Positions 1 through 64,000 of a DNA stretch of 64,000 bases are shown in pieces. Origin of the DNA: Methanolobus sp. (GTDB lineage: Archaea > Halobacteriota > Methanosarcinia > Methanosarcinales > Methanosarcinaceae); the NCBI GenBank assembly GCA_030154025.1, contig JASKKT010000002.1:4958-68957 (forward strand), written 5' to 3'. Position numbers and translations under genes: made by a program. The stretch's first letter is position 1, and every line of letters starts with the position of its first letter. The notes under the pieces are model-generated. The model worked only from the letters and a program-made list of their open reading frames with translations. It made no database searches and was not told where the DNA came from.

Positions 1-203
1 TCCTGTTTGAATATCTTCTGTATACCAAACTCAGTAATGACCGCAGCCAGCACGGCTGCAAGTATGATAGCAAGGGCCGGTATGCCAAAGAAATATACCG
101 ATGCAAGAGATACAGGGATAAGGGCCAGTATCTTGGCTGTATTGATCGATCTGAAACTAATACCTGATTTTATGTGTGGTGGAGCTGAAATTGTGTAGCC
201 CAT
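1..203 (-). CDS. rnfD: Rnf complex subunit D (RnfD), N-terminal fragment; the gene runs off the window start
   Basis: Minus-strand ATG at 203-201, one nt after the rnfC stop. Translation MGYTISAPPHIKSGISFRSINTAKILALIPVSLASVYFFG... resembles RnfD/NqrB N-termini. Its position after rnfC matches the rnfCDGEAB order. Confidence 0.8.
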   Translation of the reverse strand, partial: MGYTISAPPHIKSGISFRSINTAKILALIPVSLASVYFFGIPALAIILAAVLAAVITEFGIQKIFKQ

Positions 204-204
204 G

Positions 205-1560
205 TTACTCACCTCCGCAGCATCCAACTTTCAGGTTGGACGATTCCTTCGGAATGGCGTCCTCATATGCATTCTCAATTGCACTCTTTGCATACCTGAT
301 AAGCTGCAGTATGTGTATCTTAGACGGACAGGCAAAAGAACACCTGCCGCATTCTATACAGAATTGGATATGCATCTGACGGCATTCATCAAAGCGACCC
401 TGGTTCGCCAGCACAGCAAGCCGGGTAGGCAGCAGGGAAACAGGACATGCATCCACGCAGCGTGCACAATGGATACATGCCAGGGACTCATCACGAAGGA
501 CCTGTTCTTTGGTCAGCAGTGTGATCCTGGTGGTTCCCTTGGTTACCGGGACCTCATCCGTATATTGTGCAACACCGGTAATGACGCCATTTGCAACGAT
601 CTTGCCGATCTCTCCGTTGAAATTACACTCCTCTATGATATCCCTGAAGGGAGTGCCTATCCTGACCAGCATGAAATTGGGACAGTCCACGTCCCCTTCC
701 AGGGTTATGACAGTCTCATAGTAAGGCTTGCCTTCATGCACAGCATCATAGAGTGCCTTTGCGGATTTGACCCCGCATACTGCAACCCCCACGTCTGTCG
801 GGTTGCAGCCCACGGGAACCTTGCGCCCTGTGACGTTGTGAGTGAAGAAGCTAAGAATGTTCTTACCATATATCCGCTCCTGGGATGCAACAATGATATT
901 TGAGCCCTGGTCCTTGAAATAGTGGCCCAGACGGCGTGTACCAAGAAGCGGGGCTACCTTGAGGGTCTTGCCATTAACCTGGACTCCCTCGAAAGCCTCA
1001 ATGGATTCCTTATCATCTTTTCTTAGAATGATGGCACCTTTTGCAGCTCCTGAGGCTTTGATCAGCAGCTTCAGTGCATCCAGCATCTGGGTGGCATACT
1101 CCCTGGGAGTTGCATACTTGCCACCGATCCATTCGGAGGCAGTGGCATTTATAAGGACAAGGTCTATTTTCTTCCCTTCAGGCCTGATCACTGTATGGGT
1201 GGGTGCGCCATAGTGCTCCACAATGCCTGCATCCCGCATAATGGCTATGAGCTCTTCAGATGAAGGATTCTGTTTAGGCACGAAAGCAACCGTTTCCTGC
1301 GAGTCGGTGGTCTTTATTATTACACTTAGCACCTTGTTACCGTCAGGATTGGGGGCATCTTCGATGGCAACTACCTCACCGCATACGCTGGAGTGCACAT
1401 CAGAAGAATTATAGGAGACTGACTCCCCTATCTTCTGGCCGATAAGCACCTGATCGCCCTTTTTCACCAGAGACTTGCAAACCGTGCCTCGGTGCTGTTT
1501 TAAGGGAATAACTACCTGTTCCGGTATCTTCTTTAATCTTTTACTTTCCACGATGATCAC
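205..1560 (-). CDS. rnfC: Rnf complex subunit C (RnfC), 451 aa
   Basis: Two ferredoxin-type motifs, CIHCARCVDACP and CIECGRCSFACP, lie in the C-terminal part. Length and layout are RnfC-like, and the gene sits between mmcA and rnfD. Confidence 0.9.
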   Translation of the reverse strand: MIIVESKRLKKIPEQVVIPLKQHRGTVCKSLVKKGDQVLIGQKIGESVSYNSSDVHSSVCGEVVAIEDAPNPDGNKVLSVIIKTTDSQETVAFVPKQNPSSEELIAIMRDAGIVEHYGAPTHTVIRPEGKKIDLVLINATASEWIGGKYATPREYATQMLDALKLLIKASGAAKGAIILRKDDKESIEAFEGVQVNGKTLKVAPLLGTRRLGHYFKDQGSNIIVASQERIYGKNILSFFTHNVTGRKVPVGCNPTDVGVAVCGVKSAKALYDAVHEGKPYYETVITLEGDVDCPNFMLVRIGTPFRDIIEECNFNGEIGKIVANGVITGVAQYTDEVPVTKGTTRITLLTKEQVLRDESLACIHCARCVDACPVSLLPTRLAVLANQGRFDECRQMHIQFCIECGRCSFACPSKIHILQLIRYAKSAIENAYEDAIPKESSNLKVGCCGGE

Positions 1561-1561
1561 C

Positions 1562-3043
1562 TCAGAATGCCGGCTCCCTCTGGATCTCTGTTGGTCTCTG
1601 GCCGGGTATCGTCACATCGATGTCCCTGTCAGAAAGATCATTGTCAGCTCCTGCAGGATCTGTTTCATACCCCAGGGCCTGCCAGTCGATTGCAGTTGCT
1701 GTTACACCATGGCAGTCACCACATCCGAGCGGCTGCGCAAGTCCGGTGGTAGAGCTTGCAACATTGTGACTTACCGGGAAGTACATTTCCACTGTCCTGA
1801 GAACTGCGTTGGGATAGTCGGCCTCGCCGTCACCGTCTGCATCGAAGGATCTTATCTCCTCCTCTGTAACTGTGCCGTCATTATCTGTATCAGCTCTCTG
1901 CACGTGTGCCGGCAATATTGGATTGCCTATTGCAGAACTGTTGTTTGGATCTGCGACCGCTGGGTCGTTGCCCTCATCCCACCAGGTGCCGGTTATCACG
2001 TTGAAAGGTCTCAGTATGGCATTGGTAGAGTCACTGCTGCCGTTAACAGGAAGGCGGTCATAGTAAGTACCATCATACCATGCAAGCACCGGGGTGAACG
2101 TAGAATCATGGGTCACCACTTCACGAACGCCGTTAGCCCAGCTGAATTCCCTTATTGGGGACTCGCCTGATATCTCCCCTCCGGGAAGAGCCGGTATGTG
2201 GCATGACTCGCAGCTCACTGTTGCAAGATGTCCGTCCGTCATTGCACCATGCGATATACCTGCATGGCATCCGACGGAATCACAGCTCCGTACCCCTCCC
2301 TCGAATGCCTCATGCATTTCCTCGGGGGCGTTGAGCAGTTCCTTGCGTCCGATCTGGTGATCCTCAGTGGCATGGCACTCATAGCAGCTCACATTCGCGT
2401 GAACATCATACTGGGCATAATCAGGGGAAGTCCATGTAACTGCAGTGGTGGAAACTTCGCTTACATGGCAGTTGGCGCACAGTTCCTTCCTTGGAGCACC
2501 ATTCACATGATCGTGTATCTCAGTGACGATGGGAAGGGGCGTAAGCACATCAAGCATGTAGCTCAGGACATAAAGAGGACTCTGTTGTGCATGGGTTCTT
2601 GCCTCATCAAGGGCTGCATCAGTCGCCACTTCAATATCACCGGCACTGATAGCTCCTGCACGTGCATGGAAATCATAAAGCCCGTTCTGTTCATGGCATA
2701 CCATACAGTCTATATCCATACCATACTCCGCCATGTACCCACCTCCTGGATGCACCTGGCCGTATGTGGTTGCCCTGGCATCACCCTGAATGCTTCCGGC
2801 AAGGACGCCGTATTCCATTATAGAGGTCCACTGGGCAAGGTCCTGCTGTACATGATATGACCTGGAAACTTCGTCGTACATCCCAATGTGACAGCCTGCA
2901 CAGGAACTATCAGACCATTCCTGCTGTGTCATATAATGAACAGCCATTACATCGTTGCCACTATAGCCAACGTAAGCATATACGCCAGCTGCGGCAAACA
3001 TGAAAACAAGGATTGCAATTAAGACCGTGTTCAATTTAGACAT
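1562..3043 (-). CDS. mmcA: Membrane-anchored multihaem c-type cytochrome (MmcA-like), 7 predicted haem sites
   Basis: Hydrophobic N-terminal anchor. Six CxxCH motifs (CAGCH, CMVCH, CANCH, CYECH, CESCH, CGDCH) plus one CxxxxCH (CDSVGCH). It lies directly upstream of rnfC, as in Methanosarcina acetivorans. I prefer the ATG at 3043, preceded by GTGAGG, over the GTG at 3055. Confidence 0.85.
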   Translation of the reverse strand: MSKLNTVLIAILVFMFAAAGVYAYVGYSGNDVMAVHYMTQQEWSDSSCAGCHIGMYDEVSRSYHVQQDLAQWTSIMEYGVLAGSIQGDARATTYGQVHPGGGYMAEYGMDIDCMVCHEQNGLYDFHARAGAISAGDIEVATDAALDEARTHAQQSPLYVLSYMLDVLTPLPIVTEIHDHVNGAPRKELCANCHVSEVSTTAVTWTSPDYAQYDVHANVSCYECHATEDHQIGRKELLNAPEEMHEAFEGGVRSCDSVGCHAGISHGAMTDGHLATVSCESCHIPALPGGEISGESPIREFSWANGVREVVTHDSTFTPVLAWYDGTYYDRLPVNGSSDSTNAILRPFNVITGTWWDEGNDPAVADPNNSSAIGNPILPAHVQRADTDNDGTVTEEEIRSFDADGDGEADYPNAVLRTVEMYFPVSHNVASSTTGLAQPLGCGDCHGVTATAIDWQALGYETDPAGADNDLSDRDIDVTIPGQRPTEIQREPAF

Positions 3044-3051
3044 AAATAACC

Positions 3052-3465
3052 TCACTGTTCTTTCGCTTGAGCCACTTCCTCGAGTTCCTTGAGAACAATA
3101 CCAATCGCATTACGCAGGTTCTGTTCACTGGTTATTTTCATTTCATCTGACACGTATGCGCTGATCTCGAAAGATTTACGGACAACCCTTACATTGAAGT
3201 CGAAGAATTTATCCATCAGTCCTTTTTTAGGCGTGTAGCCATAAAAATCCACATCCATATGGTTACCAAGGACATTCGCCCTGAGCTCTATCTTATCAAG
3301 GGGCGAACCAGGCTTAACATATATGATAGTGTGCCTTGAAGAAGCGAAGTGCTTCTCTATACCTCTCCAGCCATACTCTTCCATTAACTGATGAAGTGCA
3401 ACAATCAGGTATCTGTCCTTACTTGAATTGCCACCAGTTCCTGTTTTTACATCCGGGCTCTTCAT
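3052..3465 (-). CDS. Hypothetical soluble protein (137 aa), first gene of the mmcA-rnf transcription unit
   Basis: Clean ORF whose stop lies 8 nt before the mmcA ATG. It has no Cys, no TM segment and no motif I recognise. Confidence 0.55.
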   Translation of the reverse strand: MKSPDVKTGTGGNSSKDRYLIVALHQLMEEYGWRGIEKHFASSRHTIIYVKPGSPLDKIELRANVLGNHMDVDFYGYTPKKGLMDKFFDFNVRVVRKSFEISAYVSDEMKITSEQNLRNAIGIVLKELEEVAQAKEQ

Positions 3466-3545
3466 TATGATTACTTCCTGCAGATAAACCGTATAACAAA
3501 TATCGATATGCCAGAAACTCGATTGAGTTTACTCTACCGTCGTGC

Positions 3546-3562
3546 ATATATATTAATTATAT
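3546..3562 (+). promoter_or_regulatory. Putative TATA-box region for apbE (short or no leader)
   Basis: ATATATATTAATTATAT is centred about 24 nt upstream of the apbE ATG (3576), in the divergent spacer shared with the mmcA-rnf unit. Confidence 0.35.
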
Positions 3563-3575
3563 CTTTTCATACGGT

Positions 3576-4595
3576 ATGAAGTATAAAACAGTTGCCATTG
3601 TCATAGTAGTGACTTTTATGGCATTACTTGTCGTGAACTACATGCCCTCTTCCGGTCCGGAGGGGCCTGACACTCTGGAGACCTATAGCAGTACCAGAAG
3701 TATAATGGATACGACTGTTACTATCACAGTACTCGGACACGATGAAGAGCTGGCGCATGAGTCCATTGAGAAGGCATTTGGGAGAATAGAGTATGTGGAT
3801 GCCCTCATGAACAACTATGATAATAGCAGTGACCTGAGCGTGCTTAACCGACAGGGATATATCACAGATGCAAATCCGGACCTGGTCTATGTGATAAACA
3901 GATCTGCCTACTATTCAGAGACCAGTAAGGGAGCCTTTGATATTTCCATACAGCCGCTGCTGGACCTGTGGAAGAGCAAGTTCAGTCCCGGAGGCACTAA
4001 TGCACCACCCACTGGAGAAGAGATCAATGAGACCCTGAAACTTGTCGATCATTCTGCCATCACCATAGAGAACAGGAACATAACTCTTGGGGAGGGTATG
4101 GAGCTTACCCTGGGAGGAGTGGCAAAGGGATATGCGGTGGACCTGGCGGTGGAATCGCTCCTGGAGGATGGGATCGAGTCAGGATTTGTCAATGCCGGTG
4201 GTGACGGGAGATACATAGGCACAAAGGCAGGAAGTATTCCCTGGAAAGTAGGACTGCAGAACCCGGAGAGGAGTGAAGAGGCGATCGCAGTGATGGACAT
4301 TGAGGACATGGCAGTTGCAACCAGTGGCAACTACGAGCGCTATTTCAACGAGGCAGCAAAAGTCTCCCATATATCCGACCCGCGGACAGGATACCCTTCA
4401 CAGAGTCTCATGAGTGCAACTGTTATTGCAGGCAGCGCCATGGATGCGGATGCCTTTGCAACAGCACTGTTCGTCCTGGGCGAGGAAGACGGAATGGAAG
4501 TGATAGAGAATCTTGACGGAGTGGAGTGCCTCATAATCACTGCAGATAAGAGGATAATCCGCTCAAGCGGATTCTCACAATACGAGAGCCAGTGA
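3576..4595 (+). CDS. apbE: ApbE-family FAD:protein FMN transferase
   Basis: 339 aa with an N-terminal TM anchor. Typical ApbE blocks are present (FDISIQPLLDLW, LGGVAKGYAVD, VATSGNYERYF, DADAFATALFVLG). Confidence 0.9.
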   Translation: MKYKTVAIVIVVTFMALLVVNYMPSSGPEGPDTLETYSSTRSIMDTTVTITVLGHDEELAHESIEKAFGRIEYVDALMNNYDNSSDLSVLNRQGYITDANPDLVYVINRSAYYSETSKGAFDISIQPLLDLWKSKFSPGGTNAPPTGEEINETLKLVDHSAITIENRNITLGEGMELTLGGVAKGYAVDLAVESLLEDGIESGFVNAGGDGRYIGTKAGSIPWKVGLQNPERSEEAIAVMDIEDMAVATSGNYERYFNEAAKVSHISDPRTGYPSQSLMSATVIAGSAMDADAFATALFVLGEEDGMEVIENLDGVECLIITADKRIIRSSGFSQYESQ

Positions 4596-4617
4596 AGGAA
4601 AATTTAATTGGGAGAGC

Positions 4618-5172
4618 TTACTTCAGCCGGACCTCGTGCAGTGTATCATAAAGAGGGCCTTCCGGGGTAAGCGTGCTCCTTTTGAGCCGTATAGCATCTG
4701 CCTGCATGGTTCCGATGTCGGTGTCCTTCAGCTCCTCGATCAACTGAAGGAACTTTTCCTTATTCTTTTTTGGAAGGTACTTTACCCTTGCCAGAGTTGC
4801 ATGGGCATTAAAGTCATGAGAGTCTTTCTTGAAACCAAACGACGATAGCGATTCCTCGACAAGACGGTGCAGTTCATCGAAGTTTCCTTCACAGCCAATC
4901 CAGACAACTTTTGCGAACTTTGGCTTGGGGAATGCTCCCACTCCACGAAGGGATACCTCAAAAGGAGCATATGAGATCCCATCCATGGCTTTTGCAATAT
5001 CATCTATCTGCTCTTCGGGCACTTCTCCCAGGAACTTCATGGTAATATGAACAAGAGAAGGATCTACGAACTTGAACTTGAAATCGTCGAATCTGGACTG
5101 TATTTCCGCAATCTTAGAATGCAACTCCTCCGGCAGGTCCACTGCAATAAAGGTCCTCACCAAACCTATCAC
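4618..5172 (-). CDS. thpR: RNA 2',3'-cyclic phosphodiesterase / 2H phosphoesterase (LigT/ThpR)
   Basis: 184 aa with the two HxT/S motifs of the 2H superfamily (HITMKF and HATLAR) at the expected spacing. Confidence 0.85.
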   Translation of the reverse strand: MIGLVRTFIAVDLPEELHSKIAEIQSRFDDFKFKFVDPSLVHITMKFLGEVPEEQIDDIAKAMDGISYAPFEVSLRGVGAFPKPKFAKVVWIGCEGNFDELHRLVEESLSSFGFKKDSHDFNAHATLARVKYLPKKNKEKFLQLIEELKDTDIGTMQADAIRLKRSTLTPEGPLYDTLHEVRLK

Positions 5173-5284
5173 CTATGGTCATTTGATGCAGTGGCTTAAA
5201 TTCTTGACGCTGGGAGACAAGTTTTTATTTATAATGAGAGATATTATATATAGCTGGTTCAAAACGACATCACTGAGGGGAAAA

Positions 5285-6181
5285 ATGGACAATATCAGAT
5301 CAGTTGTAAAAGCGGCAATCAGACTTGCTGAGGATTTGGGATCCACCGCCATTATCATTTCCGGTGATGTTGATCAGGACGATGTCAGAACGGAAGTACC
5401 TGTCTTCTTTACATCCCGCCGCCCAAAGAGCATCATCGATCACCTGGTCGCAACCAGTAAGGGCAGGGAAGAGAAACTCAAAGAGATAACTGACAGGATA
5501 GCACAGCAGGCCACCAGCAGGATAGACCAGATAGAGAATGCATCTGCTGTCGAGCATATGCTTGGTGAACTCAAAGAGGGCCTTGTTGTAGGGATTATCG
5601 AGACTGCCGATTCCAGCGCCATTGTCGTCCATGAACTGGGGGAGAACCCGCTGGTGAAAGCTCTGAAGACCTGCGAGGAGAGAGTTCTGCCCGATGTGAT
5701 GCAGGCGGTGCTCAAGATCGCCTTTGATATAGCCAATATGGGCAGAGAGGGAAAGCAGGTGGGTACGGCTTTCATCCTGGGAGACGTAGAGGAAGTTATG
5801 ATCCGTTCACACCAGATAATCCTCAACCCCTACGCAGGTCATAGAGATCAGGACAGGGATGTCCTTAACCGTAACAACTGGGAATCCGTAAAGGAATTTG
5901 CACAACTTGATGGTGTGTTTGTGATATCCGAGGACGGGAAGATGGAAGCCGCAGGAAGGTACCTGGATGTGGATGCCAGGGACATCAGGCTGGACAAGGG
6001 CCTTGGAGGGAGGCACGTTTCAGCAGCCGCCATAACCAGGGACACCGTCTCCATAGCCATCACGGTCTCGGAATCCGGCGGAGTCATTCACGTCTACATG
6101 GACGGAAAGGAACTTATGGCCATAGAGTCAACGGAAAGGGCAAAGTGCTTCAATCCGTCCAATAACAGTATAACACTTTAA
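5285..6181 (+). CDS. dacZ: Diadenylate cyclase (archaeal DacZ type)
   Basis: The C-terminal DAC/DisA_N domain carries DGVFVISEDGKMEAAGRYL and GGRHVSAAAIT. The ATG at 5285 (MDNIRSVV...) avoids the overlap with thpR that the 5072 start would create. Confidence 0.8.
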   Translation: MDNIRSVVKAAIRLAEDLGSTAIIISGDVDQDDVRTEVPVFFTSRRPKSIIDHLVATSKGREEKLKEITDRIAQQATSRIDQIENASAVEHMLGELKEGLVVGIIETADSSAIVVHELGENPLVKALKTCEERVLPDVMQAVLKIAFDIANMGREGKQVGTAFILGDVEEVMIRSHQIILNPYAGHRDQDRDVLNRNNWESVKEFAQLDGVFVISEDGKMEAAGRYLDVDARDIRLDKGLGGRHVSAAAITRDTVSIAITVSESGGVIHVYMDGKELMAIESTERAKCFNPSNNSITL

Positions 6182-6183
6182 AA

Positions 6184-6217
6184 GAAAAAAAATGCCGGCA
6201 GGATGCCGGACTTTTTT
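6184..6217. terminator. Bidirectional hairpin terminator between convergent dacZ and the transporter gene
   Basis: A9-tract, then a perfect 6-bp stem CCGGCA/TGCCGG (6195-6200 / 6204-6209) with a GGA loop, then a T6-tract. It reads as hairpin plus oligo-T on both strands. Confidence 0.55.
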
Positions 6218-6233
6218 ACAATTTTCTTTGTCT

Positions 6234-6806
6234 TTAGTACCAGATCTTGATCTTGCCGACTTCGTCCATGACCAGTGCAGTTGCAAGGTAGAGTGCTGCA
6301 AGACCAACGAGGAGGGTTATTGCTCCTGCAATGACCAGTGGCAGTACTCCGAAGAACGCAGCTGCGAGGCTGAAGAAAGTCAGGTCAAGCAGTATGAATA
6401 CAAGGGTAATTCCTTTTACACCGATCTTTAGTGTGACTATTGTCAGCATAGTTGCAATAATGCCCCATATGAGGGTGAAGAATCCCATAGAGGTTCCACT
6501 TGCGGCTTCCATCGGAGCACCCCAGAGTCCGGCAGGGGCGAGGTTGATGTATGAGAAACCGAGCCACCAGAGACCGAAGATGGTGAATGCTGTGCCACCA
6601 AAGGTGTCTCCTTTCTTCCAGAGCTGCCAGCCTGCGATCAGTTCGGAGAATCCCCCGAGGAATATTGCCATTGCAATTACTACCAGTGCGTCACTGAACA
6701 TGCCCATGTTCATGAGCCCAGCAAATGTTGCTGCGAAACCCAGTCCGTAGAAACCTGTTGCTGCCGGGCTTGCAGTCCTGTCTTTTAAAATTACTTCTCC
6801 ATCCAT
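6234..6806 (-). CDS. GPR1/FUN34/YaaH-family (SatP/AceP-type) carboxylate/acetate channel
   Basis: 190 aa with six hydrophobic segments. Family-like N-terminal block SPAATGFYGLGFAATF, and the Gly/Trp-rich helices typical of the family. Confidence 0.65.
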   Translation of the reverse strand: MDGEVILKDRTASPAATGFYGLGFAATFAGLMNMGMFSDALVVIAMAIFLGGFSELIAGWQLWKKGDTFGGTAFTIFGLWWLGFSYINLAPAGLWGAPMEAASGTSMGFFTLIWGIIATMLTIVTLKIGVKGITLVFILLDLTFFSLAAAFFGVLPLVIAGAITLLVGLAALYLATALVMDEVGKIKIWY

Positions 6807-7347
6807 AGTTAATCACTTCCCTAACATATTTTTTAATAATTATCATCATTTAATGATAATTAAGATATAACTGATATCAAAGGTCTGTAAAACAAACAAC
6901 CTGCAAATAGTGTAACTTTATTGTGCTTATTAGTATCACTAAGTGTCTATCACCAATTCTACCATTTACACCTCCTGATAAGGACTTTGGCAGAGTAGTA
7001 TATATCCTTTTTGTTCTTTACCTAAAGATGAAGCGGACTTAATAAGCTTTTTTGCTTATTTGAGGCATTATAAGCCTTAAATAAGCAATTAAGTTCAGAT
7101 AACCGGCTTGATTTCAAAAAAAGCTCAATAGAAATCTTTATTATAAAAAGATAATATAGAGAGATAAATATAAATTTGAAAATTCTTCTGTCTGCATCAC
7201 TTGTGAATGATTCATGCACAACCTGCCCGAAAAGTTTATTAAGCACTGTTAAATAAATATATAAGACTCAGGGCCTGTGCATGGGGAGCAGGCAGAGTAT
7301 AGAAATCCCGTCAGACAGTGAGTATGTTCACTGGTACGAACACCGGA

Positions 7348-8388
7348 TCATATCCTGAACCGCAGGAGGGCAGCAATGCCCCCTAGTGCAAGAAGCTTGT
7401 GGCCCGGTTCGAATATCGTACTGAATATCACTATCCTTCCCTGGGAGTGCTCCACCGACTGCAGGAAAGAATCGATATCCCCTTTTTCCCTTTCCTCACG
7501 CAGGAACTCGTCAGCCACCAGCAGCGTCTCTATTGAACCATAATCCTGGGCAGCCCTGACCTCTTCTATCCCATAGGCAGCCTTTCCTTGTACAGCGATC
7601 TCCCTGAGCAGTTCGTCCATCAGTGTGGATTCCCTGGCTATTCTGGATTCCTCGGTTATCCTGTCCACTGCGCCTCTTCTGAGAACCTCCTGGAAACCGG
7701 ACATCCCGATGGACGAGGTATCCTCGACCAGCACCCTTGAAGCAAGTTCAGGCTGTCTGGACTGCAGGTACTTGATGAAATCCTCTTTAGTGAATCCCGG
7801 GCCTGAGATCACAATTGCCTCAGATCCCGGAGCTGCAGTAACCAGCTTCTCCACTATCTCGTGGAAGAATACGTCCCTGAGGGAACCTTCCCCCTTACCC
7901 GAGGACTGGCAGATGTGGGAGTACATCTCTATACCGTAATGCCGCACAAGACCGATGTCCGCATCACCTTCCTCCACAGCGACCAGCACCACCTTCGGAC
8001 GCTTTGAGGCTGCCTCTGCCTCATCTATGCGCTCAAGCTGATCTTTTTTCCATGTCTTGATAATGGACAGGTTCGTGCCTTCCTCAACATTGAATGTATG
8101 GTGCTGCCCCGTATCCATGCCCTGCTCAATGACCCCGTGGATCCTAAGCCTGTTGGAAAACCTGTGGAATTCCAGGCCCTCAACCCTCAGGCCAAGCCTC
8201 ACATTCACCTTCTCTGCCTTCTCCGGCCTCAGCTTATCACTTGCTGTGTCAGCCTTCCTTTTCGTCAGGGCAAATACCAGGTCACCATTCTCTATAATAT
8301 ACTTCAGATGCCACAGGTCATCAAGAGTTTCAGTTGTTACGGATATTTCGCCTTCGCGGCCTCTCATACTTCTGTTTGTGACGCGCAT
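7348..8388 (-). CDS. pelA: Pelota (Dom34 homologue), ribosome rescue factor
   Basis: 346 aa. The N-terminal block ETLDDLWHLKYII..GDLV and the eRF1-like central and C-terminal domains are typical of archaeal Pelota. Confidence 0.9.
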   Translation of the reverse strand: MRVTNRSMRGREGEISVTTETLDDLWHLKYIIENGDLVFALTKRKADTASDKLRPEKAEKVNVRLGLRVEGLEFHRFSNRLRIHGVIEQGMDTGQHHTFNVEEGTNLSIIKTWKKDQLERIDEAEAASKRPKVVLVAVEEGDADIGLVRHYGIEMYSHICQSSGKGEGSLRDVFFHEIVEKLVTAAPGSEAIVISGPGFTKEDFIKYLQSRQPELASRVLVEDTSSIGMSGFQEVLRRGAVDRITEESRIARESTLMDELLREIAVQGKAAYGIEEVRAAQDYGSIETLLVADEFLREEREKGDIDSFLQSVEHSQGRIVIFSTIFEPGHKLLALGGIAALLRFRI

Positions 8389-8486
8389 CGCAGCACCTGC
8401 TGATTATATTAATAACAATTTGGTATCAGGTATCCTGTCATTCAGAATCAATTATAGAGTAATGCGCAAGGTAGATATTAAAGACA

Positions 8487-10484
8487 TTATGCTTTAATAT
8501 CGGACTCACCCGGGGGAAGCATCATGGCAATCCTGTCAGGCGAAGCGATCTGCTTGACGAAGTTGACTTCCTTGAGCCGGTCAACATATACCTTGTATAT
8601 CTTTTTCGCTATATCGTTCTGATTGAACTTCCCGGGAGTCAGCTCTATGACATGCTGCCCATGCTGCCTTACTGCTGACACCGGGCCGCCTATGACACGT
8701 GTCTCCGCTCCAAGCTCCAGGGCAACAGCCGCTCCCACGGGGACATCACGGAAATAGTTGCGTTCGCCACGGATGATGAAAGCACCCTTTTTCACATACT
8801 CGCCTGATTCGGGGGTCTTTGAGACCTGCTCGGGCAGGACCCAGTAGCAATCCCCGCTGAACTGGCCGGACTTCCACACGCTGGAATAGGATACAACGAA
8901 CTGTGCGGCCTCCACCAGGGTCTGTTCGGTCACATGCTTGCCCTGCGCTTTTACTATGGTCATGGGTGCGCCGGGGTCCTGGGTATGGAAGACGATATCG
9001 CTCTTGTCCATGTACTTCTTTACAAGCTCCTCGTTGGTTTCCGCATCCCTTCCGCCCACTACAAGGAAGCCCTCGGAAGAATAGAACCACCTGAAGCGGT
9101 CGTACCAGTGCTTTTTCATGTGGGCCCTGCGCCTGCCGTCGGAGACTGCCTTCTTTTCCCTCTTCTGCATGGCTGCCCTGGTATCTTCAATAGCCTTCAA
9201 TGCACCTTCCTTCTTCCTGGTCAGCTTTTTGGCCTTCTCATAGTATAGCTGGGCATTCTGCGGGATCGTCAGCTTCAGGTCAATAGTGGCCTTCGTGCCG
9301 TCAAGGTCAAGCACCATCTTACCTGTGGCCGGGTCAATGCCCGAGATGGTCTTTGCCGCAGGGACAGTGTCCTTTGCCTTCTTGAGAATAGACCTTATCT
9401 CGTCCCATGAGTAACCCTTCTGCCGGGCGCTCTCGAGGACACCGGTGACAGTTTCTATAGCCTGGTAATGGGCATATATCTTCTCGGCCACCTCCACCTG
9501 CTTCTCAGCGTCCCTGCCGAAGTTCTCTATGGCTTCCTCCTGCTTTTTCAGCCGCCTTTCAAAAACATCCACCTTTTCCTTCTTTACAGCCTCAACTACC
9601 TGAGTGACTCCCTCAGCAGACCTCTTGCCGAAAATGGCATCAAGGGCTTTGTTAAAAGATGGGAAGGCTTCTTTCTCAAGACCTGCATGTGATCTGAGTT
9701 CAAACGGGGATACATCGACCGGCCTGACCTCTCCCTTTATTTCCTTTTTAACTATATACGGACTGAGTTCCCCTTTGATGAGCGGGGAGAACAGTTCCCG
9801 CATAGAGCCTGCAATGCGTGTAACGCCTTCACTGCCCACGTCCTTTGCAGGAGTATTCTTATCGATCCCGGCCCTGAGGCATACCTCTTCTGCCAGAGTG
9901 CCCCCCAGGTTGAACCTGGTGGCTATGGTGCGTACCACATCAGAATCCGAGGACGAGAACACGGACTCCAGGTCCTTCTCACCCGCATCCACCGGGCTTA
10001 GCTGGGCCTCAGGATATTGGTAGACTTCCCCGCTTCTGATCCTCCTGCCCCTGAAAGTCACGGGCCTCATGGGAAGGATGATCTTGCGTTCCGAATCCAG
10101 CAGGACTATGTTTCCAGGAGAGAAGAGCTCTGCAACGAGTATTGTCTCAACGCCGCCGCGGACCATGCCGATCTCAATGATCCTGTCAAAGTCATACTGC
10201 CTCACATAGGTGATGCGGCCTGCCATCACGTGTTTTCTCAGAAGCATGGGGAAAGATTGCGGTATCTTGGGGCTCTCAAGTATGTGCTCGCTCATATGGG
10301 CGCGTTTGCCTGCCTCGATGACAAGATTATCCTTGCCTTTGTTATAAACGAAAAGATTGATACGCAGTTCATCAGCCGCAGGCTGGTATATCTTGCCTAT
10401 CTTTGAATCGATGATGGAGTTCTCTCCTGAACTCAGTTCAAACACCAGAGCAGCAACATCTGCACTTGTCATTTCCTGCTTCAT
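8487..10484 (-). CDS. NFACT-family protein (archaeal Rqc2/RqcH homologue; FbpA-like)
   Basis: 665 aa with an NFACT-N block at the N-terminus, a long coiled-coil middle and an NFACT-R/DUF814-like region (WFYSSEGFLVVGGRDAETNEELVKKY...DIVFHT). Confidence 0.85.
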   Translation of the reverse strand: MKQEMTSADVAALVFELSSGENSIIDSKIGKIYQPAADELRINLFVYNKGKDNLVIEAGKRAHMSEHILESPKIPQSFPMLLRKHVMAGRITYVRQYDFDRIIEIGMVRGGVETILVAELFSPGNIVLLDSERKIILPMRPVTFRGRRIRSGEVYQYPEAQLSPVDAGEKDLESVFSSSDSDVVRTIATRFNLGGTLAEEVCLRAGIDKNTPAKDVGSEGVTRIAGSMRELFSPLIKGELSPYIVKKEIKGEVRPVDVSPFELRSHAGLEKEAFPSFNKALDAIFGKRSAEGVTQVVEAVKKEKVDVFERRLKKQEEAIENFGRDAEKQVEVAEKIYAHYQAIETVTGVLESARQKGYSWDEIRSILKKAKDTVPAAKTISGIDPATGKMVLDLDGTKATIDLKLTIPQNAQLYYEKAKKLTRKKEGALKAIEDTRAAMQKREKKAVSDGRRRAHMKKHWYDRFRWFYSSEGFLVVGGRDAETNEELVKKYMDKSDIVFHTQDPGAPMTIVKAQGKHVTEQTLVEAAQFVVSYSSVWKSGQFSGDCYWVLPEQVSKTPESGEYVKKGAFIIRGERNYFRDVPVGAAVALELGAETRVIGGPVSAVRQHGQHVIELTPGKFNQNDIAKKIYKVYVDRLKEVNFVKQIASPDRIAMMLPPGESDIKA

Positions 10485-10583
10485 GCGGGGACTATAATGT
10501 GAATGAAGACTATAAGTTTTATGACGGATTAAGTCAATTAGGACTACTGCAAAATTTCATACTTCCGGAGAAAACTGTACATT

Positions 10584-11759
10584 ATGGATGATAAAACACG
10601 GGCTTTCATTGTATCGAAATTCCAGGAATACTACTCCCAGGCACAACTCACACTGCCGCCTGAGTTCACTTCAAGGGAATGGGGATTCATCGAGTTCGGA
10701 AGTGCAGACGACGTTTTCATGAAAAGGCACAGGGACTTCGGGTCGGAGGGAGAATTGTACGATTACCTCCGGGGAATGGCGCCTGCCCATGCATACTACT
10801 CCGTGGCCTACTATGAGTATCCGGGCGCGCCGAAGATGAAGGAGAAGAACTGGCTTAAGGCAGACCTGATATTCGACATAGACTCGGACCACCTTCCCGG
10901 CAAGATAAATTCCTACGGCGACATGCTGGAGAAGGGAAAAAAGGAGACCCTCAAGCTGCTGGACTTCCTCGTCAATGATTTCGGTTTCGATGAGAGCGCG
11001 GTACACGCAGTATTCTCGGGAGGTAGAGGATATCATTTTCATATCAGCGATCCTTCGGTGCTGTCGCTGGAGAGCCCGGAAAGACGTGAGATCGTTGATT
11101 ACGTCAGCTCCAAGGGACTTGACCTTGAGCGCATATTCACTACAAGGGAAATAGCAGGGGATGCCGGGACCGAGTCTGCTAAAATGGCGATGTTCGTCTC
11201 GGAGGACGACGGCGGCTGGGGCAGCAGGATCAACAGGTACCTTATATCATACCTCTCCTCCCTGGTAAAGAGCGAGCATGCCATGGAGATACTCACAGGG
11301 TTCAAGGGCATAGGGGAGAAATCAGCTGCAAACCTGATTGAAGCATTCAAAGATGATGCCAAGGTCGCAGCGCTGAAAAAGGGCAACATGGACTCTCTCA
11401 GGGGAATTAAGAAAAATGTCCTCGAGACAATTGTAAAACATGGCATAAACCAGATGGCTGCATGTGTCGACGAGCCGGTCACCGCAGATATAAAGCGCCT
11501 CATACGCCTTCCGGGATCCCTGCATGGGAAATCCGGAATGAAGGTCACCGCCCTCAGGATAGACGAGCTTGAAAGTTTCGAGCCCCTGAACGATGCGGTA
11601 GTGTTCGGGGACAAATCGGTAAAGATAAAAGCAATCAAGCCTTTTGCTGTGCAGATGAAAGGAAAGGATCTCATGGTCGAGGAAGGCGTGCAGGAAGTGC
11701 CGGAGTATGCTGCCGTGTACCTGATATGCAGAGGTGTGGCTGAATATGGATCGCACTGA
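10584..11759 (+). CDS. priS: DNA primase small (catalytic) subunit PriS
   Basis: 391 aa with the AEP primase motifs DLIFDIDSDH and SGGRGYHFH. Confidence 0.9.
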   Translation: MDDKTRAFIVSKFQEYYSQAQLTLPPEFTSREWGFIEFGSADDVFMKRHRDFGSEGELYDYLRGMAPAHAYYSVAYYEYPGAPKMKEKNWLKADLIFDIDSDHLPGKINSYGDMLEKGKKETLKLLDFLVNDFGFDESAVHAVFSGGRGYHFHISDPSVLSLESPERREIVDYVSSKGLDLERIFTTREIAGDAGTESAKMAMFVSEDDGGWGSRINRYLISYLSSLVKSEHAMEILTGFKGIGEKSAANLIEAFKDDAKVAALKKGNMDSLRGIKKNVLETIVKHGINQMAACVDEPVTADIKRLIRLPGSLHGKSGMKVTALRIDELESFEPLNDAVVFGDKSVKIKAIKPFAVQMKGKDLMVEEGVQEVPEYAAVYLICRGVAEYGSH

Positions 11760-12489
11760 GCTTACCGACACACTGAGAGAAGAAAGGAGTTCCTCCCTCA
11801 AGTCCATGAACGCGGACTTCTACCAGAAGGTGGAGGAATACATTAAAGAGCTGGAGGAAGAGATCTCCCGGCTGAAGAACCCGCGCTCAGTAGAAGCAAA
11901 GATACTGGAGGACGAGCTCCAGAACGCTATCACCTCCGTGGAACTCATTTTCATGCGCCGCATAAAGAAGATAATCGGCAGCGCCACAACCAATGCATTT
12001 TCCAGCAAGTCCACCATACAGGATATGGGAAAACTGCTTCCCCAGGAAAGGGAGGTCTATGAGGCTGTGCTCTCAGCTATTAACACGGCACGCAGGCAGA
12101 TGCTTGAGCCTGTGATCAATCCCCACATATCCCCGGCAGAGGAGAAGGGAAAAGGACATATCCCATCAGGGAGTATGCTATCCGGGGAGAACAGGGTAGC
12201 ACATACTTCTGCAGATGCAGGTACGAGAACGGAAGACCTTACCGGGAAAAGCGGCACTACTGCGGACACTGCTCCCGAGCTTCAGGAAAAGGATGAAAGA
12301 GAACAAATAGCCAAAAGTAATATAAATAAGGAATTCGTTGTTGTGCGAATACTGGAAAACGTGCCTACTTTCAAGGCTATGGACAATCGCAATTATACAT
12401 TGTGTGCGGAAGACGTTGTTGTTCTGCCGGCCCTTAATGCTAAGGTGCTTGTAAAACGCAACGTGGCACAGATGATCACAGATAATTGA
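11746..12489 (+). CDS. GINS complex subunit (Gins51/Gins15-type) with a long internal linker
   Basis: Overlaps the priS stop. The N-terminal helical A-domain (ADFYQKVEEYIKELEEE...) and the C-terminal B-domain (FVVVRILENVPTFKAMDNRNYTL..EDVVVLP) are typical. priS-gins adjacency is known in archaea. Confidence 0.7.
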   Translation: MDRTELTDTLREERSSSLKSMNADFYQKVEEYIKELEEEISRLKNPRSVEAKILEDELQNAITSVELIFMRRIKKIIGSATTNAFSSKSTIQDMGKLLPQEREVYEAVLSAINTARRQMLEPVINPHISPAEEKGKGHIPSGSMLSGENRVAHTSADAGTRTEDLTGKSGTTADTAPELQEKDEREQIAKSNINKEFVVVRILENVPTFKAMDNRNYTLCAEDVVVLPALNAKVLVKRNVAQMITDN

Positions 12490-12514
12490 CTCAGACTTAT
12501 TCAAGGTGTAGATA

Positions 12515-12793
12515 ATGAAGATCCCGAAGAGATTCAAAACATATTGCCCTTCATGCAAGAAACACACTGAAATAGTTGTGGAAAGAGTGAAGAAGGGAAA
12601 AGCATCGTCTTTGACACACATTGCAAGGCAGAAGAAGAGACAGACCGGAATAGGTAACACCGGTAAGTTCTCAAAGGTCCCCGGAGGAGACAAACCCACC
12701 AAGAGGATCTGGCTCAAGTACAAGTGCACTGAGTGCAACAAAGCACACCAGAGGCCAGCTTTCAGAGCAAAGAAATTCGAATTCGCGGAGTGA
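12515..12793 (+). CDS. rpl44e: 50S ribosomal protein L44e (eL42)
   Basis: 92 aa. Zinc-ribbon CPSC...CTEC and the family sequence [18 protein letters not shown]. Confidence 0.95.
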
Positions 12794-12798
12794 TCTAA

Positions 12799-12978
<180 letters not shown>

Positions 12979-12989
12979 AGGGGTCCATA

Positions 12990-13787
12990 ATGGAAAAGAA
13001 CAATTGGCCAGAGATCGGGGAATTTGTTGTCTGTACCGTAAAGGATGTCACGGACTTCGGTGCATACACGACACTGGAAGAGTATGATGGGAAGGAAGGT
13101 TTTATCCACATCTCCGAGATCAAGGCCGGATGGGTCAAGTACGTCAGGGACCACGTGAGAGAAGGACAGAAGATAGTCTGTAAAGTACTCAATGTGGATC
13201 CTTCCCGCCGTCACATTGACCTTTCCCTCAAGGATGTCAATGAGCACCAGAAGCGTGCAAAGATCCAGGAATGGAAGAGCGAGCAGAAAGCTACCAAATG
13301 GCTCCAGTTCGTGGCAGAGGAAACAGGCACCAATGAGGAAGAGATGCAGAAGGTTGCCCAGAAGCTGGCAGAGCACTTCGGCAGCCTGTACTCGGCCTTT
13401 GAAGAAGCCGCGATGATCGGTGCCAACGCTTTCAACGATGTCAAGCTGAAGAAGAAACTGACAGCCAGCATAGTCCAGATCGCACAGAACAACATCAAGC
13501 TGCCTTACGTGGATATCGCAGGCTATGTCGACCTGACCTGCATCCTGCCTGAGGGGATAGAGGTCATAAAATCAGCCCTGATAGCAGCCAATGACATTCA
13601 GGAAGAGAATGTAAGAGTGGACATCACTTACACAGGTGCGCCCAGGTACCGCATAAAAGTGATAGCACCGGACTATAAGAAAGCTGAATCAGTGCTTAAG
13701 AAAGCTGCTACCACAGCTGTCACTACTATCGAGCAGCTTGGCGGGAAGGGAGAGTTCCACCGGCACAACGATACAGTAAAGGCGTGA
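12990..13787 (+). CDS. eif2a: Translation initiation factor 2 subunit alpha (aIF2-alpha)
   Basis: 265 aa with an N-terminal S1 domain (GEFVVCTVKDVTDFGAYTTLEEYDGKEGFIHISEI) and the conserved order after S27e. Confidence 0.95.
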   Translation: MEKNNWPEIGEFVVCTVKDVTDFGAYTTLEEYDGKEGFIHISEIKAGWVKYVRDHVREGQKIVCKVLNVDPSRRHIDLSLKDVNEHQKRAKIQEWKSEQKATKWLQFVAEETGTNEEEMQKVAQKLAEHFGSLYSAFEEAAMIGANAFNDVKLKKKLTASIVQIAQNNIKLPYVDIAGYVDLTCILPEGIEVIKSALIAANDIQEENVRVDITYTGAPRYRIKVIAPDYKKAESVLKKAATTAVTTIEQLGGKGEFHRHNDTVKA

Positions 13788-13794
13788 TGTTCTT

Positions 13795-13965
13795 TTGGGA
13801 CTGAAGATCCACAGATGTCAGAACTGCAGCAGGTACACTTTCGAAGAGAAGTGCCCCTCATGCGGATCACTTGCCGTGGACCCCAGTCCTGCCAGATATT
13901 CCCCTAAGGACCCGTATGGTAAATATCGCCGCTTGGCAAGGAAGGAGGAACTATGCAGGAGATAA
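13795..13965 (+). CDS. nop10: H/ACA RNP protein Nop10, 56 aa, TTG start; absent from the ORF track
   Basis: My translation is (M)GLKIHRCQNCSRYTFEEKCPSCGSLAVDPSPARYSPKDPYGKYRRLARKEE... It has a Nop10 zinc ribbon plus the PARYSP.D.Y..YRR block. No ATG or GTG lies in frame after the upstream stop at 13777. Confidence 0.8.
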   Translation: MGLKIHRCQNCSRYTFEEKCPSCGSLAVDPSPARYSPKDPYGKYRRLARKEELCRR

Positions 13966-14732
13966 AAGTAATTCGGCTTAAGGATGAACTTCAGCTACGC
14001 GAACCGGTATTCCTTGTGGGTCTTCCTGGTGTGGGGCATGTAGGAAAACTTGTTGCGGAACACCTTATCGAAGAGCTTGATGCCGAGAAGGTCATCGAGA
14101 TATACTCACATCATTTTCCTCCGCAGGTACTCGTTGATGAGAACAGCGAGATCCATATGGTCAACAACGAGATGTATGTCTGCAGTACTGACGAATGCGA
14201 TATTCTCATCCTTGTAGGGGACCACCAGAGCAGTACTGCTGAAGGGCACTACCAGCTTTGCGACCTCTATCTTGACATCGCAGAAGAGTTCGGGATCAAA
14301 AAGATATATACGCTCGGGGGATTCCCTACAGGGCAGCTCACATATTCCGACGAGGTCCTGGGAGCCGTCAACAAACCGGAACTTAAGGAAGAGCTCTTGA
14401 ATGCAGGAGTCGTTTTCAGGGAGAACGAGCCCGGAGGAGGGATCGTAGGCGCTTCAGGCCTTATACTGGGATTGAGCAAGTTCAGGAAAATGGACGCTGC
14501 ATGCCTCATGGGACTTACTTCCGGATACCTTGTGGACCCCAAGAGCGCGCAATCACTGCTAAAGGTCATATCCAGGCTGTTCTCTATCGAGATCGATGAA
14601 GGTCCCCTCGAAGAGCGTGCAAAGGAAATGGAAAAGATCGTTGCCCGGCTCAAAGAGGTCGAACAGCAGCAACAGCAGATGGCTATGCCGGAAGCGAACA
14701 TCAAGGACGAGGACCTGCGATACATCGGCTGA
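13953..14732 (+). CDS. PAC2-family proteasome assembly chaperone-like protein (COG1938)
   Basis: 259 aa with N-terminal LVGLPGVGHVGKLVAEHLI. It holds the conserved archaeal position after nop10 and overlaps nop10 by 13 nt. Confidence 0.8.
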   Translation: MQEIKVIRLKDELQLREPVFLVGLPGVGHVGKLVAEHLIEELDAEKVIEIYSHHFPPQVLVDENSEIHMVNNEMYVCSTDECDILILVGDHQSSTAEGHYQLCDLYLDIAEEFGIKKIYTLGGFPTGQLTYSDEVLGAVNKPELKEELLNAGVVFRENEPGGGIVGASGLILGLSKFRKMDAACLMGLTSGYLVDPKSAQSLLKVISRLFSIEIDEGPLEERAKEMEKIVARLKEVEQQQQQMAMPEANIKDEDLRYIG

Positions 14733-14741
14733 AGGTGTCTG

Positions 14742-15980
14742 ATGATAATCAACGCAGACCTCCACCTGCACTCAAAATATTCAATGGCCTGTTCGGGGAG
14801 AATGGACCTTCCCACCATCGCACAGGAAGCTGCAAAAAAAGGCATAGACCTGGTCGCAACCGGAGACTGTATACATCCCCTGTGGATGAAAGAGATCAGG
14901 AAAGCCTCCCTTGACGACGAGAACATATCCATCGGGAGGACTTCTTTTACACTTACCACTGAAATAGAGGATGCTAATCGCGTGCATCATCTTCTGATAC
15001 TGCCGTCCCTGTCGAAGGCAGAAGAGCTCGCAGAAACAATATCCCGCTATGGCAACCTGGAATCCGACGGACGCCCTACCGTGCGCCTTGACGGAGTGCA
15101 GATCGCCGAGATAGCAAGGGATGCTGGCGCCCTGATAGGTCCGTGTCATGCTTTTACTCCCTGGACTGCAATGTATGCCTACCATGATTCTCTTAAGAGC
15201 TGCTACGGCGACCTGACTGATTATGTTTCCTTCCTCGAGCTGGGCCTGAGTGCGGATAGCGATTATGCCGATCGCATAAGTGAACTGCACAGGCTGACCT
15301 TCCTTTCCAACTCCGATGCACATTCCCCGGTTTCCAATAAGCTCGCAAGGGAATTCAACAGGATGGAAGTGCCCGATATGTCCTTTGAGGGGCTGAAGAA
15401 AGCAATCCTCAGGGAGAACAACTATCGTGTGATCCTGAACGTCGGGTTCTATCCCCAGGAAGGAAAGTACAACGAATCCGCCTGCTTCACATGCTTCACC
15501 CACTACTCACTGGAAGAGAGCGTGTCAATAAAATGGAAATGCAGCGTCTGCGGAGGCCGCATCAAGAAGGGTGTATATGACAGGGTAAACGAGCTTGCAG
15601 ACCTGCCGGAGCCTATCCATCCTGAACACAGGCCTCCCTATGTACACCTGATGCCCCTGTCAGAGATCATCATGATGGCCCTGGGGCATGCAAGCATCAA
15701 TACCAAGGGAGTACAGGATGCCTGGAACGCGCTCCTTGACAGGTTCACAGATGAACTGCAGGTGCTCCTGCATGTCCCTGCCGAAAGCATGGACTTCGTG
15801 GACAGGAAGATAGTTGACGCGATCCTTGCCTTCAGGGAAGAGAGAGTGATCCTCCACCCCGGAGGGGGCGGGCAGTATGGCCGCATAGAACTCCCCACTT
15901 ACACGGAGGCGGGCAGATCGGGAAAAGGGGAGAAGGGCAGGGACGATAAAAAAAGCCAAAGCTCACTGTTTGATTTCTGA
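14742..15980 (+). CDS. Endonuclease Q (PHP-domain deaminated-base endonuclease) with a C-terminal PIP-like tail
   Basis: 412 aa. PHP motif ADLHLHSKYS, Zn-finger CSVCGGRIKKG preceded by CFTCF, and a C-terminus of KKSQSSLFDF. Confidence 0.8.
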   Translation: MIINADLHLHSKYSMACSGRMDLPTIAQEAAKKGIDLVATGDCIHPLWMKEIRKASLDDENISIGRTSFTLTTEIEDANRVHHLLILPSLSKAEELAETISRYGNLESDGRPTVRLDGVQIAEIARDAGALIGPCHAFTPWTAMYAYHDSLKSCYGDLTDYVSFLELGLSADSDYADRISELHRLTFLSNSDAHSPVSNKLAREFNRMEVPDMSFEGLKKAILRENNYRVILNVGFYPQEGKYNESACFTCFTHYSLEESVSIKWKCSVCGGRIKKGVYDRVNELADLPEPIHPEHRPPYVHLMPLSEIIMMALGHASINTKGVQDAWNALLDRFTDELQVLLHVPAESMDFVDRKIVDAILAFREERVILHPGGGGQYGRIELPTYTEAGRSGKGEKGRDDKKSQSSLFDF

Positions 15981-16001
15981 TCCGGGTATAATCTCGATAC
16001 C

Positions 16002-16010
16002 TATATAATA
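16002..16010 (+). promoter_or_regulatory. TATA box for the tRNA-Ser gene
   Basis: TATATAATA is centred about 28 nt upstream of the first tRNA nucleotide (16035), the canonical archaeal TATA-to-TSS distance. Confidence 0.5.
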
Positions 16011-16034
16011 CATAAAAACCTTGGAACACTGCGT

Positions 16035-16150
16035 GCCGAGGTGGCAGAGCGGACTAATCCGAAGGCTTGACGGCCCAGGAGTCCAAACGCGACCGGCTCG
16101 AGACCGGTTTCTCCGGGAGGAGTGCTTGGGTTCAAATCCCAACCTCGGCG
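16035..16150 (+). tRNA. tRNA-Ser (anticodon CGA), class II, 116 nt, with a roughly 30-nt intron-like insertion in the D-arm region
   Basis: 7-bp acceptor GCCGAGG/CCTCGGC with discriminator G. T-arm TTGGG-TTCAAAT-CCCAA. Uninterrupted anticodon arm ACCGG-CTCGAGA-CCGGT (U33, CGA, purine 37). Long variable arm CTCC-GGGA-GGAG. There are 50 nt between the acceptor and the anticodon stem, against about 20 expected. Confidence 0.75.
16058..16086 (+). other. Putative non-canonical tRNA intron (approximate boundaries)
   Basis: A bulge-helix-bulge-like fold: helix GGACT (16051-16055) / AGTCC (16080-16084), flanked by a 3-nt bulge AAT on the 5' strand and AAA on the 3' strand, with an inner helix CC..GGC/GCC..GG. 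Removal gives an 86-nt tRNA. Confidence 0.4.
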
Positions 16151-16185
16151 TTACTGATTCCTGCCCCTGTGTGGCTAAAATTATC

Positions 16186-16971
16186 CTATATTGCACTGAC
16201 CCTGACAGACTGCTGACGGTAGTGTTCAAAAAGCTCCTTACCCCATTCCACCGCATCAGGGCTGCAGCAGACCAAGTGTTTGTGGTCGTACGTACCCTTG
16301 TCAGTGAGCAGTTTCATTTCAATACATGCATCGTTGACTTTGAATGAAAGGAAAGGCATACCCTCGGAACAGACATAAAGTTCAACTTTCCTGTTTTCCA
16401 AAAGCTTCTGCATATGTCCGTGCTGATCTCTTCTAACTTTATCAAAAAGACAGTTGTCAAAAATCAGGGACAGATTGATCCTTCTTTCCAGAATCTCAGA
16501 GAACAGTTCCGGAAAAGCAGGATGCAGGCAGGCAGCTGCCACACTGACAGAGCCTGATGACTTGGACATCTCATGAACTTCCCTGTTATAATCATATATA
16601 TCCGGGAAGTTTGGTTTGATGATAGTGCAGGAATTCAACTTATGAAGCTGTTTAAGCAGAGGAGGAGGTATGAAGTCCAGATTACGACTTCTCCAGAATC
16701 CCTCAGCAGCATTCATCGTAGCTTCAATGCACAAGAGAGGTTTGAGTTTCTCGACAACCAGCTCCCCTATTCTAGTAAGTGAATAAATGCCATTTCTCCC
16801 GGTAATAAGATAACGTTCTTCCAATGGACCTGTTATGGAAGACAGTTCGTTTATACTCACTTCAAGAGATGATGCAAGTCCGCCAAAGTCTTTTGGACCT
16901 TCGTTCAAAATTAAAAGTGCATGCCTTATCTGTTCCGATGCTATTAGTTCTTGAATTGATGTCTTTTCCAT
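16186..16971 (-). CDS. wHTH transcriptional regulator with a C-terminal DUF1724 domain (Msr/FilR1-type, methanogen-specific)
   Basis: 261 aa with an N-terminal ArsR-like wHTH (HALLILNEGPKDFGGLASSLEVS) and the roughly 170-aa C-terminal domain typical of Methanosarcinales Msr regulators. Confidence 0.75.
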   Translation of the reverse strand: MEKTSIQELIASEQIRHALLILNEGPKDFGGLASSLEVSINELSSITGPLEERYLITGRNGIYSLTRIGELVVEKLKPLLCIEATMNAAEGFWRSRNLDFIPPPLLKQLHKLNSCTIIKPNFPDIYDYNREVHEMSKSSGSVSVAAACLHPAFPELFSEILERRINLSLIFDNCLFDKVRRDQHGHMQKLLENRKVELYVCSEGMPFLSFKVNDACIEMKLLTDKGTYDHKHLVCCSPDAVEWGKELFEHYRQQSVRVSAI

Positions 16972-17261
16972 TCAAGTATGCCCCACTGTATATCAAGTTG
17001 CTTTTCTCAAACATGGTACCGAAGAACCTCCCTCTCTGCCAGATGCTTAAAGAAGTGCTCCAATCCTCCTCAGAAATAAAAGTTGTTGTGTTATTTAAAG
17101 GTTGGTAAGCTACTATTAGTTTAATGATATAAATCATAATTTAAATCAGGCAGTGTGTTTAAAAAAGTAGCTTATAGGTGCCACATATATCAGAATTGGG
17201 CACGCCTGCAGGATTACCTAAATGTATCTGTATATCAAAGTACTTCAGCAGGTAAGAGGGA

Positions 17262-17987
17262 TCATGCTCCCCCTCTTCCGCCAAAGGACTGGCTGCTTCC
17301 ACCGGTACCGCCCTCTTCCATGGAGCGGCTCCCGAATGCCTGCTTGTTCTCTTCTGAAGGTTCTTTCTCCCCGAATGGCTGGTCACTCTGGCTTTCGGCA
17401 TCTGCTTCTGAACTGCCTCTCATATCCTTGACCTTCTGGGATACTTTCTCCGCACCCTGCTTGACCCTGTCAGTCAGGGAACCCTCTTCAGCCTGCATGT
17501 CCCTCACTCTTTGGCCTACATTTCCTGCACCTTCCCTGACCATCTCTGTCACAGAGCTCTTACCTTCCTGTGAGCGTCTTTCCCTTCTCTCCCTCACCCT
17601 CCGATTCACATCCTCGGCCATATGGCTGCCAGCCTCCCTTACCCTTGATGCGGTCTGAGGAAGTCTGGCCGCCAGCTCAGGGATCACATCAATGATGCTA
17701 TTGAAGCTGCTTCTGCCTGACAGCGTCAGTAAGCGAACATCTTCCTCGGAAATGACCACAAAGCCGATGGGCTCCATATTGACACCTGCATACCCGCCAC
17801 CTGCATATCCATCCTTGCCGTTCCCCTGGTGGTTTTCACCGCCTGCACTTCCGAAACCCGCAGAGACTTTCATGATCGGCATTATGGTCTTCCCTTCCCA
17901 GGTAGTAGGTTCGCCCACCAAGGTCTTGGTGTTCACTATGCTCTCTGTTTCGTGAGTTATTTCCTTGATTATGTCATCTAACCCCAT
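17262..17987 (-). CDS. GerW/YtfJ-family protein with a charged repetitive C-terminal extension
   Basis: N-terminal half LVGEPTTWEGKTIMPIMKVSAGFGSAGGE...GVNMEPIGFVVISEEDVRLL is YtfJ/GerW-like. The ATG at 17987 is preceded by GGGGAG. The track start at 18008 is a TTG. Confidence 0.7.
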   Translation of the reverse strand: MGLDDIIKEITHETESIVNTKTLVGEPTTWEGKTIMPIMKVSAGFGSAGGENHQGNGKDGYAGGGYAGVNMEPIGFVVISEEDVRLLTLSGRSSFNSIIDVIPELAARLPQTASRVREAGSHMAEDVNRRVRERRERRSQEGKSSVTEMVREGAGNVGQRVRDMQAEEGSLTDRVKQGAEKVSQKVKDMRGSSEADAESQSDQPFGEKEPSEENKQAFGSRSMEEGGTGGSSQSFGGRGGA

Positions 17988-18247
17988 GTATTCTCCCCAT
18001 TTCTTCAACGTGTGTTTTTGTAGTATAGTTTATTATGTCCCTTATAGTTTAAAAGTGAATCTGCAAAGCATACATTTTTTTATGCACAGTTGAAGATCCT
18101 GTATTAAGATCCAGTGCATCTGCAAATCAACCGGAAATAAAGTATTCTTTGCTCAATATATTTATAAATGCTGTTCATAGCCTCACAAAACTTAAGTAGT
18201 TCAAGAGTTAATAAATATATAAAATAAATAATTGATTTTAAATAACC

Positions 18248-19888
18248 ATGATCCACAAAAATGCAGATCCGCATAAAAAAGGTTCGCAGAAAACACGCTC
18301 AAACGCATCCTTCAGTTCCAGGGTCCGGCAGCTTAGTGAAGAACTCTGTTTGCTGAATAAGGAACTGGCAGATACAAAAGAGTTCTATAATGAACGCCTG
18401 GAGAACCTTAATGATGTAGTCTTCTCTATTGATAACGACGGCATATTCACATACATAAACTCAGCTATCGAAAACATAACCGGGTATAAGGTTGAAGAGG
18501 TTATCGGGACACCTTATACAAGATACATACACCCCGAAGACCTTCCAGGGCTGATGGAGGATATCAGACTTACAATCGCGGGCGAGAGAAAGCCTTACAT
18601 GTTCCGCATAATAAAGAAATCGGGAGACATCACTTATGTGCATACTACATCCCGTCCGATCATGCACCATGGAAAGATCACAGGCATTAACGGCCTGATG
18701 GTCGATATCGCCCTGCTTAAGAAAGCCGAGATGAATCTCAGGAAAGAAAGGGATAAAGCCCAGAAGTATCTTGACGTGGTAGCTGTCAGCATACTTGTCA
18801 CCAGCAGGGAAGGAAAGATCTGCCTCATCAACAAGAAAGGATGTGAGATCCTTGGATATGAGGAACGCGAACTTATAGGAAAGGACTTCTTTGAGACCTT
18901 GCTGCCAGAGGATATCAGGAAAAAGGCAAGGGAGGAATACAGGAAGCTGATGGGAAAGGAAGTTACTCTCAAGACCTGTTTTGAATCACCCGTCCTTACC
19001 AAAAGCATGGAAACCAGAACATTCGAATGGAACAATATTATTCTTGAAGATGAGAGCGGAAAGACCCAGGGGCTTCTCACATCAGGCAGTGACATAACTG
19101 ACAGGGAGAAAGCTATAAAAGCCCTTGTTATGGCAAAGGTCCTTTCAGATAGTGCTGCCCAGGTTAAAAAAGACTTCATTACAACCATGAGCCATGAGAT
19201 AAGGACTCCGCTCAACCATGTCATCGGCTATTCTGACATCCTTCAGAAGGGCGATCTGGGCCCCCTCAATGAAGAACAGAGAAAATGCACAGACATCATT
19301 GTCAAAAGCGGAGAGCGGCTGATGATGATCGTCAATTCCATCATAGAGCACTCCCATATAGAGGAAGGAAGCATGAAAGTAGAAAAGAAGGAGTTCCAGC
19401 TACCTTCTTTGATCAAGGCTGTCGAAACATTCGCGATGCCCCTGGCCAGGAAGAAAAGGATTGAACTGAGCTTCCATCTGGAAACCAGTCTGAGAGAGAT
19501 ATACTCGGACGAAAACAAATTGAAAACAATCCTTTATGATCTCGTAAGCAACGCGATCAAGTTCACCCCCGAAAACGGAAGTGTCAGTGTAAAATTCACT
19601 TCTGCGGACGATACCACCCTGACAGCCATTATTGAAGATACCGGGATCGGCATCTCCGGAGAGGAACTGAGAAAGTTGTTCAAGCCTTTTTCCCAGCTTG
19701 ATTCATCCCTTACAAGGAACTTTGAGGGAGTAGGACTTGGACTGTATATTGTAAAAGAGTTCGTGGAAATGCTCGAGGGGAGCATAGAAGTGGAAAGCGA
19801 GCCCGGGCAAGGCAGTATATTCAGCTTTACAATACCGGTTGAAAAAAGGCAGGACAAAACAAGTATCTCGCCGGTCCCGCCTTCCTGA
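18248..19888 (+). CDS. Cytoplasmic PAS-PAS sensor histidine kinase
   Basis: 546 aa with two PAS blocks, a HisKA H-box (MSHEIRTPLNHVIGYSD) and HATPase_c N/G boxes (LVSNAIKFT, DTGIGIS, GVGLGL). Confidence 0.85.
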   Translation: MIHKNADPHKKGSQKTRSNASFSSRVRQLSEELCLLNKELADTKEFYNERLENLNDVVFSIDNDGIFTYINSAIENITGYKVEEVIGTPYTRYIHPEDLPGLMEDIRLTIAGERKPYMFRIIKKSGDITYVHTTSRPIMHHGKITGINGLMVDIALLKKAEMNLRKERDKAQKYLDVVAVSILVTSREGKICLINKKGCEILGYEERELIGKDFFETLLPEDIRKKAREEYRKLMGKEVTLKTCFESPVLTKSMETRTFEWNNIILEDESGKTQGLLTSGSDITDREKAIKALVMAKVLSDSAAQVKKDFITTMSHEIRTPLNHVIGYSDILQKGDLGPLNEEQRKCTDIIVKSGERLMMIVNSIIEHSHIEEGSMKVEKKEFQLPSLIKAVETFAMPLARKKRIELSFHLETSLREIYSDENKLKTILYDLVSNAIKFTPENGSVSVKFTSADDTTLTAIIEDTGIGISGEELRKLFKPFSQLDSSLTRNFEGVGLGLYIVKEFVEMLEGSIEVESEPGQGSIFSFTIPVEKRQDKTSISPVPPS

Positions 19889-19893
19889 TCGTG

Positions 19894-20211
19894 TCAGTTC
19901 TTCTTGATCTTCACAGCCGTCCCGTAAGCAAGCAGTTCCGCAGCTCCTGCCATGGTCTGCGATGTGGTGAACCTCACATTTACAACTGCATCCGCACCCA
20001 TTTTCCTGGCATCTTCCACCATGCGCTCATAGGATTCCCTTCTTGCCTGGGAGAGCATATCCGAATAACCTTTAAGCTCGCCTCCGACAATGTTCTTCAG
20101 GCCGGCTGCAATGTCACTTCCCAGATGTTTGGCGCGAACGGTATTTCCAAAGACCACGCCGAGTATTTCCAGCTCTTTACCTTCTATTCCATCTGTTGTT
20201 GTTACTAACAT
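19894..20211 (-). CDS. YbjQ/UPF0145 family protein
   Basis: 105 aa. MLVTTTDGIEGKELEILGVVFG...GADAVVNVRF is the characteristic family sequence. Confidence 0.85.
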   Translation of the reverse strand: MLVTTTDGIEGKELEILGVVFGNTVRAKHLGSDIAAGLKNIVGGELKGYSDMLSQARRESYERMVEDARKMGADAVVNVRFTTSQTMAGAAELLAYGTAVKIKKN

Positions 20212-20242
20212 GTTTCACCTCTTATTTTGGACTTATATTAAT

Positions 20243-22009
20243 TTAACAACGCCTGGCCAGCAGGACCTGATTTCCCGCCCTTAGCAGCGTAAAAATGAAC
20301 CTGCTGCCTGTGCCTGGTTCACTCTCGGCCCTTATCGAACCATCCATGCCCTCGATAAGTCCTTTTGTTATCGCAAGCCCCAGTCCGCAGCCCCCGGCGG
20401 CACGGGTGGATGTGCTGTCGATCTGGTAGAACTTATCAAATACATGATCTATATGGGACAGGTCAATGCCTATGCCCGTATCCATGACCGTGACCTCGAC
20501 CCTATCACCGGTCTCACGTGCACGGACGGTCACTTCCCCGCCGCGGGGGGTGAACTTGACAGCGTTGTTCAGGAGATTGACAAACACCTGGACTAGCTTA
20601 TCCCTATCTGCAAAAACAGCCGGCAGTGACGGAGGCACGTCATTAACAAGACTGATCTCTTTGCTTTCCGAAAAGCGGTGGATGGTCTCAAGAGAGTGCT
20701 CCAGGACCTCCTGCAGGCTCACTGGCTCAATATTGAACTTCATCCTGTTGGACTCGATCCTGGAAATATCGAGAAGGTCATCCACAAGTCTCGCCTGCCG
20801 GTCAACGTTGCGTACTATGAGTGCAAGCATTTGTTTCCTGATCTTGGGATCACAGGTGTCCTCCAGCAGGAATTCGCTCGAGGTCTTCATCGCCGTGAGC
20901 GGGGTCTTGAGCTCATGGGAGACCATGGACAGGAACTCGTTCTTCAGCCTGTCAAGTTCCTTGAGCTTTACATTGGCAGATGTTAGCGATTCATTGGACT
21001 GCTGGAGTTCGGCGGTCTTTCTCTCCACCTCCCGCTCAAGGGTCTTGTTCCAGTTAAGGAGTATGAAATAGACCTGAGAGCTCACGAACAGAATGAACAG
21101 GACAGAGACCGCTGCCACCGTGAACAGTTTTACGTAGACCGAGACAATTATATCATCAACAGCATCACCTGGGCTTGTAAGGCCTACGGACCATTGCTGA
21201 TTATGCCATTTTATTGGCGAATAGGAAACAAGCACATACTCACCGCCTTCAGGGGTTTCCAGCCAGTACTTGCCATTGCCAACCTGACCTCTCATCTGCT
21301 CTTCAATGATATGCAGACGTTCAGCATCGACCGAATACCCTTGATCTGTGTAACTTGTGCCCTTTTCAAAGATACCTGACTGGTCATACAGTATCATCCC
21401 GCTGTCATCTACAATATATACATAGTTCTTGCTGTCGGAACTGGTTTCGAACTGCTCAAGGATACCCTCATCCGATACAATGCCGAGGATAGAACCTCTG
21501 AACTGGCCGTTCTCGAAAACAGGAACCCACACATAGGCCCCGAAAATACCTTCCATCGTGGTCACAGGCTCTGATACGTAGACCTCCCCCGTGTCCCTGA
21601 CATGCTCGAATGCCCAGGTCATATTATTGGAATAGAGGTTGTAGCCGTGAGGCACACGCTCAGCGGGATACCCGGATACCACAGTACCGCTGGAATCAAT
21701 GAACTCCAGCACGTAGTAGATATCTGCCACTGCATATACTGTCTCGAACTCGGACATGAACAGGTCTTCCGGAACTCCCTGCCTCTTCTGCGCCACCACC
21801 TCCAGCAAGAGCACCCGCTCGTTCAGCAACTCTGCAATGGAAGAAGAAACATACTGGGTCAGGATGAGCTGCTGGGTTTGGTACTGTTCCTCCACGATGG
21901 ACCTTACCTCAATATTTGCCTTCATCCAGAGGAAGAAGATGGAGCCAACCAGCAGCAACACTATCACTGCAAAAATTACAAGGTTCCATCTGTTCTTTTT
22001 TTCCCACAT
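20243..22009 (-). CDS. Membrane sensor histidine kinase with an extracytoplasmic Cache-like domain
   Basis: 588 aa. TM1, a roughly 270-aa extracellular double-Cache-like region, TM2, H-box MVSHELKTPLTAM and HATPase_c (LLNNAVKFTP, DTGIGI, GCGLGLAI). Confidence 0.85.
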   Translation of the reverse strand: MWEKKNRWNLVIFAVIVLLLVGSIFFLWMKANIEVRSIVEEQYQTQQLILTQYVSSSIAELLNERVLLLEVVAQKRQGVPEDLFMSEFETVYAVADIYYVLEFIDSSGTVVSGYPAERVPHGYNLYSNNMTWAFEHVRDTGEVYVSEPVTTMEGIFGAYVWVPVFENGQFRGSILGIVSDEGILEQFETSSDSKNYVYIVDDSGMILYDQSGIFEKGTSYTDQGYSVDAERLHIIEEQMRGQVGNGKYWLETPEGGEYVLVSYSPIKWHNQQWSVGLTSPGDAVDDIIVSVYVKLFTVAAVSVLFILFVSSQVYFILLNWNKTLEREVERKTAELQQSNESLTSANVKLKELDRLKNEFLSMVSHELKTPLTAMKTSSEFLLEDTCDPKIRKQMLALIVRNVDRQARLVDDLLDISRIESNRMKFNIEPVSLQEVLEHSLETIHRFSESKEISLVNDVPPSLPAVFADRDKLVQVFVNLLNNAVKFTPRGGEVTVRARETGDRVEVTVMDTGIGIDLSHIDHVFDKFYQIDSTSTRAAGGCGLGLAITKGLIEGMDGSIRAESEPGTGSRFIFTLLRAGNQVLLARRC

Positions 22010-22042
22010 AAGGCCGGAATGAGGATTAAAAGATGAGAAAAC

Positions 22043-22555
22043 TCAGACAGCGCCTCTTCGAAGCACCATCCTTATACGGGCTTTAAGCTCCTTGAGATTG
22101 AAGGGTTTTGTAACATAATCGTCTGCACCCAGTTCAAGCCCTTCCACCTTGTCATCGACCTCTCCCTTGGCTGTGAGCATTATAACGGGGATGTGACTGG
22201 AAACCGGGTCAGCCTTAAGGCGCCTGCATACCTCAAAACCATCCATGCCTGGCATCATGATGTCAAGGAGGATCACGTCAGGGGTCTCAGACTTTGCTTT
22301 GCGGATACCCTCGTATCCGTCAAGGGCCTCTATAACATTGTAACCTTCTGCCTCGAGCGCCACCTTAAGTGCGGTGGAAGCGTCGATCTCCTCGTCCACG
22401 ATGAGGATCTTCTCACGGGTATCTGAAAGAAAGGCTATCCTTTGGCGAATCAGACTTTCATCCACTCCAAGTGACCTGGCTATTTCCGCCTCGCTTATGC
22501 CGGGCTTGCTCTCTATCAGCGCCAGGATCTCAGGATCAATGTTTTCAGTATTCAT
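22043..22555 (-). CDS. Response regulator with an N-terminal HTH followed by a receiver domain
   Basis: 170 aa. Residues about 8-45, ILALIESKPGISEAEIARSLGVDESLIRQRIAFL, look like an AsnC/Lrp-type HTH. A CheY-like REC follows (ILIVDEE..., DVILLDIMMPGMDG, MLTAKG). It lies 33 nt upstream of the Cache kinase gene. Confidence 0.85.
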   Translation of the reverse strand: MNTENIDPEILALIESKPGISEAEIARSLGVDESLIRQRIAFLSDTREKILIVDEEIDASTALKVALEAEGYNVIEALDGYEGIRKAKSETPDVILLDIMMPGMDGFEVCRRLKADPVSSHIPVIMLTAKGEVDDKVEGLELGADDYVTKPFNLKELKARIRMVLRRGAV

Positions 22556-22703
22556 AGTGATACTACCCTAACTGTGAATAAGTATAGCAGGATGATGTTA
22601 TTAAAACCTTTCCAAATATCAAAGGGTTGTGTCTTAATTAGCCCAGTAGTCCAAATTAAAGAAAGTATTATAACTCATCAATGAATATCTATGCTACGAT
22701 ACA

Positions 22704-22979
22704 ATGGATGCACTGGAAGAGATATTTGGAAAGACAGCCCAGATGACCGTTCTTAAAAACCTTATACAGCACCGGAACGAATCGACCTATCTTTCCGGCA
22801 TAGCAGAGGAGACCGGCCTGTCCCACTCCAGTGTCGCGAGGGTCATTGCACCCCTCATCAAAACGGGTATCGTCATAGAGAAGCCCCTTGGAAAGCAGAT
22901 AAGGACTTTCCGTCTGAACCTTGATAACGAGAAAACCCACCTTATACTTGACTTTTATACCAGGCTCAATGAAAAGTGA
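22704..22979 (+). CDS. Small winged-helix DNA-binding protein (ArsR/MarR-like)
   Basis: 91 aa. LSGIAEETGLSHSSVARVIAPLIKTGIV is a clear HTH recognition segment followed by a wing. Confidence 0.65.
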   Translation: MDALEEIFGKTAQMTVLKNLIQHRNESTYLSGIAEETGLSHSSVARVIAPLIKTGIVIEKPLGKQIRTFRLNLDNEKTHLILDFYTRLNEK

Positions 22980-22992
22980 GATGCTTCCCGGT

Positions 22993-23673
22993 TCAGCTTT
23001 CCTGGTCCGCAAACCCGTCTTTTTTAGATGATACGCCAAGCATCAGCACTGCAAATTTCCCTGCTGTTCCGGCAAGCAGATTTATTACATGAAGGGATAA
23101 CATCCCCACCGGTAAGGCAGAGAAAAAAGCGATCAGGGAAAGCTCCGATGAGTAAGGATGGAAACCAGCCTGGTGGGGACCAGAGTCCAGGGCATACCCT
23201 ATCAGGGGTGTCAGGAACAGTAGCACTGTCATTGTTATCATGAACAGGGATACACCCAGCGAGAATACTCCCAGAGGGAATTTCAGCAACAAGAACAGCA
23301 GGGCCTTCCATGATACAGGGTTTTTCAGCCTTGACACCCAGTTTTCAAGGACACTGTCCGGCTTAGTCACAGTGTGGGACATCGGTGGTATTTTCACATC
23401 CAGAAGCCATTCTGCAAGCTGCCGTTCAAAAGACGCCATTTCCCACCATGCAAGGAAAACAAGCAGCAGTATAGGAATACCCAGCCAGATGCCCAGCAGG
23501 TGGAATCCCAGCGACAGACCTGTTACCAGGAACACAAAATAAGCCGTTCCAAGAGGGAATGTGAACAGCAGGTAAAGGAAGTTAAGGTATGTCTGCTTCC
23601 TGAAAGCCACAGCTACGAAATCACGCAGGTGCCTTCTGAGAAGGCTGAAGGCTGTGTTGGCTCTCCCAAACAT
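22993..23673 (-). CDS. Polytopic membrane protein resembling the 'putative sensor' domain family (PF13796-like)
   Basis: 226 aa with two pairs of long TM helices. The YLNFLYLLFTFPLGTAYFVFLVTGLSLG block resembles the membrane 'sensor' module found at the N-termini of some histidine kinases. Confidence 0.5.
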   Translation of the reverse strand: MFGRANTAFSLLRRHLRDFVAVAFRKQTYLNFLYLLFTFPLGTAYFVFLVTGLSLGFHLLGIWLGIPILLLVFLAWWEMASFERQLAEWLLDVKIPPMSHTVTKPDSVLENWVSRLKNPVSWKALLFLLLKFPLGVFSLGVSLFMITMTVLLFLTPLIGYALDSGPHQAGFHPYSSELSLIAFFSALPVGMLSLHVINLLAGTAGKFAVLMLGVSSKKDGFADQES

Positions 23674-23814
23674 TTGTTCCGTCCTGATCGATATAATATT
23701 ATGATAGCAAAGTCGTTCATTATGCCCAAAGGCTCATTTGGCTGGCCTTCGGAGAGAGGAGCAGCCTGAGGAAGCTTACAGGCTGCGTTCATCGTAATTC
23801 ACTTAAGCGCCACT

Positions 23815-24051
23815 TCAGGCACCAAACTCCCGGATGCGCCCTGGCCTCCTGACAAGGAAGTATATCAGGGCACCAATCAGGTGAGTGAGGAGGATTATCA
23901 ATATCCATATCAGCTTGTCGTTGCCTGTTGATGGTTCCTTTGTTGCGCAGTCTATGAGCATCCATATCCAGAAAAGGGTCCCTATTATGCCTGCCCCGAA
24001 AAATAGGAAGAAGAGCAAAAAGGGAATTCCTATGAACAATGCATCGAACAT
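23815..24051 (-). CDS. PLD-nuclease N-terminal (PLDc_N) domain small membrane protein
   Basis: 78 aa with two TM segments. WIWMLIDCATKEP....KLIWILIILL..LIGALIYFLV is the PLDc_N signature. It lies 27 nt downstream of the module A permease. Confidence 0.7.
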   Translation of the reverse strand: MFDALFIGIPFLLFFLFFGAGIIGTLFWIWMLIDCATKEPSTGNDKLIWILIILLTHLIGALIYFLVRRPGRIREFGA

Positions 24052-24078
24052 TTTACCTCCTTAAAGTCATAATCGTAT

Positions 24079-25314
24079 TCATTCATGCCTCAGGGCATCC
24101 ACAGGATTCATCTTTGCAGCTTTGTTCGCCGGATATACACCTGCCACCAGCCCGACAATGATCGAGACAAAGACACCGATAAAGATCATGTTCAGCGGGA
24201 ACACGTGAGGCATTCCCATGGCACTCACAACTGCATAAGCTCCAAGTACTCCTAGTGCCGTACCGAAGATGCCACCAATAAGGCCCACTACCATGGATTC
24301 CACGATAAACATCGTGAGAACTTCCTTGTTCTTATATCCAAGCGACTTCATGATGCCTATCTCGCTGGTCCTCTCAGTAACTGTTACCAGCATGATGTTC
24401 ATGATACCTATCGAGCCCACAATGAGTGATATCAGTGCGACTGCCGTCAGCAAGGAACTGAGGGCTGCAGACATCTGGTCGACCTGCTCCAGTATTTCCT
24501 CCTGGTTCAGAAGGGAATAGGGCTTTGCGTCCTCGTTGTCGATATCGCGTGCCGGGACACCGAGATTCCTGGCAAGCCTGCTGTCGACCTCATCGGTTAC
24601 ATCGGAAATGGATTCCATGTTCTCTGCAGCAGCGAAGAAACCCCAGTAATAATCCTCCCCCATGATCTCGTTCATAGTGGAGATCGGGATGAATATACGG
24701 ACATCGGACTCTATGCCGCTCTGGACAAAGGATGTCTCGGGGCTGGCAATTATGCCCTTGACCTTGAAATTCTGGGTCACTGTCTCGCCGTTTGCCTTTA
24801 CAAAGGTCATCTGGACCGTGTTCTTCTCCGAGATTGTCCTGCCGAACTTCTCGTATGCCACATCGTGACCCAGCACAGCCACATACTTGTCCTTATCAGT
24901 GAGGAAACTGCCCGATTCCATCCGGATATTGGCCACTTCCTCATAGTCCTCGTTCACACCCTGCACCGATATCTGCCGGGTAGTTGAAAGGTATTTCACC
25001 TCAGCCACCTGCTGGCTTACGGGAGACACGCCCGTTATCCCGGGGGTGCTCTTCACAAGCTCGAGTTCGTTATCATGAAGCAGATTAGAGGTCTTGCTCT
25101 GGATGATGATGAAGTTGTTACCGACAGAACCTATCTCCTCGGTAAAGTACTGGCTGAAACTTGCTCCCAGCGATACATTGGCTATGACCGCGGCAATGCC
25201 TATAATGATCCCCAGGGTCGTGAGCGCCGAGCGCATTTTTGCGCTTCCGATGCTTCCAAGGGCTATCCTTATTGAGTGCTTCAGGCTCAGCATAGGGTAA
25301 ACTCCTTCGCTCAC
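24079..25314 (-). CDS. ABC transporter permease, MacB/FtsX family (module A)
   Basis: 411 aa. N-terminal TM (ALTTLGIIIGIAAVIANVSLG), a roughly 220-aa extracytoplasmic domain, three C-terminal TMs and the FtsX-family end GVYPANKAAKMNPVDALRHE. Confidence 0.9.
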   Translation of the reverse strand: MSEGVYPMLSLKHSIRIALGSIGSAKMRSALTTLGIIIGIAAVIANVSLGASFSQYFTEEIGSVGNNFIIIQSKTSNLLHDNELELVKSTPGITGVSPVSQQVAEVKYLSTTRQISVQGVNEDYEEVANIRMESGSFLTDKDKYVAVLGHDVAYEKFGRTISEKNTVQMTFVKANGETVTQNFKVKGIIASPETSFVQSGIESDVRIFIPISTMNEIMGEDYYWGFFAAAENMESISDVTDEVDSRLARNLGVPARDIDNEDAKPYSLLNQEEILEQVDQMSAALSSLLTAVALISLIVGSIGIMNIMLVTVTERTSEIGIMKSLGYKNKEVLTMFIVESMVVGLIGGIFGTALGVLGAYAVVSAMGMPHVFPLNMIFIGVFVSIIVGLVAGVYPANKAAKMNPVDALRHE

Positions 25315-26558
25315 TTGTTACTCTGCTTCTTACGCCTGTAGAGAGCAACAGCAGGAAGACCGACCAGCAACGCCAGGCCGATGAATGTCAGTGCAAGAGT
25401 ACTGGTATTGCCTGAATCGCTCTGAACCGTGTTTACATTACGTACGCCTACCTGGTCGCTATGGCTGTTCACACCGTTCTTGTAATCGACCTCGATCGTT
25501 ACCGCTGAAGATGATCCATTGCCGGAGTCCCTGGCCTTTATCTGGATGGTGAACAGCTCATCGGCATTCATGGAGCCGATATAGTATTCCTCCGGGGAGA
25601 ATGCGATATCATCAGATACCAGTCTCACACTGACCGAATTGAGGGTATTAGGATGACTGTTGGCCACATCGAACTCGAAAACACCCTCACCGTCGGTAAG
25701 TATCAGGGGTTTGGAAGGGATCACCTTTACAGCTGAGGAATCGATCCTGACCGGTATCCTCCAGTTGTTATTGTAGGCGTGGGAGTTGCCTACCATGTAA
25801 AAGTCCAGGTAGTAGGTGCCATCCTCTGTGTTATTATCAATCCTGATATTATAGTTGAGAGTAATGGAATCTCCCGGACCAATGATGCCTGAGCCTGTAT
25901 AGATGTCACTGGTGACCGATATCCCGTCAATCCCCCTGAGGGATGCGGACTGGACCCTTGCATTGGTGTCGTAATCCTTGCCATCGATGGTAACTGTGCT
26001 GGTGGTGGCGGTATTTTTGAGAGTGAAGCTCACAGTACCCCTGTCACCTGGCATGAAGACAGAAGGGTCGCTGGATATCTCGCTGAGCTGGATAGTACCC
26101 TTGCTGTCAAAAGTGTCGGAGCCTACCCTGAGGGAAACAGTTTTCTTGAACCAGGCGTCCCCGTCATCAGCCTTATAGTAGATGTCGATGTTGCCGGTCC
26201 CGACCTTTGCGTTCCCGTCCACGAAGAGGCGGTACTCGTGCACCACTGCTTTCTCTGGTGCCAGTATGCCTATAGACTTCACAGCATTGCTTTCTGAATC
26301 CAGTGAGAACGGATATTCCGGCTCAATTTTCAGTGAAACAGCATCCGCGCGGCCGTACCCGGTGTTCTCAACTTTGACCCGGACATCCACATATTTGCCT
26401 ATCTCGGCAGGATATGGGTCGTAATCCAGTACATCCACTCTCAGATTCGCACCGGAACTTGCAGATACCGGTGTGAATAATGCAAGTATCATTCCAAGGC
26501 AGACTAAAGAGCCTATGATCTTTCGTATAATATCGCTTGCCCCAGTCATTAGAATCAC
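25311..26558 (-). CDS. Secreted, C-terminally membrane-anchored protein with three tandem Ig-like (COG1361/CARDB-type) domains (module A)
   Basis: 415 aa with a signal peptide, three beta-rich units of about 100 aa and a C-terminal TM plus basic tail (ALYRRKKQSNK). A 4-nt overlap with the permease and a 1-nt gap from the ATPase. Confidence 0.75.
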   Translation of the reverse strand: MILMTGASDIIRKIIGSLVCLGMILALFTPVSASSGANLRVDVLDYDPYPAEIGKYVDVRVKVENTGYGRADAVSLKIEPEYPFSLDSESNAVKSIGILAPEKAVVHEYRLFVDGNAKVGTGNIDIYYKADDGDAWFKKTVSLRVGSDTFDSKGTIQLSEISSDPSVFMPGDRGTVSFTLKNTATTSTVTIDGKDYDTNARVQSASLRGIDGISVTSDIYTGSGIIGPGDSITLNYNIRIDNNTEDGTYYLDFYMVGNSHAYNNNWRIPVRIDSSAVKVIPSKPLILTDGEGVFEFDVANSHPNTLNSVSVRLVSDDIAFSPEEYYIGSMNADELFTIQIKARDSGNGSSSAVTIEVDYKNGVNSHSDQVGVRNVNTVQSDSGNTSTLALTFIGLALLVGLPAVALYRRKKQSNK

Positions 26559-26559
26559 T

Positions 26560-27273
26560 TCAGTTATTTTTTATGTACCCGTCTTTTATGTGCACTACCC
26601 GGTCCACATATTTTTCCATCTCAGGGTCGTGGGTGATCATCACTATTGTGCATCCGTTGCGATGCAATTCCGAGAATATGCCCAGTATCTCCTCACTGGT
26701 CTTTGAATCAAGGTTCCCGGTAGGTTCGTCGGCAAGGATTAGGGAAGGCTCATTTATCAGGGATCTGGCTATAGCGACCCTCTGGCGCTGCCCTCCGGAG
26801 AGCTCGGTAGGCCTGTGGTCCATGCGGTCATCAAGACCGACCAGCTTTAACAGGTCTTTAGCCCTTTGCGGAGAATTGTGCCCTTTCCTTGAATTGGAGT
26901 AGGTCGGAAGCAGCACGTTCTCGTATGCACTTAAGCGTGGTATCAGGTTGAAGCTCTGGAAAACGAAACCAATCTCAAAACCCCGGAGCTCGGCGAGCTC
27001 GTTATCGGAGATGGCAAGTGTATCCTTGCCCATGAGCACGACCTTACCGCTTGTGGGCCTGTCCAGGCAGCCTATCATGTTCATCAGGGTGCTCTTTCCC
27101 GAGCCTGAGGGCCCCATTATTGCAACGAATTCACCCTTTTTAACGCAGAGATCGATCCCGTGAAGGATAGGTACTTCTATATCCCCGAGGCGATAGCTCT
27201 TCCTGAGATCACAAATATCGATTACAATATCATTGCCTTCTGCAACTGAACGATCCAAGTCCTTGCCAACCAT
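26560..27273 (-). CDS. ABC transporter ATP-binding protein, MacB/LolD-type (module A)
   Basis: Walker A GPSGSGKST, Q-loop, signature LSGGQRQRVAIARSL, Walker B ILADEPTGNLD. The ATG at 27273 is preceded by GAGGT; the track start is 27321. Confidence 0.9.
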   Translation of the reverse strand: MVGKDLDRSVAEGNDIVIDICDLRKSYRLGDIEVPILHGIDLCVKKGEFVAIMGPSGSGKSTLMNMIGCLDRPTSGKVVLMGKDTLAISDNELAELRGFEIGFVFQSFNLIPRLSAYENVLLPTYSNSRKGHNSPQRAKDLLKLVGLDDRMDHRPTELSGGQRQRVAIARSLINEPSLILADEPTGNLDSKTSEEILGIFSELHRNGCTIVMITHDPEMEKYVDRVVHIKDGYIKNN

Positions 27274-27400
27274 GCATATACCTCTAGTATCCAGTCGGAA
27301 AACTCGTCTATTTTTCGACAAGTCAGACTATTCGATATAAGTACTTAAAGCTTTCTATAAATCGACGGGTTGGTCCAATAAATAAAAGAAATGCATAATA

Positions 27401-28615
27401 TCACTCGTGCCTGAGAGCTTCCACCGGATCCAGGCTGGCAGCCCTGCTGGCCGGATAGACACCTGCAATAAGCCCGACAATTACCGATATGATAAAGCCC
27501 AGGAAGATCAGATACACCGGGAAGACGCGGGGGATATCAAGATAAGTCTCGACCGCAAAGGACCCTGCCATTCCGAGCAGGGTTCCCAGAATACCTCCGA
27601 TGACGCCCACAACAATGGATTCAAGCATGAAGAGCGTCAGGATATCGGACCTTGTGTAGCCCAGGGATTTCAGCAGGCCAATCTCCTTCGTTCTTTCGGT
27701 CACGGTCACCAGCATGATGTTCATAATGCCGATGGAACCCACAAGCAGGGCCACCAGGGCTATGATAGTTATCAGTATGGTTAGGGAATTGGAGAGCATA
27801 TCGAGTTGCTCAAGGATGTCCGCCTGATTGAAGATGCGGTACGGTTTCGCATCCTCATTGTCAATATCACGTGCCGGAACACCAAGATTCCTTGCGAGGC
27901 GCCTGTTCACCTCTTCTGAGACCGGCCTTACGGACTCCGCACTGGCGGTCTTTGCCGAAAAGCCGCTATAATCTTCCACCCCGAGGATCTCGTTCATGGT
28001 CCGGATAGGGATATAGATAGCCACGTCCCTGTCAGGTCCGCCCTGGACAAAGGTGTTATCCTCACCTTCCAGTACTCCCTTGACCCTGAACTTCTGGGTC
28101 ACAGTGGTGCCATCGTTCCTGCGGAAAGTTATATCGATATAGTTCTTGACAGGGACATCCCTCCCGAATTTTTCCTCGGCCACCTCCTTCCCCAGGACTG
28201 CCACATACCGGTCCTTGTCTGTGAGGAAACTTCCGGATGCAACAGGCAGGTTGGATATCTCCTGGGCATCCGCACTTACCCCCTGCACATCTATCTGCCG
28301 GGTAGCTGACATGTAAGTGACGGCAGCAGTCTGCTGGTTGAAGGCTGAGGCGCCCACCACCCCAGGCGTGTTCCTGATCACTTCAAGCTGGGCATCGTAG
28401 AATATATTCACATCCTGGCTGTAGATGATAATGAAATTAGAGCCAAGAGAGCCAAGCTCATCAGTGAAGTACTGGTTAAAGCTTGTACCCAAGGAAACAT
28501 TGGCAACCACTGCAGCCACTCCTATGATTATCCCAAGCATGGTAAGGGCCGAACGCAGCTTTGCGCTCCTGATGCTGCCAAGTGCTATGACCAGTGCCTG
28601 CCTGATATCCATCAT
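27401..28615 (-). CDS. ABC transporter permease, MacB/FtsX family (module B, distal)
   Basis: 404 aa with the same architecture as 24079-25314, ending GVYPASRAASLDPVEALRHE. Confidence 0.9.
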   Translation of the reverse strand: MMDIRQALVIALGSIRSAKLRSALTMLGIIIGVAAVVANVSLGTSFNQYFTDELGSLGSNFIIIYSQDVNIFYDAQLEVIRNTPGVVGASAFNQQTAAVTYMSATRQIDVQGVSADAQEISNLPVASGSFLTDKDRYVAVLGKEVAEEKFGRDVPVKNYIDITFRRNDGTTVTQKFRVKGVLEGEDNTFVQGGPDRDVAIYIPIRTMNEILGVEDYSGFSAKTASAESVRPVSEEVNRRLARNLGVPARDIDNEDAKPYRIFNQADILEQLDMLSNSLTILITIIALVALLVGSIGIMNIMLVTVTERTKEIGLLKSLGYTRSDILTLFMLESIVVGVIGGILGTLLGMAGSFAVETYLDIPRVFPVYLIFLGFIISVIVGLIAGVYPASRAASLDPVEALRHE

Positions 28616-28616
28616 C

Positions 28617-29831
28617 CTACTCCTTCCTCAGCGCTTCAACGGGATCCATCCTTGCAGCCTTGTTGGCAGGGTAGACCCCTGCAACAAGGCCCACGCCTAC
28701 AGCCATCACAAAACCTATTGCTATCTGTCCTGCAGGGAAAATATTGGGCAGCTCAAGATAACTGTTTACCAGGAGAGCGGCAGCAACTCCCAGAGTTACT
28801 CCAAGTATCCCACCTATCAGTCCCACTATCATCGACTCTATGATGAATAATGTCAGAATATCCTTCTTTGTGAAACCCAGTGCCTTCATCAGGCCGATCT
28901 CCCTTGTCCTTTCAGCAACAGTGACCAGCATGATATTCATTATCCCGATAGAGCCTACAATGAGAGAGATAAGGGCAACTGAGGTCAGAAGGGCTGTTAA
29001 GGCTGCTGATAACTGGCCTGTCTGTTCCAGTATCTCAAGCTGGTCAAAGAGCACATAGGGTTTTGCATCATCGTTCTCAAGGTCCCTGTTGGGTACTCCA
29101 AGGCTGCGGGCCAGACGCCTGTCTATCTCATCCCCGGTTGTTCCAACAAGCTCCAGGCTCTCAGCCTTGATGAAGAAACCTCCGTAATAATCAATGCCCA
29201 GTATTTCGTTCATGGTCTCAATGGGTATGAAAATCCGGATCTCAGGTTCAACACCGGTCTGTGCAAAAGTCGTGTTGGGATCCTGTATCACACCTTTGAC
29301 TATGAACTTCTGGGTGACGACACCCCCGTCCTCACGCCGGAATGTGATCTCTATGGGGTTCTTTACTGATATCTTCTTATCGAACTTCTCATTGGCAACT
29401 TCCGCACCCAGCACGGCAACATACCTGTCATTATCGGTCAGGAACTCACCTGACTCCATCCTGATGTTCGCTACCTCGTCATAGTCCTCGTTCACCCCCT
29501 GAATATCGATCTGCCTCGACGTGGAAAGATATGTCACCCTCGCCATCTGCTGGTTTATAGGAGATGCACCGGCAACACCGGGGGTATTCCTTATGAGATC
29601 AAGCTGGTTATCATAGAAGATATTGGTGTTCTGACTGTAGATAACAATGAAATTGGAGCCTACAGCACCTATCTCGTCAGTGAAGTACTGGTTGAAGCTG
29701 GCACCCAGAGTAACATTGGCGATCACAGCTGCAACACCTATAACGATGCCTAGGGTCGTGAGGGCCGACCTGAGCTTGGAACTGCCTATGCTTCCCAGGG
29801 ATATACCCAAAGACTGCTTGAGGCTCAGCAT
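28617..29831 (-). CDS. ABC transporter permease, MacB/FtsX family (module B, proximal)
   Basis: 404 aa with the same architecture, ending GVYPANKAARMDPVEALRKE. A 1-nt gap separates it from the next permease. Confidence 0.9.
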   Translation of the reverse strand: MLSLKQSLGISLGSIGSSKLRSALTTLGIVIGVAAVIANVTLGASFNQYFTDEIGAVGSNFIVIYSQNTNIFYDNQLDLIRNTPGVAGASPINQQMARVTYLSTSRQIDIQGVNEDYDEVANIRMESGEFLTDNDRYVAVLGAEVANEKFDKKISVKNPIEITFRREDGGVVTQKFIVKGVIQDPNTTFAQTGVEPEIRIFIPIETMNEILGIDYYGGFFIKAESLELVGTTGDEIDRRLARSLGVPNRDLENDDAKPYVLFDQLEILEQTGQLSAALTALLTSVALISLIVGSIGIMNIMLVTVAERTREIGLMKALGFTKKDILTLFIIESMIVGLIGGILGVTLGVAAALLVNSYLELPNIFPAGQIAIGFVMAVGVGLVAGVYPANKAARMDPVEALRKE

Positions 29832-29842
29832 TGGTCAGGCAC

Positions 29843-31093
29843 CTATTCTTTATTCTTCCTGCGCCTGTACATCATATAGCCTACGACAGCGAGTGCCGCA
29901 AGCAGTATCACGGCCAGCGCAATACCAGGACCGTTGTCATCCCGTACTTCAACACTGCGCAGCTGCCGGGTGTCTACCACAGAGGAGTGCTGATTGACAC
30001 CGTTCCTGTAATTGGCGATAATGGTCATATCTCTCGGGGAGAATGATTCATTGTCAGCAGAAGCCGCTTCGAACTGGATGGTAAAGAGCTCGTCAGGATC
30101 CATGGAACCTATGAAATATTCTGATGGAGAGAACTCTATGCCTTCGGCCTGGAGGCGCACGCTCACGGAGGAGAGCCTGTTGGGATGGATGTTGGCGACA
30201 TCGAACTCAAGAGTGCCTGCACCGTTCTCGAGGACCAGAGGGCTTGAAGGTATGACCCTGACAGAGGACGAGTCGATCCTTACAGGAATCCTCCAGTTGT
30301 TGCTTAAAGCATGGGAGTTGCCCTCAACAGCAAGGTAAAGATAATATGTCCCGTCCTCAACTTCATCGCCCACCCGGATATTGTATGTGAGGTTAACAGA
30401 CTCCCCCGGCCCGATAATGCCGCTGCCGTAATATGTGCCTGTTGTGACCTCTATGCCATCGGTACTCTCAAGGGAGGCAGACTGTATCCTGGCATTGGTG
30501 TCAAACTCTTCTCCTCCCATCACCACTGTCGGCGAGGTGGCTGCGTTCACCAGAGTGAGCCTGATAATACCCCTGTCACCGGGCATGAATACATCGGGTT
30601 CCATTACAGGACTTCCCTGAAGCTGTACGCTGCCCCTGCTGTTAAAGGTGCTTAACCCGACCCTTATATCGAATTCATCTTTGTACCAGATGCCTTCATT
30701 GCCTACCCTGTACCACACTTCTATAGTTTCAACGCCGTCCCTTGCATTCTCATCCACAAACAGGCGGTATTCATGGACTGCCGCTCTCTCGGGGTTCAGT
30801 ACTCCTGTAGTCTTGTTGGCATTCGCAGGTGCATCCAGGCTGAAAGGATATTCCGGCACCAATCGTACTGCCACATTTTCCGCTCTTGAGAAACCGATGT
30901 TCTCTATCTTGACCCATACGGTCACGTATTCCCCTATCTCTGCAGGGACAGGCTGGTACTGCAATATGCTTACCTTCAGGTCCGCCCCATTTGCGGCCGC
31001 TGCAGGCGTGCAGATCAAAGCAGATACTAAGACGAGCCCGATTACCCAGGCAGACATCGTGTACATTTTCCGGTAACTGAATGACACTGACAT
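29843..31093 (-). CDS. Secreted, C-terminally anchored triple Ig-like (COG1361/CARDB-type) protein (module B)
   Basis: 416 aa and collinear with the module A paralogue. Shared blocks are HEYRLFVD, PDVFMPGDRG, DTNAR.QSASL, YGSGIIGPG, EDGTYYL, NNWRIPVRIDSS, EFDVAN, SVSVRL and DELFTIQ. The C-terminus is NGPGIALAVILLAALAVVGYMMYRRRKNKE. Confidence 0.75.
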   Translation of the reverse strand: MSVSFSYRKMYTMSAWVIGLVLVSALICTPAAAANGADLKVSILQYQPVPAEIGEYVTVWVKIENIGFSRAENVAVRLVPEYPFSLDAPANANKTTGVLNPERAAVHEYRLFVDENARDGVETIEVWYRVGNEGIWYKDEFDIRVGLSTFNSRGSVQLQGSPVMEPDVFMPGDRGIIRLTLVNAATSPTVVMGGEEFDTNARIQSASLESTDGIEVTTGTYYGSGIIGPGESVNLTYNIRVGDEVEDGTYYLYLAVEGNSHALSNNWRIPVRIDSSSVRVIPSSPLVLENGAGTLEFDVANIHPNRLSSVSVRLQAEGIEFSPSEYFIGSMDPDELFTIQFEAASADNESFSPRDMTIIANYRNGVNQHSSVVDTRQLRSVEVRDDNGPGIALAVILLAALAVVGYMMYRRRKNKE

Positions 31094-31102
31094 ATTTTCT
31101 CC

Positions 31103-31810
31103 TCAGGTTGCACCTATCACCCCATCCTTAAGATGGACAAACCGGTCCGCATATTCCGCAAGACCGGGATCGTGGGTGATCATTATGATCGTTCTTCCCT
31201 TGTTATGGAGATCCGTGAAAATACCCATTATCTCCTTACCACTCTTTGAATCGAGGTTCCCGGTAGGTTCGTCGGCCAGTATAAGAGAAGGATCGTTGAT
31301 CAGGGCCCTGGCAATGGCCACACGCTGCTGCTGGCCGCCTGAGAGCGCCGTTGGCTTGTAGTCCATGCGGTCCTGCAGACCGACCAGCCCAATGAGCTCC
31401 CTTGCCTTTTTCCTGCTGTCTACACCTTCCTTTTTGTTGGCATATGTAGGAAGTTCCACATTCTGGAGAGCACTCAGGCGGGGAACGAGATTGAAGTTCT
31501 GGAACACAAAACCGATCTCAAAACCCCTGAGCCTCGCAAGCTCAGTGTCCGTGAGCCGGCTGACATCCTTACCCATTATCAGGACACTACCACAGGTCGG
31601 CCTGTCCAGGCAGCCTATCATGTTCATCAGGGTGCTCTTTCCGGAACCGGATGGACCCATTATCGCAACGAACTCACCCTTCTTCACAGACAGGTCTATG
31701 CTCTTCAGGATTGGTACTTCCATATCCCCTACCTGATAGCTCTTGCACAGGCTGACAAGTTCAATAACGGATTCTCTTTTATCCGCACCAGTCTCGATCG
31801 ATTCGCCCAT
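31103..31810 (-). CDS. ABC transporter ATP-binding protein, MacB/LolD-type (module B)
   Basis: Walker A GPSGSGKST, LSGGQQQRVAIARAL, ILADEPTGNLD. A close paralogue of 26560-27273. I prefer the ATG at 31810 (MGESIE...); the track start is 31867. Confidence 0.9.
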   Translation of the reverse strand: MGESIETGADKRESVIELVSLCKSYQVGDMEVPILKSIDLSVKKGEFVAIMGPSGSGKSTLMNMIGCLDRPTCGSVLIMGKDVSRLTDTELARLRGFEIGFVFQNFNLVPRLSALQNVELPTYANKKEGVDSRKKARELIGLVGLQDRMDYKPTALSGGQQQRVAIARALINDPSLILADEPTGNLDSKSGKEIMGIFTDLHNKGRTIIMITHDPGLAEYADRFVHLKDGVIGAT

Positions 31811-32062
31811 TGTTATTCCCCGCGTATAACACTGAGTCCACCGTTTAATACGGCTTATCCCGGACACTTTTTAAAAATCAAATGGCATGGTGAATGACTG
31901 CAGATAAAAGAGAACTGTTCTGAAATATAAACTGTTGCTTTGGGCTGCACTTCAGACAGATTTGTGACAAAATATAAATATATCTTTCACGTAAAGAATT
32001 TGTCTATTAATCGTCGAGTCTGAATATAAAAATATTAAACCTGATTTCGCGGAGCTAGAAAC

Positions 32063-32680
32063 ATGCTGGAAGTATTAACCGATCCTAACGGGTTCTTCAA
32101 AAGGAAAAGTAATGAGCCAATAGAATTCAAAATGCCCATAGTAATTATTCTTATAATGGCGATAGTCGCGGCAGCCACTGCAGTTATAGTGACGCAGAAC
32201 GTAATGGGAACACTTCCTGAGGAGGCAGCAGCCTTTGCAGGAATAGGCGCTGCGGTGGCAGCCATATTTGCAGTTATCGGGACATTTATAGCATGGGCTA
32301 TCTACGGTGTGATATTCTATGTAATATCGATGCTTTTCCACGGAGAAGGTAGTTTCAAAAGGGTAATGGAATTCGTATCGTATGGATTTATACCCTCTAT
32401 CATAAGTTCCATAGTCAGTGCATTCTACACTTCCAGAGTTTATTCTAACATCGACTTCTCTAACCCCGAGCTTATACAGGATGCACTGCTGGCCGACCCG
32501 ACCCTCAGGATCGCCGGGATAATAGGGATCATATTCACACTCTGGAGCGCTAACATATGGATATTCGCACTTGCCCATTCCAGGAACCTGTCCGTAAAGA
32601 ATGCAGCTATCGTTGTGGGAGTACCCATCCTGCTCAGCATACTTTACTCAATATACCAACTCGGGATCTTTGGTGCATGA
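32063..32680 (+). CDS. Yip1-domain integral membrane protein (module C leader gene)
   Basis: 205 aa. N-terminal MLEVLTDPNGFFKRK followed by five hydrophobic helices, as in Yip1/DUF1282 proteins. An ATGA overlap links it to the next gene. Confidence 0.65.
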   Translation: MLEVLTDPNGFFKRKSNEPIEFKMPIVIILIMAIVAAATAVIVTQNVMGTLPEEAAAFAGIGAAVAAIFAVIGTFIAWAIYGVIFYVISMLFHGEGSFKRVMEFVSYGFIPSIISSIVSAFYTSRVYSNIDFSNPELIQDALLADPTLRIAGIIGIIFTLWSANIWIFALAHSRNLSVKNAAIVVGVPILLSILYSIYQLGIFGA

Positions 32681-33984
32681 AAGTGAGATCGTGCCTGAGA
32701 ATATTCCTTGCAGCCATCCTTATCGTGGCCGCGTTTTCCCCCTCTGCACTTGGGGCCACCAGCAACAGGGAAGTGCGCCCGACTGTCAGCCTGACCTATG
32801 ATATAGAACCCTCGGTCTTCATGCCAGGAGACACGGGCATCATTACTGTCACCCTTCAGAATATGGCTACCGGCAGAGTGTACATCACAGAGGATGATGA
32901 GACGCTGAGCATGAACGCATATATCGCCAGCGCGACCCTTGGAGGGAACGGTAATTTCGAGGTGCTTGACAGCAGCCACACCAATGTCGGCCTGCTTGGG
33001 CCCCAGGACACCATCAAGCTCTCCTTCAATGTCAGGGCAAAGAACACAGCTTCTGCAGGAACGCATTTCCTGAATCTGCAACTTGTGGGCGGGAGCAACA
33101 TGTACAATCTTAATTACAGGATCCCTGTCAAGGTAGATGACCGCGACCTGCAGATCATCCTCCCTAACATGCCTTCCACGCTCATGAACGAGGTTTCCAC
33201 CATCAGTGTGGAGGTCGTCAACAGAAGGCCGAATGGAGTTACAAGTGTCATTGTGACTCCTGAAGCTGAAGGGATGACGTTCACACCCTCCGAATACTTC
33301 ATCGGGTCCATCCCTGCAGGAAACAAATCAACAGCGACATTCACTCTGAACACTATGCACAGCAGCCCGGAGAAGCGGGATGTATCGTTCGTTGTCTCTT
33401 ACTTCAACGGGGATAACCTGCGCCAGACCGGTAAGCTCACAAGGCAGGTGGAGGTAATAGGCCAGCACTCCCTGATATTCACATCCCTGGAGGTATACAG
33501 GGCAGGGAACAGGTATACGGTCTCAGGGGACCTGAACAATTTCGGCATCACTGATGCAAAGAATGTGATGATATCAGTGGCAGAGTCTGACAAGGTATTA
33601 GCTGTTCAGCCCTATGCGCGGTATTACATCGGGACCCTTGAGACCGATGACTTCAGCAGTTTCGAACTGTCTGCGCAGGCAGTGTCAGGCAATGTCGCAA
33701 GCATACCAGTGATCATCGAGTTCAGGGACCCAAACAATGCCTACATGTCCATCCGGGAGAATATCTCTGTCAGCACCAACAGTATCGCTTCTGCTTCTGC
33801 AACCTCAGGAGACGAGAAGGACAGTCCCTTCATGCTCTGGGCAGTTGCAGGAATCCTTTCAGTGGGAATAGCTGCACTGATATATAATTCATGGAAGAAG
33901 CGCAGAGAAGATGAAGGCGACAGGGGTCAGCAAGAGCAGGAAGATGAAGACGAGGATGAAGACGAAGATCTCCCTGACAACTGA
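32677..33984 (+). CDS. Secreted, C-terminally anchored multi-Ig-like (COG1361/CARDB-type) protein with an acidic cytoplasmic tail (module C)
   Basis: Starts MKVRSCLRIFLAAILIVAAFSPSALG (signal peptide). It shares EPSVFMPGDTG, YIASATLGG, NLNYRIPVKVDD and SEYFIGS blocks with the A/B paralogues. A C-terminal TM is followed by KKRREDEGDRGQQEQEDEDEDEDEDLPDN. Confidence 0.75.
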   Translation: MKVRSCLRIFLAAILIVAAFSPSALGATSNREVRPTVSLTYDIEPSVFMPGDTGIITVTLQNMATGRVYITEDDETLSMNAYIASATLGGNGNFEVLDSSHTNVGLLGPQDTIKLSFNVRAKNTASAGTHFLNLQLVGGSNMYNLNYRIPVKVDDRDLQIILPNMPSTLMNEVSTISVEVVNRRPNGVTSVIVTPEAEGMTFTPSEYFIGSIPAGNKSTATFTLNTMHSSPEKRDVSFVVSYFNGDNLRQTGKLTRQVEVIGQHSLIFTSLEVYRAGNRYTVSGDLNNFGITDAKNVMISVAESDKVLAVQPYARYYIGTLETDDFSSFELSAQAVSGNVASIPVIIEFRDPNNAYMSIRENISVSTNSIASASATSGDEKDSPFMLWAVAGILSVGIAALIYNSWKKRREDEGDRGQQEQEDEDEDEDEDLPDN

Positions 33985-33995
33985 ATGGTGCGGAT

Positions 33996-34682
33996 ATGCC
34001 AGAGACCATTGTAGAAATAAAGAAAGTGACAAAGATCTATACCCTCGGAGCGAACAAGATCTATGCGCTCAATAAGGTCAGTGCAAAGATAGAGAAGGGG
34101 GATTTTGTCACTATAATGGGTTCCTCGGGCTCCGGGAAGAGCACCCTGCTTAACATGCTCGGCTGCCTTGACCTGCCCACCAGCGGCAAGGTGCTGATCA
34201 ATAATACGGACCTCTCCAACCTTGATGATGACGGGCTCACTTCCCTGAGAAGGAACAATATAGGTTTTATCTTCCAGCAGTTCAACCTGATCCAGACACT
34301 GACGGCCGTTGAGAATGTGGAGATACCCATGATATTCAATGGCGCATCCCCGCAAAAGCGCAGAAAGAGAGCACTTAAGCTGCTACAGAAAGCCCAGCTT
34401 CCCCCGGAGTATGCTCACCACAAGCCCAATGAGCTCTCAGGAGGCCAGCAGCAGCGTGTGGCCATTGCCAGGGCTCTTGCGAACAACCCGCCCATACTTC
34501 TTGCCGATGAGCCCACAGGTAACCTGGATACAAAGACAGGCCATGGGGTAATGGAACTCCTGAGAGAGCTGAACCAAGCCGGCACCACTGTAATTGTGGT
34601 CACACACGACCCCAGGATGGAAGAGTATTCCCGCACCACAATAAGACTGCAGGACGGAGAGATAGTTAATGAAGATACCTGA
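33996..34682 (+). CDS. ABC transporter ATP-binding protein, MacB/LolD-type (module C)
   Basis: 228 aa with Walker A GSSGSGKST, LSGGQQQRVAIARAL and LLADEPTGNLD. Confidence 0.9.
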   Translation: MPETIVEIKKVTKIYTLGANKIYALNKVSAKIEKGDFVTIMGSSGSGKSTLLNMLGCLDLPTSGKVLINNTDLSNLDDDGLTSLRRNNIGFIFQQFNLIQTLTAVENVEIPMIFNGASPQKRRKRALKLLQKAQLPPEYAHHKPNELSGGQQQRVAIARALANNPPILLADEPTGNLDTKTGHGVMELLRELNQAGTTVIVVTHDPRMEEYSRTTIRLQDGEIVNEDT

Positions 34683-35844
34683 TCCCCTGAAAAATAACAT
34701 GTACGCCGAGCTTGCCAGGAGGAACCTGAAGAGGCAGGCAGTCCGCACGATGCTTGCAGCCATCGGGATCATCATAGGGGTCATAGCCATATCCTCCATG
34801 GGCATCCTCGGGAACAGCCTGAAGCTCTCGGTCACTGATTCCTTTTCCGATATAGGGGACAAGATAATAGTCTATCCGGCCCCGGGGGAAGACTACATCA
34901 CTGATAAACAGGTAGACCAGATAAAAAAGGTCAGCAACATCGAAAGCGTGATACCTGTTAGATCAGGCGGAGAGGTGGTCGAGTATAAAAAAGGCGGGAC
35001 CACTTTCCAGTACTACGTTTCGGTCTATGACCTGAAAAAGGAGGATCTTGACAAGCTTGCAGACCTCGAGCAGGGACGCTATTTCAAACCGGGGTCAACT
35101 GAGTGCGTTGTAGGTTCCGGTATTGCCAAGAACCTGGACCTGAGTCTCGGGCAGAAGATAGAGATAGACGGCACGAATTTACGGGTTGTCGGCATACTCA
35201 GGGAGAGGGGCCTTGGATTTGACATCAGCACCGACAGCGGGGTATTCACATCCTCGGAAATGTATGAGAAGCTGTATCCTGATGCTGATGACGGCTACGG
35301 CACGGTCATAGTTGTAGTGAAGGATATCAATAAAATAGATCCCGTCATGGAGGGCATTGAGGAGCGTCTCAACAAAAAGGAAGACACCGTCACGGTCTTT
35401 GCCACGAATTCAATAACCGAGAGCCTTGACAGTGTGTTCAGGTCAGTTTCCCTCTTCCTGATGGGCATAGGCTCGATATCACTGCTTGTTGCAGGCGTGA
35501 GCATACTTAACGTAATGCTCATGTCAACCATGGAAAGGACAAAAGAGATAGGCATAATGAAAGCCGTGGGAGCTTCAAGAAAAGACATACTGAAGATGTT
35601 CCTGCTTGAAGCATTGTTCCTGGGACTCATAGCCAGCACCGCAGGGGCAATACTGACCCTCGGAGGCAGTTATCTCATAATGGCACTGCTTGTCAAGAAC
35701 ACATCTTACCTGCTGACATTCTCAAGCATGTTCTATGTGCTGGAAGGCTTCCTTTTCGGCATAGCCACAAGCCTTCTTGGGGGCATGTACCCTGCATGGA
35801 AAGCCTCGATGATGAAGCCGCTGGATGCGCTCAGATACGAATGA
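34669..35844 (+). CDS. ABC transporter permease, MacB/FtsX family (module C, first)
   Basis: 391 aa. N-terminal TM, an extracytoplasmic domain, three C-terminal TMs, and an end of GMYPAWKASMMKPLDALRYE. It overlaps the ATPase gene by 14 nt. Confidence 0.9.
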   Translation: MKIPDPLKNNMYAELARRNLKRQAVRTMLAAIGIIIGVIAISSMGILGNSLKLSVTDSFSDIGDKIIVYPAPGEDYITDKQVDQIKKVSNIESVIPVRSGGEVVEYKKGGTTFQYYVSVYDLKKEDLDKLADLEQGRYFKPGSTECVVGSGIAKNLDLSLGQKIEIDGTNLRVVGILRERGLGFDISTDSGVFTSSEMYEKLYPDADDGYGTVIVVVKDINKIDPVMEGIEERLNKKEDTVTVFATNSITESLDSVFRSVSLFLMGIGSISLLVAGVSILNVMLMSTMERTKEIGIMKAVGASRKDILKMFLLEALFLGLIASTAGAILTLGGSYLIMALLVKNTSYLLTFSSMFYVLEGFLFGIATSLLGGMYPAWKASMMKPLDALRYE

Positions 35845-35942
35845 GAGTGACATGAAAGAACAAATGATGAGTCCCTAAGCCTGCTTTCCTCGCAGCCGTC
35901 CTTTTCCTGAGAATGAGGAACAGGTAGATACAGGTGTCCTGA

Positions 35943-37100
35943 ATGAGGTATGAACTCTTCATAGCACTTCGGCATATAAAGGCACGAAAGCGGCAGACCA
36001 TCCTCTCGGTTGCAGCCATCGGGATAGCAGTTATGATCCTTATGGTCTCCCAGGCTTTTATGGCAGGGTTCACACAGGAGATATATCAGACCACAGTTGC
36101 CAACCTGCCACATGTTGTTGTATCACCCCAGGAAGGCGAAGACTACATACACCTCTATGGGAACATCGTCAGGGAAGTCAACAGCATAGAGGGCGTGGTG
36201 GCTTCCTCCCCATACCTTATAGGTGAGGCTTCTTTCCGGTACAGGGACAAGACCGCGAATGCAGCACTAAAGGGAGTCGTACCCCCGGAGGAGGAAGCAG
36301 TAGCACATGTGAGCAAGGACGTGATAGAAGGTGATTTTGAAGAGCTTGCATACTCAAGAAGGGGGATCGTGATAGGCGATGATCTCGCCCGCAGGCTTGG
36401 ACTGCAGATGGGAGACAGTGTGGAAGTATCTTTCCCCAATGCGAACACACTATCCCTGAGGGTTATAGCTATTTACGATACTGGCACGCCTGCAGATGAA
36501 AGCCTGATATATACATCCCTTGGGACGGCACAGGATTTCTACGGCACTGCAGACGTCATCAACGGCATTTCACTGAGGCTGGCGGACTTCAATCAAGACA
36601 GGGAAGTAGCTTCCATCATAAGGGAAGAAGGTTACAGGGCAGATGGCTGGACCCAGAACAATCCGGAGATACTGCAGACCCTGGCAATAGAGAGATCCTC
36701 CAACCAGGTCACCCTGGGATTCATACTCCTTATTGCATCTTTCGGGGTCGTGAGCACCCTGAACATGGTGGTCATGAGCAAGCTGAAAGAGACAGGCATC
36801 CTGATGGCAATGGGAATGAGCAGGTCCGGGATAAGGCTTGTCTTCCTGCTTGAGAGCGGGATACTGGGACTTGCAGGTGCTGTACTGGGAGCCCTTGCAG
36901 GAACTGTCATAGCACTTTCGGTAGGCAGCTATCCTCTGCCTGAAGGAGTGTACGGTATCAGCTCGATACCTGTAATTGTACGTCCGACGGATGTTTTCCT
37001 GATCATAACCGTTGTCTTCCTGTTGAACCTCATAGCAGGCATCTACCCGGCACAGCGCGCAGCAAGCCTGGACCCTGTAAAGGCCATATCAACAAGGTGA
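35943..37100 (+). CDS. ABC transporter permease, LolC/E-like FtsX family (module C, second)
   Basis: 385 aa with a LolE-type N-terminus MRYELFIALRHIKARKRQT, ending GIYPAQRAASLDPVKAI. Confidence 0.85.
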   Translation: MRYELFIALRHIKARKRQTILSVAAIGIAVMILMVSQAFMAGFTQEIYQTTVANLPHVVVSPQEGEDYIHLYGNIVREVNSIEGVVASSPYLIGEASFRYRDKTANAALKGVVPPEEEAVAHVSKDVIEGDFEELAYSRRGIVIGDDLARRLGLQMGDSVEVSFPNANTLSLRVIAIYDTGTPADESLIYTSLGTAQDFYGTADVINGISLRLADFNQDREVASIIREEGYRADGWTQNNPEILQTLAIERSSNQVTLGFILLIASFGVVSTLNMVVMSKLKETGILMAMGMSRSGIRLVFLLESGILGLAGAVLGALAGTVIALSVGSYPLPEGVYGISSIPVIVRPTDVFLIITVVFLLNLIAGIYPAQRAASLDPVKAISTR

Positions 37101-37140
37101 CTGGCCACTCATTGAGCGTTCCGAAAGGAAACTTAAGAAC

Positions 37141-37560
37141 TTATTGACCACGCATGCCGGTCTCATAAAGTTCAATGCCCTCGAACCTGCACATGCATAA
37201 ACCTTTCCGGAAGAAGAGATAAACAACCGATTTGAACAGCGCATAGAGCCGGAAATAAAAAGAGAAAAAGGTCTTTGAGAAAAAGCCTTCCAGGTAGATT
37301 ATATGCTTGTCGTCCCGGAGGGAATCGTCAACGAACCTTACAATACCGTCAAAGCAGGATCTTTCCATGGTATCCCCCTGCCTCATGACAGGGCCAATGA
37401 TAATGACATCGATCTCCATTCCGTCCTCACTGACGCTGTCATCAATAAAGCCGTAATTGAATAGCGTGGGTATGGGAGAGATGAACTCTTTAATGAACTG
37501 TGAGCCTTCCTTGCGGTATTTTGAAAAGCTGTATTTTGGGGTCTCTACCACGATCCGCAT
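37141..37560 (-). CDS. Divergent family-I inorganic pyrophosphatase-like protein, probably catalytically impaired
   Basis: 139 aa. The VVETPKYSFSKYRKEG and NYGFIDDSVSEDGMEIDVIIIG blocks align by eye to the PPase EIPKGS.NKYE and YGFIP.T..DGDP.DVLV blocks, but with acidic residues replaced. The C-terminus is hydrophobic. Confidence 0.45.
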   Translation of the reverse strand: MRIVVETPKYSFSKYRKEGSQFIKEFISPIPTLFNYGFIDDSVSEDGMEIDVIIIGPVMRQGDTMERSCFDGIVRFVDDSLRDDKHIIYLEGFFSKTFFSFYFRLYALFKSVVYLFFRKGLCMCRFEGIELYETGMRGQ

Positions 37561-37787
37561 GGCATCCTATCTGTGCGCATTGTAGAAAAAACTAACATAG
37601 GAGACGAACGGGAACCAAAAAGAATTTAATGCACAGGTTGGTGGCACTTTTGTTGTGGAGAGGTACTGGATACCCGTTCGTGTATTCACAAACGACTGTG
37701 GGAAATATATACTTTTCGTATACATACGAACTGACTTTCCAGCATCAGGCCGGACAAATGAGAGAATTGTTGAAGGAAGCCTTAAGC

Positions 37788-39071
37788 TCATTCACTTTCA
37801 ATGGCTTCCACCGGGTCCAGCCGTGATGCCCTCCTTGCAGGATACACACCTGCAACCACATTTATCACAAACGAGAACACGATGGCGTAGAAAAAGTTAG
37901 ACGCCTCCAGCTTCAGTGGGAGGGTTGTCAGCCCGAAGTACATCTCACTGGGCAGGTCGATCTGGTAGCTGGAAAGCAGTACGGTTCCAAGGTATCCCAG
38001 AACGCAGCCCACCAGGACACCTATTGTGCCCAGGATCATTGATTCCAGCAGGAAGATGTTAGTTATATGCCTCCTCGAGGTGCCCATGGCCATCAGCATG
38101 CCTATTTCCCTGCGCTTTTCCATGACCACCGTGATAAGGGTATTCGCAACGCCAAAACCGGCTATCAGGTAGATGAGCCCGTAGTAAAGCCAGACCAGTA
38201 TTGCCTGGGTGTTTAGCAGTTCCAGTATCTGCCTGTTTGCCTCTATCCAGCTTACCGCATCAAGGCCTGTGGAGGATTCTATCGAAAGGGATATTTCTTC
38301 CGCCCGATAGGTGTCATTGGTGCGCACTTTGATGCTGCTTGCCACACCACTCTCCCCAAAGAGATCCTGGACAGAATCGAAGCGTGCATAGGCAAGGGTT
38401 TCATCCGCGGGGGTGCCTGTATGGAATATCCCCACAACCTTATATGAAGCAGGACCTGATGTGGGTATCACTGCAGATACCGTGTCGCCAACAACTACTC
38501 CAAGATCCTGAGCCAGCCTGTCACCAAGAACTATGCCATTGTTGCTTCTCGAAAGTACGGAGAAGTTCCCGGAAACGATATTCTCGTCAATTTGCATGAC
38601 AGCGTCCTCTGCAACGGGATCAATACCGTACAGCTCGACACCCTGTGCCTTATCCCTGTATTGCAGTGCGACCTGTCCTGTAAATACAGGCGACACTGCT
38701 GAAACGCCTTCAATGCCGAGTATCTGTTCAGAATAGTGCCTGTAGAAATGTACGTAGTCTGTTGTATCGTCCACGGGGCTTACAACAATATGGGCTGAGT
38801 TCTCTATGGTCATGGACATCAGCTCGTCCGTGAAACCTGACATCAGAGACATAAGCACAACGATCACGCCTATGGCAAGGGCTACCGCGAACACGGCAAA
38901 GAACGTAAGCCTTTTGCGTGCACTTATATGTCGGAGTGCTATGTCCAGTTCGTAAATATATCCCTCATTTTTATACCCGGTACTGGTACTTGGACCCCTG
39001 GATATAATTATATTTGCATCACGGAATTCCATAGCGACCAGAGCGCGGATAATAAGGCCATCCCGGTTCAC
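37788..39071 (-). CDS. ABC transporter permease, LolC/E-like FtsX family (no adjacent ATPase)
   Basis: 427 aa with the blocks YELDIALRHISARKR and GVYPARRASRLDPVEAIESE. The start is uncertain: a GTG at 39071 overlaps the lysE-like stop, and an ATG at 39032 is the alternative. Confidence 0.8.
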   Translation of the reverse strand: MNRDGLIIRALVAMEFRDANIIISRGPSTSTGYKNEGYIYELDIALRHISARKRLTFFAVFAVALAIGVIVVLMSLMSGFTDELMSMTIENSAHIVVSPVDDTTDYVHFYRHYSEQILGIEGVSAVSPVFTGQVALQYRDKAQGVELYGIDPVAEDAVMQIDENIVSGNFSVLSRSNNGIVLGDRLAQDLGVVVGDTVSAVIPTSGPASYKVVGIFHTGTPADETLAYARFDSVQDLFGESGVASSIKVRTNDTYRAEEISLSIESSTGLDAVSWIEANRQILELLNTQAILVWLYYGLIYLIAGFGVANTLITVVMEKRREIGMLMAMGTSRRHITNIFLLESMILGTIGVLVGCVLGYLGTVLLSSYQIDLPSEMYFGLTTLPLKLEASNFFYAIVFSFVINVVAGVYPARRASRLDPVEAIESE

Positions 39072-39694
39072 TTATGCGAGAACGCAAGTTCAAGACCTAT
39101 GAGTGCAAAGATGGCGGCTTTTGTGCGGTTCACATACCTGCCAATACCGGGTGTGTTCAAGAGCTTCAGGCCAATATGACCGGCGAACACGGAAACAAGG
39201 AAGAATATGAGCAGCGCCTGCACAAGGAATATGAAGCCCAGGAAAATCATCTGCAAAGGGACATTGCCTGCTCCGGTGTTCACGAACTGGGGCAGGAAGG
39301 CAAGGAAGAAAAGGGATACCTTGGGATTCAGCAGGTTCATGAAAATGCCTCGCTTGTAGAGAACTGAAGTGCCGTACTCTTTTGCAGACATGGAGGATAT
39401 GAAGCTGTCACCTTCACGGATGGCCTGGAATGCAAGGTACAGGAGGTACACGGCACCTGCATACTTGACGAGCGTGAATGCCAGGGCAGACTTATAGATA
39501 ATGGCGGAGACCCCCAGTGCGGCAGCCGTTGTATGGAACATCAGGCCCGTGCACAGGCCGCATGCTGTGGCAATGCCGGCCCCTTTGCCTGAAGAGATGC
39601 TTTGCGTCAGCACAAATATAATATCAGGACCGGGCAACAGTGTCAGGGCCGCCGAGGCTGCAATGAAGTATAGTAGCTGTGCCGGTTCTGTCAA
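39068..39694 (-). CDS. LysE/RhtB-family amino-acid exporter
   Basis: 208 aa with six TMs and the family N-terminus LTLLPGPDIIFVLTQSISSGKGAG. Confidence 0.85.
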   Translation of the reverse strand: MTEPAQLLYFIAASAALTLLPGPDIIFVLTQSISSGKGAGIATACGLCTGLMFHTTAAALGVSAIIYKSALAFTLVKYAGAVYLLYLAFQAIREGDSFISSMSAKEYGTSVLYKRGIFMNLLNPKVSLFFLAFLPQFVNTGAGNVPLQMIFLGFIFLVQALLIFFLVSVFAGHIGLKLLNTPGIGRYVNRTKAAIFALIGLELAFSHK

Positions 39695-39822
39695 GGTTCA
39701 CACTTCCATATTACATGACAAGGATCCGCTGCCGGTCCTGCCCGGATATATGAAGACGAAATGCTATAAATAAAGATTCCCATTATGGCTCTTAGACAAA
39801 GAGATATCAAGGAGGAGTTTTT

Positions 39823-41073
39823 ATCAAAGTACAGATACCTTACGGAAAAGAGTACGTCGACCTTGATGTAGGAATCCCCCACGAGGTCATTGCACCCAAT
39901 CAGGTGAGGGCAGGGGATGAGTCAGAGATCATCGATGCGGCTTTGAGGAATCCTGTGGGAACGGGATCCCTTGAGGATTTCGTGAAGAGCAGCCACAGGA
40001 TCCTGATACTGGTGAACGACGCTACAAGGCCGACACCCACCGCAAAGGTGCTCCTCAGGATGCGTGACCTGCTTAAAAGCCATAAAGATGTGCGATTCCT
40101 TGTTGCAACAGGTGCCCACAGGGGTCCGACGGAGGATGAGTTCCTGTATATCTTCGGGGAAATGTACAACGAGTTCAGGGACAGGATATTCGTGCACGAC
40201 GCACGCAGGGACGAGGACATGGAATATCTTGGAGTTTCCAGTAATGGCACCGAGATGTACCTCAACAGGATGGTCAGTGAGAGCAGGAACATCATAGTTA
40301 TCGGAAGTGTGGAGCCCCATTATTTTGCCGGCTATACGGGAGGAAGAAAGGCTTTCCTGCCAGGCGTGGCGTCATACCAGACCATCGAGATGAACCATAA
40401 ACACGCACTCTCCGATGCTGCACAACCCCTGGCCATCAGGGGGAACCCGGTTGCAGAGGACATGGACGATGCTATGGAAGTGCTCAAGGAGCTTAACATA
40501 TTCTCCATACAGACCGTCCTTACGGCAGACCATGGACTTTATGCCATGGTTGCAGGCGATCTTTTCAGGTCCTTCGATATTGCAGTGGAGAAGGCGAACG
40601 AAGTATTCTGTGCAAAATGCAGCAGGAAGGGAAGCATTGTGCTCACAGCAGCACCCTATCCTATGGATATTGACCTCTACCAGTCCCAGAAGGCACTGGA
40701 GAACGGCAAGCTGGCACTTGAGGATGGAGGGATTATCATCCTGGTATCAAAATGCAGGCAGGGAGTGGGTGATGATGCGTTCCTGAACCTGCTGTGTTCT
40801 GCAAACACATGCGAGGAAGTCATGTGTAAGATAGATGAAGGTTACAAGCTCGGGTACCATAAAGCTGCCAAGATGGCGCAGATCGGAGTGTATGCCGAGA
40901 TGTGGGCAGTGTCCGAGCTTGACGATGGAACCGTCAGGAAGGCAAAACTGCAGCCTTGCATGGATATCCAGGGAACCTTTGACAGGGCGGTTGCGAAAAT
41001 AAGGGAACAGGGGAAACAGCCATACGCAGTTATCCTGCCCCAGGGCAGCCTGACCGTTCCGCTCCTGAGATAA
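39823..41073 (+). CDS. LarA-like (DUF2088) nickel-pincer-dependent racemase/epimerase family protein; start codon unresolved
   Basis: LVNDATRPTP, GAHRGPT, PHYFAGYTGGRKAFLPG and QSQKALE blocks resemble LarA. The conserved N-terminal strand IKVQIPYGKEYVDLDV lies upstream of the first GTG (39904), in an open frame with no ATG, GTG or TTG. Confidence 0.7.
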   Translation: MKVQIPYGKEYVDLDVGIPHEVIAPNQVRAGDESEIIDAALRNPVGTGSLEDFVKSSHRILILVNDATRPTPTAKVLLRMRDLLKSHKDVRFLVATGAHRGPTEDEFLYIFGEMYNEFRDRIFVHDARRDEDMEYLGVSSNGTEMYLNRMVSESRNIIVIGSVEPHYFAGYTGGRKAFLPGVASYQTIEMNHKHALSDAAQPLAIRGNPVAEDMDDAMEVLKELNIFSIQTVLTADHGLYAMVAGDLFRSFDIAVEKANEVFCAKCSRKGSIVLTAAPYPMDIDLYQSQKALENGKLALEDGGIIILVSKCRQGVGDDAFLNLLCSANTCEEVMCKIDEGYKLGYHKAAKMAQIGVYAEMWAVSELDDGTVRKAKLQPCMDIQGTFDRAVAKIREQGKQPYAVILPQGSLTVPLLR

Positions 41074-41078
41074 AAGGG

Positions 41079-41091
41079 AAAAATAAAAAAA
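41079..41091 (-). terminator. Oligo-T terminator for enolase
   Basis: On the minus strand this reads T7-A-T5, starting 16 nt after the eno stop codon (41107). Confidence 0.45.
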
Positions 41092-41106
41092 TAGATTTAA
41101 AAGGGT

Positions 41107-42381
41107 TCAGAGCTGCATGTAACGTGCAGCTTCACCCAGATCTTCTTCTATGCGCAGGAGCTGGTTGTACTTTGCAGTCCTGTCGCTTCTTGCGGGCGCT
41201 CCTGTCTTGATAAGATCTGCAGTGAGGGCAACTGCGATGTCTGCAATCGTTGCGTCCTCGGTCTCTGCGGAGCGGTGGCTCACAACTACGCTGTAACCAT
41301 TGCGCACTGCCATGTTAGCCGCATCAAGGGCCTCGGATATCGTGCCTATCTGGTTGACCTTGAGCAGCAGGGCATTGCCTGCGCACATCTCTATACCCTT
41401 TGCAAGACGTGACACATTGGTCACGAAGAGGTCATCGCCCACTATTATTGTCTCCCATGCCTCTGTCGTGAGGGTTGCGAAGTCCTCGAAGGATTCCTCG
41501 TGGAAGGGGTCCTCGATGAGTATAATGGGATAAGTCTCGATGAGCTCCAGATAGTAGTCTATCATCTCTCCGGGCGTGAGCAACTTGCCGTCGATAGAAT
41601 AGTTCTGCCCGTCAAAGAATTCCGATGCCGCTGCATCAAGGCCGAGAGTTATCTCCGATTCTGTGTAGCCGGCCTCCTCGATGGCATGCACGAGGGCATC
41701 AAGGGCATCAGCGGTCATCTCAAGCGGAGGGGCATAGCCGCCCTCGTACCCGACATTGAGTGCAGATGCGCCGTATTTGGATTTGAGCACCTTGCCAAGT
41801 GCGTGATATGTCTCGACACCCATACGCAGGGCCTCGGAGTAAGTGTCGGCACCCTTTGGCTGGATCATGAACTCCTGGATGGAAAGGTCATTACCGGCAT
41901 GCTTTCCACCATTGATGACATTCATTGTGGGGACAGGAAGGGTATAGGCATTCACACCGCCAAGATACCTGTAAAGCGGCATGTTCAGGGAGTCAGCAGC
42001 GGCCTTTGCAACGGCCATGGAAACACCCAGGATCGCATTGGCGCCAAGCTCCATCTTGTTGTCGGTACCGTCAAGGGCGAGCATCAGCCCGTCAATCTCC
42101 CGCTGGTTCCTGACATCCATTCCCAGTAACTCGCTCTCGATGGTGGTTGCCACGTTGTCCACTGCATCAAGGACACCTTTGCCACCATAGCGGTCTTCCT
42201 TGTCGCGCAGCTCCAGAGCTTCATTGGTACCGGTAGAAGCACCGGATGGCACACTGGCCCTGCCGAAACCGCATGAAGTGCGAACATCCACTTCCACAGT
42301 CGGATTGCCTCTTGAATCCAGGATCTCACGTGCACGGATCTTCTCAATTCTATATTTATTATCCTCGCTAATATACGCCAT
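41107..42381 (-). CDS. eno: Enolase (phosphopyruvate hydratase)
   Basis: 424 aa from MAYISEDNKYRIEKIRAREILDSRGNPTVEVD, with an enolase signature region near the C-terminus (SHRSAETEDATIADIAV). Confidence 0.95.
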   Translation of the reverse strand: MAYISEDNKYRIEKIRAREILDSRGNPTVEVDVRTSCGFGRASVPSGASTGTNEALELRDKEDRYGGKGVLDAVDNVATTIESELLGMDVRNQREIDGLMLALDGTDNKMELGANAILGVSMAVAKAAADSLNMPLYRYLGGVNAYTLPVPTMNVINGGKHAGNDLSIQEFMIQPKGADTYSEALRMGVETYHALGKVLKSKYGASALNVGYEGGYAPPLEMTADALDALVHAIEEAGYTESEITLGLDAAASEFFDGQNYSIDGKLLTPGEMIDYYLELIETYPIILIEDPFHEESFEDFATLTTEAWETIIVGDDLFVTNVSRLAKGIEMCAGNALLLKVNQIGTISEALDAANMAVRNGYSVVVSHRSAETEDATIADIAVALTADLIKTGAPARSDRTAKYNQLLRIEEDLGEAARYMQL

Positions 42382-42529
42382 CCTATTCCACCTTTGGATT
42401 ATACATCTACTTCGCAATTACCGTATATATTGTTACCGTTCATTAGCAAGTTTTAGCATTCTTTGAGACTATCTTAAAACAATTATATCCAGGTAAATTA
42501 TATAAACATATAAGTATTATAGTCAATAA

Positions 42530-42916
42530 ATGAAATCTGATGATACTAGTAGTCTTTTAGAAGGAAAAGGTCACGAGATCATAGAGTTACTGCAGGGCCT
42601 GGATGTCCCCAGGACTGAAGCCATATGCATAGCATGCCTTGTCTGCGGTGAAGAACTCACATCCCAGAACATAGAGCAGGCTTCCGGCCTCAGGCAGCCT
42701 GAGGTCAGCATTGCCATGCGCCCCTTAAGGGAAAGGAAATGGATAGAGGAGCGCAATGAGAAGAAGAACAGCGACAAGGGCAGGCCGGTAAAATACTATA
42801 AGCTGGTGGTGCCTTTTGAGCAGATCGTCGAGACCTTTGAGAATAACATCCTGAGAAAGAACAAGGAAATCGCGGAAGCTCTTGAGCAGCTCAAGGAACT
42901 CAGCGCAAACAGCTGA
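42530..42916 (+). CDS. Winged-helix transcriptional regulator (ArsR/TrmB-like)
   Basis: 128 aa. The HTH LTSQNIEQASGLRQPEVSIAMRPLRERKWI is followed by a wing (KGRPVKYYKL) and a C-terminal coiled coil. Confidence 0.6.
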   Translation: MKSDDTSSLLEGKGHEIIELLQGLDVPRTEAICIACLVCGEELTSQNIEQASGLRQPEVSIAMRPLRERKWIEERNEKKNSDKGRPVKYYKLVVPFEQIVETFENNILRKNKEIAEALEQLKELSANS

Positions 42917-42932
42917 ACCGGACTAACTCCGG

Positions 42933-43373
42933 CTATTTCCTGAAAGCTACGGGTGCAAAACCCCTGTCAGCATCAAAAACCCTTTCTGCGCTGATTCCTG
43001 CAAGTTCAAGGATGAATACTTCTGAGACCATGAATATCTCACTTTTGCCCCTCAGACAGCCTACCTTGGATTCCGTTCCCCTGCCTGCCGCTGCGTGAAG
43101 ATGTATCTTAGGATTTCCGCCTTCTGAAAAGATGTTCCCTACACCAAGCACCTCATGGGCGTCCTGGAAACCTTCCCACTGCACCTCAGGAGGGACTTTG
43201 TTCTCCCTGGGTCCGACAACAAGGCTTGCCTCCCTGACCGCACCTAGCAGCAGGAACATAGCTGACATAATATCCTCATCCCTTGCAAGACCTTCCAGTT
43301 CACGCAGAAGGTCGTCACCGTGATCCAGCCGGACCGTGAAAACCCTGCCTATTGATCCTTTTACATATTCCAT
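42933..43373 (-). CDS. PPC/DUF296-domain protein
   Basis: 146 aa. VFTVRLDHGDDLLRELEGLARDEDIMSAMFLLLGAVREASLV matches the PPC domain pattern. Confidence 0.65.
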   Translation of the reverse strand: MEYVKGSIGRVFTVRLDHGDDLLRELEGLARDEDIMSAMFLLLGAVREASLVVGPRENKVPPEVQWEGFQDAHEVLGVGNIFSEGGNPKIHLHAAAGRGTESKVGCLRGKSEIFMVSEVFILELAGISAERVFDADRGFAPVAFRK

Positions 43374-43390
43374 GGGACCCTGAATGGAAT

Positions 43391-44074
43391 TTAATCCTCG
43401 TATATCTTTCCGTCAACGAGCCGTATTATGCGGTCCGTCTTCTTTGCCATCTTCTCATCATGGGTAACCAGGATGAATGTCTGCCCCTTGTCCTGATTCA
43501 GCTTCCTCAGCAGGTCATATATCATGTCACTTGACTTCGTATCCAGATTGCCGGTAGGCTCATCTCCTATGACTATGCCCGGATTGTTTGCAAGCGCCCT
43601 TGCAACCGAGACTCTCTGGGCCTGCCCTCCCGACAGCTGGCTTGGCAGATGATCCATCCTTTCGGCCAGTCCCACGTCCTCCAGGAGACCTGCAGCTATA
43701 TCTCTCGCAGCTTTCTTACCGGTGCCTGCAATCAGCAAAGGCATCATTACGTTTTCAAGGGCAGTAAAATCGGGCAGGAGGTGATGATACTGGAAAACAA
43801 AACCCAGTACTTCATTACGAGCTTTAGAACGCTCCTTTTCAGACATCTCAGTGACAACACGGCCATCTATTGTGATGGTTCCAGAACTGGGTGTGTCGAG
43901 TATGCCTATCATATGGAGAAGAGTGCTTTTCCCCGAACCGGAAGGACCTATTATGGAAAGGAACTCACCTCTTTTGATATCAAGGTCTATGCCGTCAAGG
44001 GCTCGCACTTCCACACCTCCCGGATAGACCTTCGAGAGGTTCCTTATCTCAATGATGATGGGTTCGTCATTCAT
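43391..44074 (-). CDS. ABC transporter ATP-binding protein, LolD-like (no adjacent permease)
   Basis: 227 aa with Walker A GPSGSGKST, LSGGQAQRVSVARAL and VIGDEPTGNLD. Confidence 0.9.
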   Translation of the reverse strand: MNDEPIIIEIRNLSKVYPGGVEVRALDGIDLDIKRGEFLSIIGPSGSGKSTLLHMIGILDTPSSGTITIDGRVVTEMSEKERSKARNEVLGFVFQYHHLLPDFTALENVMMPLLIAGTGKKAARDIAAGLLEDVGLAERMDHLPSQLSGGQAQRVSVARALANNPGIVIGDEPTGNLDTKSSDMIYDLLRKLNQDKGQTFILVTHDEKMAKKTDRIIRLVDGKIYED

Positions 44075-44226
44075 AAGCAGTCAGGAATTTAAGCTTACAT
44101 TTGAATTAAGAGTATTTGAAAGTATTTGACAATGGAACTGCGGAAAACAGAAATGAGAGAACAGGAATAAAAGAAAAAGTAGGAAGCCGCTACTCCTGCT
44201 GCTATTAAGGCACTTGGGAGACCCGT

Positions 44227-45333
44227 TCAATAGGACGGGTCCATGCCATTTATCTGTGAGAAGGCCCTGTCAACTTCCTTCATACTGTCGACCCTCTCTT
44301 TCTTCTGGCGCTCGTAGTTGATAGCCTCAACAGCTATGGCATACAGGTTCTCGAGTTCTACCGCCGACTCCAGGGTCAGCACGGTGAGCGCCTGAGGCAG
44401 CTCGTCGTTGCGCACAATGATCCCTTTGAATACCTGACCTACGCAGCTTGAAAGCTGTTCCACTTCAGATGAGACCTCATCGATGCTCATGTATTTCCTG
44501 TCACCTTTGAGAATTATCATCGACCTGCTTGCTTCCTGGTAGGCGTCTGTCGAGAAGAGCATACCTTCCGGCGAAAGAGCATTCTTTATAACGGACTTGA
44601 TAGGCATTTCAGCTTCGGCTTCATAGAAGCCAATCGTTGCGAGCCCGGCACCGCCGCTCATTACGGTCTTGAAATCACCAAGGTCGGTGACCATCATCAT
44701 TTCGCTGTCAAGGGCATCCATCAGGAACAGAAGCCTTTTGGCTATCATATCGTTAATGCCATTGTAGGCCGACTCCACATTCCCGCCCATCTGCTTGAGG
44801 AACTGGTTATCAGCAAGGATGATACCATCAGCGCCACTCTCACGCAGATCCTTCAGGCAGAAGGCCGCATTCTGCAGGTAAAGTGTCCCTTCTTCCCTGA
44901 AAGGCAGGACAACGAGCGCATAGATCGGATAGTTGCATTTCTCCTTGAGCTCCCTTATCAGCAGGGGGGTAAAGGAAGATCCAGTGCCTCCTGAAGCTGA
45001 GGTTATGACAAAGGCAACATCAAAGTCCCCTCTGTCCTGAATGTTCTTCATGATAAGGGTCTTATTGTCCTCAAAGACGTGTTTACCTACGTTCCGGTTT
45101 GCACCTACACCATGTAAGTGAGGCGTGTGTATCCTGTCCTTTGCCTTGGTGAACTTCATTTCCTTAAGATCGTTCACCGCAGTGTTGATCGCAATCGTCT
45201 GCACGTTGCTTTTGTATTTCTGCTGGGACAGGTATTTGGCAAAGCGTCCCTTGGTGCCAAAAGCTTCCCTGTTGATAGCGTCAAGGATACGGTTTCCGCA
45301 TTGTCCGTTTCCGATTACTAATATGTTGAGCAA
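44227..45333 (-). CDS. Tubulin/FtsZ-superfamily GTPase, CetZ-like
   Basis: 368 aa. T1 loop GNGQCGN (tubulin-like), T4 loop SASGGTGSS, and a GVGANRNVGK block. TTG start at 45333, with GGAGG 6 nt upstream. Confidence 0.8.
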   Translation of the reverse strand: MLNILVIGNGQCGNRILDAINREAFGTKGRFAKYLSQQKYKSNVQTIAINTAVNDLKEMKFTKAKDRIHTPHLHGVGANRNVGKHVFEDNKTLIMKNIQDRGDFDVAFVITSASGGTGSSFTPLLIRELKEKCNYPIYALVVLPFREEGTLYLQNAAFCLKDLRESGADGIILADNQFLKQMGGNVESAYNGINDMIAKRLLFLMDALDSEMMMVTDLGDFKTVMSGGAGLATIGFYEAEAEMPIKSVIKNALSPEGMLFSTDAYQEASRSMIILKGDRKYMSIDEVSSEVEQLSSCVGQVFKGIIVRNDELPQALTVLTLESAVELENLYAIAVEAINYERQKKERVDSMKEVDRAFSQINGMDPSY

Positions 45334-45406
45334 GAGAGTCCTCCTATAATAAATATAATATTGATATAATAAATGTTGTGCTTAAAGTCTTCTATTATAA
45401 CCTGTG

Positions 45407-46666
45407 TTAGAACTTGTACTGCCTGTGCTTGTAGAAGAACCAGCCTGCAAGGATACCGATCAAGAGTAAGGGAACCAGATAGACGTAGACAGGTTGCTCA
45501 AGCAGGTAATCGTATTTCCCTTCCTTAACGTATATTGCATTGGTCATGGAAGTCGAGCTGGCACTTTGGAGGTTAGGGTTCACTCCATCATTGAAACTGT
45601 AATAGTTTTGGGTAGAGACAGTATAAGTACCTTCATCCACGGCCTTCAGACGAAATGCAATCTCTTTTTCTTGTTGCATGCCAAATGATTCCATATAAAT
45701 AGTAGGTACACCGGAGATTATTTCTATACTGGAATCACCATCTACGTATTTTAATCCAGCTGGCACTAACAGACTGATTTTTACACCGCTTGCTGAAGAC
45801 TCGCCAATGTTCTTCATCCTGATAGTTCCCTGAAGGTTGCCCCTGCGGTCCACAGTGTACTTATCCAGAGATACCGTAACATCCAGATTGGCTTTCCTGC
45901 TACTGTCCTCAACCACTACGGTCGGACTATTGGAAGATGCCTGAGGGAGTTCATCGCCTACGTTGTTGGAATAAATAGCAGTAGTAGGGTTAAGAACGAA
46001 TGTCCCGGCTTCAGTTGCTTTAAGAGTATATACATAAACCAGTCGTGTTTCTCCTTTTGTAATTATTGTCTGTCCGGTAGGAGCTATCAGAGTTTGCTGT
46101 AAAACGAACTTAGCCGGAGTGGGATCGGAAAAAATAATCTTTTCTGCGTCACCGTCCCCTTTGTTTGTTACTGATACTTTTATAGTTACTTCATCCCCTA
46201 CCCCCATCGTAGCCGGTTCGACGGTTTTTGTTATATCAAGAACTGGTGTTTTAGGGAACACAGCATTAGTATGACCACCATCAACTTTACCTAGCGTTTT
46301 AGTATTGATAAAACTCGAATCAGTGACAGTTATCGATAATTTGGCAGGACCTTTGAGACCTGAATATACAGACACTAAATTCACTTTTACATCCTCACCC
46401 TCAACTTTAAATGTGAAGGAATCCCCTACGGATAAGAACTTATCATATTTTGGAGTTTTACTTTCACCTTCATACACATAGATAGTTGCAACTTCACTAC
46501 TATAGATTACATCGGCCACTTCGATGAAGTAGTTATTTATCTGGTATCCGCTACCCACGTCAATTGTGTCATTGAATAGTATCTTCCCGGAGGCACCGCC
46601 TGCCGAGATTAGCATTAAGAATACAGCCAGTGACATGAAAGTAAGTGTTTTTCCAAAATGATTCAT
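45407..46666 (-). CDS. Secreted DUF11/CARDB-repeat surface protein with a C-terminal TM anchor
   Basis: 419 aa with a signal peptide (AVFLMLISAGGASG), repeats such as ITKTVEPATMGVGDEVTIKVSVTNKGDGDAEKI, and a C-terminal TM plus YKHRQYKF. GC content is markedly lower than in its neighbours. Confidence 0.7.
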   Translation of the reverse strand: MNHFGKTLTFMSLAVFLMLISAGGASGKILFNDTIDVGSGYQINNYFIEVADVIYSSEVATIYVYEGESKTPKYDKFLSVGDSFTFKVEGEDVKVNLVSVYSGLKGPAKLSITVTDSSFINTKTLGKVDGGHTNAVFPKTPVLDITKTVEPATMGVGDEVTIKVSVTNKGDGDAEKIIFSDPTPAKFVLQQTLIAPTGQTIITKGETRLVYVYTLKATEAGTFVLNPTTAIYSNNVGDELPQASSNSPTVVVEDSSRKANLDVTVSLDKYTVDRRGNLQGTIRMKNIGESSASGVKISLLVPAGLKYVDGDSSIEIISGVPTIYMESFGMQQEKEIAFRLKAVDEGTYTVSTQNYYSFNDGVNPNLQSASSTSMTNAIYVKEGKYDYLLEQPVYVYLVPLLLIGILAGWFFYKHRQYKF

Positions 46667-46780
46667 GTTCCCTCAAACCATAAGCCATTATCAAATCTAG
46701 TTACGTATAACTTGATAAGTATGCTGTGTTTAATATAAAGGTTGTGTTATCTAATCGTAGGATGTAGGAAGTAATATCTA

Positions 46781-47620
46781 TTAAATCTTGCTCTTTTGGT
46801 CGGAAAATTCAAGGCTGACATCTATCCAGCGGGCCTGGTGTATAAGCGAACCCATGGAAATTACATCAACACCTGTCCTGGCATAGGCATCAAGATCATC
46901 GGGGCCGATACCTCCGGATACTTCAAGCACTATGTGTCCGGCAATTCCGGCCTTCCTGAGACTGGCCATCGTTTGAGCGACCTGAGAGGGGGTCATGTTA
47001 TCCAGCATTATGATGTCAGCTCCCAGGGACGCAGCCTTTAACGCATCCTCTGCCGACTCGACCTCGATCTCTATCTTCTGGGTAAAGCTTGCCTTCTGCC
47101 TTGCAGATCTCAGGGCAGCCTCAACACCCATCATATTGACATGGTTGTCCTTGATCATGACAGTATCCGAGAGGTTGAACCTGTGCGGGTCGCCACCTCC
47201 TGCAACGACTGCCAGCTTCTCATACTTGCGCAGGCCGGGAGTTGTTTTCCTGGTACAGGCGATCCTGACACCTGGTACAGACGCAACTGTGTCCACACAC
47301 CTGCGCGTCAGTGTCGCAATGCCACACAAGTGGCCCAGGAAATTGAGAACCAGGCGCTCTGCCCTGAGTATGGATACCGAGCTGCCGGAGAGAGTGAATA
47401 TAATAGTTCCTTTTGCAAGCCTGTCACCATCCGAGAGGGTGGTAACGGCATGTATTCCGAGATAGTCAAAGAAGGACCTTGCAACATCCAGCCCGGCCAG
47501 GACACAATCCTCTTTTGTGAAAATGACAGCTTCTACCTCCCTGTCAGGAACAAGTGTACAGGATATGTCATTAGATCCAAGGTCTTCCTCCAGAAAACGT
47601 TCTATTTCAGTTATGAGCAT
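46781..47620 (-). CDS. nadC: Nicotinate-nucleotide pyrophosphorylase (carboxylating), NadC
   Basis: 279 aa with the typical blocks RKTTPGLR, GGGDPHRFNLSD and MLDNM. Confidence 0.9.
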   Translation of the reverse strand: MLITEIERFLEEDLGSNDISCTLVPDREVEAVIFTKEDCVLAGLDVARSFFDYLGIHAVTTLSDGDRLAKGTIIFTLSGSSVSILRAERLVLNFLGHLCGIATLTRRCVDTVASVPGVRIACTRKTTPGLRKYEKLAVVAGGGDPHRFNLSDTVMIKDNHVNMMGVEAALRSARQKASFTQKIEIEVESAEDALKAASLGADIIMLDNMTPSQVAQTMASLRKAGIAGHIVLEVSGGIGPDDLDAYARTGVDVISMGSLIHQARWIDVSLEFSDQKSKI

Positions 47621-47755
47621 CCTTTCTTCACCCTGGGATAATTATCTTCAAGAGATTTATATGCTTTCAGTTTGCAAGGAAAACCTACTTAAATAATCAA
47701 TGTAAGCAGTGGAGTAAAAATAGCGTTCATTGTACGCAATTCCATGGTGTGAAGG

Positions 47756-48571
47756 ATGCTCAGGATAGGAGTCGTAGGCTGCGGGACCATAGGCAAAGGG
47801 ATATGCAGGGCCATAGATGAAGGAGTCGTGAAAGCCGAACTTGTAGCGGTCTACGACAGGAATGCCTGCGATGCCGAGAAGCTCAGGGGACAGTTCAGCA
47901 GGTTCAGTCCTGAATTCATGGAAATTGCCGAAATGGTCAAGCACATCGACCTTCTTGTGGAATGTGCCTCACAGGAAGCGGTCCATGATGTTGTACCTCT
48001 TGCCCTGACTTCCCACTGCGACGTACTGATACTGAGCGTCGGGGCGCTTGCAGACGAAGGGCTGCGCAACAGGATAGAGGAGCTTGCATCAGAGAATAAC
48101 TGCAAGGTGTACCTCCCTTCCGGTGCCATTGCAGGCCTCGACGGCCTGAAGTCCGCATCAATCGGGGAGATCCACTCGGTCATTATCACAACACGGAAGC
48201 CACCGCGCGGGCTTGCAGGATCACCTTTTATTGTCATGAACAACATTGACCTGGATCGCATAAGCGACGCCACCGTGCTTTTCGAGGGACCGGCAAAGGA
48301 TGCTGTGAAAGCATTCCCTGCAAATGTCAATGTCGCAGCCACCTTAAGCGTTGCAGGAATAGGGTTTGAAAGAACCCTGGTGAGAGTGATCGCCGACCCT
48401 TCTGTCACGCGCAACATACACGAGATCACAGTCAAGGGTGCTTTCGGGGAATTCAGCTCAAGGGTGGAGAATGTCCCCTCCCCAGTTAACCCGAAGACCA
48501 GCTACCTAGCACAGCTGTCTGCAATCGCGACCTTGAAAAAGATATCAAGCCCCCTGCAGGTAGGAACCTGA
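47756..48571 (+). CDS. nadX: L-aspartate dehydrogenase (NadX)
   Basis: 271 aa with an N-terminal Rossmann motif [10 protein letters not shown] and the family blocks [11 protein letters not shown] and NVAATL. It lies next to nadA. Confidence 0.85.
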
Positions 48572-48605
48572 AGGGTCCCATTCATACATAAGCGGTCATC
48601 TGCCA

Positions 48606-49535
48606 GTGAATCCCATGCAGGACATGAAAAAGACAATAGAAAGGATCAATGAACTGAAAGGGCTGCGTAATGCAGTCATTCTCGCCCACAACTACGAGAG
48701 AGGCGAGATCCAGGATATAGCTGATTTCACAGGCGATTCCCTTGGACTCAGCCAGCAGGCCATGCAACTGGAAGCAGATATGATAGTATTCTGCGGCGTT
48801 CATTTCATGGCAGAGAGCGCTGCTATCCTGAGCCCTCATAAGACCGTACTGCTTCCGGAACTTTATGCAGGCTGCCCCATGGCTTCCATGGTCACGGCCT
48901 CAGCCCTGCGCGAAGAGAAGAAGAAACATCCCCAGGCTGCGGTCGTATGTTATGTGAACTCGACTGCGGAGGTCAAGGCAGAAAGTGACATATGCTGCAC
49001 CTCGGCAAATGCCATTGAGGTCGTCAACTCCCTTGAGGAGGAAGAGGTGCTCTTCGTACCCGACAGGAACCTTGCGGATTACGTAGCCCGTAACACGACC
49101 AAAAGAATAATTCCTTGGAGTGGCTACTGTCCCACGCACAACCAGATACTTGTGAGCGACATCATAAGGGCAAAAGAGGAGCATCCGGATGCAGAGGTGC
49201 TTGCCCACCCGGAGTGCCGCAGGGAGGTTCTTGAACTCTCCGACAGGATATTCAGTACCACCGGCATGCTTGATCACGTCAGCAGGTCGCCGGACGAGGA
49301 ATTCATCATTGCAACTGAAAAGGGCATCCTGCATAAGCTTAAGCAGGACAGTCCCGGCAAAAGATTCTATTTTGTATCAGAATTTGCCGTTTGCCCGGAA
49401 ATGAAAGCCATCGACCTTGAAGCTCTTTTTCTCAGTCTTGAGAGGATGCAGCATGTCATATCGGTCCCTGAGGACATAAGGGTCAGGGCGAGGCGCGCGC
49501 TTGACCGAATGCTTGCTGTCAAAAGGAACAGATAG
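48606..49535 (+). CDS. nadA: Quinolinate synthase NadA
   Basis: 309 aa with the blocks [40 protein letters not shown] and CTSANA. The start is GTG 48606 or an ATG shortly downstream. Confidence 0.9.
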
Positions 49536-49551
49536 GTACAGGAGCCTGAAA

Positions 49552-50403
49552 ATGAAAGCATACCTGGAACTGATGCGCTATGGCAATTGCATCATGGCTG
49601 CAATAGCAGCCACCATTGGAGTGTTCATTGCATACAATATACTGGCAACTAATGCCCCGGATACTGTGCTCTTTCCCTTCTACGGGTCTGCCCTGGTCTT
49701 CCTCACCGTTTTCCTGGTGACAGGAGCCGGGAATGCCATTAATGACTATTACGATGTTGAGATAGACCAGATCAACAAGCCAAACAGGCCAATCCCTTCC
49801 GGAAGGATCAGCATCCCGGCAGCCTTATATTTCTCGCTTGCACTGTTTGCGGCGGGAACTGCATGTGCCTTTCTTATCAACATCCCCTGCGGACTCATAG
49901 CACTCTTCAACTCCCTGCTATTGATATACTATGCAAGCACGCTCAAACGCACAGCACTCCTCGGGAACCTTACAGTGGGTTATCTCACCGGATCGACATT
50001 CCTGTTCGGAGGTGCAGTCTTCTTTGAGAGAGGAGGGCTTGAAAGCGTGTTCGTGCTTTTCCTGCTCGCCACTCTTGCAACGGTTGCCAGGGAGATAGTC
50101 AAGGATATCGAGGACATGGACGGGGATAGGAAAGACGGCGCACGCACCCTGCCCATAGTTATCGGGGCCAGGAGGTCGGCATACCTTGCAGCTTCCATAG
50201 GCCTTGTGGCTGTACTGGCCAGTCCGCTGCCCTACCTGCAGTCCCTCATGAGTGTGAGGTACCTATTCCTGGTAGCTGTGGCCGACCTGCTGTTTGCGGT
50301 CGCTGTCTACAGGATACTGGGAAAAAGCGATCCTGCCGGGTCTTCCCGCATGTTCAAGATGGCAATGGCCTTTGCACTGATATCGTTCCTTGCCGGGGCC
50401 TGA
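49552..50403 (+). CDS. Digeranylgeranylglyceryl phosphate synthase (UbiA prenyltransferase family)
   Basis: [19 protein letters not shown]..., an Asp-rich motif [24 protein letters not shown], and a second motif [18 protein letters not shown]. Confidence 0.85.
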
Positions 50404-50410
50404 GGCAGGC

Positions 50411-51625
50411 CTAATAGAGCGATATCATTCCCCTCGCAAGCTCCATGGTGAACTGCTGGATATTCTCCAGTTCGGTATCAATTACCTCCGTGACCTCTTC
50501 CCTCACAGATTCCACAGTACCTTTTTTCATTACCAGCTGCGCTGCCGCGACCTTTGGCTGATCGATTGGAACACCTATGTCGCTCAGAAGCCAGACGAAG
50601 GCCTCTTCCACATCCGGCACGTTGGTGTATATCCTGTCGGCTATCCGGTGAGAGAGTATATTGTATATCTTGCCCACATGGCTTACAGGATTCTTGCCGG
50701 CTGCTGCCTCACTGCTTGCCGGGCGGGTGAGAGAGATGATACCATTGACACGGTTGCCGCGACCAACCTGACCGCAGTCTGCGTCCTCGGCCGAAGTACC
50801 TGTGACACTGGTATAGATGCCCTCCAGGCCGCGTCCGGGAACATCGAGGTTGTTCAGTTTGAGGGAGGTGTTCACTGAAACCTCCTTTTCCTCCAGGTAG
50901 TCGGCCATGTGGACCTGTATTGCGTCCAGCAGGTCATCCTTCATCCGGAAGTAGTGTTCCTCGGACTCAACAAAAGTGTCTATAAGAGGCATTGCCACGG
51001 TTATGTCGAAGTTCTTGCCCCTCCTGACACCCATCACCTTGATATCTTCACCCGATTCGGGATACTTTTCCTTGAAATCCGCAGAGTTGAGATACTTCTC
51101 AGTATCCAGCACCATCCTCTCCGTAAAGGACAGGGGTGCATAACCCACAGCTGCAGAAGTATCATTTGCCCCCAGGAGTTCACCTCCCCTCCTGAAAATG
51201 TCTGTCAGTTCCGAGGAGCCGGGCTTGAGCTCCACCTGGTAGTCAACATGCTCTGGCTTGACAAAACGCAGGTTCTCGTCAAACCAGCCAGCAGCCGTAT
51301 CGATGGCTATACCGCATACGTCTATCTCCTCTCCCTCCACCTCGAAGGTAGCACGGTCACCGATAACCAGCAGCATGGGGTTTACCACCATACCACCGCC
51401 AAAGATACCTGCCGTCTCCCCGGCAACGAGCAGGCACTTGTCCGTGTTATGGTGAAGTATGGTGCCAAAACGCTGCAGATACTCCCCGGACAGGTTCACA
51501 GAGATCCTGTCCATTACGGCATCGCATATGCTGTCAGGATGTCCTTTTCCTTTCCTTTCCACAATTTCAAGGTTCTGCGCAGCAGCACAGGATGCCCTGA
51601 ACTCCTCTATTGAAATATTCCTCAT
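50411..51625 (-). CDS. metK: S-adenosylmethionine synthetase, archaeal type
   Basis: 404 aa. VERKGKGHPDSICD at the N-terminus and overall length are typical of the archaeal MAT family. Confidence 0.9.
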   Translation of the reverse strand: MRNISIEEFRASCAAAQNLEIVERKGKGHPDSICDAVMDRISVNLSGEYLQRFGTILHHNTDKCLLVAGETAGIFGGGMVVNPMLLVIGDRATFEVEGEEIDVCGIAIDTAAGWFDENLRFVKPEHVDYQVELKPGSSELTDIFRRGGELLGANDTSAAVGYAPLSFTERMVLDTEKYLNSADFKEKYPESGEDIKVMGVRRGKNFDITVAMPLIDTFVESEEHYFRMKDDLLDAIQVHMADYLEEKEVSVNTSLKLNNLDVPGRGLEGIYTSVTGTSAEDADCGQVGRGNRVNGIISLTRPASSEAAAGKNPVSHVGKIYNILSHRIADRIYTNVPDVEEAFVWLLSDIGVPIDQPKVAAAQLVMKKGTVESVREEVTEVIDTELENIQQFTMELARGMISLY

Positions 51626-51715
51626 TTATTAACCCCCATGTACCCCTACATGTGCTCCTGTCATTTAGATATGGTCCCCATGGCTGATAGCCGTGCCAGG
51701 ATGCCTTATAGTTGA

Positions 51716-52426
51716 TCAGATATCCGATTCCCTGTCCAGGGGAAGAGTGGCTAAAGGTGCATGTTCCAGGTACTCCTGCAATATCATGGGAAATGTGCTT
51801 GCAGGAACGAACCTTACCCCAAGCTCCTCGGCCCATTTCTGTATACCGAAATCACTCGCGACAACCGCTGCCTCGAGCTCCCTGGCAAGGATAAGCACGT
51901 CAATATCAGGAGCGCTGTCAAGAATGCCGTAACGCAGGGCGCTGCGGTACTTGTTCCTGAACTTGCCGATATGGACACCGATGACGCCACGCTCTATCTC
52001 GGCCTCAATATCCTTCTTGTTATCTACTTTGGTCTGGATGAGCAGGCAGTCCGTGGACGATTCCCATATTGTCTCCTCAGCAATTACCATTCCCTTGTTT
52101 ATGCGTTCTCTCATGTGAGAGACATACTCATGGAACACCTTGGACGGGATCTGCACATTATACCTGTCAGGAGCCTTTTTCACAAGCCACGTGTCTATCT
52201 TTGCTATCACATCGGCATCGCAGCCGTTGTTCTGTGCGAACTCACGCAGCTCGTTATACACTGAAGGAAAAGGTACATAGCAACTGATGCCAAGCTGCAG
52301 GCGTGCAGAAGCTATCAGTTCCAGCACTTTCCTCATTCCGTCACACATGCCTGCAACATCCAGCTTCTCGCGGGCCTGCAGGTCGGTGAGTGCAGTAGTA
52401 TCCAGAACAAAACGCTGCCTTAACAT
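51716..52426 (-). CDS. PIN-domain 'RNA ligase partner' family protein (UPF0278)
   Basis: [15 protein letters not shown]... is the characteristic family N-terminus. The track start at 52447 adds 7 residues. Confidence 0.7.
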
Positions 52427-52602
52427 ATTACTCTCCGGATTAAGCACAGGCTTCCTCTAAGAGGAGCCTTACAAGTAATAAAGGGAGCCGTAAGGTTAAG
52501 TATTTTTGCTAGTCCCGGAAACTGCGGAGATACAAATTGAAGTACATCAAAATAAATATATATACCCTCTAATTTAAACAGTATATCATAGTTCAGGATA
52601 AT

Positions 52603-52974
52603 ATGACCAGAATACTTGTTGTAGAAGACAATCCCATGAATATGGAACTTGTCACCTTCATTCTTACAGCTGGGGGCTTCGAGGTCACGCAAGCTTTTGA
52701 CGGACCGGAAGCACTTGACAAAATAAGGGACAGCTGTTTCGACATCATACTGCTGGATATCCAGTTGCCGGGGATGGACGGCATCGAAGTGATAAGACAC
52801 ATAGACAGCAACATTCTCTTCAAGACCCCGATAATCGCCTTGACAGCTCATGCAATGCAGGGAGACGAACAGAGGTTCATCAATGCTGGCTGTTCCGGAT
52901 ATATATCAAAGCCAATTGATGTTACTACCTTTACAGGCAGGGTTCTTTCATACGTGACAGATGGAGGAAAATAA
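52603..52974 (+). CDS. Single-domain response regulator (CheY-like receiver)
   Basis: 123 aa with ILVVEDN, DIILLDIQLPGMDG, ALTAHA and ISKP. Confidence 0.9.
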   Translation: MTRILVVEDNPMNMELVTFILTAGGFEVTQAFDGPEALDKIRDSCFDIILLDIQLPGMDGIEVIRHIDSNILFKTPIIALTAHAMQGDEQRFINAGCSGYISKPIDVTTFTGRVLSYVTDGGK

Positions 52975-55621
52975 CCTGAAGATACGCAACAGAACTCTCA
53001 TACTCCTCACTGTGACCTTCATCTGCCTGTTCGTCCTGCTTACGGTAATTACAGGATCTATAATGCATGACAGCTTTTCTCAGCTTGAGAAAAGAGAGGT
53101 CACAACAAACGTTTTGAGAGCCACTGGAGCTGTTGACTCCCAGACCAATCGCCTTGCAGCCACTGCAAAGGATTGGGGACAGTGGAGTGATACTGTTTAT
53201 TTTATGCAGGGAGACAATGCCTATATCGAGAATAACCTTGACGTGGAATCTATATCTAACCTGCAGATAGACATGATGATGTTCTTTGATGCCTCCGGCG
53301 AGCTGTACTATATTGCAGGAGTGGATCATTACACTTACGAAGAAAGGGAAATAACAGATGCTTTCAGGGATTATATAATCAAGGAAGAAATGCTATATTC
53401 AGACCCTTCCCTTGACAAATATGTAGAGGGCATCATCAGCACTCCTGAAGGTCCCATGATGGTCGGGACAAGCCCTATAACACCAAATACCAGAGACTCG
53501 ACGATTGCAGGTACCATCGTAATTGGAAAGTTCCTTGACCCCAGGTTTATCGAGGAAATGGAGGAAACGACCCAGCTGTCCATCAGCATCAGCTATCCGG
53601 AACCTGAAGCAACGGCTGCACTTCAAAGTTCAGCTCAGGTCCAGGACAGTGACTCCATAAGAATAGAGTATATGGACGAAAACACTGTCATCGGCACTGG
53701 AGTATTGAACGACATCAACGGTGTTCCTTCACTGGCCCTGGATGTGGAAATGCCAAGGGATGTGTACCAGCAGGGACAGTCTGCGACACATTACGTGTTA
53801 TATTCAATAATCGCCATAGGAGTTATCTATGGGGCAGTTCTCATCTTACTGATCGAAAGGTCCGTGCTGTCACGCCTGACTCTCCTGAGCAGTAACCTTA
53901 GCGCTATCACAGAGAGCGGATCACTCTCGTCCCGTGTGAAGATGGATGGGGACGACGAACTGTACATGCTTGCAGATAATATCAATTACATGCTGCAATC
54001 GCTGGAGCATAATGAGGAGAAGATACATGCTGTAAAGCTTGAAAGCCAGCAGAAGATGGAAGCAGTGCTCAAAAACATACTCAGCGGGGCCATGATACTG
54101 GATGCCCATACACATGAGATAGTTGATGTGAACCCTGCTGCCGAAGAGATCATAGGACTTCCAAAAAAGGAATTAGTAGGACGTGTGTGCCATGATTTTG
54201 TATGTCCTTCGGAAAAAGGAAAATGCCCTATCAGTGACCTTGGAATGAGAGTGAACAAGTCCGAATGCACGATCATCAATGCCCAGGGCCAAAAAGTGTG
54301 GGTTCTCAAATCAGTAGTGCCCGTAACCCTTCAGGGCAGGGACTATTTCGTAGAGAGTTTTGTTGACCTTACAAAAATGAAGGAAGCAGAGGAGAAACTC
54401 ATTATGGCAAGAATCACAGCAGAAGCTGCAAACCGTGCCAAGAGTGATTTCCTTGCAACCATGAGCCACGAACTGAGGACGCCGCTCAACTCTATAATCG
54501 GTTTCTCTGACCTCATTGTAAGCGGCGGCACCGGGGAGATATCCGACACTCAGAAACGGTTCATTACGAACATAGCTACAAGCGGGAAGCATCTGCTGTC
54601 AATCATTAACAACGTGCTTGATATCTCAAAGATAGAAGCCAACAAGATGGAACTCAATTATCAGGTATTCCCTGTCACAGAAGTGTTCACTGAGGTGAAA
54701 CAGCTCATCTCGCCCATGGCTATGAAAAAGGAACTGAAAGTAGAGTTCCTTAAGGATGAGGAACTTACAACAATCCATGCTGACAAGACCAGGTTCAAAC
54801 AGATACTCTTTAATCTCATCAGCAATGCTATCAAGTTCACACCAAAAGGCGGGAGTATAAGCGTACGTGCAAGCCGGAATGAAGAGATGGCAGTGTTCAC
54901 TGTCAAGGATACTGGAATAGGGATATCCGAAGAAGGCATAGCTAAGCTCTTCCAGCCATTCACCCAGCTGGACTCCGCGATCAATCGCCAGTACGAGGGT
55001 ACGGGGCTTGGCTTATCACTAGTAAAGAAGTTCCTTGAGGTTCAGAACGGAAGTATAAAAGTAGAGAGTAAACTGGGAGAAGGTACAACCTTCACCTTTG
55101 AACTGCCTCTTACAAGGAACACAGATGAGAAAACAGTTCCTGAAGAAGCAAGTAAAGCCGATGATACACCCGATGCATACCTACCCGTGACAAACAGTCC
55201 GGTACCCACAGATGGCTCTCAACCACTGGTGCTTGTGGTGGAGGATGACGACAATTCGAGAGAGCTGCTCCAGACCACTCTTGAGAGAGAAGGTTACTGT
55301 GTGACATCAACTTGCTGCGGAAAGGAAGCACTCCTGCTTGCAGAGAAGCTAAAACCCTTTGCTATCACCCTGGACATCATGATGCCCGGCATGGACGGAT
55401 GGGAAGTTCTCAAGCACCTGAAAGAGGAAGATCAGACAAAGGACATACCGGTGATCATCACATCAATGCTGGACGAGAAGGAAATGAGTAAAGTGTGGGG
55501 AACAGTTGATTACTTCATCAAGCCTGTCCCCAAGGAAGCCCTTGTTGCCACACTTGAAAGGATTAAGGATAATACTCCCAGTAAGCGGAACTCAGAGAAT
55601 GGGGAAGCCAGTGACAACTGA
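52961..55621 (+). CDS. Hybrid sensor histidine kinase (CHASE4-like sensor, PAS, HisKA, HATPase_c, receiver)
   Basis: 886 aa. TM plus an extracytoplasmic block with DWGQWSDTVYFM (CHASE4-like), a second TM, PAS, H-box MSHELRTPLNSIIGFSD, HATPase_c, and a C-terminal REC (LVVEDDDNS...DIMMPGMDG). It overlaps the upstream RR gene by 14 nt. Confidence 0.9.
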   Translation: MEENNLKIRNRTLILLTVTFICLFVLLTVITGSIMHDSFSQLEKREVTTNVLRATGAVDSQTNRLAATAKDWGQWSDTVYFMQGDNAYIENNLDVESISNLQIDMMMFFDASGELYYIAGVDHYTYEEREITDAFRDYIIKEEMLYSDPSLDKYVEGIISTPEGPMMVGTSPITPNTRDSTIAGTIVIGKFLDPRFIEEMEETTQLSISISYPEPEATAALQSSAQVQDSDSIRIEYMDENTVIGTGVLNDINGVPSLALDVEMPRDVYQQGQSATHYVLYSIIAIGVIYGAVLILLIERSVLSRLTLLSSNLSAITESGSLSSRVKMDGDDELYMLADNINYMLQSLEHNEEKIHAVKLESQQKMEAVLKNILSGAMILDAHTHEIVDVNPAAEEIIGLPKKELVGRVCHDFVCPSEKGKCPISDLGMRVNKSECTIINAQGQKVWVLKSVVPVTLQGRDYFVESFVDLTKMKEAEEKLIMARITAEAANRAKSDFLATMSHELRTPLNSIIGFSDLIVSGGTGEISDTQKRFITNIATSGKHLLSIINNVLDISKIEANKMELNYQVFPVTEVFTEVKQLISPMAMKKELKVEFLKDEELTTIHADKTRFKQILFNLISNAIKFTPKGGSISVRASRNEEMAVFTVKDTGIGISEEGIAKLFQPFTQLDSAINRQYEGTGLGLSLVKKFLEVQNGSIKVESKLGEGTTFTFELPLTRNTDEKTVPEEASKADDTPDAYLPVTNSPVPTDGSQPLVLVVEDDDNSRELLQTTLEREGYCVTSTCCGKEALLLAEKLKPFAITLDIMMPGMDGWEVLKHLKEEDQTKDIPVIITSMLDEKEMSKVWGTVDYFIKPVPKEALVATLERIKDNTPSKRNSENGEASDN

Positions 55622-55642
55622 GCTGCTTGCAAGAACACACGC

Positions 55643-56329
55643 TCACAAGGGACACACCTTCACGCAGAGCCCGCATCGCAGACCGCCCAGCTCCCCGAAC
55701 ATGTAATCGGCACATTTATGCCTGTCAATGGCACCATCCTCTGAGATGGCACCTGCAGGACATACCGCTATGCATTTCCGACAAGTGCTGCAGGCCCTGT
55801 TGACCAGCGGCAAAGGGTCCTCTTTTTCAGTATTCAGTTCTGCGTCTGTCAGTATAGCTGTCATACGGACCCTCGGACCGAACTCTTTGGTAGTGAGAAG
55901 ATGATTGATGCCAAAGTTACCCAGTCCTGCACGATAGGCTGCATACTTGATTGACATGTTGGCCTTGAGCGTTTCCCGATCTGCATACCAGTATCCAAAC
56001 TCACTGCCCTCTGTAGGTACTATCGTTGCCCTGTAACCGTTCTTCTCAATGAGCCTGGCCAGCTGGAACGCGATCAACCTGAGGGTTGCAGTGGCTGCCA
56101 TGAGCGTGTTGGTGTATTCGGCCCTTCCTGCAGGAAGTGACTCGAAAGCCCCGCGGGGCACGGCTACCCCGAGAATGATGACTGACCTCACATCCTTCAT
56201 CATATCCTGAGGCCTGTTCCCGGTATACGCAGGGTCCAGAAAACAGGATGCGTCTGCAATACCAAAGAGATCTGCATTCATTTGAGAAGCTGTATCCTGA
56301 AGTACCTTCGTGAGAGAGCTGTCTGTCAT
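55643..56329 (-). CDS. QueG-like / reductive-dehalogenase-related 4Fe-4S protein
   Basis: 228 aa. The N-terminal block ADLFGIADAS...VIILGVA and the C-terminal ferredoxin motifs CSTCRKCIAVCP and CGLCVKVCP resemble the epoxyqueuosine reductase family. Confidence 0.65.
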   Translation of the reverse strand: MTDSSLTKVLQDTASQMNADLFGIADASCFLDPAYTGNRPQDMMKDVRSVIILGVAVPRGAFESLPAGRAEYTNTLMAATATLRLIAFQLARLIEKNGYRATIVPTEGSEFGYWYADRETLKANMSIKYAAYRAGLGNFGINHLLTTKEFGPRVRMTAILTDAELNTEKEDPLPLVNRACSTCRKCIAVCPAGAISEDGAIDRHKCADYMFGELGGLRCGLCVKVCPL

Positions 56330-56431
56330 ACCATATCACCTGCAACGGAGTGCAAACATTACTTAGACAAGATCTTGTAGCCAGCCATAGTATATTATGA
56401 GATTACATCATACCCTTGAACCTTACTGGCA

Positions 56432-56668
56432 TCAACATTTGGCTTTGTTCAGGTGACCGGCAAGCTTGTCCAGCGATTCTCTCCAGCCCTGTTCCATGTT
56501 ATCGCGATTCACAGCACTGATATTACTGATACCGGAAGATATTATAGTGAGTCTGGTCTTACCATCCTTCTCGTCAAATATCAGCGCAGCCAGCGTTTCA
56601 AGCGGCCAGCCCTCATCCATGCCCTTTGTTCTCATGCTGTTCGTTGCTTTACTTTCATCCATAACCAT
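56432..56668 (-). pseudogene. C-terminal remnant of an SRPBCC/AHSA1-family protein
   Basis: The 78-aa ORF covers only the last part of the fold (DGKTRLTIISSG...MEQGWRESLDKLAGHL). Full-length members have about 140-160 aa, and no in-frame N-terminal part lies upstream. Confidence 0.45.
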
Positions 56669-56787
56669 TCCGCCTTAATAGGAAAAATCCCTGTGATGCT
56701 CACTGAGTGAAACTCCTTTTTGCTTGCAGCGATAATATTCAGATCGCTAGAACAGACATAAAATCAAAAATTGGAAATACTGAACGC

Positions 56788-56964
56788 TTATTTAAGCGAG
56801 ATAGCTTCAACAGGACAGATATCCACGCAATCCCCACAGTCAACACATGTATCCGGATCAACAAATGCGAGGTCTTCATCGGTCATTGAGATAGCTTCTA
56901 CGGGGCAGGAATCCACACATACCCCACATCCTGTACACAGTTCTTTATCAACAATAGCTGGCAT
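56788..56964 (-). CDS. 2x[4Fe-4S] ferredoxin, 58 aa; absent from the ORF track
   Basis: My translation is MPAIVDKELCTGCGVCVDSCPVEAISMTDEDLAFVDPDTCVDCGDCVDICPVEAISLK, with two complete CxxCxxCxxxCP motifs. Confidence 0.8.
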   Translation of the reverse strand: MPAIVDKELCTGCGVCVDSCPVEAISMTDEDLAFVDPDTCVDCGDCVDICPVEAISLK

Positions 56965-57366
56965 TTATATTCACTCCAAGATCACCTTTTTACAAAGGTA
57001 CTATTATCCTAGTCTGGAACTCTCTGATAAATACCTGTCGAGTTTTACCTTTGAATACAATTTTTGAAGCGTGAAAGAAAGAGAAGCAGGTTTTACCAAA
57101 GCCCAATAGACTTCAGAGAGATGCTCCTTTTTTGTGTACGGACCTGAAAGGAGAGATTTATTCTTGTACAAAGATATATAAAGCCTTCATTTAAAATTCC
57201 TTCATGAAAATGGATTTCACAGATATATATACATTTCTCTTCAGATACCACAAAGCAGTACGAATACACCTTAGGAAAAAGAACACAATAGGAAGATATA
57301 TATCCAAAGGTGTAAATTCCCTAATTGATCTACAGTGAAAATATATAAATTACTTAAGAGGTCACT

Positions 57367-59514
57367 ATGAATTTTAAAAGAATGACAATCAACAGCAAAC
57401 TTATCCTTTATATTGTGGTCAGTGTTACCATATTGATGTCTATCAGTACATACATGATCGTTGATAAGGTAACAAACCAGAATATCGAGCAGGCTTACGA
57501 GCAGGCTGAAAGTGTTTCCACAGGTTACGCATACAAATATGACAGCGATATGCGCGCTAACCAGCTTATAGGCCAGACAATAGCACACACCCTGGAGAAC
57601 TATGGAAGTGCTGACAGGGATGAGGCCAATGATATTCTCAGGAGCATTCTTATTGAGAATCCTGGCCTCCTGGCTACCTATGCCGGATACGAAGCAAACG
57701 CCTTTGATAATAATGATGCAGCTTTTGCAAATACCCCGGGACATGATGCAACCGGCAGGTTCATTCCCACCTGGAGTGCAACAGGCAGTGGTGCTTCCCT
57801 TGCCCCGCTTGCAGACTACGACACATCCGATTATTACCTGCTGCCAAAATCCCTCAAAAAGGACATCATACTTGAGCCATATATCTACGATGGCATTATG
57901 ATCGTCAGCTATGTCTCACCAATTATGAAAGACGGGAAATTCATAGGCATAGCAGGCGTGGATGTTTCCCTGGATTATATCGATGAAGAGGTTTCCCAGG
58001 TAAGCATGTTTGACACCGGTTACGCTTTCATGGTAAGCAATTCAGGCATGTTCATGTCACATCCTGTTGAGAAATCCTGGATAGGCACAAGGTACCTTTC
58101 AGACTTCAATGATCCTGAAATGAACAGGATGGCAGCAGACATAAAGAAAGGGGCAGGCGGGCACATACAGGTCGTCGATCCGGCAACCGGCAAGAGCGTT
58201 GCCATGATCTACCAGCCACTGGATACGGCAGATTTCGCATTCGTGCTGACAATCCCCGAAGAAGAGATGTTTGCAGGCGCAATGGAGCTGCGCAACCAGC
58301 TAATAGTCATATCGGTAGTGGCCATCCTTGCCATGGCAGGCATTGCATATCTCATAGCCCGTTCCATCACCCGTCCGATCAAGGATATTGTCAGTGATTT
58401 CGAACAGATCTCCACCGACGCACTTGAAGGGAAGCTTGACCGAAGAGCAAACACTGCGGTAGGTGTCGATTTTGAGGCAATACCAAGAGGATTGAACGAA
58501 ATACTGAGATCCCTTACAGACATAATAGTGAATATCAGCAAGAACGCCAATATCGTTGCAAGCACCTCGGAGGAAATGTCTGCATCCATCGAGGAGATAA
58601 CAGCAGCATCAAGCCAGGTATCACATACTATAAACAGCATTGCCAAGGGTGCTCTGGACCAGTCGTCCAAAGCCCAGGAGATCTCACGTGCCATGGACGA
58701 CATGAGTTCAAGCGTGCAGGAGATAGCCGTCAATGCCCAGAGGTCTGCCGAGATATCCACGGACTCCAGTAAGAAGACCATGGCAGTCGGGAACAAGTCA
58801 GAGAATCTGATGACCCAGATGGAAGAGATCAAGAGAGCATCACTGGAATCCGCAGCCGCAATCAAGGAACTCGACAATAAGTCCAAACAGATAGGAGAGA
58901 TAGTCAGCCTTATCACAAATATCGCAGACCAGACCAACCTGCTTGCCCTGAATGCAGCCATCGAGGCAGCAAGGGCAGGAGAGCACGGGCGCGGGTTTGC
59001 CGTGGTAGCAGACGAGGTGCGCAAGCTTGCAGAAGAGTCAGGGGACGCGGCAAAGGAAATATCCGGCCTTATCAAGCAGATACAGCACGATACGGGAGTG
59101 GTGGTGGAATCTGTTGAAAATGGCAATGTAACTGTAGCCAGCGGTGTTGAGGCTTTGAACGAGACTGTCAGGGCTATGAAGGAGATCGTAGAGGGAGCAA
59201 TGAAGACCGCCGAGATGGTCCAGGACATTGCCGCTGCAGCCCAGGAGCAATCCGCATCCATAGAAGAGATCACTGCATCCGTGGAGGAAGTGACCTCTAT
59301 CTCAGAAGGAGCAGCCGCAGGAACCGAACAGACATCCGCCGCCGTAGAACAACAGAGTGCATCCCTGCAGGAGATCGCACACAGCTCACAGGAGCTATCC
59401 GCCATGGCTGTTGCAATGCAGGAAATGGTAAACAGGTTTGTCCTCGCCAGGGAAGAGCTTGCTGAACAGGCCGACGCGCCTCATGTGATGAAGAACAGGA
59501 AGGGACTGAAGTAA
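57367..59514 (+). CDS. Methyl-accepting chemotaxis protein with an extracytoplasmic dCache sensor
   Basis: 715 aa. TM, a roughly 280-aa Cache-like domain, TM, HAMP, and the MCP signalling domain with the highly conserved hairpin ([40 protein letters not shown]). Confidence 0.9.
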
Positions 59515-59519
59515 GTCCC

Positions 59520-59544
59520 TTTTTCTCTTTTATCCATCTTTTTT
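59520..59544 (+). terminator. Oligo-T terminator region after the MCP gene
   Basis: T5, T4 and T6 runs fall within 30 nt of the stop codon, in the 36-nt spacer to the convergent cdc48. Confidence 0.45.
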
Positions 59545-59550
59545 ATAGTG

Positions 59551-61791
59551 CTACTGGTACCCGGTCTCCCCGCCAAGGTCCTGAACCGTTTCCTCCTCGT
59601 TGGCTGAATATCTTGCAAACGCTTCGGAAGCCTGCTCATACAGGCTCATGGCAGCGCGGGAAGTAGTGGGCTTGACGCGGCGTATGGCCTTCACAAAATG
59701 AACGGATGTTATCTTAATTCCCATCACCCTGGCCCTGGCCTCGTCCCTGCTTATGCCCGGTGTGACGACCTCACGCAGGGCCAGCATGGAAGCTTCCCGA
59801 CAGATGGCTTCGATATCGGAACCTACATAGCCTTCGGTCATGTGTGCCAGTTCGTGGACACTCACGTCATCTGCGAGGGGCTTGCCCTGAAGATGGATGC
59901 CGAAGATCTTTTGCCGTCCTCCCATATCAGGAGGGCGCACATATATGAGCCGGTCAAAGCGTCCCGGCCGCAAGAGGGCAGGATCAACTATATCCGGCCT
60001 GTTGGTTGCAGCGATTATCACCACGTCCCTCAGTTCCTCAACCCCGTCTATCTCCGTGAGTATCTGGCTCACCACGCGCTCACTTGCATGGGCATCTATA
60101 CTAGAGCCACGCTCCGATGCCATGGAGTCGATCTCATCAAAGAATATCACTGTAGGCGCAGCCTGCCTGGCCTTGCGGAAGGTCTCTCGTACAGCACGCT
60201 CGGACTCCCCAACGTAGCGACTCAGCAGCTCAGGGCCCTTGATGCTGATGAAGTTTGCCTCGCTTTCGGTGGCCACGGCCTTTGCCAGCATTGTCTTTCC
60301 AGTACCCGGGGGGCCGAAGAGCATGATACCGCGGGGAGGCCTTGTATTGACAGCCTCGAAGAGTTCCGGATATTTCAGCGGCCACTCCACAGCTTCGGAG
60401 AGCTCCTGCTTGGCAGCATCCAGGCCTCCGATGTCATCCCATCTCACTGAGGGCACTTCCACGAATACCTCGCGCATGGCCGAGGGTTCGATGTTCCTGA
60501 GGGCGTCGTCAAAATCCTTCCTGGTCACCTGCAGGCTTTCCATGAACTCGGGAGGTATCTCATTCTCCACATCGTCAATCCTCATGTCAGGAAGCATGCG
60601 CCTGAGAGCATGCATAGCCGCCTCCTTGCACAGGGAAGAGAGGTCAGCACCCACGAAACCGTGGGTAACGGCAGCAATCTCCTCAAGGTTAAGTCCTTCT
60701 TCCAGCGGCATGCCCCTTGTATGGACGAACAGTATCTGGAGACGACCGGCACTGTCAGGTATCCCCACCTCGATCTCGCGGTCGAACCTGCCTCCCCTGC
60801 GCAGGGCCTCGTCAATGGAATTGGGGCGATTGGTTGCGGCTATGACTATGACCTTGCCCCTTGAGGCCAGACCATCCATCAGGGAGAGCAGTTGAGCGAC
60901 TATCCTGCGCTCCATCTCACCCCACACCTCATCGCGTTTGGGAGCAATGGAATCGATCTCGTCTATGAATATTATCGTAGGGGCATTCTTCTCGGCATCC
61001 TCGAATATCTGGCGCAGCTTGTGTTCGCTCTCACCGTAGTATTTAGAAACCACCTCAGGTCCGCTCACAGATATGAAATTTGCATCAGTTTCACTTGCCA
61101 CTGCTCTTGCTATGAGTGTCTTTCCAGTGCCAGGAGGCCCATAAAGAAGGACACCCTTGGGAGGGTCCACTGCAAGTTTCTGGAAGAGCTCAGGATGCTT
61201 CAGGGGCAGTTCTATCATTTCCCTCACGAGTCCCAGTTCCCGCTTGAGACCTCCTATGTCTTCGTAAGTTATCTGTCCGGAAACTCCCTCCTGCGCCACA
61301 GCACTCTCCCTGATATGTATCTGGGTGTTCCTGGTAACTACTACAGGACCAGCGGGGCTTGTTGAGAGCACGACAAAAGAAACAGGATTGCTGACCGCCT
61401 CCACGCGGATGGACTGACCCTTTATTACAGGGCGGCCTTCAAGTATTCTCAGAATGAAGCGCGGACCTCCCACAAGCCGGGTCTCCCTTGTGGGAGCAAG
61501 GCTTATCTTCTCCGCCTCGCTGACAGTGACCTTCCTGATCGTCACCTTGTCATCAATACTGACCTTTGCATTGTTCCTGAGGTTACCGTCTATACGTATT
61601 ATCTCCTTGCCCGCATCGTCCGGATATCCCGGCCAGGCAATTGCATAGCATTTCTCCTTGCTCTTTATCTCAACGATATCACCGCTGACAACCCCGATAG
61701 ATTCCATAAGGACCTTGTCAAGCCTTGCAATTCCCCGGCCTGCATCCCTGGGATACGCCTGCCCCACACTGACGGTAATTTCCTCAGCCAA
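59551..61791 (-). CDS. cdc48: CDC48/VCP-type AAA+ ATPase (two AAA domains)
   Basis: 746 aa with an N-domain and two Walker A motifs (both GPPGTGKT), each with a DEID Walker B. The archaeal Cdc48 blocks are typical. Confidence 0.95.
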
Positions 61792-61891
61792 TTATGATCA
61801 CCATGATTTCATACAGCATCTGCTAGCTATGTAATTGGTCAAATGCAATTTAAAAAGATTCCCGACAGCAGATAAAATACCTGAAGAGAGA

Positions 61892-62590
61892 TCACATCTC
61901 GCTCTTCAGTCTGGAGACCAGTTCTTCCCTTATAACGGATGTACGGTCGCCACCACATACCATTCCACGCACGCCGATGATGTCTGGCCTGATGCGCCTG
62001 AGCATGGGAAGGTCCCCGAACTTGAGAGTGCCGGCAAGCGCGGACTCAAGACCCTGGTCCCTGATAGCGTCTGTGAAAACTGTCAGCTCCCCCTCATCCA
62101 TAAACTCGAAAGTGGAGCGCCCGTCCTTGATACCGGTATCGACCATCACCACATCCACACCTGCCCGGGCGCCGATGGCAGGAAGCAGGTGAGGGGATAT
62201 TGAGTTGATCCTCTTGTAATCGGAATAGCCCGAGGCAACGACCTTCTTGGAAGGGTCAAGATCCTTGACAGAGCGTGTTATATTGGTCAGCATGTCCAGG
62301 GCCTGCTCCTCCGTATGGACATCATACAGGCCCACCTTGATATAGTGAGCACCCGCAACTGCAGCACCCAGAGCGGCAAGGGACGCAGTACCCGGCTTGT
62401 AATTGAAGTCCCCGATGGTCGCACTTATGGGCTTCTGTGAGCCGATGGCCTCTTTAACAGACCTTATGACCCAGGGAAAATTAGCGCCAAGGGAACCTTC
62501 CTTGGGATTCTTCACATCGATTATGTCAGCACCACCTTTGTGTGCTGCTATTGCCTCCTCAGGGCTAATGGGACTGACGAGTAACTTCAT
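61892..62590 (-). CDS. mfnB: (5-formylfuran-3-yl)methyl phosphate synthase MfnB (methanofuran biosynthesis)
   Basis: 232 aa. MKLLVSPISPEEAIAAHKGGADIIDVKNPKEGSLGANFPWVI and GAHYIKVGLY closely resemble M. jannaschii MJ1099. Confidence 0.85.
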   Translation of the reverse strand: MKLLVSPISPEEAIAAHKGGADIIDVKNPKEGSLGANFPWVIRSVKEAIGSQKPISATIGDFNYKPGTASLAALGAAVAGAHYIKVGLYDVHTEEQALDMLTNITRSVKDLDPSKKVVASGYSDYKRINSISPHLLPAIGARAGVDVVMVDTGIKDGRSTFEFMDEGELTVFTDAIRDQGLESALAGTLKFGDLPMLRRIRPDIIGVRGMVCGGDRTSVIREELVSRLKSEM

Positions 62591-62619
62591 AGCATAACCT
62601 CTTTTTTATAGCATGACAG

Positions 62620-63342
62620 ATGTATGAATTAAATATGTTTCGTATCCTTTTTGTTCTTGACGTTTTCAACCGGACAGTGGTCCATGCACAGGGAGGAGAC
62701 AGGAAAGAGTACAAGCCTATCCATTTCTCCAGCAGGATCTGCGAAAGTTCGGACGCCACCAGGATAGTCGATACGGTAAAACCCAGGGAAGTATACATTG
62801 CCGACCTTAACCTGCTTCAGGGAATAGGTAAGAGGGAAAAGAACTTCGAGCTCATCCAGGGAGTGGCAGAAAGAGCTAAGACAATGGTAGATGCCGGAAT
62901 TAAGTCTCTTTCAGATACTGAGGATATTTTTGAGATCGTTCCAACTGTCGTGCTTGGCACGGAAACTGCCTCCCTTGATACGATAGAGCAGGTTGCAGCT
63001 GCCTATCCGGGGCGTGCGGTAGTGAGCATCGACAAGAAGTATGGCAAAATACTCTCCAGTGACCCCTCCATGCCTGACGACCCACTGGATATAGTGAAGA
63101 AGCTTAATGATTTCGAGCTGCAGGATATAATAGTCCTCGACCTTGACAGGGTGGGCACGGCAAGCGGCGTGGATTCACAATTCTTAAGTAAAATAGCATC
63201 AATCTCAGAGCATAATGTGCTTCTTGGCGGAGGAGTCCGCAACCTTGAGGACATCGAAACACTCGAGGAAACAGGCCTTGCAGGTGCCCTTGTGGCAACA
63301 GCTTTGCATAACGGCTCGATCCCCCTTGAAAAGGTACAGTGA
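62620..63342 (+). CDS. HisA/HisF-family (beta/alpha)8-barrel protein of unknown role
   Basis: 240 aa with the blocks VLDLDRVGTASGVD and LLGGGVRNLEDIETLEETGLAGALVATALHNG. The alternative start is 62635. Confidence 0.7.
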   Translation: MYELNMFRILFVLDVFNRTVVHAQGGDRKEYKPIHFSSRICESSDATRIVDTVKPREVYIADLNLLQGIGKREKNFELIQGVAERAKTMVDAGIKSLSDTEDIFEIVPTVVLGTETASLDTIEQVAAAYPGRAVVSIDKKYGKILSSDPSMPDDPLDIVKKLNDFELQDIIVLDLDRVGTASGVDSQFLSKIASISEHNVLLGGGVRNLEDIETLEETGLAGALVATALHNGSIPLEKVQ

Positions 63343-63380
63343 CAATAATAATAAGCATTTCATCAGTTCATGGTGTAAGT

Positions 63381-63614
63381 ATGGCAGAGAATGAGGAATT
63401 AATTGAAGTTGGCGAAGGATACGCCGAGATCAAGATGGGAGCAGGCTGGTTCCTGACGATCACCCTTGCCTCCAGTGAGAGATACGAGAACGAATATGTA
63501 GAGATCGCAAAAGAGAGAGGTGGCCAGAAAAAGGGACGCTTCAACCTGAATCCTAAATATACACGCACCCTTGGTGAAGCACTTATCAAATTCGCAGACG
63601 CTAACGAACTCTAG
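63381..63614 (+). CDS. Hypothetical small protein (77 aa)
   Basis: An ORF from MAENEELIEV... with no recognisable motif. Its 3' end overlaps the convergent kinase gene by 14 nt. Confidence 0.35.
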   Translation: MAENEELIEVGEGYAEIKMGAGWFLTITLASSERYENEYVEIAKERGGQKKGRFNLNPKYTRTLGEALIKFADANEL

Positions 63615-64000
63615 GGTTGTCCGGGTTGCAGGCAGCTTTGCTGAACGTGACCCAGAAAACACTACCTTTACCCTCGGGATTATCCTCGACCCCGTACCCT
63701 CCACCGTGCAGTTCCATAATCCGCTTTACTATCGCAAGGCCAAGACCTGTCCCTTTGACACCTTTCTTGTTGAGTCTCTTGAAACGGTTGAAGACCGAGA
63801 CCTTGTTCTCATCAGGTATGCCATCCCCACGGTCAGTGACCATGACCCTGAAGCAATCGCCCAGGTCCTGGAAAGAGATGGCTATGCTTTCGTTCTCCGG
63901 GCTGTACTTTATGGCATTTGAAAGGAGATTTGCAAACACCTCGCTCACCATGGGATTCACATCCGAATAGCATGGACCTTCCGATGACAATTCCAGCCTT
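63601..64000 (-). CDS. Histidine kinase, C-terminal HATPase_c part; the gene continues beyond the window end
   Basis: The frame stays open to position 64000. N-box FANLLSNAIKYSP, DRGDGIP, GTGLGLAIVKRIMELHGG. Confidence 0.75.
   Translation of the reverse strand, partial: RLELSSEGPCYSDVNPMVSEVFANLLSNAIKYSPENESIAISFQDLGDCFRVMVTDRGDGIPDENKVSVFNRFKRLNKKGVKGTGLGLAIVKRIMELHGGGYGVEDNPEGKGSVFWVTFSKAACNPDNPRVR

Follow-up and report, generated by a model that had tools for sequence, protein, structure and literature searches.

Results

The stretch analysed here, referred to as the window, is 64,000 nucleotides of a contig from a Methanolobus sp. (JASKKT010000002.1). According to its ORF list, positions 24079 to 35844 hold three paralogous modules side by side, each composed of an ATPase, an Ig-like protein and one or two permeases with MacB_PCD and FtsX domains (Table 1). 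A first-pass annotation had described three adjacent modules with tight junctions, and the ORF coordinates, gaps and overlaps match that description. In module A, the ATPase gene is followed by a 1-nt gap, the Ig gene, a 4-nt overlap and a single permease gene; in module B, a 9-nt gap separates the ATPase and Ig genes, an 11-nt gap precedes permease 1 and a 1-nt gap precedes permease 2. Module C begins with a Yip1-family gene that overlaps the Ig gene by 4 nt, after which come an 11-nt gap, the ATPase gene, a 14-nt overlap and the permease gene. Two starts were set within longer ORFs: the module A ATPase is read from the ATG at 27273 (the longest ORF begins at a TTG at 27321), and the long module C Ig ORF, opening at 32557, adds upstream sequence to a protein whose signal peptide starts at MKVRS. 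Modules A and B are 54-65% identical, and C shares 27-48% identity with either. Some 20 other Methanolobus genomes carry the same array, which puts its occurrence far beyond chance.

Table 1. Genes of the three modules and their surroundings, with positions counted from the start of the window
Feature	Position	Strand	Evidence
Module A ATPase, LolD/MacB-type NBD	26560..27273	-	ABC_tran 4.9e-35; LolD 5e-72, MacB 3.4e-70
Module A Ig-like protein (Ig-A)	25311..26558	-	CARDB 27.5 bits; AF2 pLDDT 83.5
Module A permease, MacB fold	24079..25314	-	MacB_PCD 2.9e-30; FtsX 9.9e-22; 5nik 4.9e-38; TM 1+3
Module B ATPase	31103..31810	-	ABC_tran 3.5e-35; 65% identity to module A ATPase
Module B Ig-like protein (Ig-B)	29843..31093	-	54% identity to Ig-A over 390 aa; CARDB 20.6 bits
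Module B permease 1	28617..29831	-	MacB_PCD 6.5e-28; FtsX 2.8e-24; NCBIfam best MacB 2.3e-49
Module B permease 2	27401..28615	-	MacB_PCD 6.3e-31; FtsX 8.5e-22; 62% identity to permease 1
Module C Yip1-family membrane protein	32063..32680	+	Pfam Yip1 3.1e-28; NCBIfam YknW_fam 4.9e-13 (sub-cut-off)
Module C Ig-like protein (Ig-C)	32677..33984	+	35-37% identity to Ig-A/Ig-B over ~218 aa; AF2 pLDDT 82.1
Module C ATPase	33996..34682	+	ABC_tran 9.2e-36; PDB 1f3o (MJ0796) 7.2e-83
Module C permease	34669..35844	+	MacB_PCD 7.2e-29; FtsX 1.4e-21
LolCE-like permease	35943..37100	+	NCBIfam lolCE 218.7 bits (cut-off 362)
Second LolCE-like permease, no Ig gene	37788..39071	-	FtsX 3.4e-22; MacB_PCD 1.2e-15; lolCE 208 bits
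Orphan LolD-like ATPase	43391..44074	-	NCBIfam LolD 287.6 bits (cut-off 307.75)
PLDc_N protein (78 aa, two TMs), immediately 3' of module A permease	23815..24051	-	Pfam PLDc_N 7e-12
Multi-TM 'Putative sensor' (PF13796) protein	22993..23673	-	Pfam 7.4e-28
Response regulator with N-terminal wHTH	22043..22555	-	Response_reg 2.4e-33, HTH_24; synteny conserved
dCache histidine kinase	20243..22009	-	HATPase_c, HisKA, dCache_1; synteny conserved

Walker A, signature and Walker B motifs are all intact in the module ATPases, whose top-scoring NCBIfam models are LolD and MacB, in keeping with their original assignment. They also match models of the lactococcin-972-type ABC family, and none of the module proteins reaches the cut-off of an NCBIfam Lol model. 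In PDB searches the nearest solved structure to the module C ATPase is MJ0796 of Methanocaldococcus jannaschii, an archaeal member of the LolD-like clade and a model nucleotide-binding domain that was studied alone. The ATPase match to the Spr0693-0694-0695 type pump (5xu1) scores 2.7e-67.

All five permeases encoded between 24079 and 37100 match MacB_PCD and FtsX in Pfam (E-values 1e-16 to 1e-31). Hydropathy places TM1 before an extracytoplasmic stretch and TM2-4 after it, which agrees with the MacB/FtsX layout first proposed except that the extracytoplasmic part spans about 240 aa rather than about 200. The closest solved relatives of the permease are MacB (5nik, 4.9e-38) and Spr0695 (5xu1, 1.3e-32), and the module permeases score 165.7 bits to MacB versus 69.7 bits to LolCE, with only 18-51 bits to FtsX models whose cut-offs are 225-255 (NCBIfam). 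The single permease of module A presumably forms a homodimer; in module B the two distinct permeases, a pair retained in all B-type loci, suggest a heterodimer. A permease of the 34669-35844 type lies 3' of the C-type ATPase in all related loci.

The permease at 35943-37100, originally counted with module C, is probably not part of it. It is LolCE-like, is separated by 98 nt from the module C permease, and is missing or displaced in other C-type loci. Its identity is 41% to the permease at 37788-39071 and 26-31% to the module permeases, and it more likely belongs with the former, whose gene shares 4 nt with a LysE gene, and with the ATPase at 43391-44074. This ATPase, 45-46% identical to those of the modules, is a candidate NBD for both LolCE-like permeases.

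AF2 models of Ig-A and Ig-C bear out the architecture suggested for these proteins: a signal helix comes first, then three beta-sandwich domains (about 100-117 aa each) and finally a TM helix at the C-terminus. The Ig-A domains span residues 39-145, 156-272 and 277-378, with the TM at 389-411; in Ig-C the TM is at 385-410 and the tail is acidic. Ig-B has hydrophobic segments at both its N- and C-terminus by hydropathy. The accompanying CARDB assignment held for Ig-A only, since Ig-B and Ig-C (16.4 bits) fall below the Pfam cut-off of 22.7 bits and Ig-C has no above-threshold Pfam match. In the family alignment, the anchor is a proteinaceous TM segment with a basic tail, no lipobox is conserved, and the best-conserved region is a two-domain core, not the anchor. 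Relatives of Ig-A are named 'COG1361 S-layer family protein' at NCBI. Foldseek searches with the fold return generic tandem-Ig matches only (TM<0.35), profile searches of the PDB find no sequence relatives, and the alpha-hairpin, lipoyl and beta-barrel domains of membrane-fusion proteins (MFPs) are all missing from the Ig protein. The family profile retrieves 3111 clusters (50% identity) at E<=1e-3, 107 of them at E<=1e-30; thus, the family is large and not a lineage oddity. Elsewhere in the window, positions 45407-46666 encode an unrelated anchored protein of CARDB/DUF11 type with no ABC gene as its immediate neighbour.

Conservation of the Ig gene beside an FtsX-type permease had been named beforehand as the point on which a functional pairing would turn, and the loci compared do not refute that idea. 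Among 71 Methanosarcinales genome loci, every informative one (that is, with sufficient flanking sequence) retains the order ATPase-Ig-permease. All 12 divergent family members that we looked up individually, including those on a Methanospirillum and an Aenigmarchaeota (DPANN) contig, adjoin a MacB_PCD/FtsX permease and an ABC ATPase, in the orders A-I-P, I-A-P, A-P-I and I-SdpI-P-A. Linkage that is kept despite reordering speaks for a functional connection and against adjacency that is simply inherited. Modules were duplicated whole: the A-type Ig protein always accompanies an A-type ATPase and permease, and B-type accompanies B-type. Across archaea, the ATPase, Ig and permease genes are passed on together as a unit, and correlations of 0.94-0.96 between their distance matrices over 74 modules indicate one common evolutionary history. 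No co-variation specific to Ig and permease was found in these modules (partial r(I,P|A)=0.35, r(I,A|P)=0.45, r(A,P|I)=0.65). The Ig protein evolves fastest: its mean p-distance is 0.50, compared with 0.43 (permease) and 0.34 (ATPase). Such a rate could also be expected of a cargo or antigen exposed on the surface.

Downstream of module A, the placement of the PLDc_N gene is conserved in 23 loci, from genera including Methanolobus, Methanococcoides and Methanohalophilus. The PF13796 gene lies 3' of the module, and on its strand, in Methanolobus, Methanococcoides and the loci L033, L045 and L047. Linkage of the two-component system to the modules is limited to Methanosarcinaceae, and the system is not near the modules in Methanosarcina tandem loci, Methanoperedens, ANME-2, Methanospirillum or Aenigmarchaeota. 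The module C Yip1 protein scores 49 bits to YknW_fam (NCBIfam cut-off 110), and modules A and B have no Yip1 gene. Yip1 also occurs beside Ig/MacB modules in Methanoperedens and ANME-2 at other positions, giving three different arrangements overall. In addition, an SdpI-family gene lies within the Aenigmarchaeota operon (one locus only), a DrrA/ABC-2 exporter is inserted into Methanoperedens operons, and MarR/ArsR-type wHTH genes adjoin five distant Ig/MacB loci. We found no gene for a toxin or bacteriocin precursor beside the modules within the window.

Discussion

We tentatively propose, with a confidence somewhat short of even, that each module is a type VII ABC machine with a dedicated Ig-like subunit that serves in envelope defence, expelling a membrane-active toxin from the cell surface. 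The MacB-fold permeases and ATPases of the LolD/MacB/MJ0796 clade argue for the type VII ABC machine, and the place of the Ig gene within the operon, separated from its neighbours by 1-11 nt or overlapping them by 4 nt, argues for a dedicated subunit. The Yip1, SdpI, wHTH and PLDc_N/'Sensor'/response-regulator/Cache-kinase neighbours suggest a pump against envelope stress or toxic peptides; among the roles first suggested, these genes favour defence or expulsion over extraction of lipids or surface proteins. Bacterial precedent is consistent with this notion, because YknWXYZ and Spr0693-5 are adaptor-dependent MacB pumps that function in cells without an outer membrane and protect against SDP, LL-37 and bacitracin (PMC5985334).

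By analogy with MacB, LolCDE and FtsEX, the cytoplasmic NBDs would bind ATP and thereby drive the stalk helices, so that the extracytoplasmic domain of the permease opens and closes (mechanotransmission); the substrate would not pass through the permease from one side of the bilayer to the other. From its tethered position next to the permease dimer, the Ig protein would take the adaptor or membrane-fusion role that MacA, YknX and Spr0693 play in bacteria, receiving or guiding the substrate and taking it off the membrane via the space under the S-layer. The three paralogous modules may each handle different substrates, and the PLDc_N, 'Sensor', response-regulator and Cache-kinase genes may control expression under envelope stress.

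Module C could be the direct counterpart of yknW-X-Y-Z, with its Ig protein in the YknX adaptor slot. It has the gene order and component number of the four-component system that acts against SDP toxin in Bacillus subtilis and B. amyloliquefaciens (PMC5985334): a Yip1-family protein, a membrane-anchored extracytoplasmic accessory, a LolD/MacB-type ATPase and a MacB-fold permease. Both operate in a cell without an outer membrane, and the SdpI-family gene in one related archaeal operon adds to the likeness. The earlier statement that archaea lack such partners was too strong, given the Yip1/YknW-like protein of module C and the LolA-annotated genes that a 2024 preprint reports in ANME/Methanosarcinales genomes. 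However, the archaeal accessory is a stalk of three Ig-like domains anchored C-terminally, whereas the YknX type is an N-terminally anchored HlyD-type MFP, a difference that counts against the adaptor analogy; modules A and B also lack the Yip1 component, and the archaeal host has an S-layer in place of peptidoglycan. The missing MFP domains, generic Foldseek matches, lack of Ig-permease co-variation and fast Ig evolution likewise count against a dedicated adaptor. The original suggestion that the Ig protein is the dedicated extracytoplasmic partner of the ABC proteins is partly supported. Against defence stand the missing adjacent toxin precursor, SdpI in a single locus, a two-component system confined to Methanosarcinaceae and a sub-cut-off YknW score.

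MacAB-TolC and Spr0693-0694-0695 are the closest solved relatives in permease fold and ATPase clade and presumably share mechanotransmission, but the archaeal modules have no MFP or TolC, encode the NBD as a separate polypeptide and, in module B, have two distinct permease genes. FtsEX with EnvC, PcsB or CwlO offers another parallel, in which a type VII ABC protein drives a dedicated extracytoplasmic protein instead of transporting a solute. Yet the module permeases score poorly against FtsX models and carry a full-size MacB_PCD, and the Ig partner has no coiled-coil or hydrolase domain. We know of no cell-wall polymer in Methanolobus for an FtsEX-type partner to cleave.

Alternatively, the Ig protein may be cargo whose C-terminal anchor is extracted, inserted or positioned, Lol-like, by the MacB-type complex for the S-layer or cell surface, making the modules surface-protein deployment systems. 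LolCDE, a type VII relative, pulls out membrane-anchored proteins, and its resemblance to the modules extends to high LolD scores and to the two permease genes of module B, like LolC/LolE. The 2024 preprint, the sole mention of such loci that we found, labels similar ANME/Methanosarcinales loci putative LolCDE lipoprotein export with a conserved unknown protein. The LolA-annotated genes, the fast evolution and 'S-layer family' name of the Ig protein, and the ATPase matches to the lactococcin-972-type family, a precedent for one cargo per pump, fit as well. We nevertheless consider this reading unlikely: the module permeases resemble MacB far more than LolCE, with no Lol cut-off reached; no LolA or LolB is encoded by the modules and there is no outer membrane; the window's truly LolCE-like permeases (35943-37100 and 37788-39071), part of a better LolCE/LolD-like set, have no Ig neighbour; and the Ig anchor is neither a lipobox nor the most conserved region. 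A triplicated, one-to-one ATP-driven extractor for one small protein would be uneconomical, and the Yip1, SdpI, DrrAB and regulator context suits defence better.

It is more doubtful still that the Ig protein simply belongs to the usual surface or adhesion proteins, co-transcribed with, but uncoupled from, a generic MacB-type exporter of an unrelated compound. CARDB/DUF11-type anchored proteins are common in archaea, as the one at 45407-46666 without an adjoining ABC gene illustrates, and the generic Foldseek matches and missing Ig-permease co-variation are as expected. However, the linkage outlasts gene-order changes and whole-module duplications, spans Methanosarcinales, Methanomicrobiales and DPANN, and holds in 12/12 sampled divergent members, usually with the Ig gene between ATPase and permease and codons overlapping or nearly abutting. 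Finally, it is quite improbable that the modules are mainly sensors, like BceAB for BceS, with the Ig domains as a ligand antenna that lets the ABC complex report an envelope condition to the PF13796 'Sensor' and Cache kinase/response regulator: BceAB-type MacB relatives are established flux sensors (PMC5985334), the regulatory block is conserved immediately 3' of the module on its own strand and wHTH regulators adjoin distant modules. Yet the kinase, in contrast to BceS with its intramembrane sensing, has an extracytoplasmic dCache domain of its own, the module surroundings in the five groups listed above lack the two-component system, and the permeases have 4 TMs versus the 10-TM layout of BceB.

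As first stated, the Ig-MacB module seems to lack experimental characterisation, and full-text literature searches found none. We regard the pairing of a MacB-type ABC system with an Ig-like protein gene as a genuine and so far uncharacterised variation on type VII ABC systems, with envelope defence as the role that we tentatively favour.

Gene organization and family assignment of the modules

An ORF map of the window, which derives from a Methanolobus species, reproduced the three-operon layout and the junctions described in the first-pass annotation, and the ATPase starts it had given at 27273 and 31810 are sensible ATGs. Modules A and B, two of the three side-by-side paralogous ABC units, lie 127 nt apart with TATA-like boxes within this spacer, and an AT-rich stretch of 252 nt separates the divergently oriented modules B and C. 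Comparison of the module promoters with the upstream regions of the regulators for common operator motifs returned only 9-12-mers at chance level.

Genes of modules A, B and C and their surroundings, with the junction to the next gene
Feature	Position	Strand	Junction to next gene
Module A ATPase	27273-26560	-	1-nt gap
Module A Ig-like protein (Ig-A)	26558-25311	-	4-nt overlap
Module A permease	25314-24079	-	27 nt to PLDc_N gene
PLDc_N protein	23815-24051	-	
PF13796 'Sensor', wHTH response regulator, dCache histidine kinase	20243-23673	-	
wHTH ORF, 91 aa	22704-22979	+	
PAS kinase	18248-19888		
Module B ATPase	31810-31103	-	9-nt gap
Module B Ig-like protein (Ig-B)	31093-29843	-	11-nt gap
Module B permease, first	29831-28617	-	1-nt gap
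Module B permease, second	28615-27401	-	
Module C Yip1	32063-32680	+	4-nt overlap
Module C Ig-like protein (Ig-C)	32677-33984	+	11-nt gap
Module C ATPase	33996-34682	+	14-nt overlap
Module C permease	34669-35844	+	98-nt gap
LolCE-like permease, downstream of module C	35943-37100	+	
LolCE-like permease, convergent	37788-39071	-	4-nt overlap with LysE-family gene
LysE-family exporter	39068-39694		
Orphan LolD-like ATPase	43391-44074	-	
CetZ-type tubulin	44227-45333	-	
DUF11/CARDB-repeat protein	45407-46666	-	
NAD biosynthesis cluster	46781-49535		
CHASE4 hybrid kinase	52961-55621		

Pfam scans place MacB_PCD (PF12704) full-length in the permeases (profile positions 1-205 of 207, E 1e-16 to 1e-31) and FtsX (PF02687) in every one of them (E 1e-16 to 1e-24), bearing out the MacB/FtsX layout ascribed to them at first reading. 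Hydropathy gives these 391-411-aa proteins four TMs in a 1+3 arrangement around some 240 extracytoplasmic residues, and their nearest solved relatives are MacB (5nik, 4.9e-38; 5gko, 5lil) and the pneumococcal MacAB-like Spr0695 (5xu1). The ATPases, initially described as MacB/LolD-like, are indeed nucleotide-binding domains of the LolD/MacB/FtsE clade: their top NCBIfam models are LolD, MacB, DarD and FtsE, none reaching an equivalog cut-off, and their top PDB matches are MJ0796, Spr0694 and MacB, with the module C ATPase nearest to MJ0796 (1f3o, 7.2e-83). With every defining feature present at the sequence level, the modules are assigned to the type VII ABC transporters (MacB/FtsX fold). From family membership only, we infer that they would work by mechanotransmission, with no transmembrane path for a substrate.

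Conservation of the ATPase-Ig-permease linkage

Scanning a genome collection with the Ig-family alignment yielded 71 loci, all in Methanosarcinales, from Methanolobus, Methanomethylovorans, Methanococcoides, Methanosarcina, Methanohalophilus, Methanosalsum, ANME-2 and Methanoperedens. When the ORFs of these loci were compared by BLAST with the window proteins, the ATPase-Ig-permease arrangement was found wherever the flank was long enough. About 20 genomes of Methanolobus carry the complete C<-|->B->A array, and Methanosarcina has two modules in tandem. Searching 1.84 billion representatives with the family profile gave 3111 clusters at E<=1e-3, a number that falls to 1294 at <=1e-10 and to 107 at <=1e-30. 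All 12 of the 12 divergent members whose context we looked up individually adjoin an ABC ATPase and a permease of the MacB_PCD/FtsX type. Their gene orders vary among A-I-P, A-I-P-P, I-A-P, A-P-I and I-SdpI-P-A (A, ATPase; I, Ig protein; P, permease), and neighboring housekeeping genes place one such locus in Methanospirillum and one in Aenigmarchaeota. On the Methanospirillum-like contig (L073) the Ig gene follows the ATPase-permease pair instead of lying between the two. The pre-set refutation test, a failure of the Ig genes to be conserved neighbors of FtsX-type permeases, thus went in favor of the first-pass annotation in all informative loci and all 12 divergent members looked up.

The Ig-like proteins

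Ig-A and Ig-B are 54% identical, and Ig-C shares 35-37% identity with them over about 218 aa, so that all three are homologous. In AlphaFold2 models of Ig-A (pLDDT 83.5) and Ig-C (82.1), a signal helix is followed by three beta-sandwich domains and a C-terminal TM helix; the tail beyond this helix is basic, and in Ig-C it runs on into an acidic stretch. The family alignment resolves a two-domain core common to all types, to which A/B-type proteins add a distal N-terminal CARDB domain and the C type a membrane-proximal domain. A short variant of about 300 aa with two domains, lacking the N-terminal CARDB domain, occurs in ANME-2 (L074/L075) and in P0298-P0360, and the family member of L073 reaches 539 aa with an additional TPR-matching region. 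The best matches to Ig-A stand at 95% and 83%, and that to Ig-C, from M. chelungpuianus, at 90%. The Ig protein is the fastest-evolving of the three module components.

On the COG1361/CARDB-like identity first proposed for these proteins, the evidence is mixed. The three are homologous and are modeled as beta-sandwiches, and NCBI names their orthologs 'COG1361 S-layer family protein'. Ig-A has a CARDB match above the Pfam cut-off (27.5 bits, cut-off 22.7), whereas Ig-B (20.6 bits) and Ig-C (16.4 bits) fall below it. Judged from sequence, the 'S-layer family' label is simply an inherited COG name. Tandem DUF1608 domains, which we take to be the mark of the Methanosarcinales S-layer protein (MA0829 type), had no match in the Ig proteins in Pfam scans, and we reject an S-layer identity for proteins that lack DUF1608, are small and are TM-anchored. 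We likewise reject the possibility that they are lipoproteins, as the lipobox cysteine is not conserved in the family alignment. No PDB chain matched the Ig profile by sequence at E<=1, and Foldseek comparison of the Ig-A model with the PDB gave only generic tandem Ig, MG or ASH matches (TM<0.35), to ciliary central-pair proteins, integrin legs, alpha-2-macroglobulins and the CfaB pilin, and yielded neither an MFP-like fold nor a lead to function.

Elsewhere in the window, directly upstream of the CetZ-type tubulin gene, another protein with a signal peptide and a C-terminal TM carries DUF11/CARDB repeats (DUF11 4.3e-17); its sequence is not significantly similar to any of the three Ig proteins. 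The window also contains the NAD biosynthesis cluster (quinolinate phosphoribosyltransferase, aspartate dehydrogenase and NadA), and beyond that UbiA, an archaeal SAM synthetase and the CHASE4 hybrid kinase, a housekeeping context unrelated to the modules.

A putative LolCDE-like set near module C

The permease downstream of module C, originally counted as its last gene, probably does not belong to it. This protein is LolCE-like (TIGR02212, 218.7 bits) and is 41% identical to the convergent LolCE-like permease (208 bits), compared with only 26-31% to the module permeases. In other genomes, it is gone after the C-type permease (Methanomethylovorans L014/L032, L070 and L071) or lies 1.2 kb off (L013 and L033). 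Together, the LolCE-like scores, the low identity to module permeases and the absence or displacement elsewhere lead us to read module C as a four-gene unit of Yip1, Ig protein, ATPase and permease. The orphan ATPase scores just under the LolD equivalog level (287.6 vs 307.75 bits), and neither it nor either LolCE-like permease has an Ig-like neighbor. These three genes look like a separate, dispersed LolCDE-like set without an Ig partner.

Accessory genes around the modules

Among the three modules, Yip1 (Pfam 3.1e-28; NCBIfam YknW_fam 49.1 bits, cut-off 110) is found in C only, and across archaeal modules it occurs in three different positions. Two tandem Yip1 paralogs precede the C-type module in Methanomethylovorans (L014, L015, L025, L028 and L032), where Methanolobus has one, and the ANME-2 operon of L074/L075 reads ATPase-Ig-permease-Yip1 with two 57-aa ORFs ahead of it. 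In Methanoperedens (L064, L067 and L072), the operon comprises Yip1, a MacB-type ATPase, a DrrA-type ATPase, an ABC-2 permease, the Ig protein and a MacB-type permease, all overlapping or abutting; this embedding of an unrelated DrrAB-like ABC exporter suggests a two-step pathway of export and expulsion. The operon from Aenigmarchaeota, a DPANN lineage (L077, GCA_964428495.1), encodes the Ig protein, an SdpI/DUF1648 membrane protein from the family of the Bacillus subtilis SDP-toxin immunity protein, a MacB-type permease and an ATPase.

Regulatory genes recur as well. MarR/ArsR-like wHTH genes stand beside five distant loci. Behind the A-type module of Methanosarcinaceae, and on its strand, comes a conserved series of genes, first that of a PLDc_N protein and then those of the PF13796 'Sensor' membrane protein, a response regulator with a wHTH and a histidine kinase with a dCache domain. 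The last three follow the modules in this orientation in Methanolobus, Methanococcoides, Methanohalophilus and others. The PLDc_N protein (78 aa, two TMs) is kept in place at 23 related loci (51-85% identity), always before the 'Sensor' gene, and might serve in stress sensing or as an additional subunit. On the opposite strand, a small wHTH ORF lies between the Sensor and regulator genes, and the second kinase (PAS) is syntenic in many loci. We found no convincing toxin or precursor among small ORFs beside the modules in the window, the sole conserved small ORF being that of the PLDc_N protein, and the small ORFs beside L073, L074 and L078 show no evident mutual similarity by eye.

Discussion

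In regard to known systems, the modules are not MacAB-TolC: no module gene encodes a domain of its HlyD/MFP adaptor, and scans of the modules and of flanking genes gave no match to its TolC. Archaea lack an outer membrane. The modules are not FtsEX, since FtsX models give 18-51 bits against cut-offs of 225-255, the extracytoplasmic domain is large and the partner is an Ig stalk, not a coiled-coil hydrolase activator; nor are they BceAB, whose permease has 10 TMs with an extracellular domain between TM7 and TM8, unlike the 4-TM module permeases of 391-411 aa. The Haloferax transposon genes hvo_3001/3002, which their paper places nearest copper-uptake-type ABC genes, were judged unrelated. The closest likeness is to YknWXYZ of B. 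subtilis, whose makeup and gene order recur in module C: a Yip1 protein whose similarity to YknW is below the family cut-off, the Ig-like protein in the slot of the MFP adaptor YknX, the ATPase and the MacB-type permease. YknWXYZ protects against the SDP peptide toxin, and similar adaptor-dependent Gram-positive MacB pumps protect against AS-48, LL-37 and bacitracin (PMC5985334). By analogy, the modules would work most like YknWXYZ or a Gram-positive MacAB pump with an accessory subunit of unrelated fold.

Gene context favors a reading of the modules as stress-regulated pumps that clear the cell surface, with the Ig stalk as extracytoplasmic accessory subunit, a reading to which we give slightly less than an even chance. 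It draws on the mirroring of yknWXYZ with the Ig protein in the adaptor slot, on the recurrence of Yip1, on the SdpI-family gene in Aenigmarchaeota, on the inserted DrrAB-like exporter and the wHTH genes at distant loci, on the PLDc_N/'Sensor'/regulator/kinase set that follows the A-type module, and on the several paralogous modules per genome. Multiple paralogs per genome are usual for detoxification pumps. The same reading is weakened because the Ig protein differs from an MFP both in its fold and in its anchoring, has no solved sequence relative and evolves fastest, and because partial correlations revealed no Ig-permease-specific co-variation and no toxin gene was seen nearby. A more specific proposal, which we regard as rather doubtful, is that the C-terminally anchored Ig stalk is an archaeal adaptor that would sit on the extracytoplasmic domain of the MacB-type permease and connect membrane and S-layer, an equivalent of the tripartite or Gram-positive MacAB pump that archaea would have built from an unrelated fold, widespread in Methanosarcinales, Methanomicrobiales and DPANN.

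Alternatively, a Lol-like reaction may extract or deploy the Ig protein as its cargo; this is the main rival reading and an unlikely one. LolA-annotated genes are present in related genomes according to a 2024 preprint. The modules themselves are not LolCDE, as their permeases reach 70-78 bits against a LolCE cut-off of 362, compared with 219 and 208 bits for the better LolCE-like pair next door, which has no Ig gene. It is decidedly improbable that the Ig protein is merely co-transcribed with the ABC genes and not coupled to them: linkage maintained through rearrangement, duplication and inter-order transfer is strong evidence for a functional unit. Across 74 modules the distance matrices of ATPase, Ig protein and permease correlate at 0.94-0.96, and mirror-tree and partial correlations do not single out the Ig-permease pair. 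Least probable is a mainly sensory role.

The modules are real, conserved and unstudied, and their components are individually familiar. In keeping with the first-pass statement that no experimental characterization existed, a full-text literature search found none; the sole mention was in the 2024 preprint, which notes for ANME-2/-3 a 'putative LolCDE lipoprotein export locus' accompanied by 'a conserved unknown protein', and variable versions of it in methanogens. The paper on the VARTIG Ig module does not mention an ABC linkage. If the Ig protein is a conserved, dedicated subunit, two misleading annotations would be corrected, 'S-layer family protein' for the Ig proteins and 'LolCDE lipoprotein export' for the ABC genes. 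MJ0796 is a classic model ABC ATPase and an archaeal member of this clade, and ATPases of its type, a model ABC domain for decades, would gain a physiological context. Methanosarcina, with its tandem module copies and genetic tractability, makes the hypothesis directly testable.

To our knowledge, type VII ABC transporters are understood in bacteria only, through partners such as MacA-TolC, LolA, EnvC/PcsB and YknX, and we know of nothing established about their roles in archaea. A dedicated Ig subunit would represent a new way for an S-layer-bounded cell to couple cytoplasmic ATP hydrolysis to work beyond its membrane, and the modules would constitute a probable envelope-defense system in methanogens and methanotrophs (ANME and Methanoperedens) alike.
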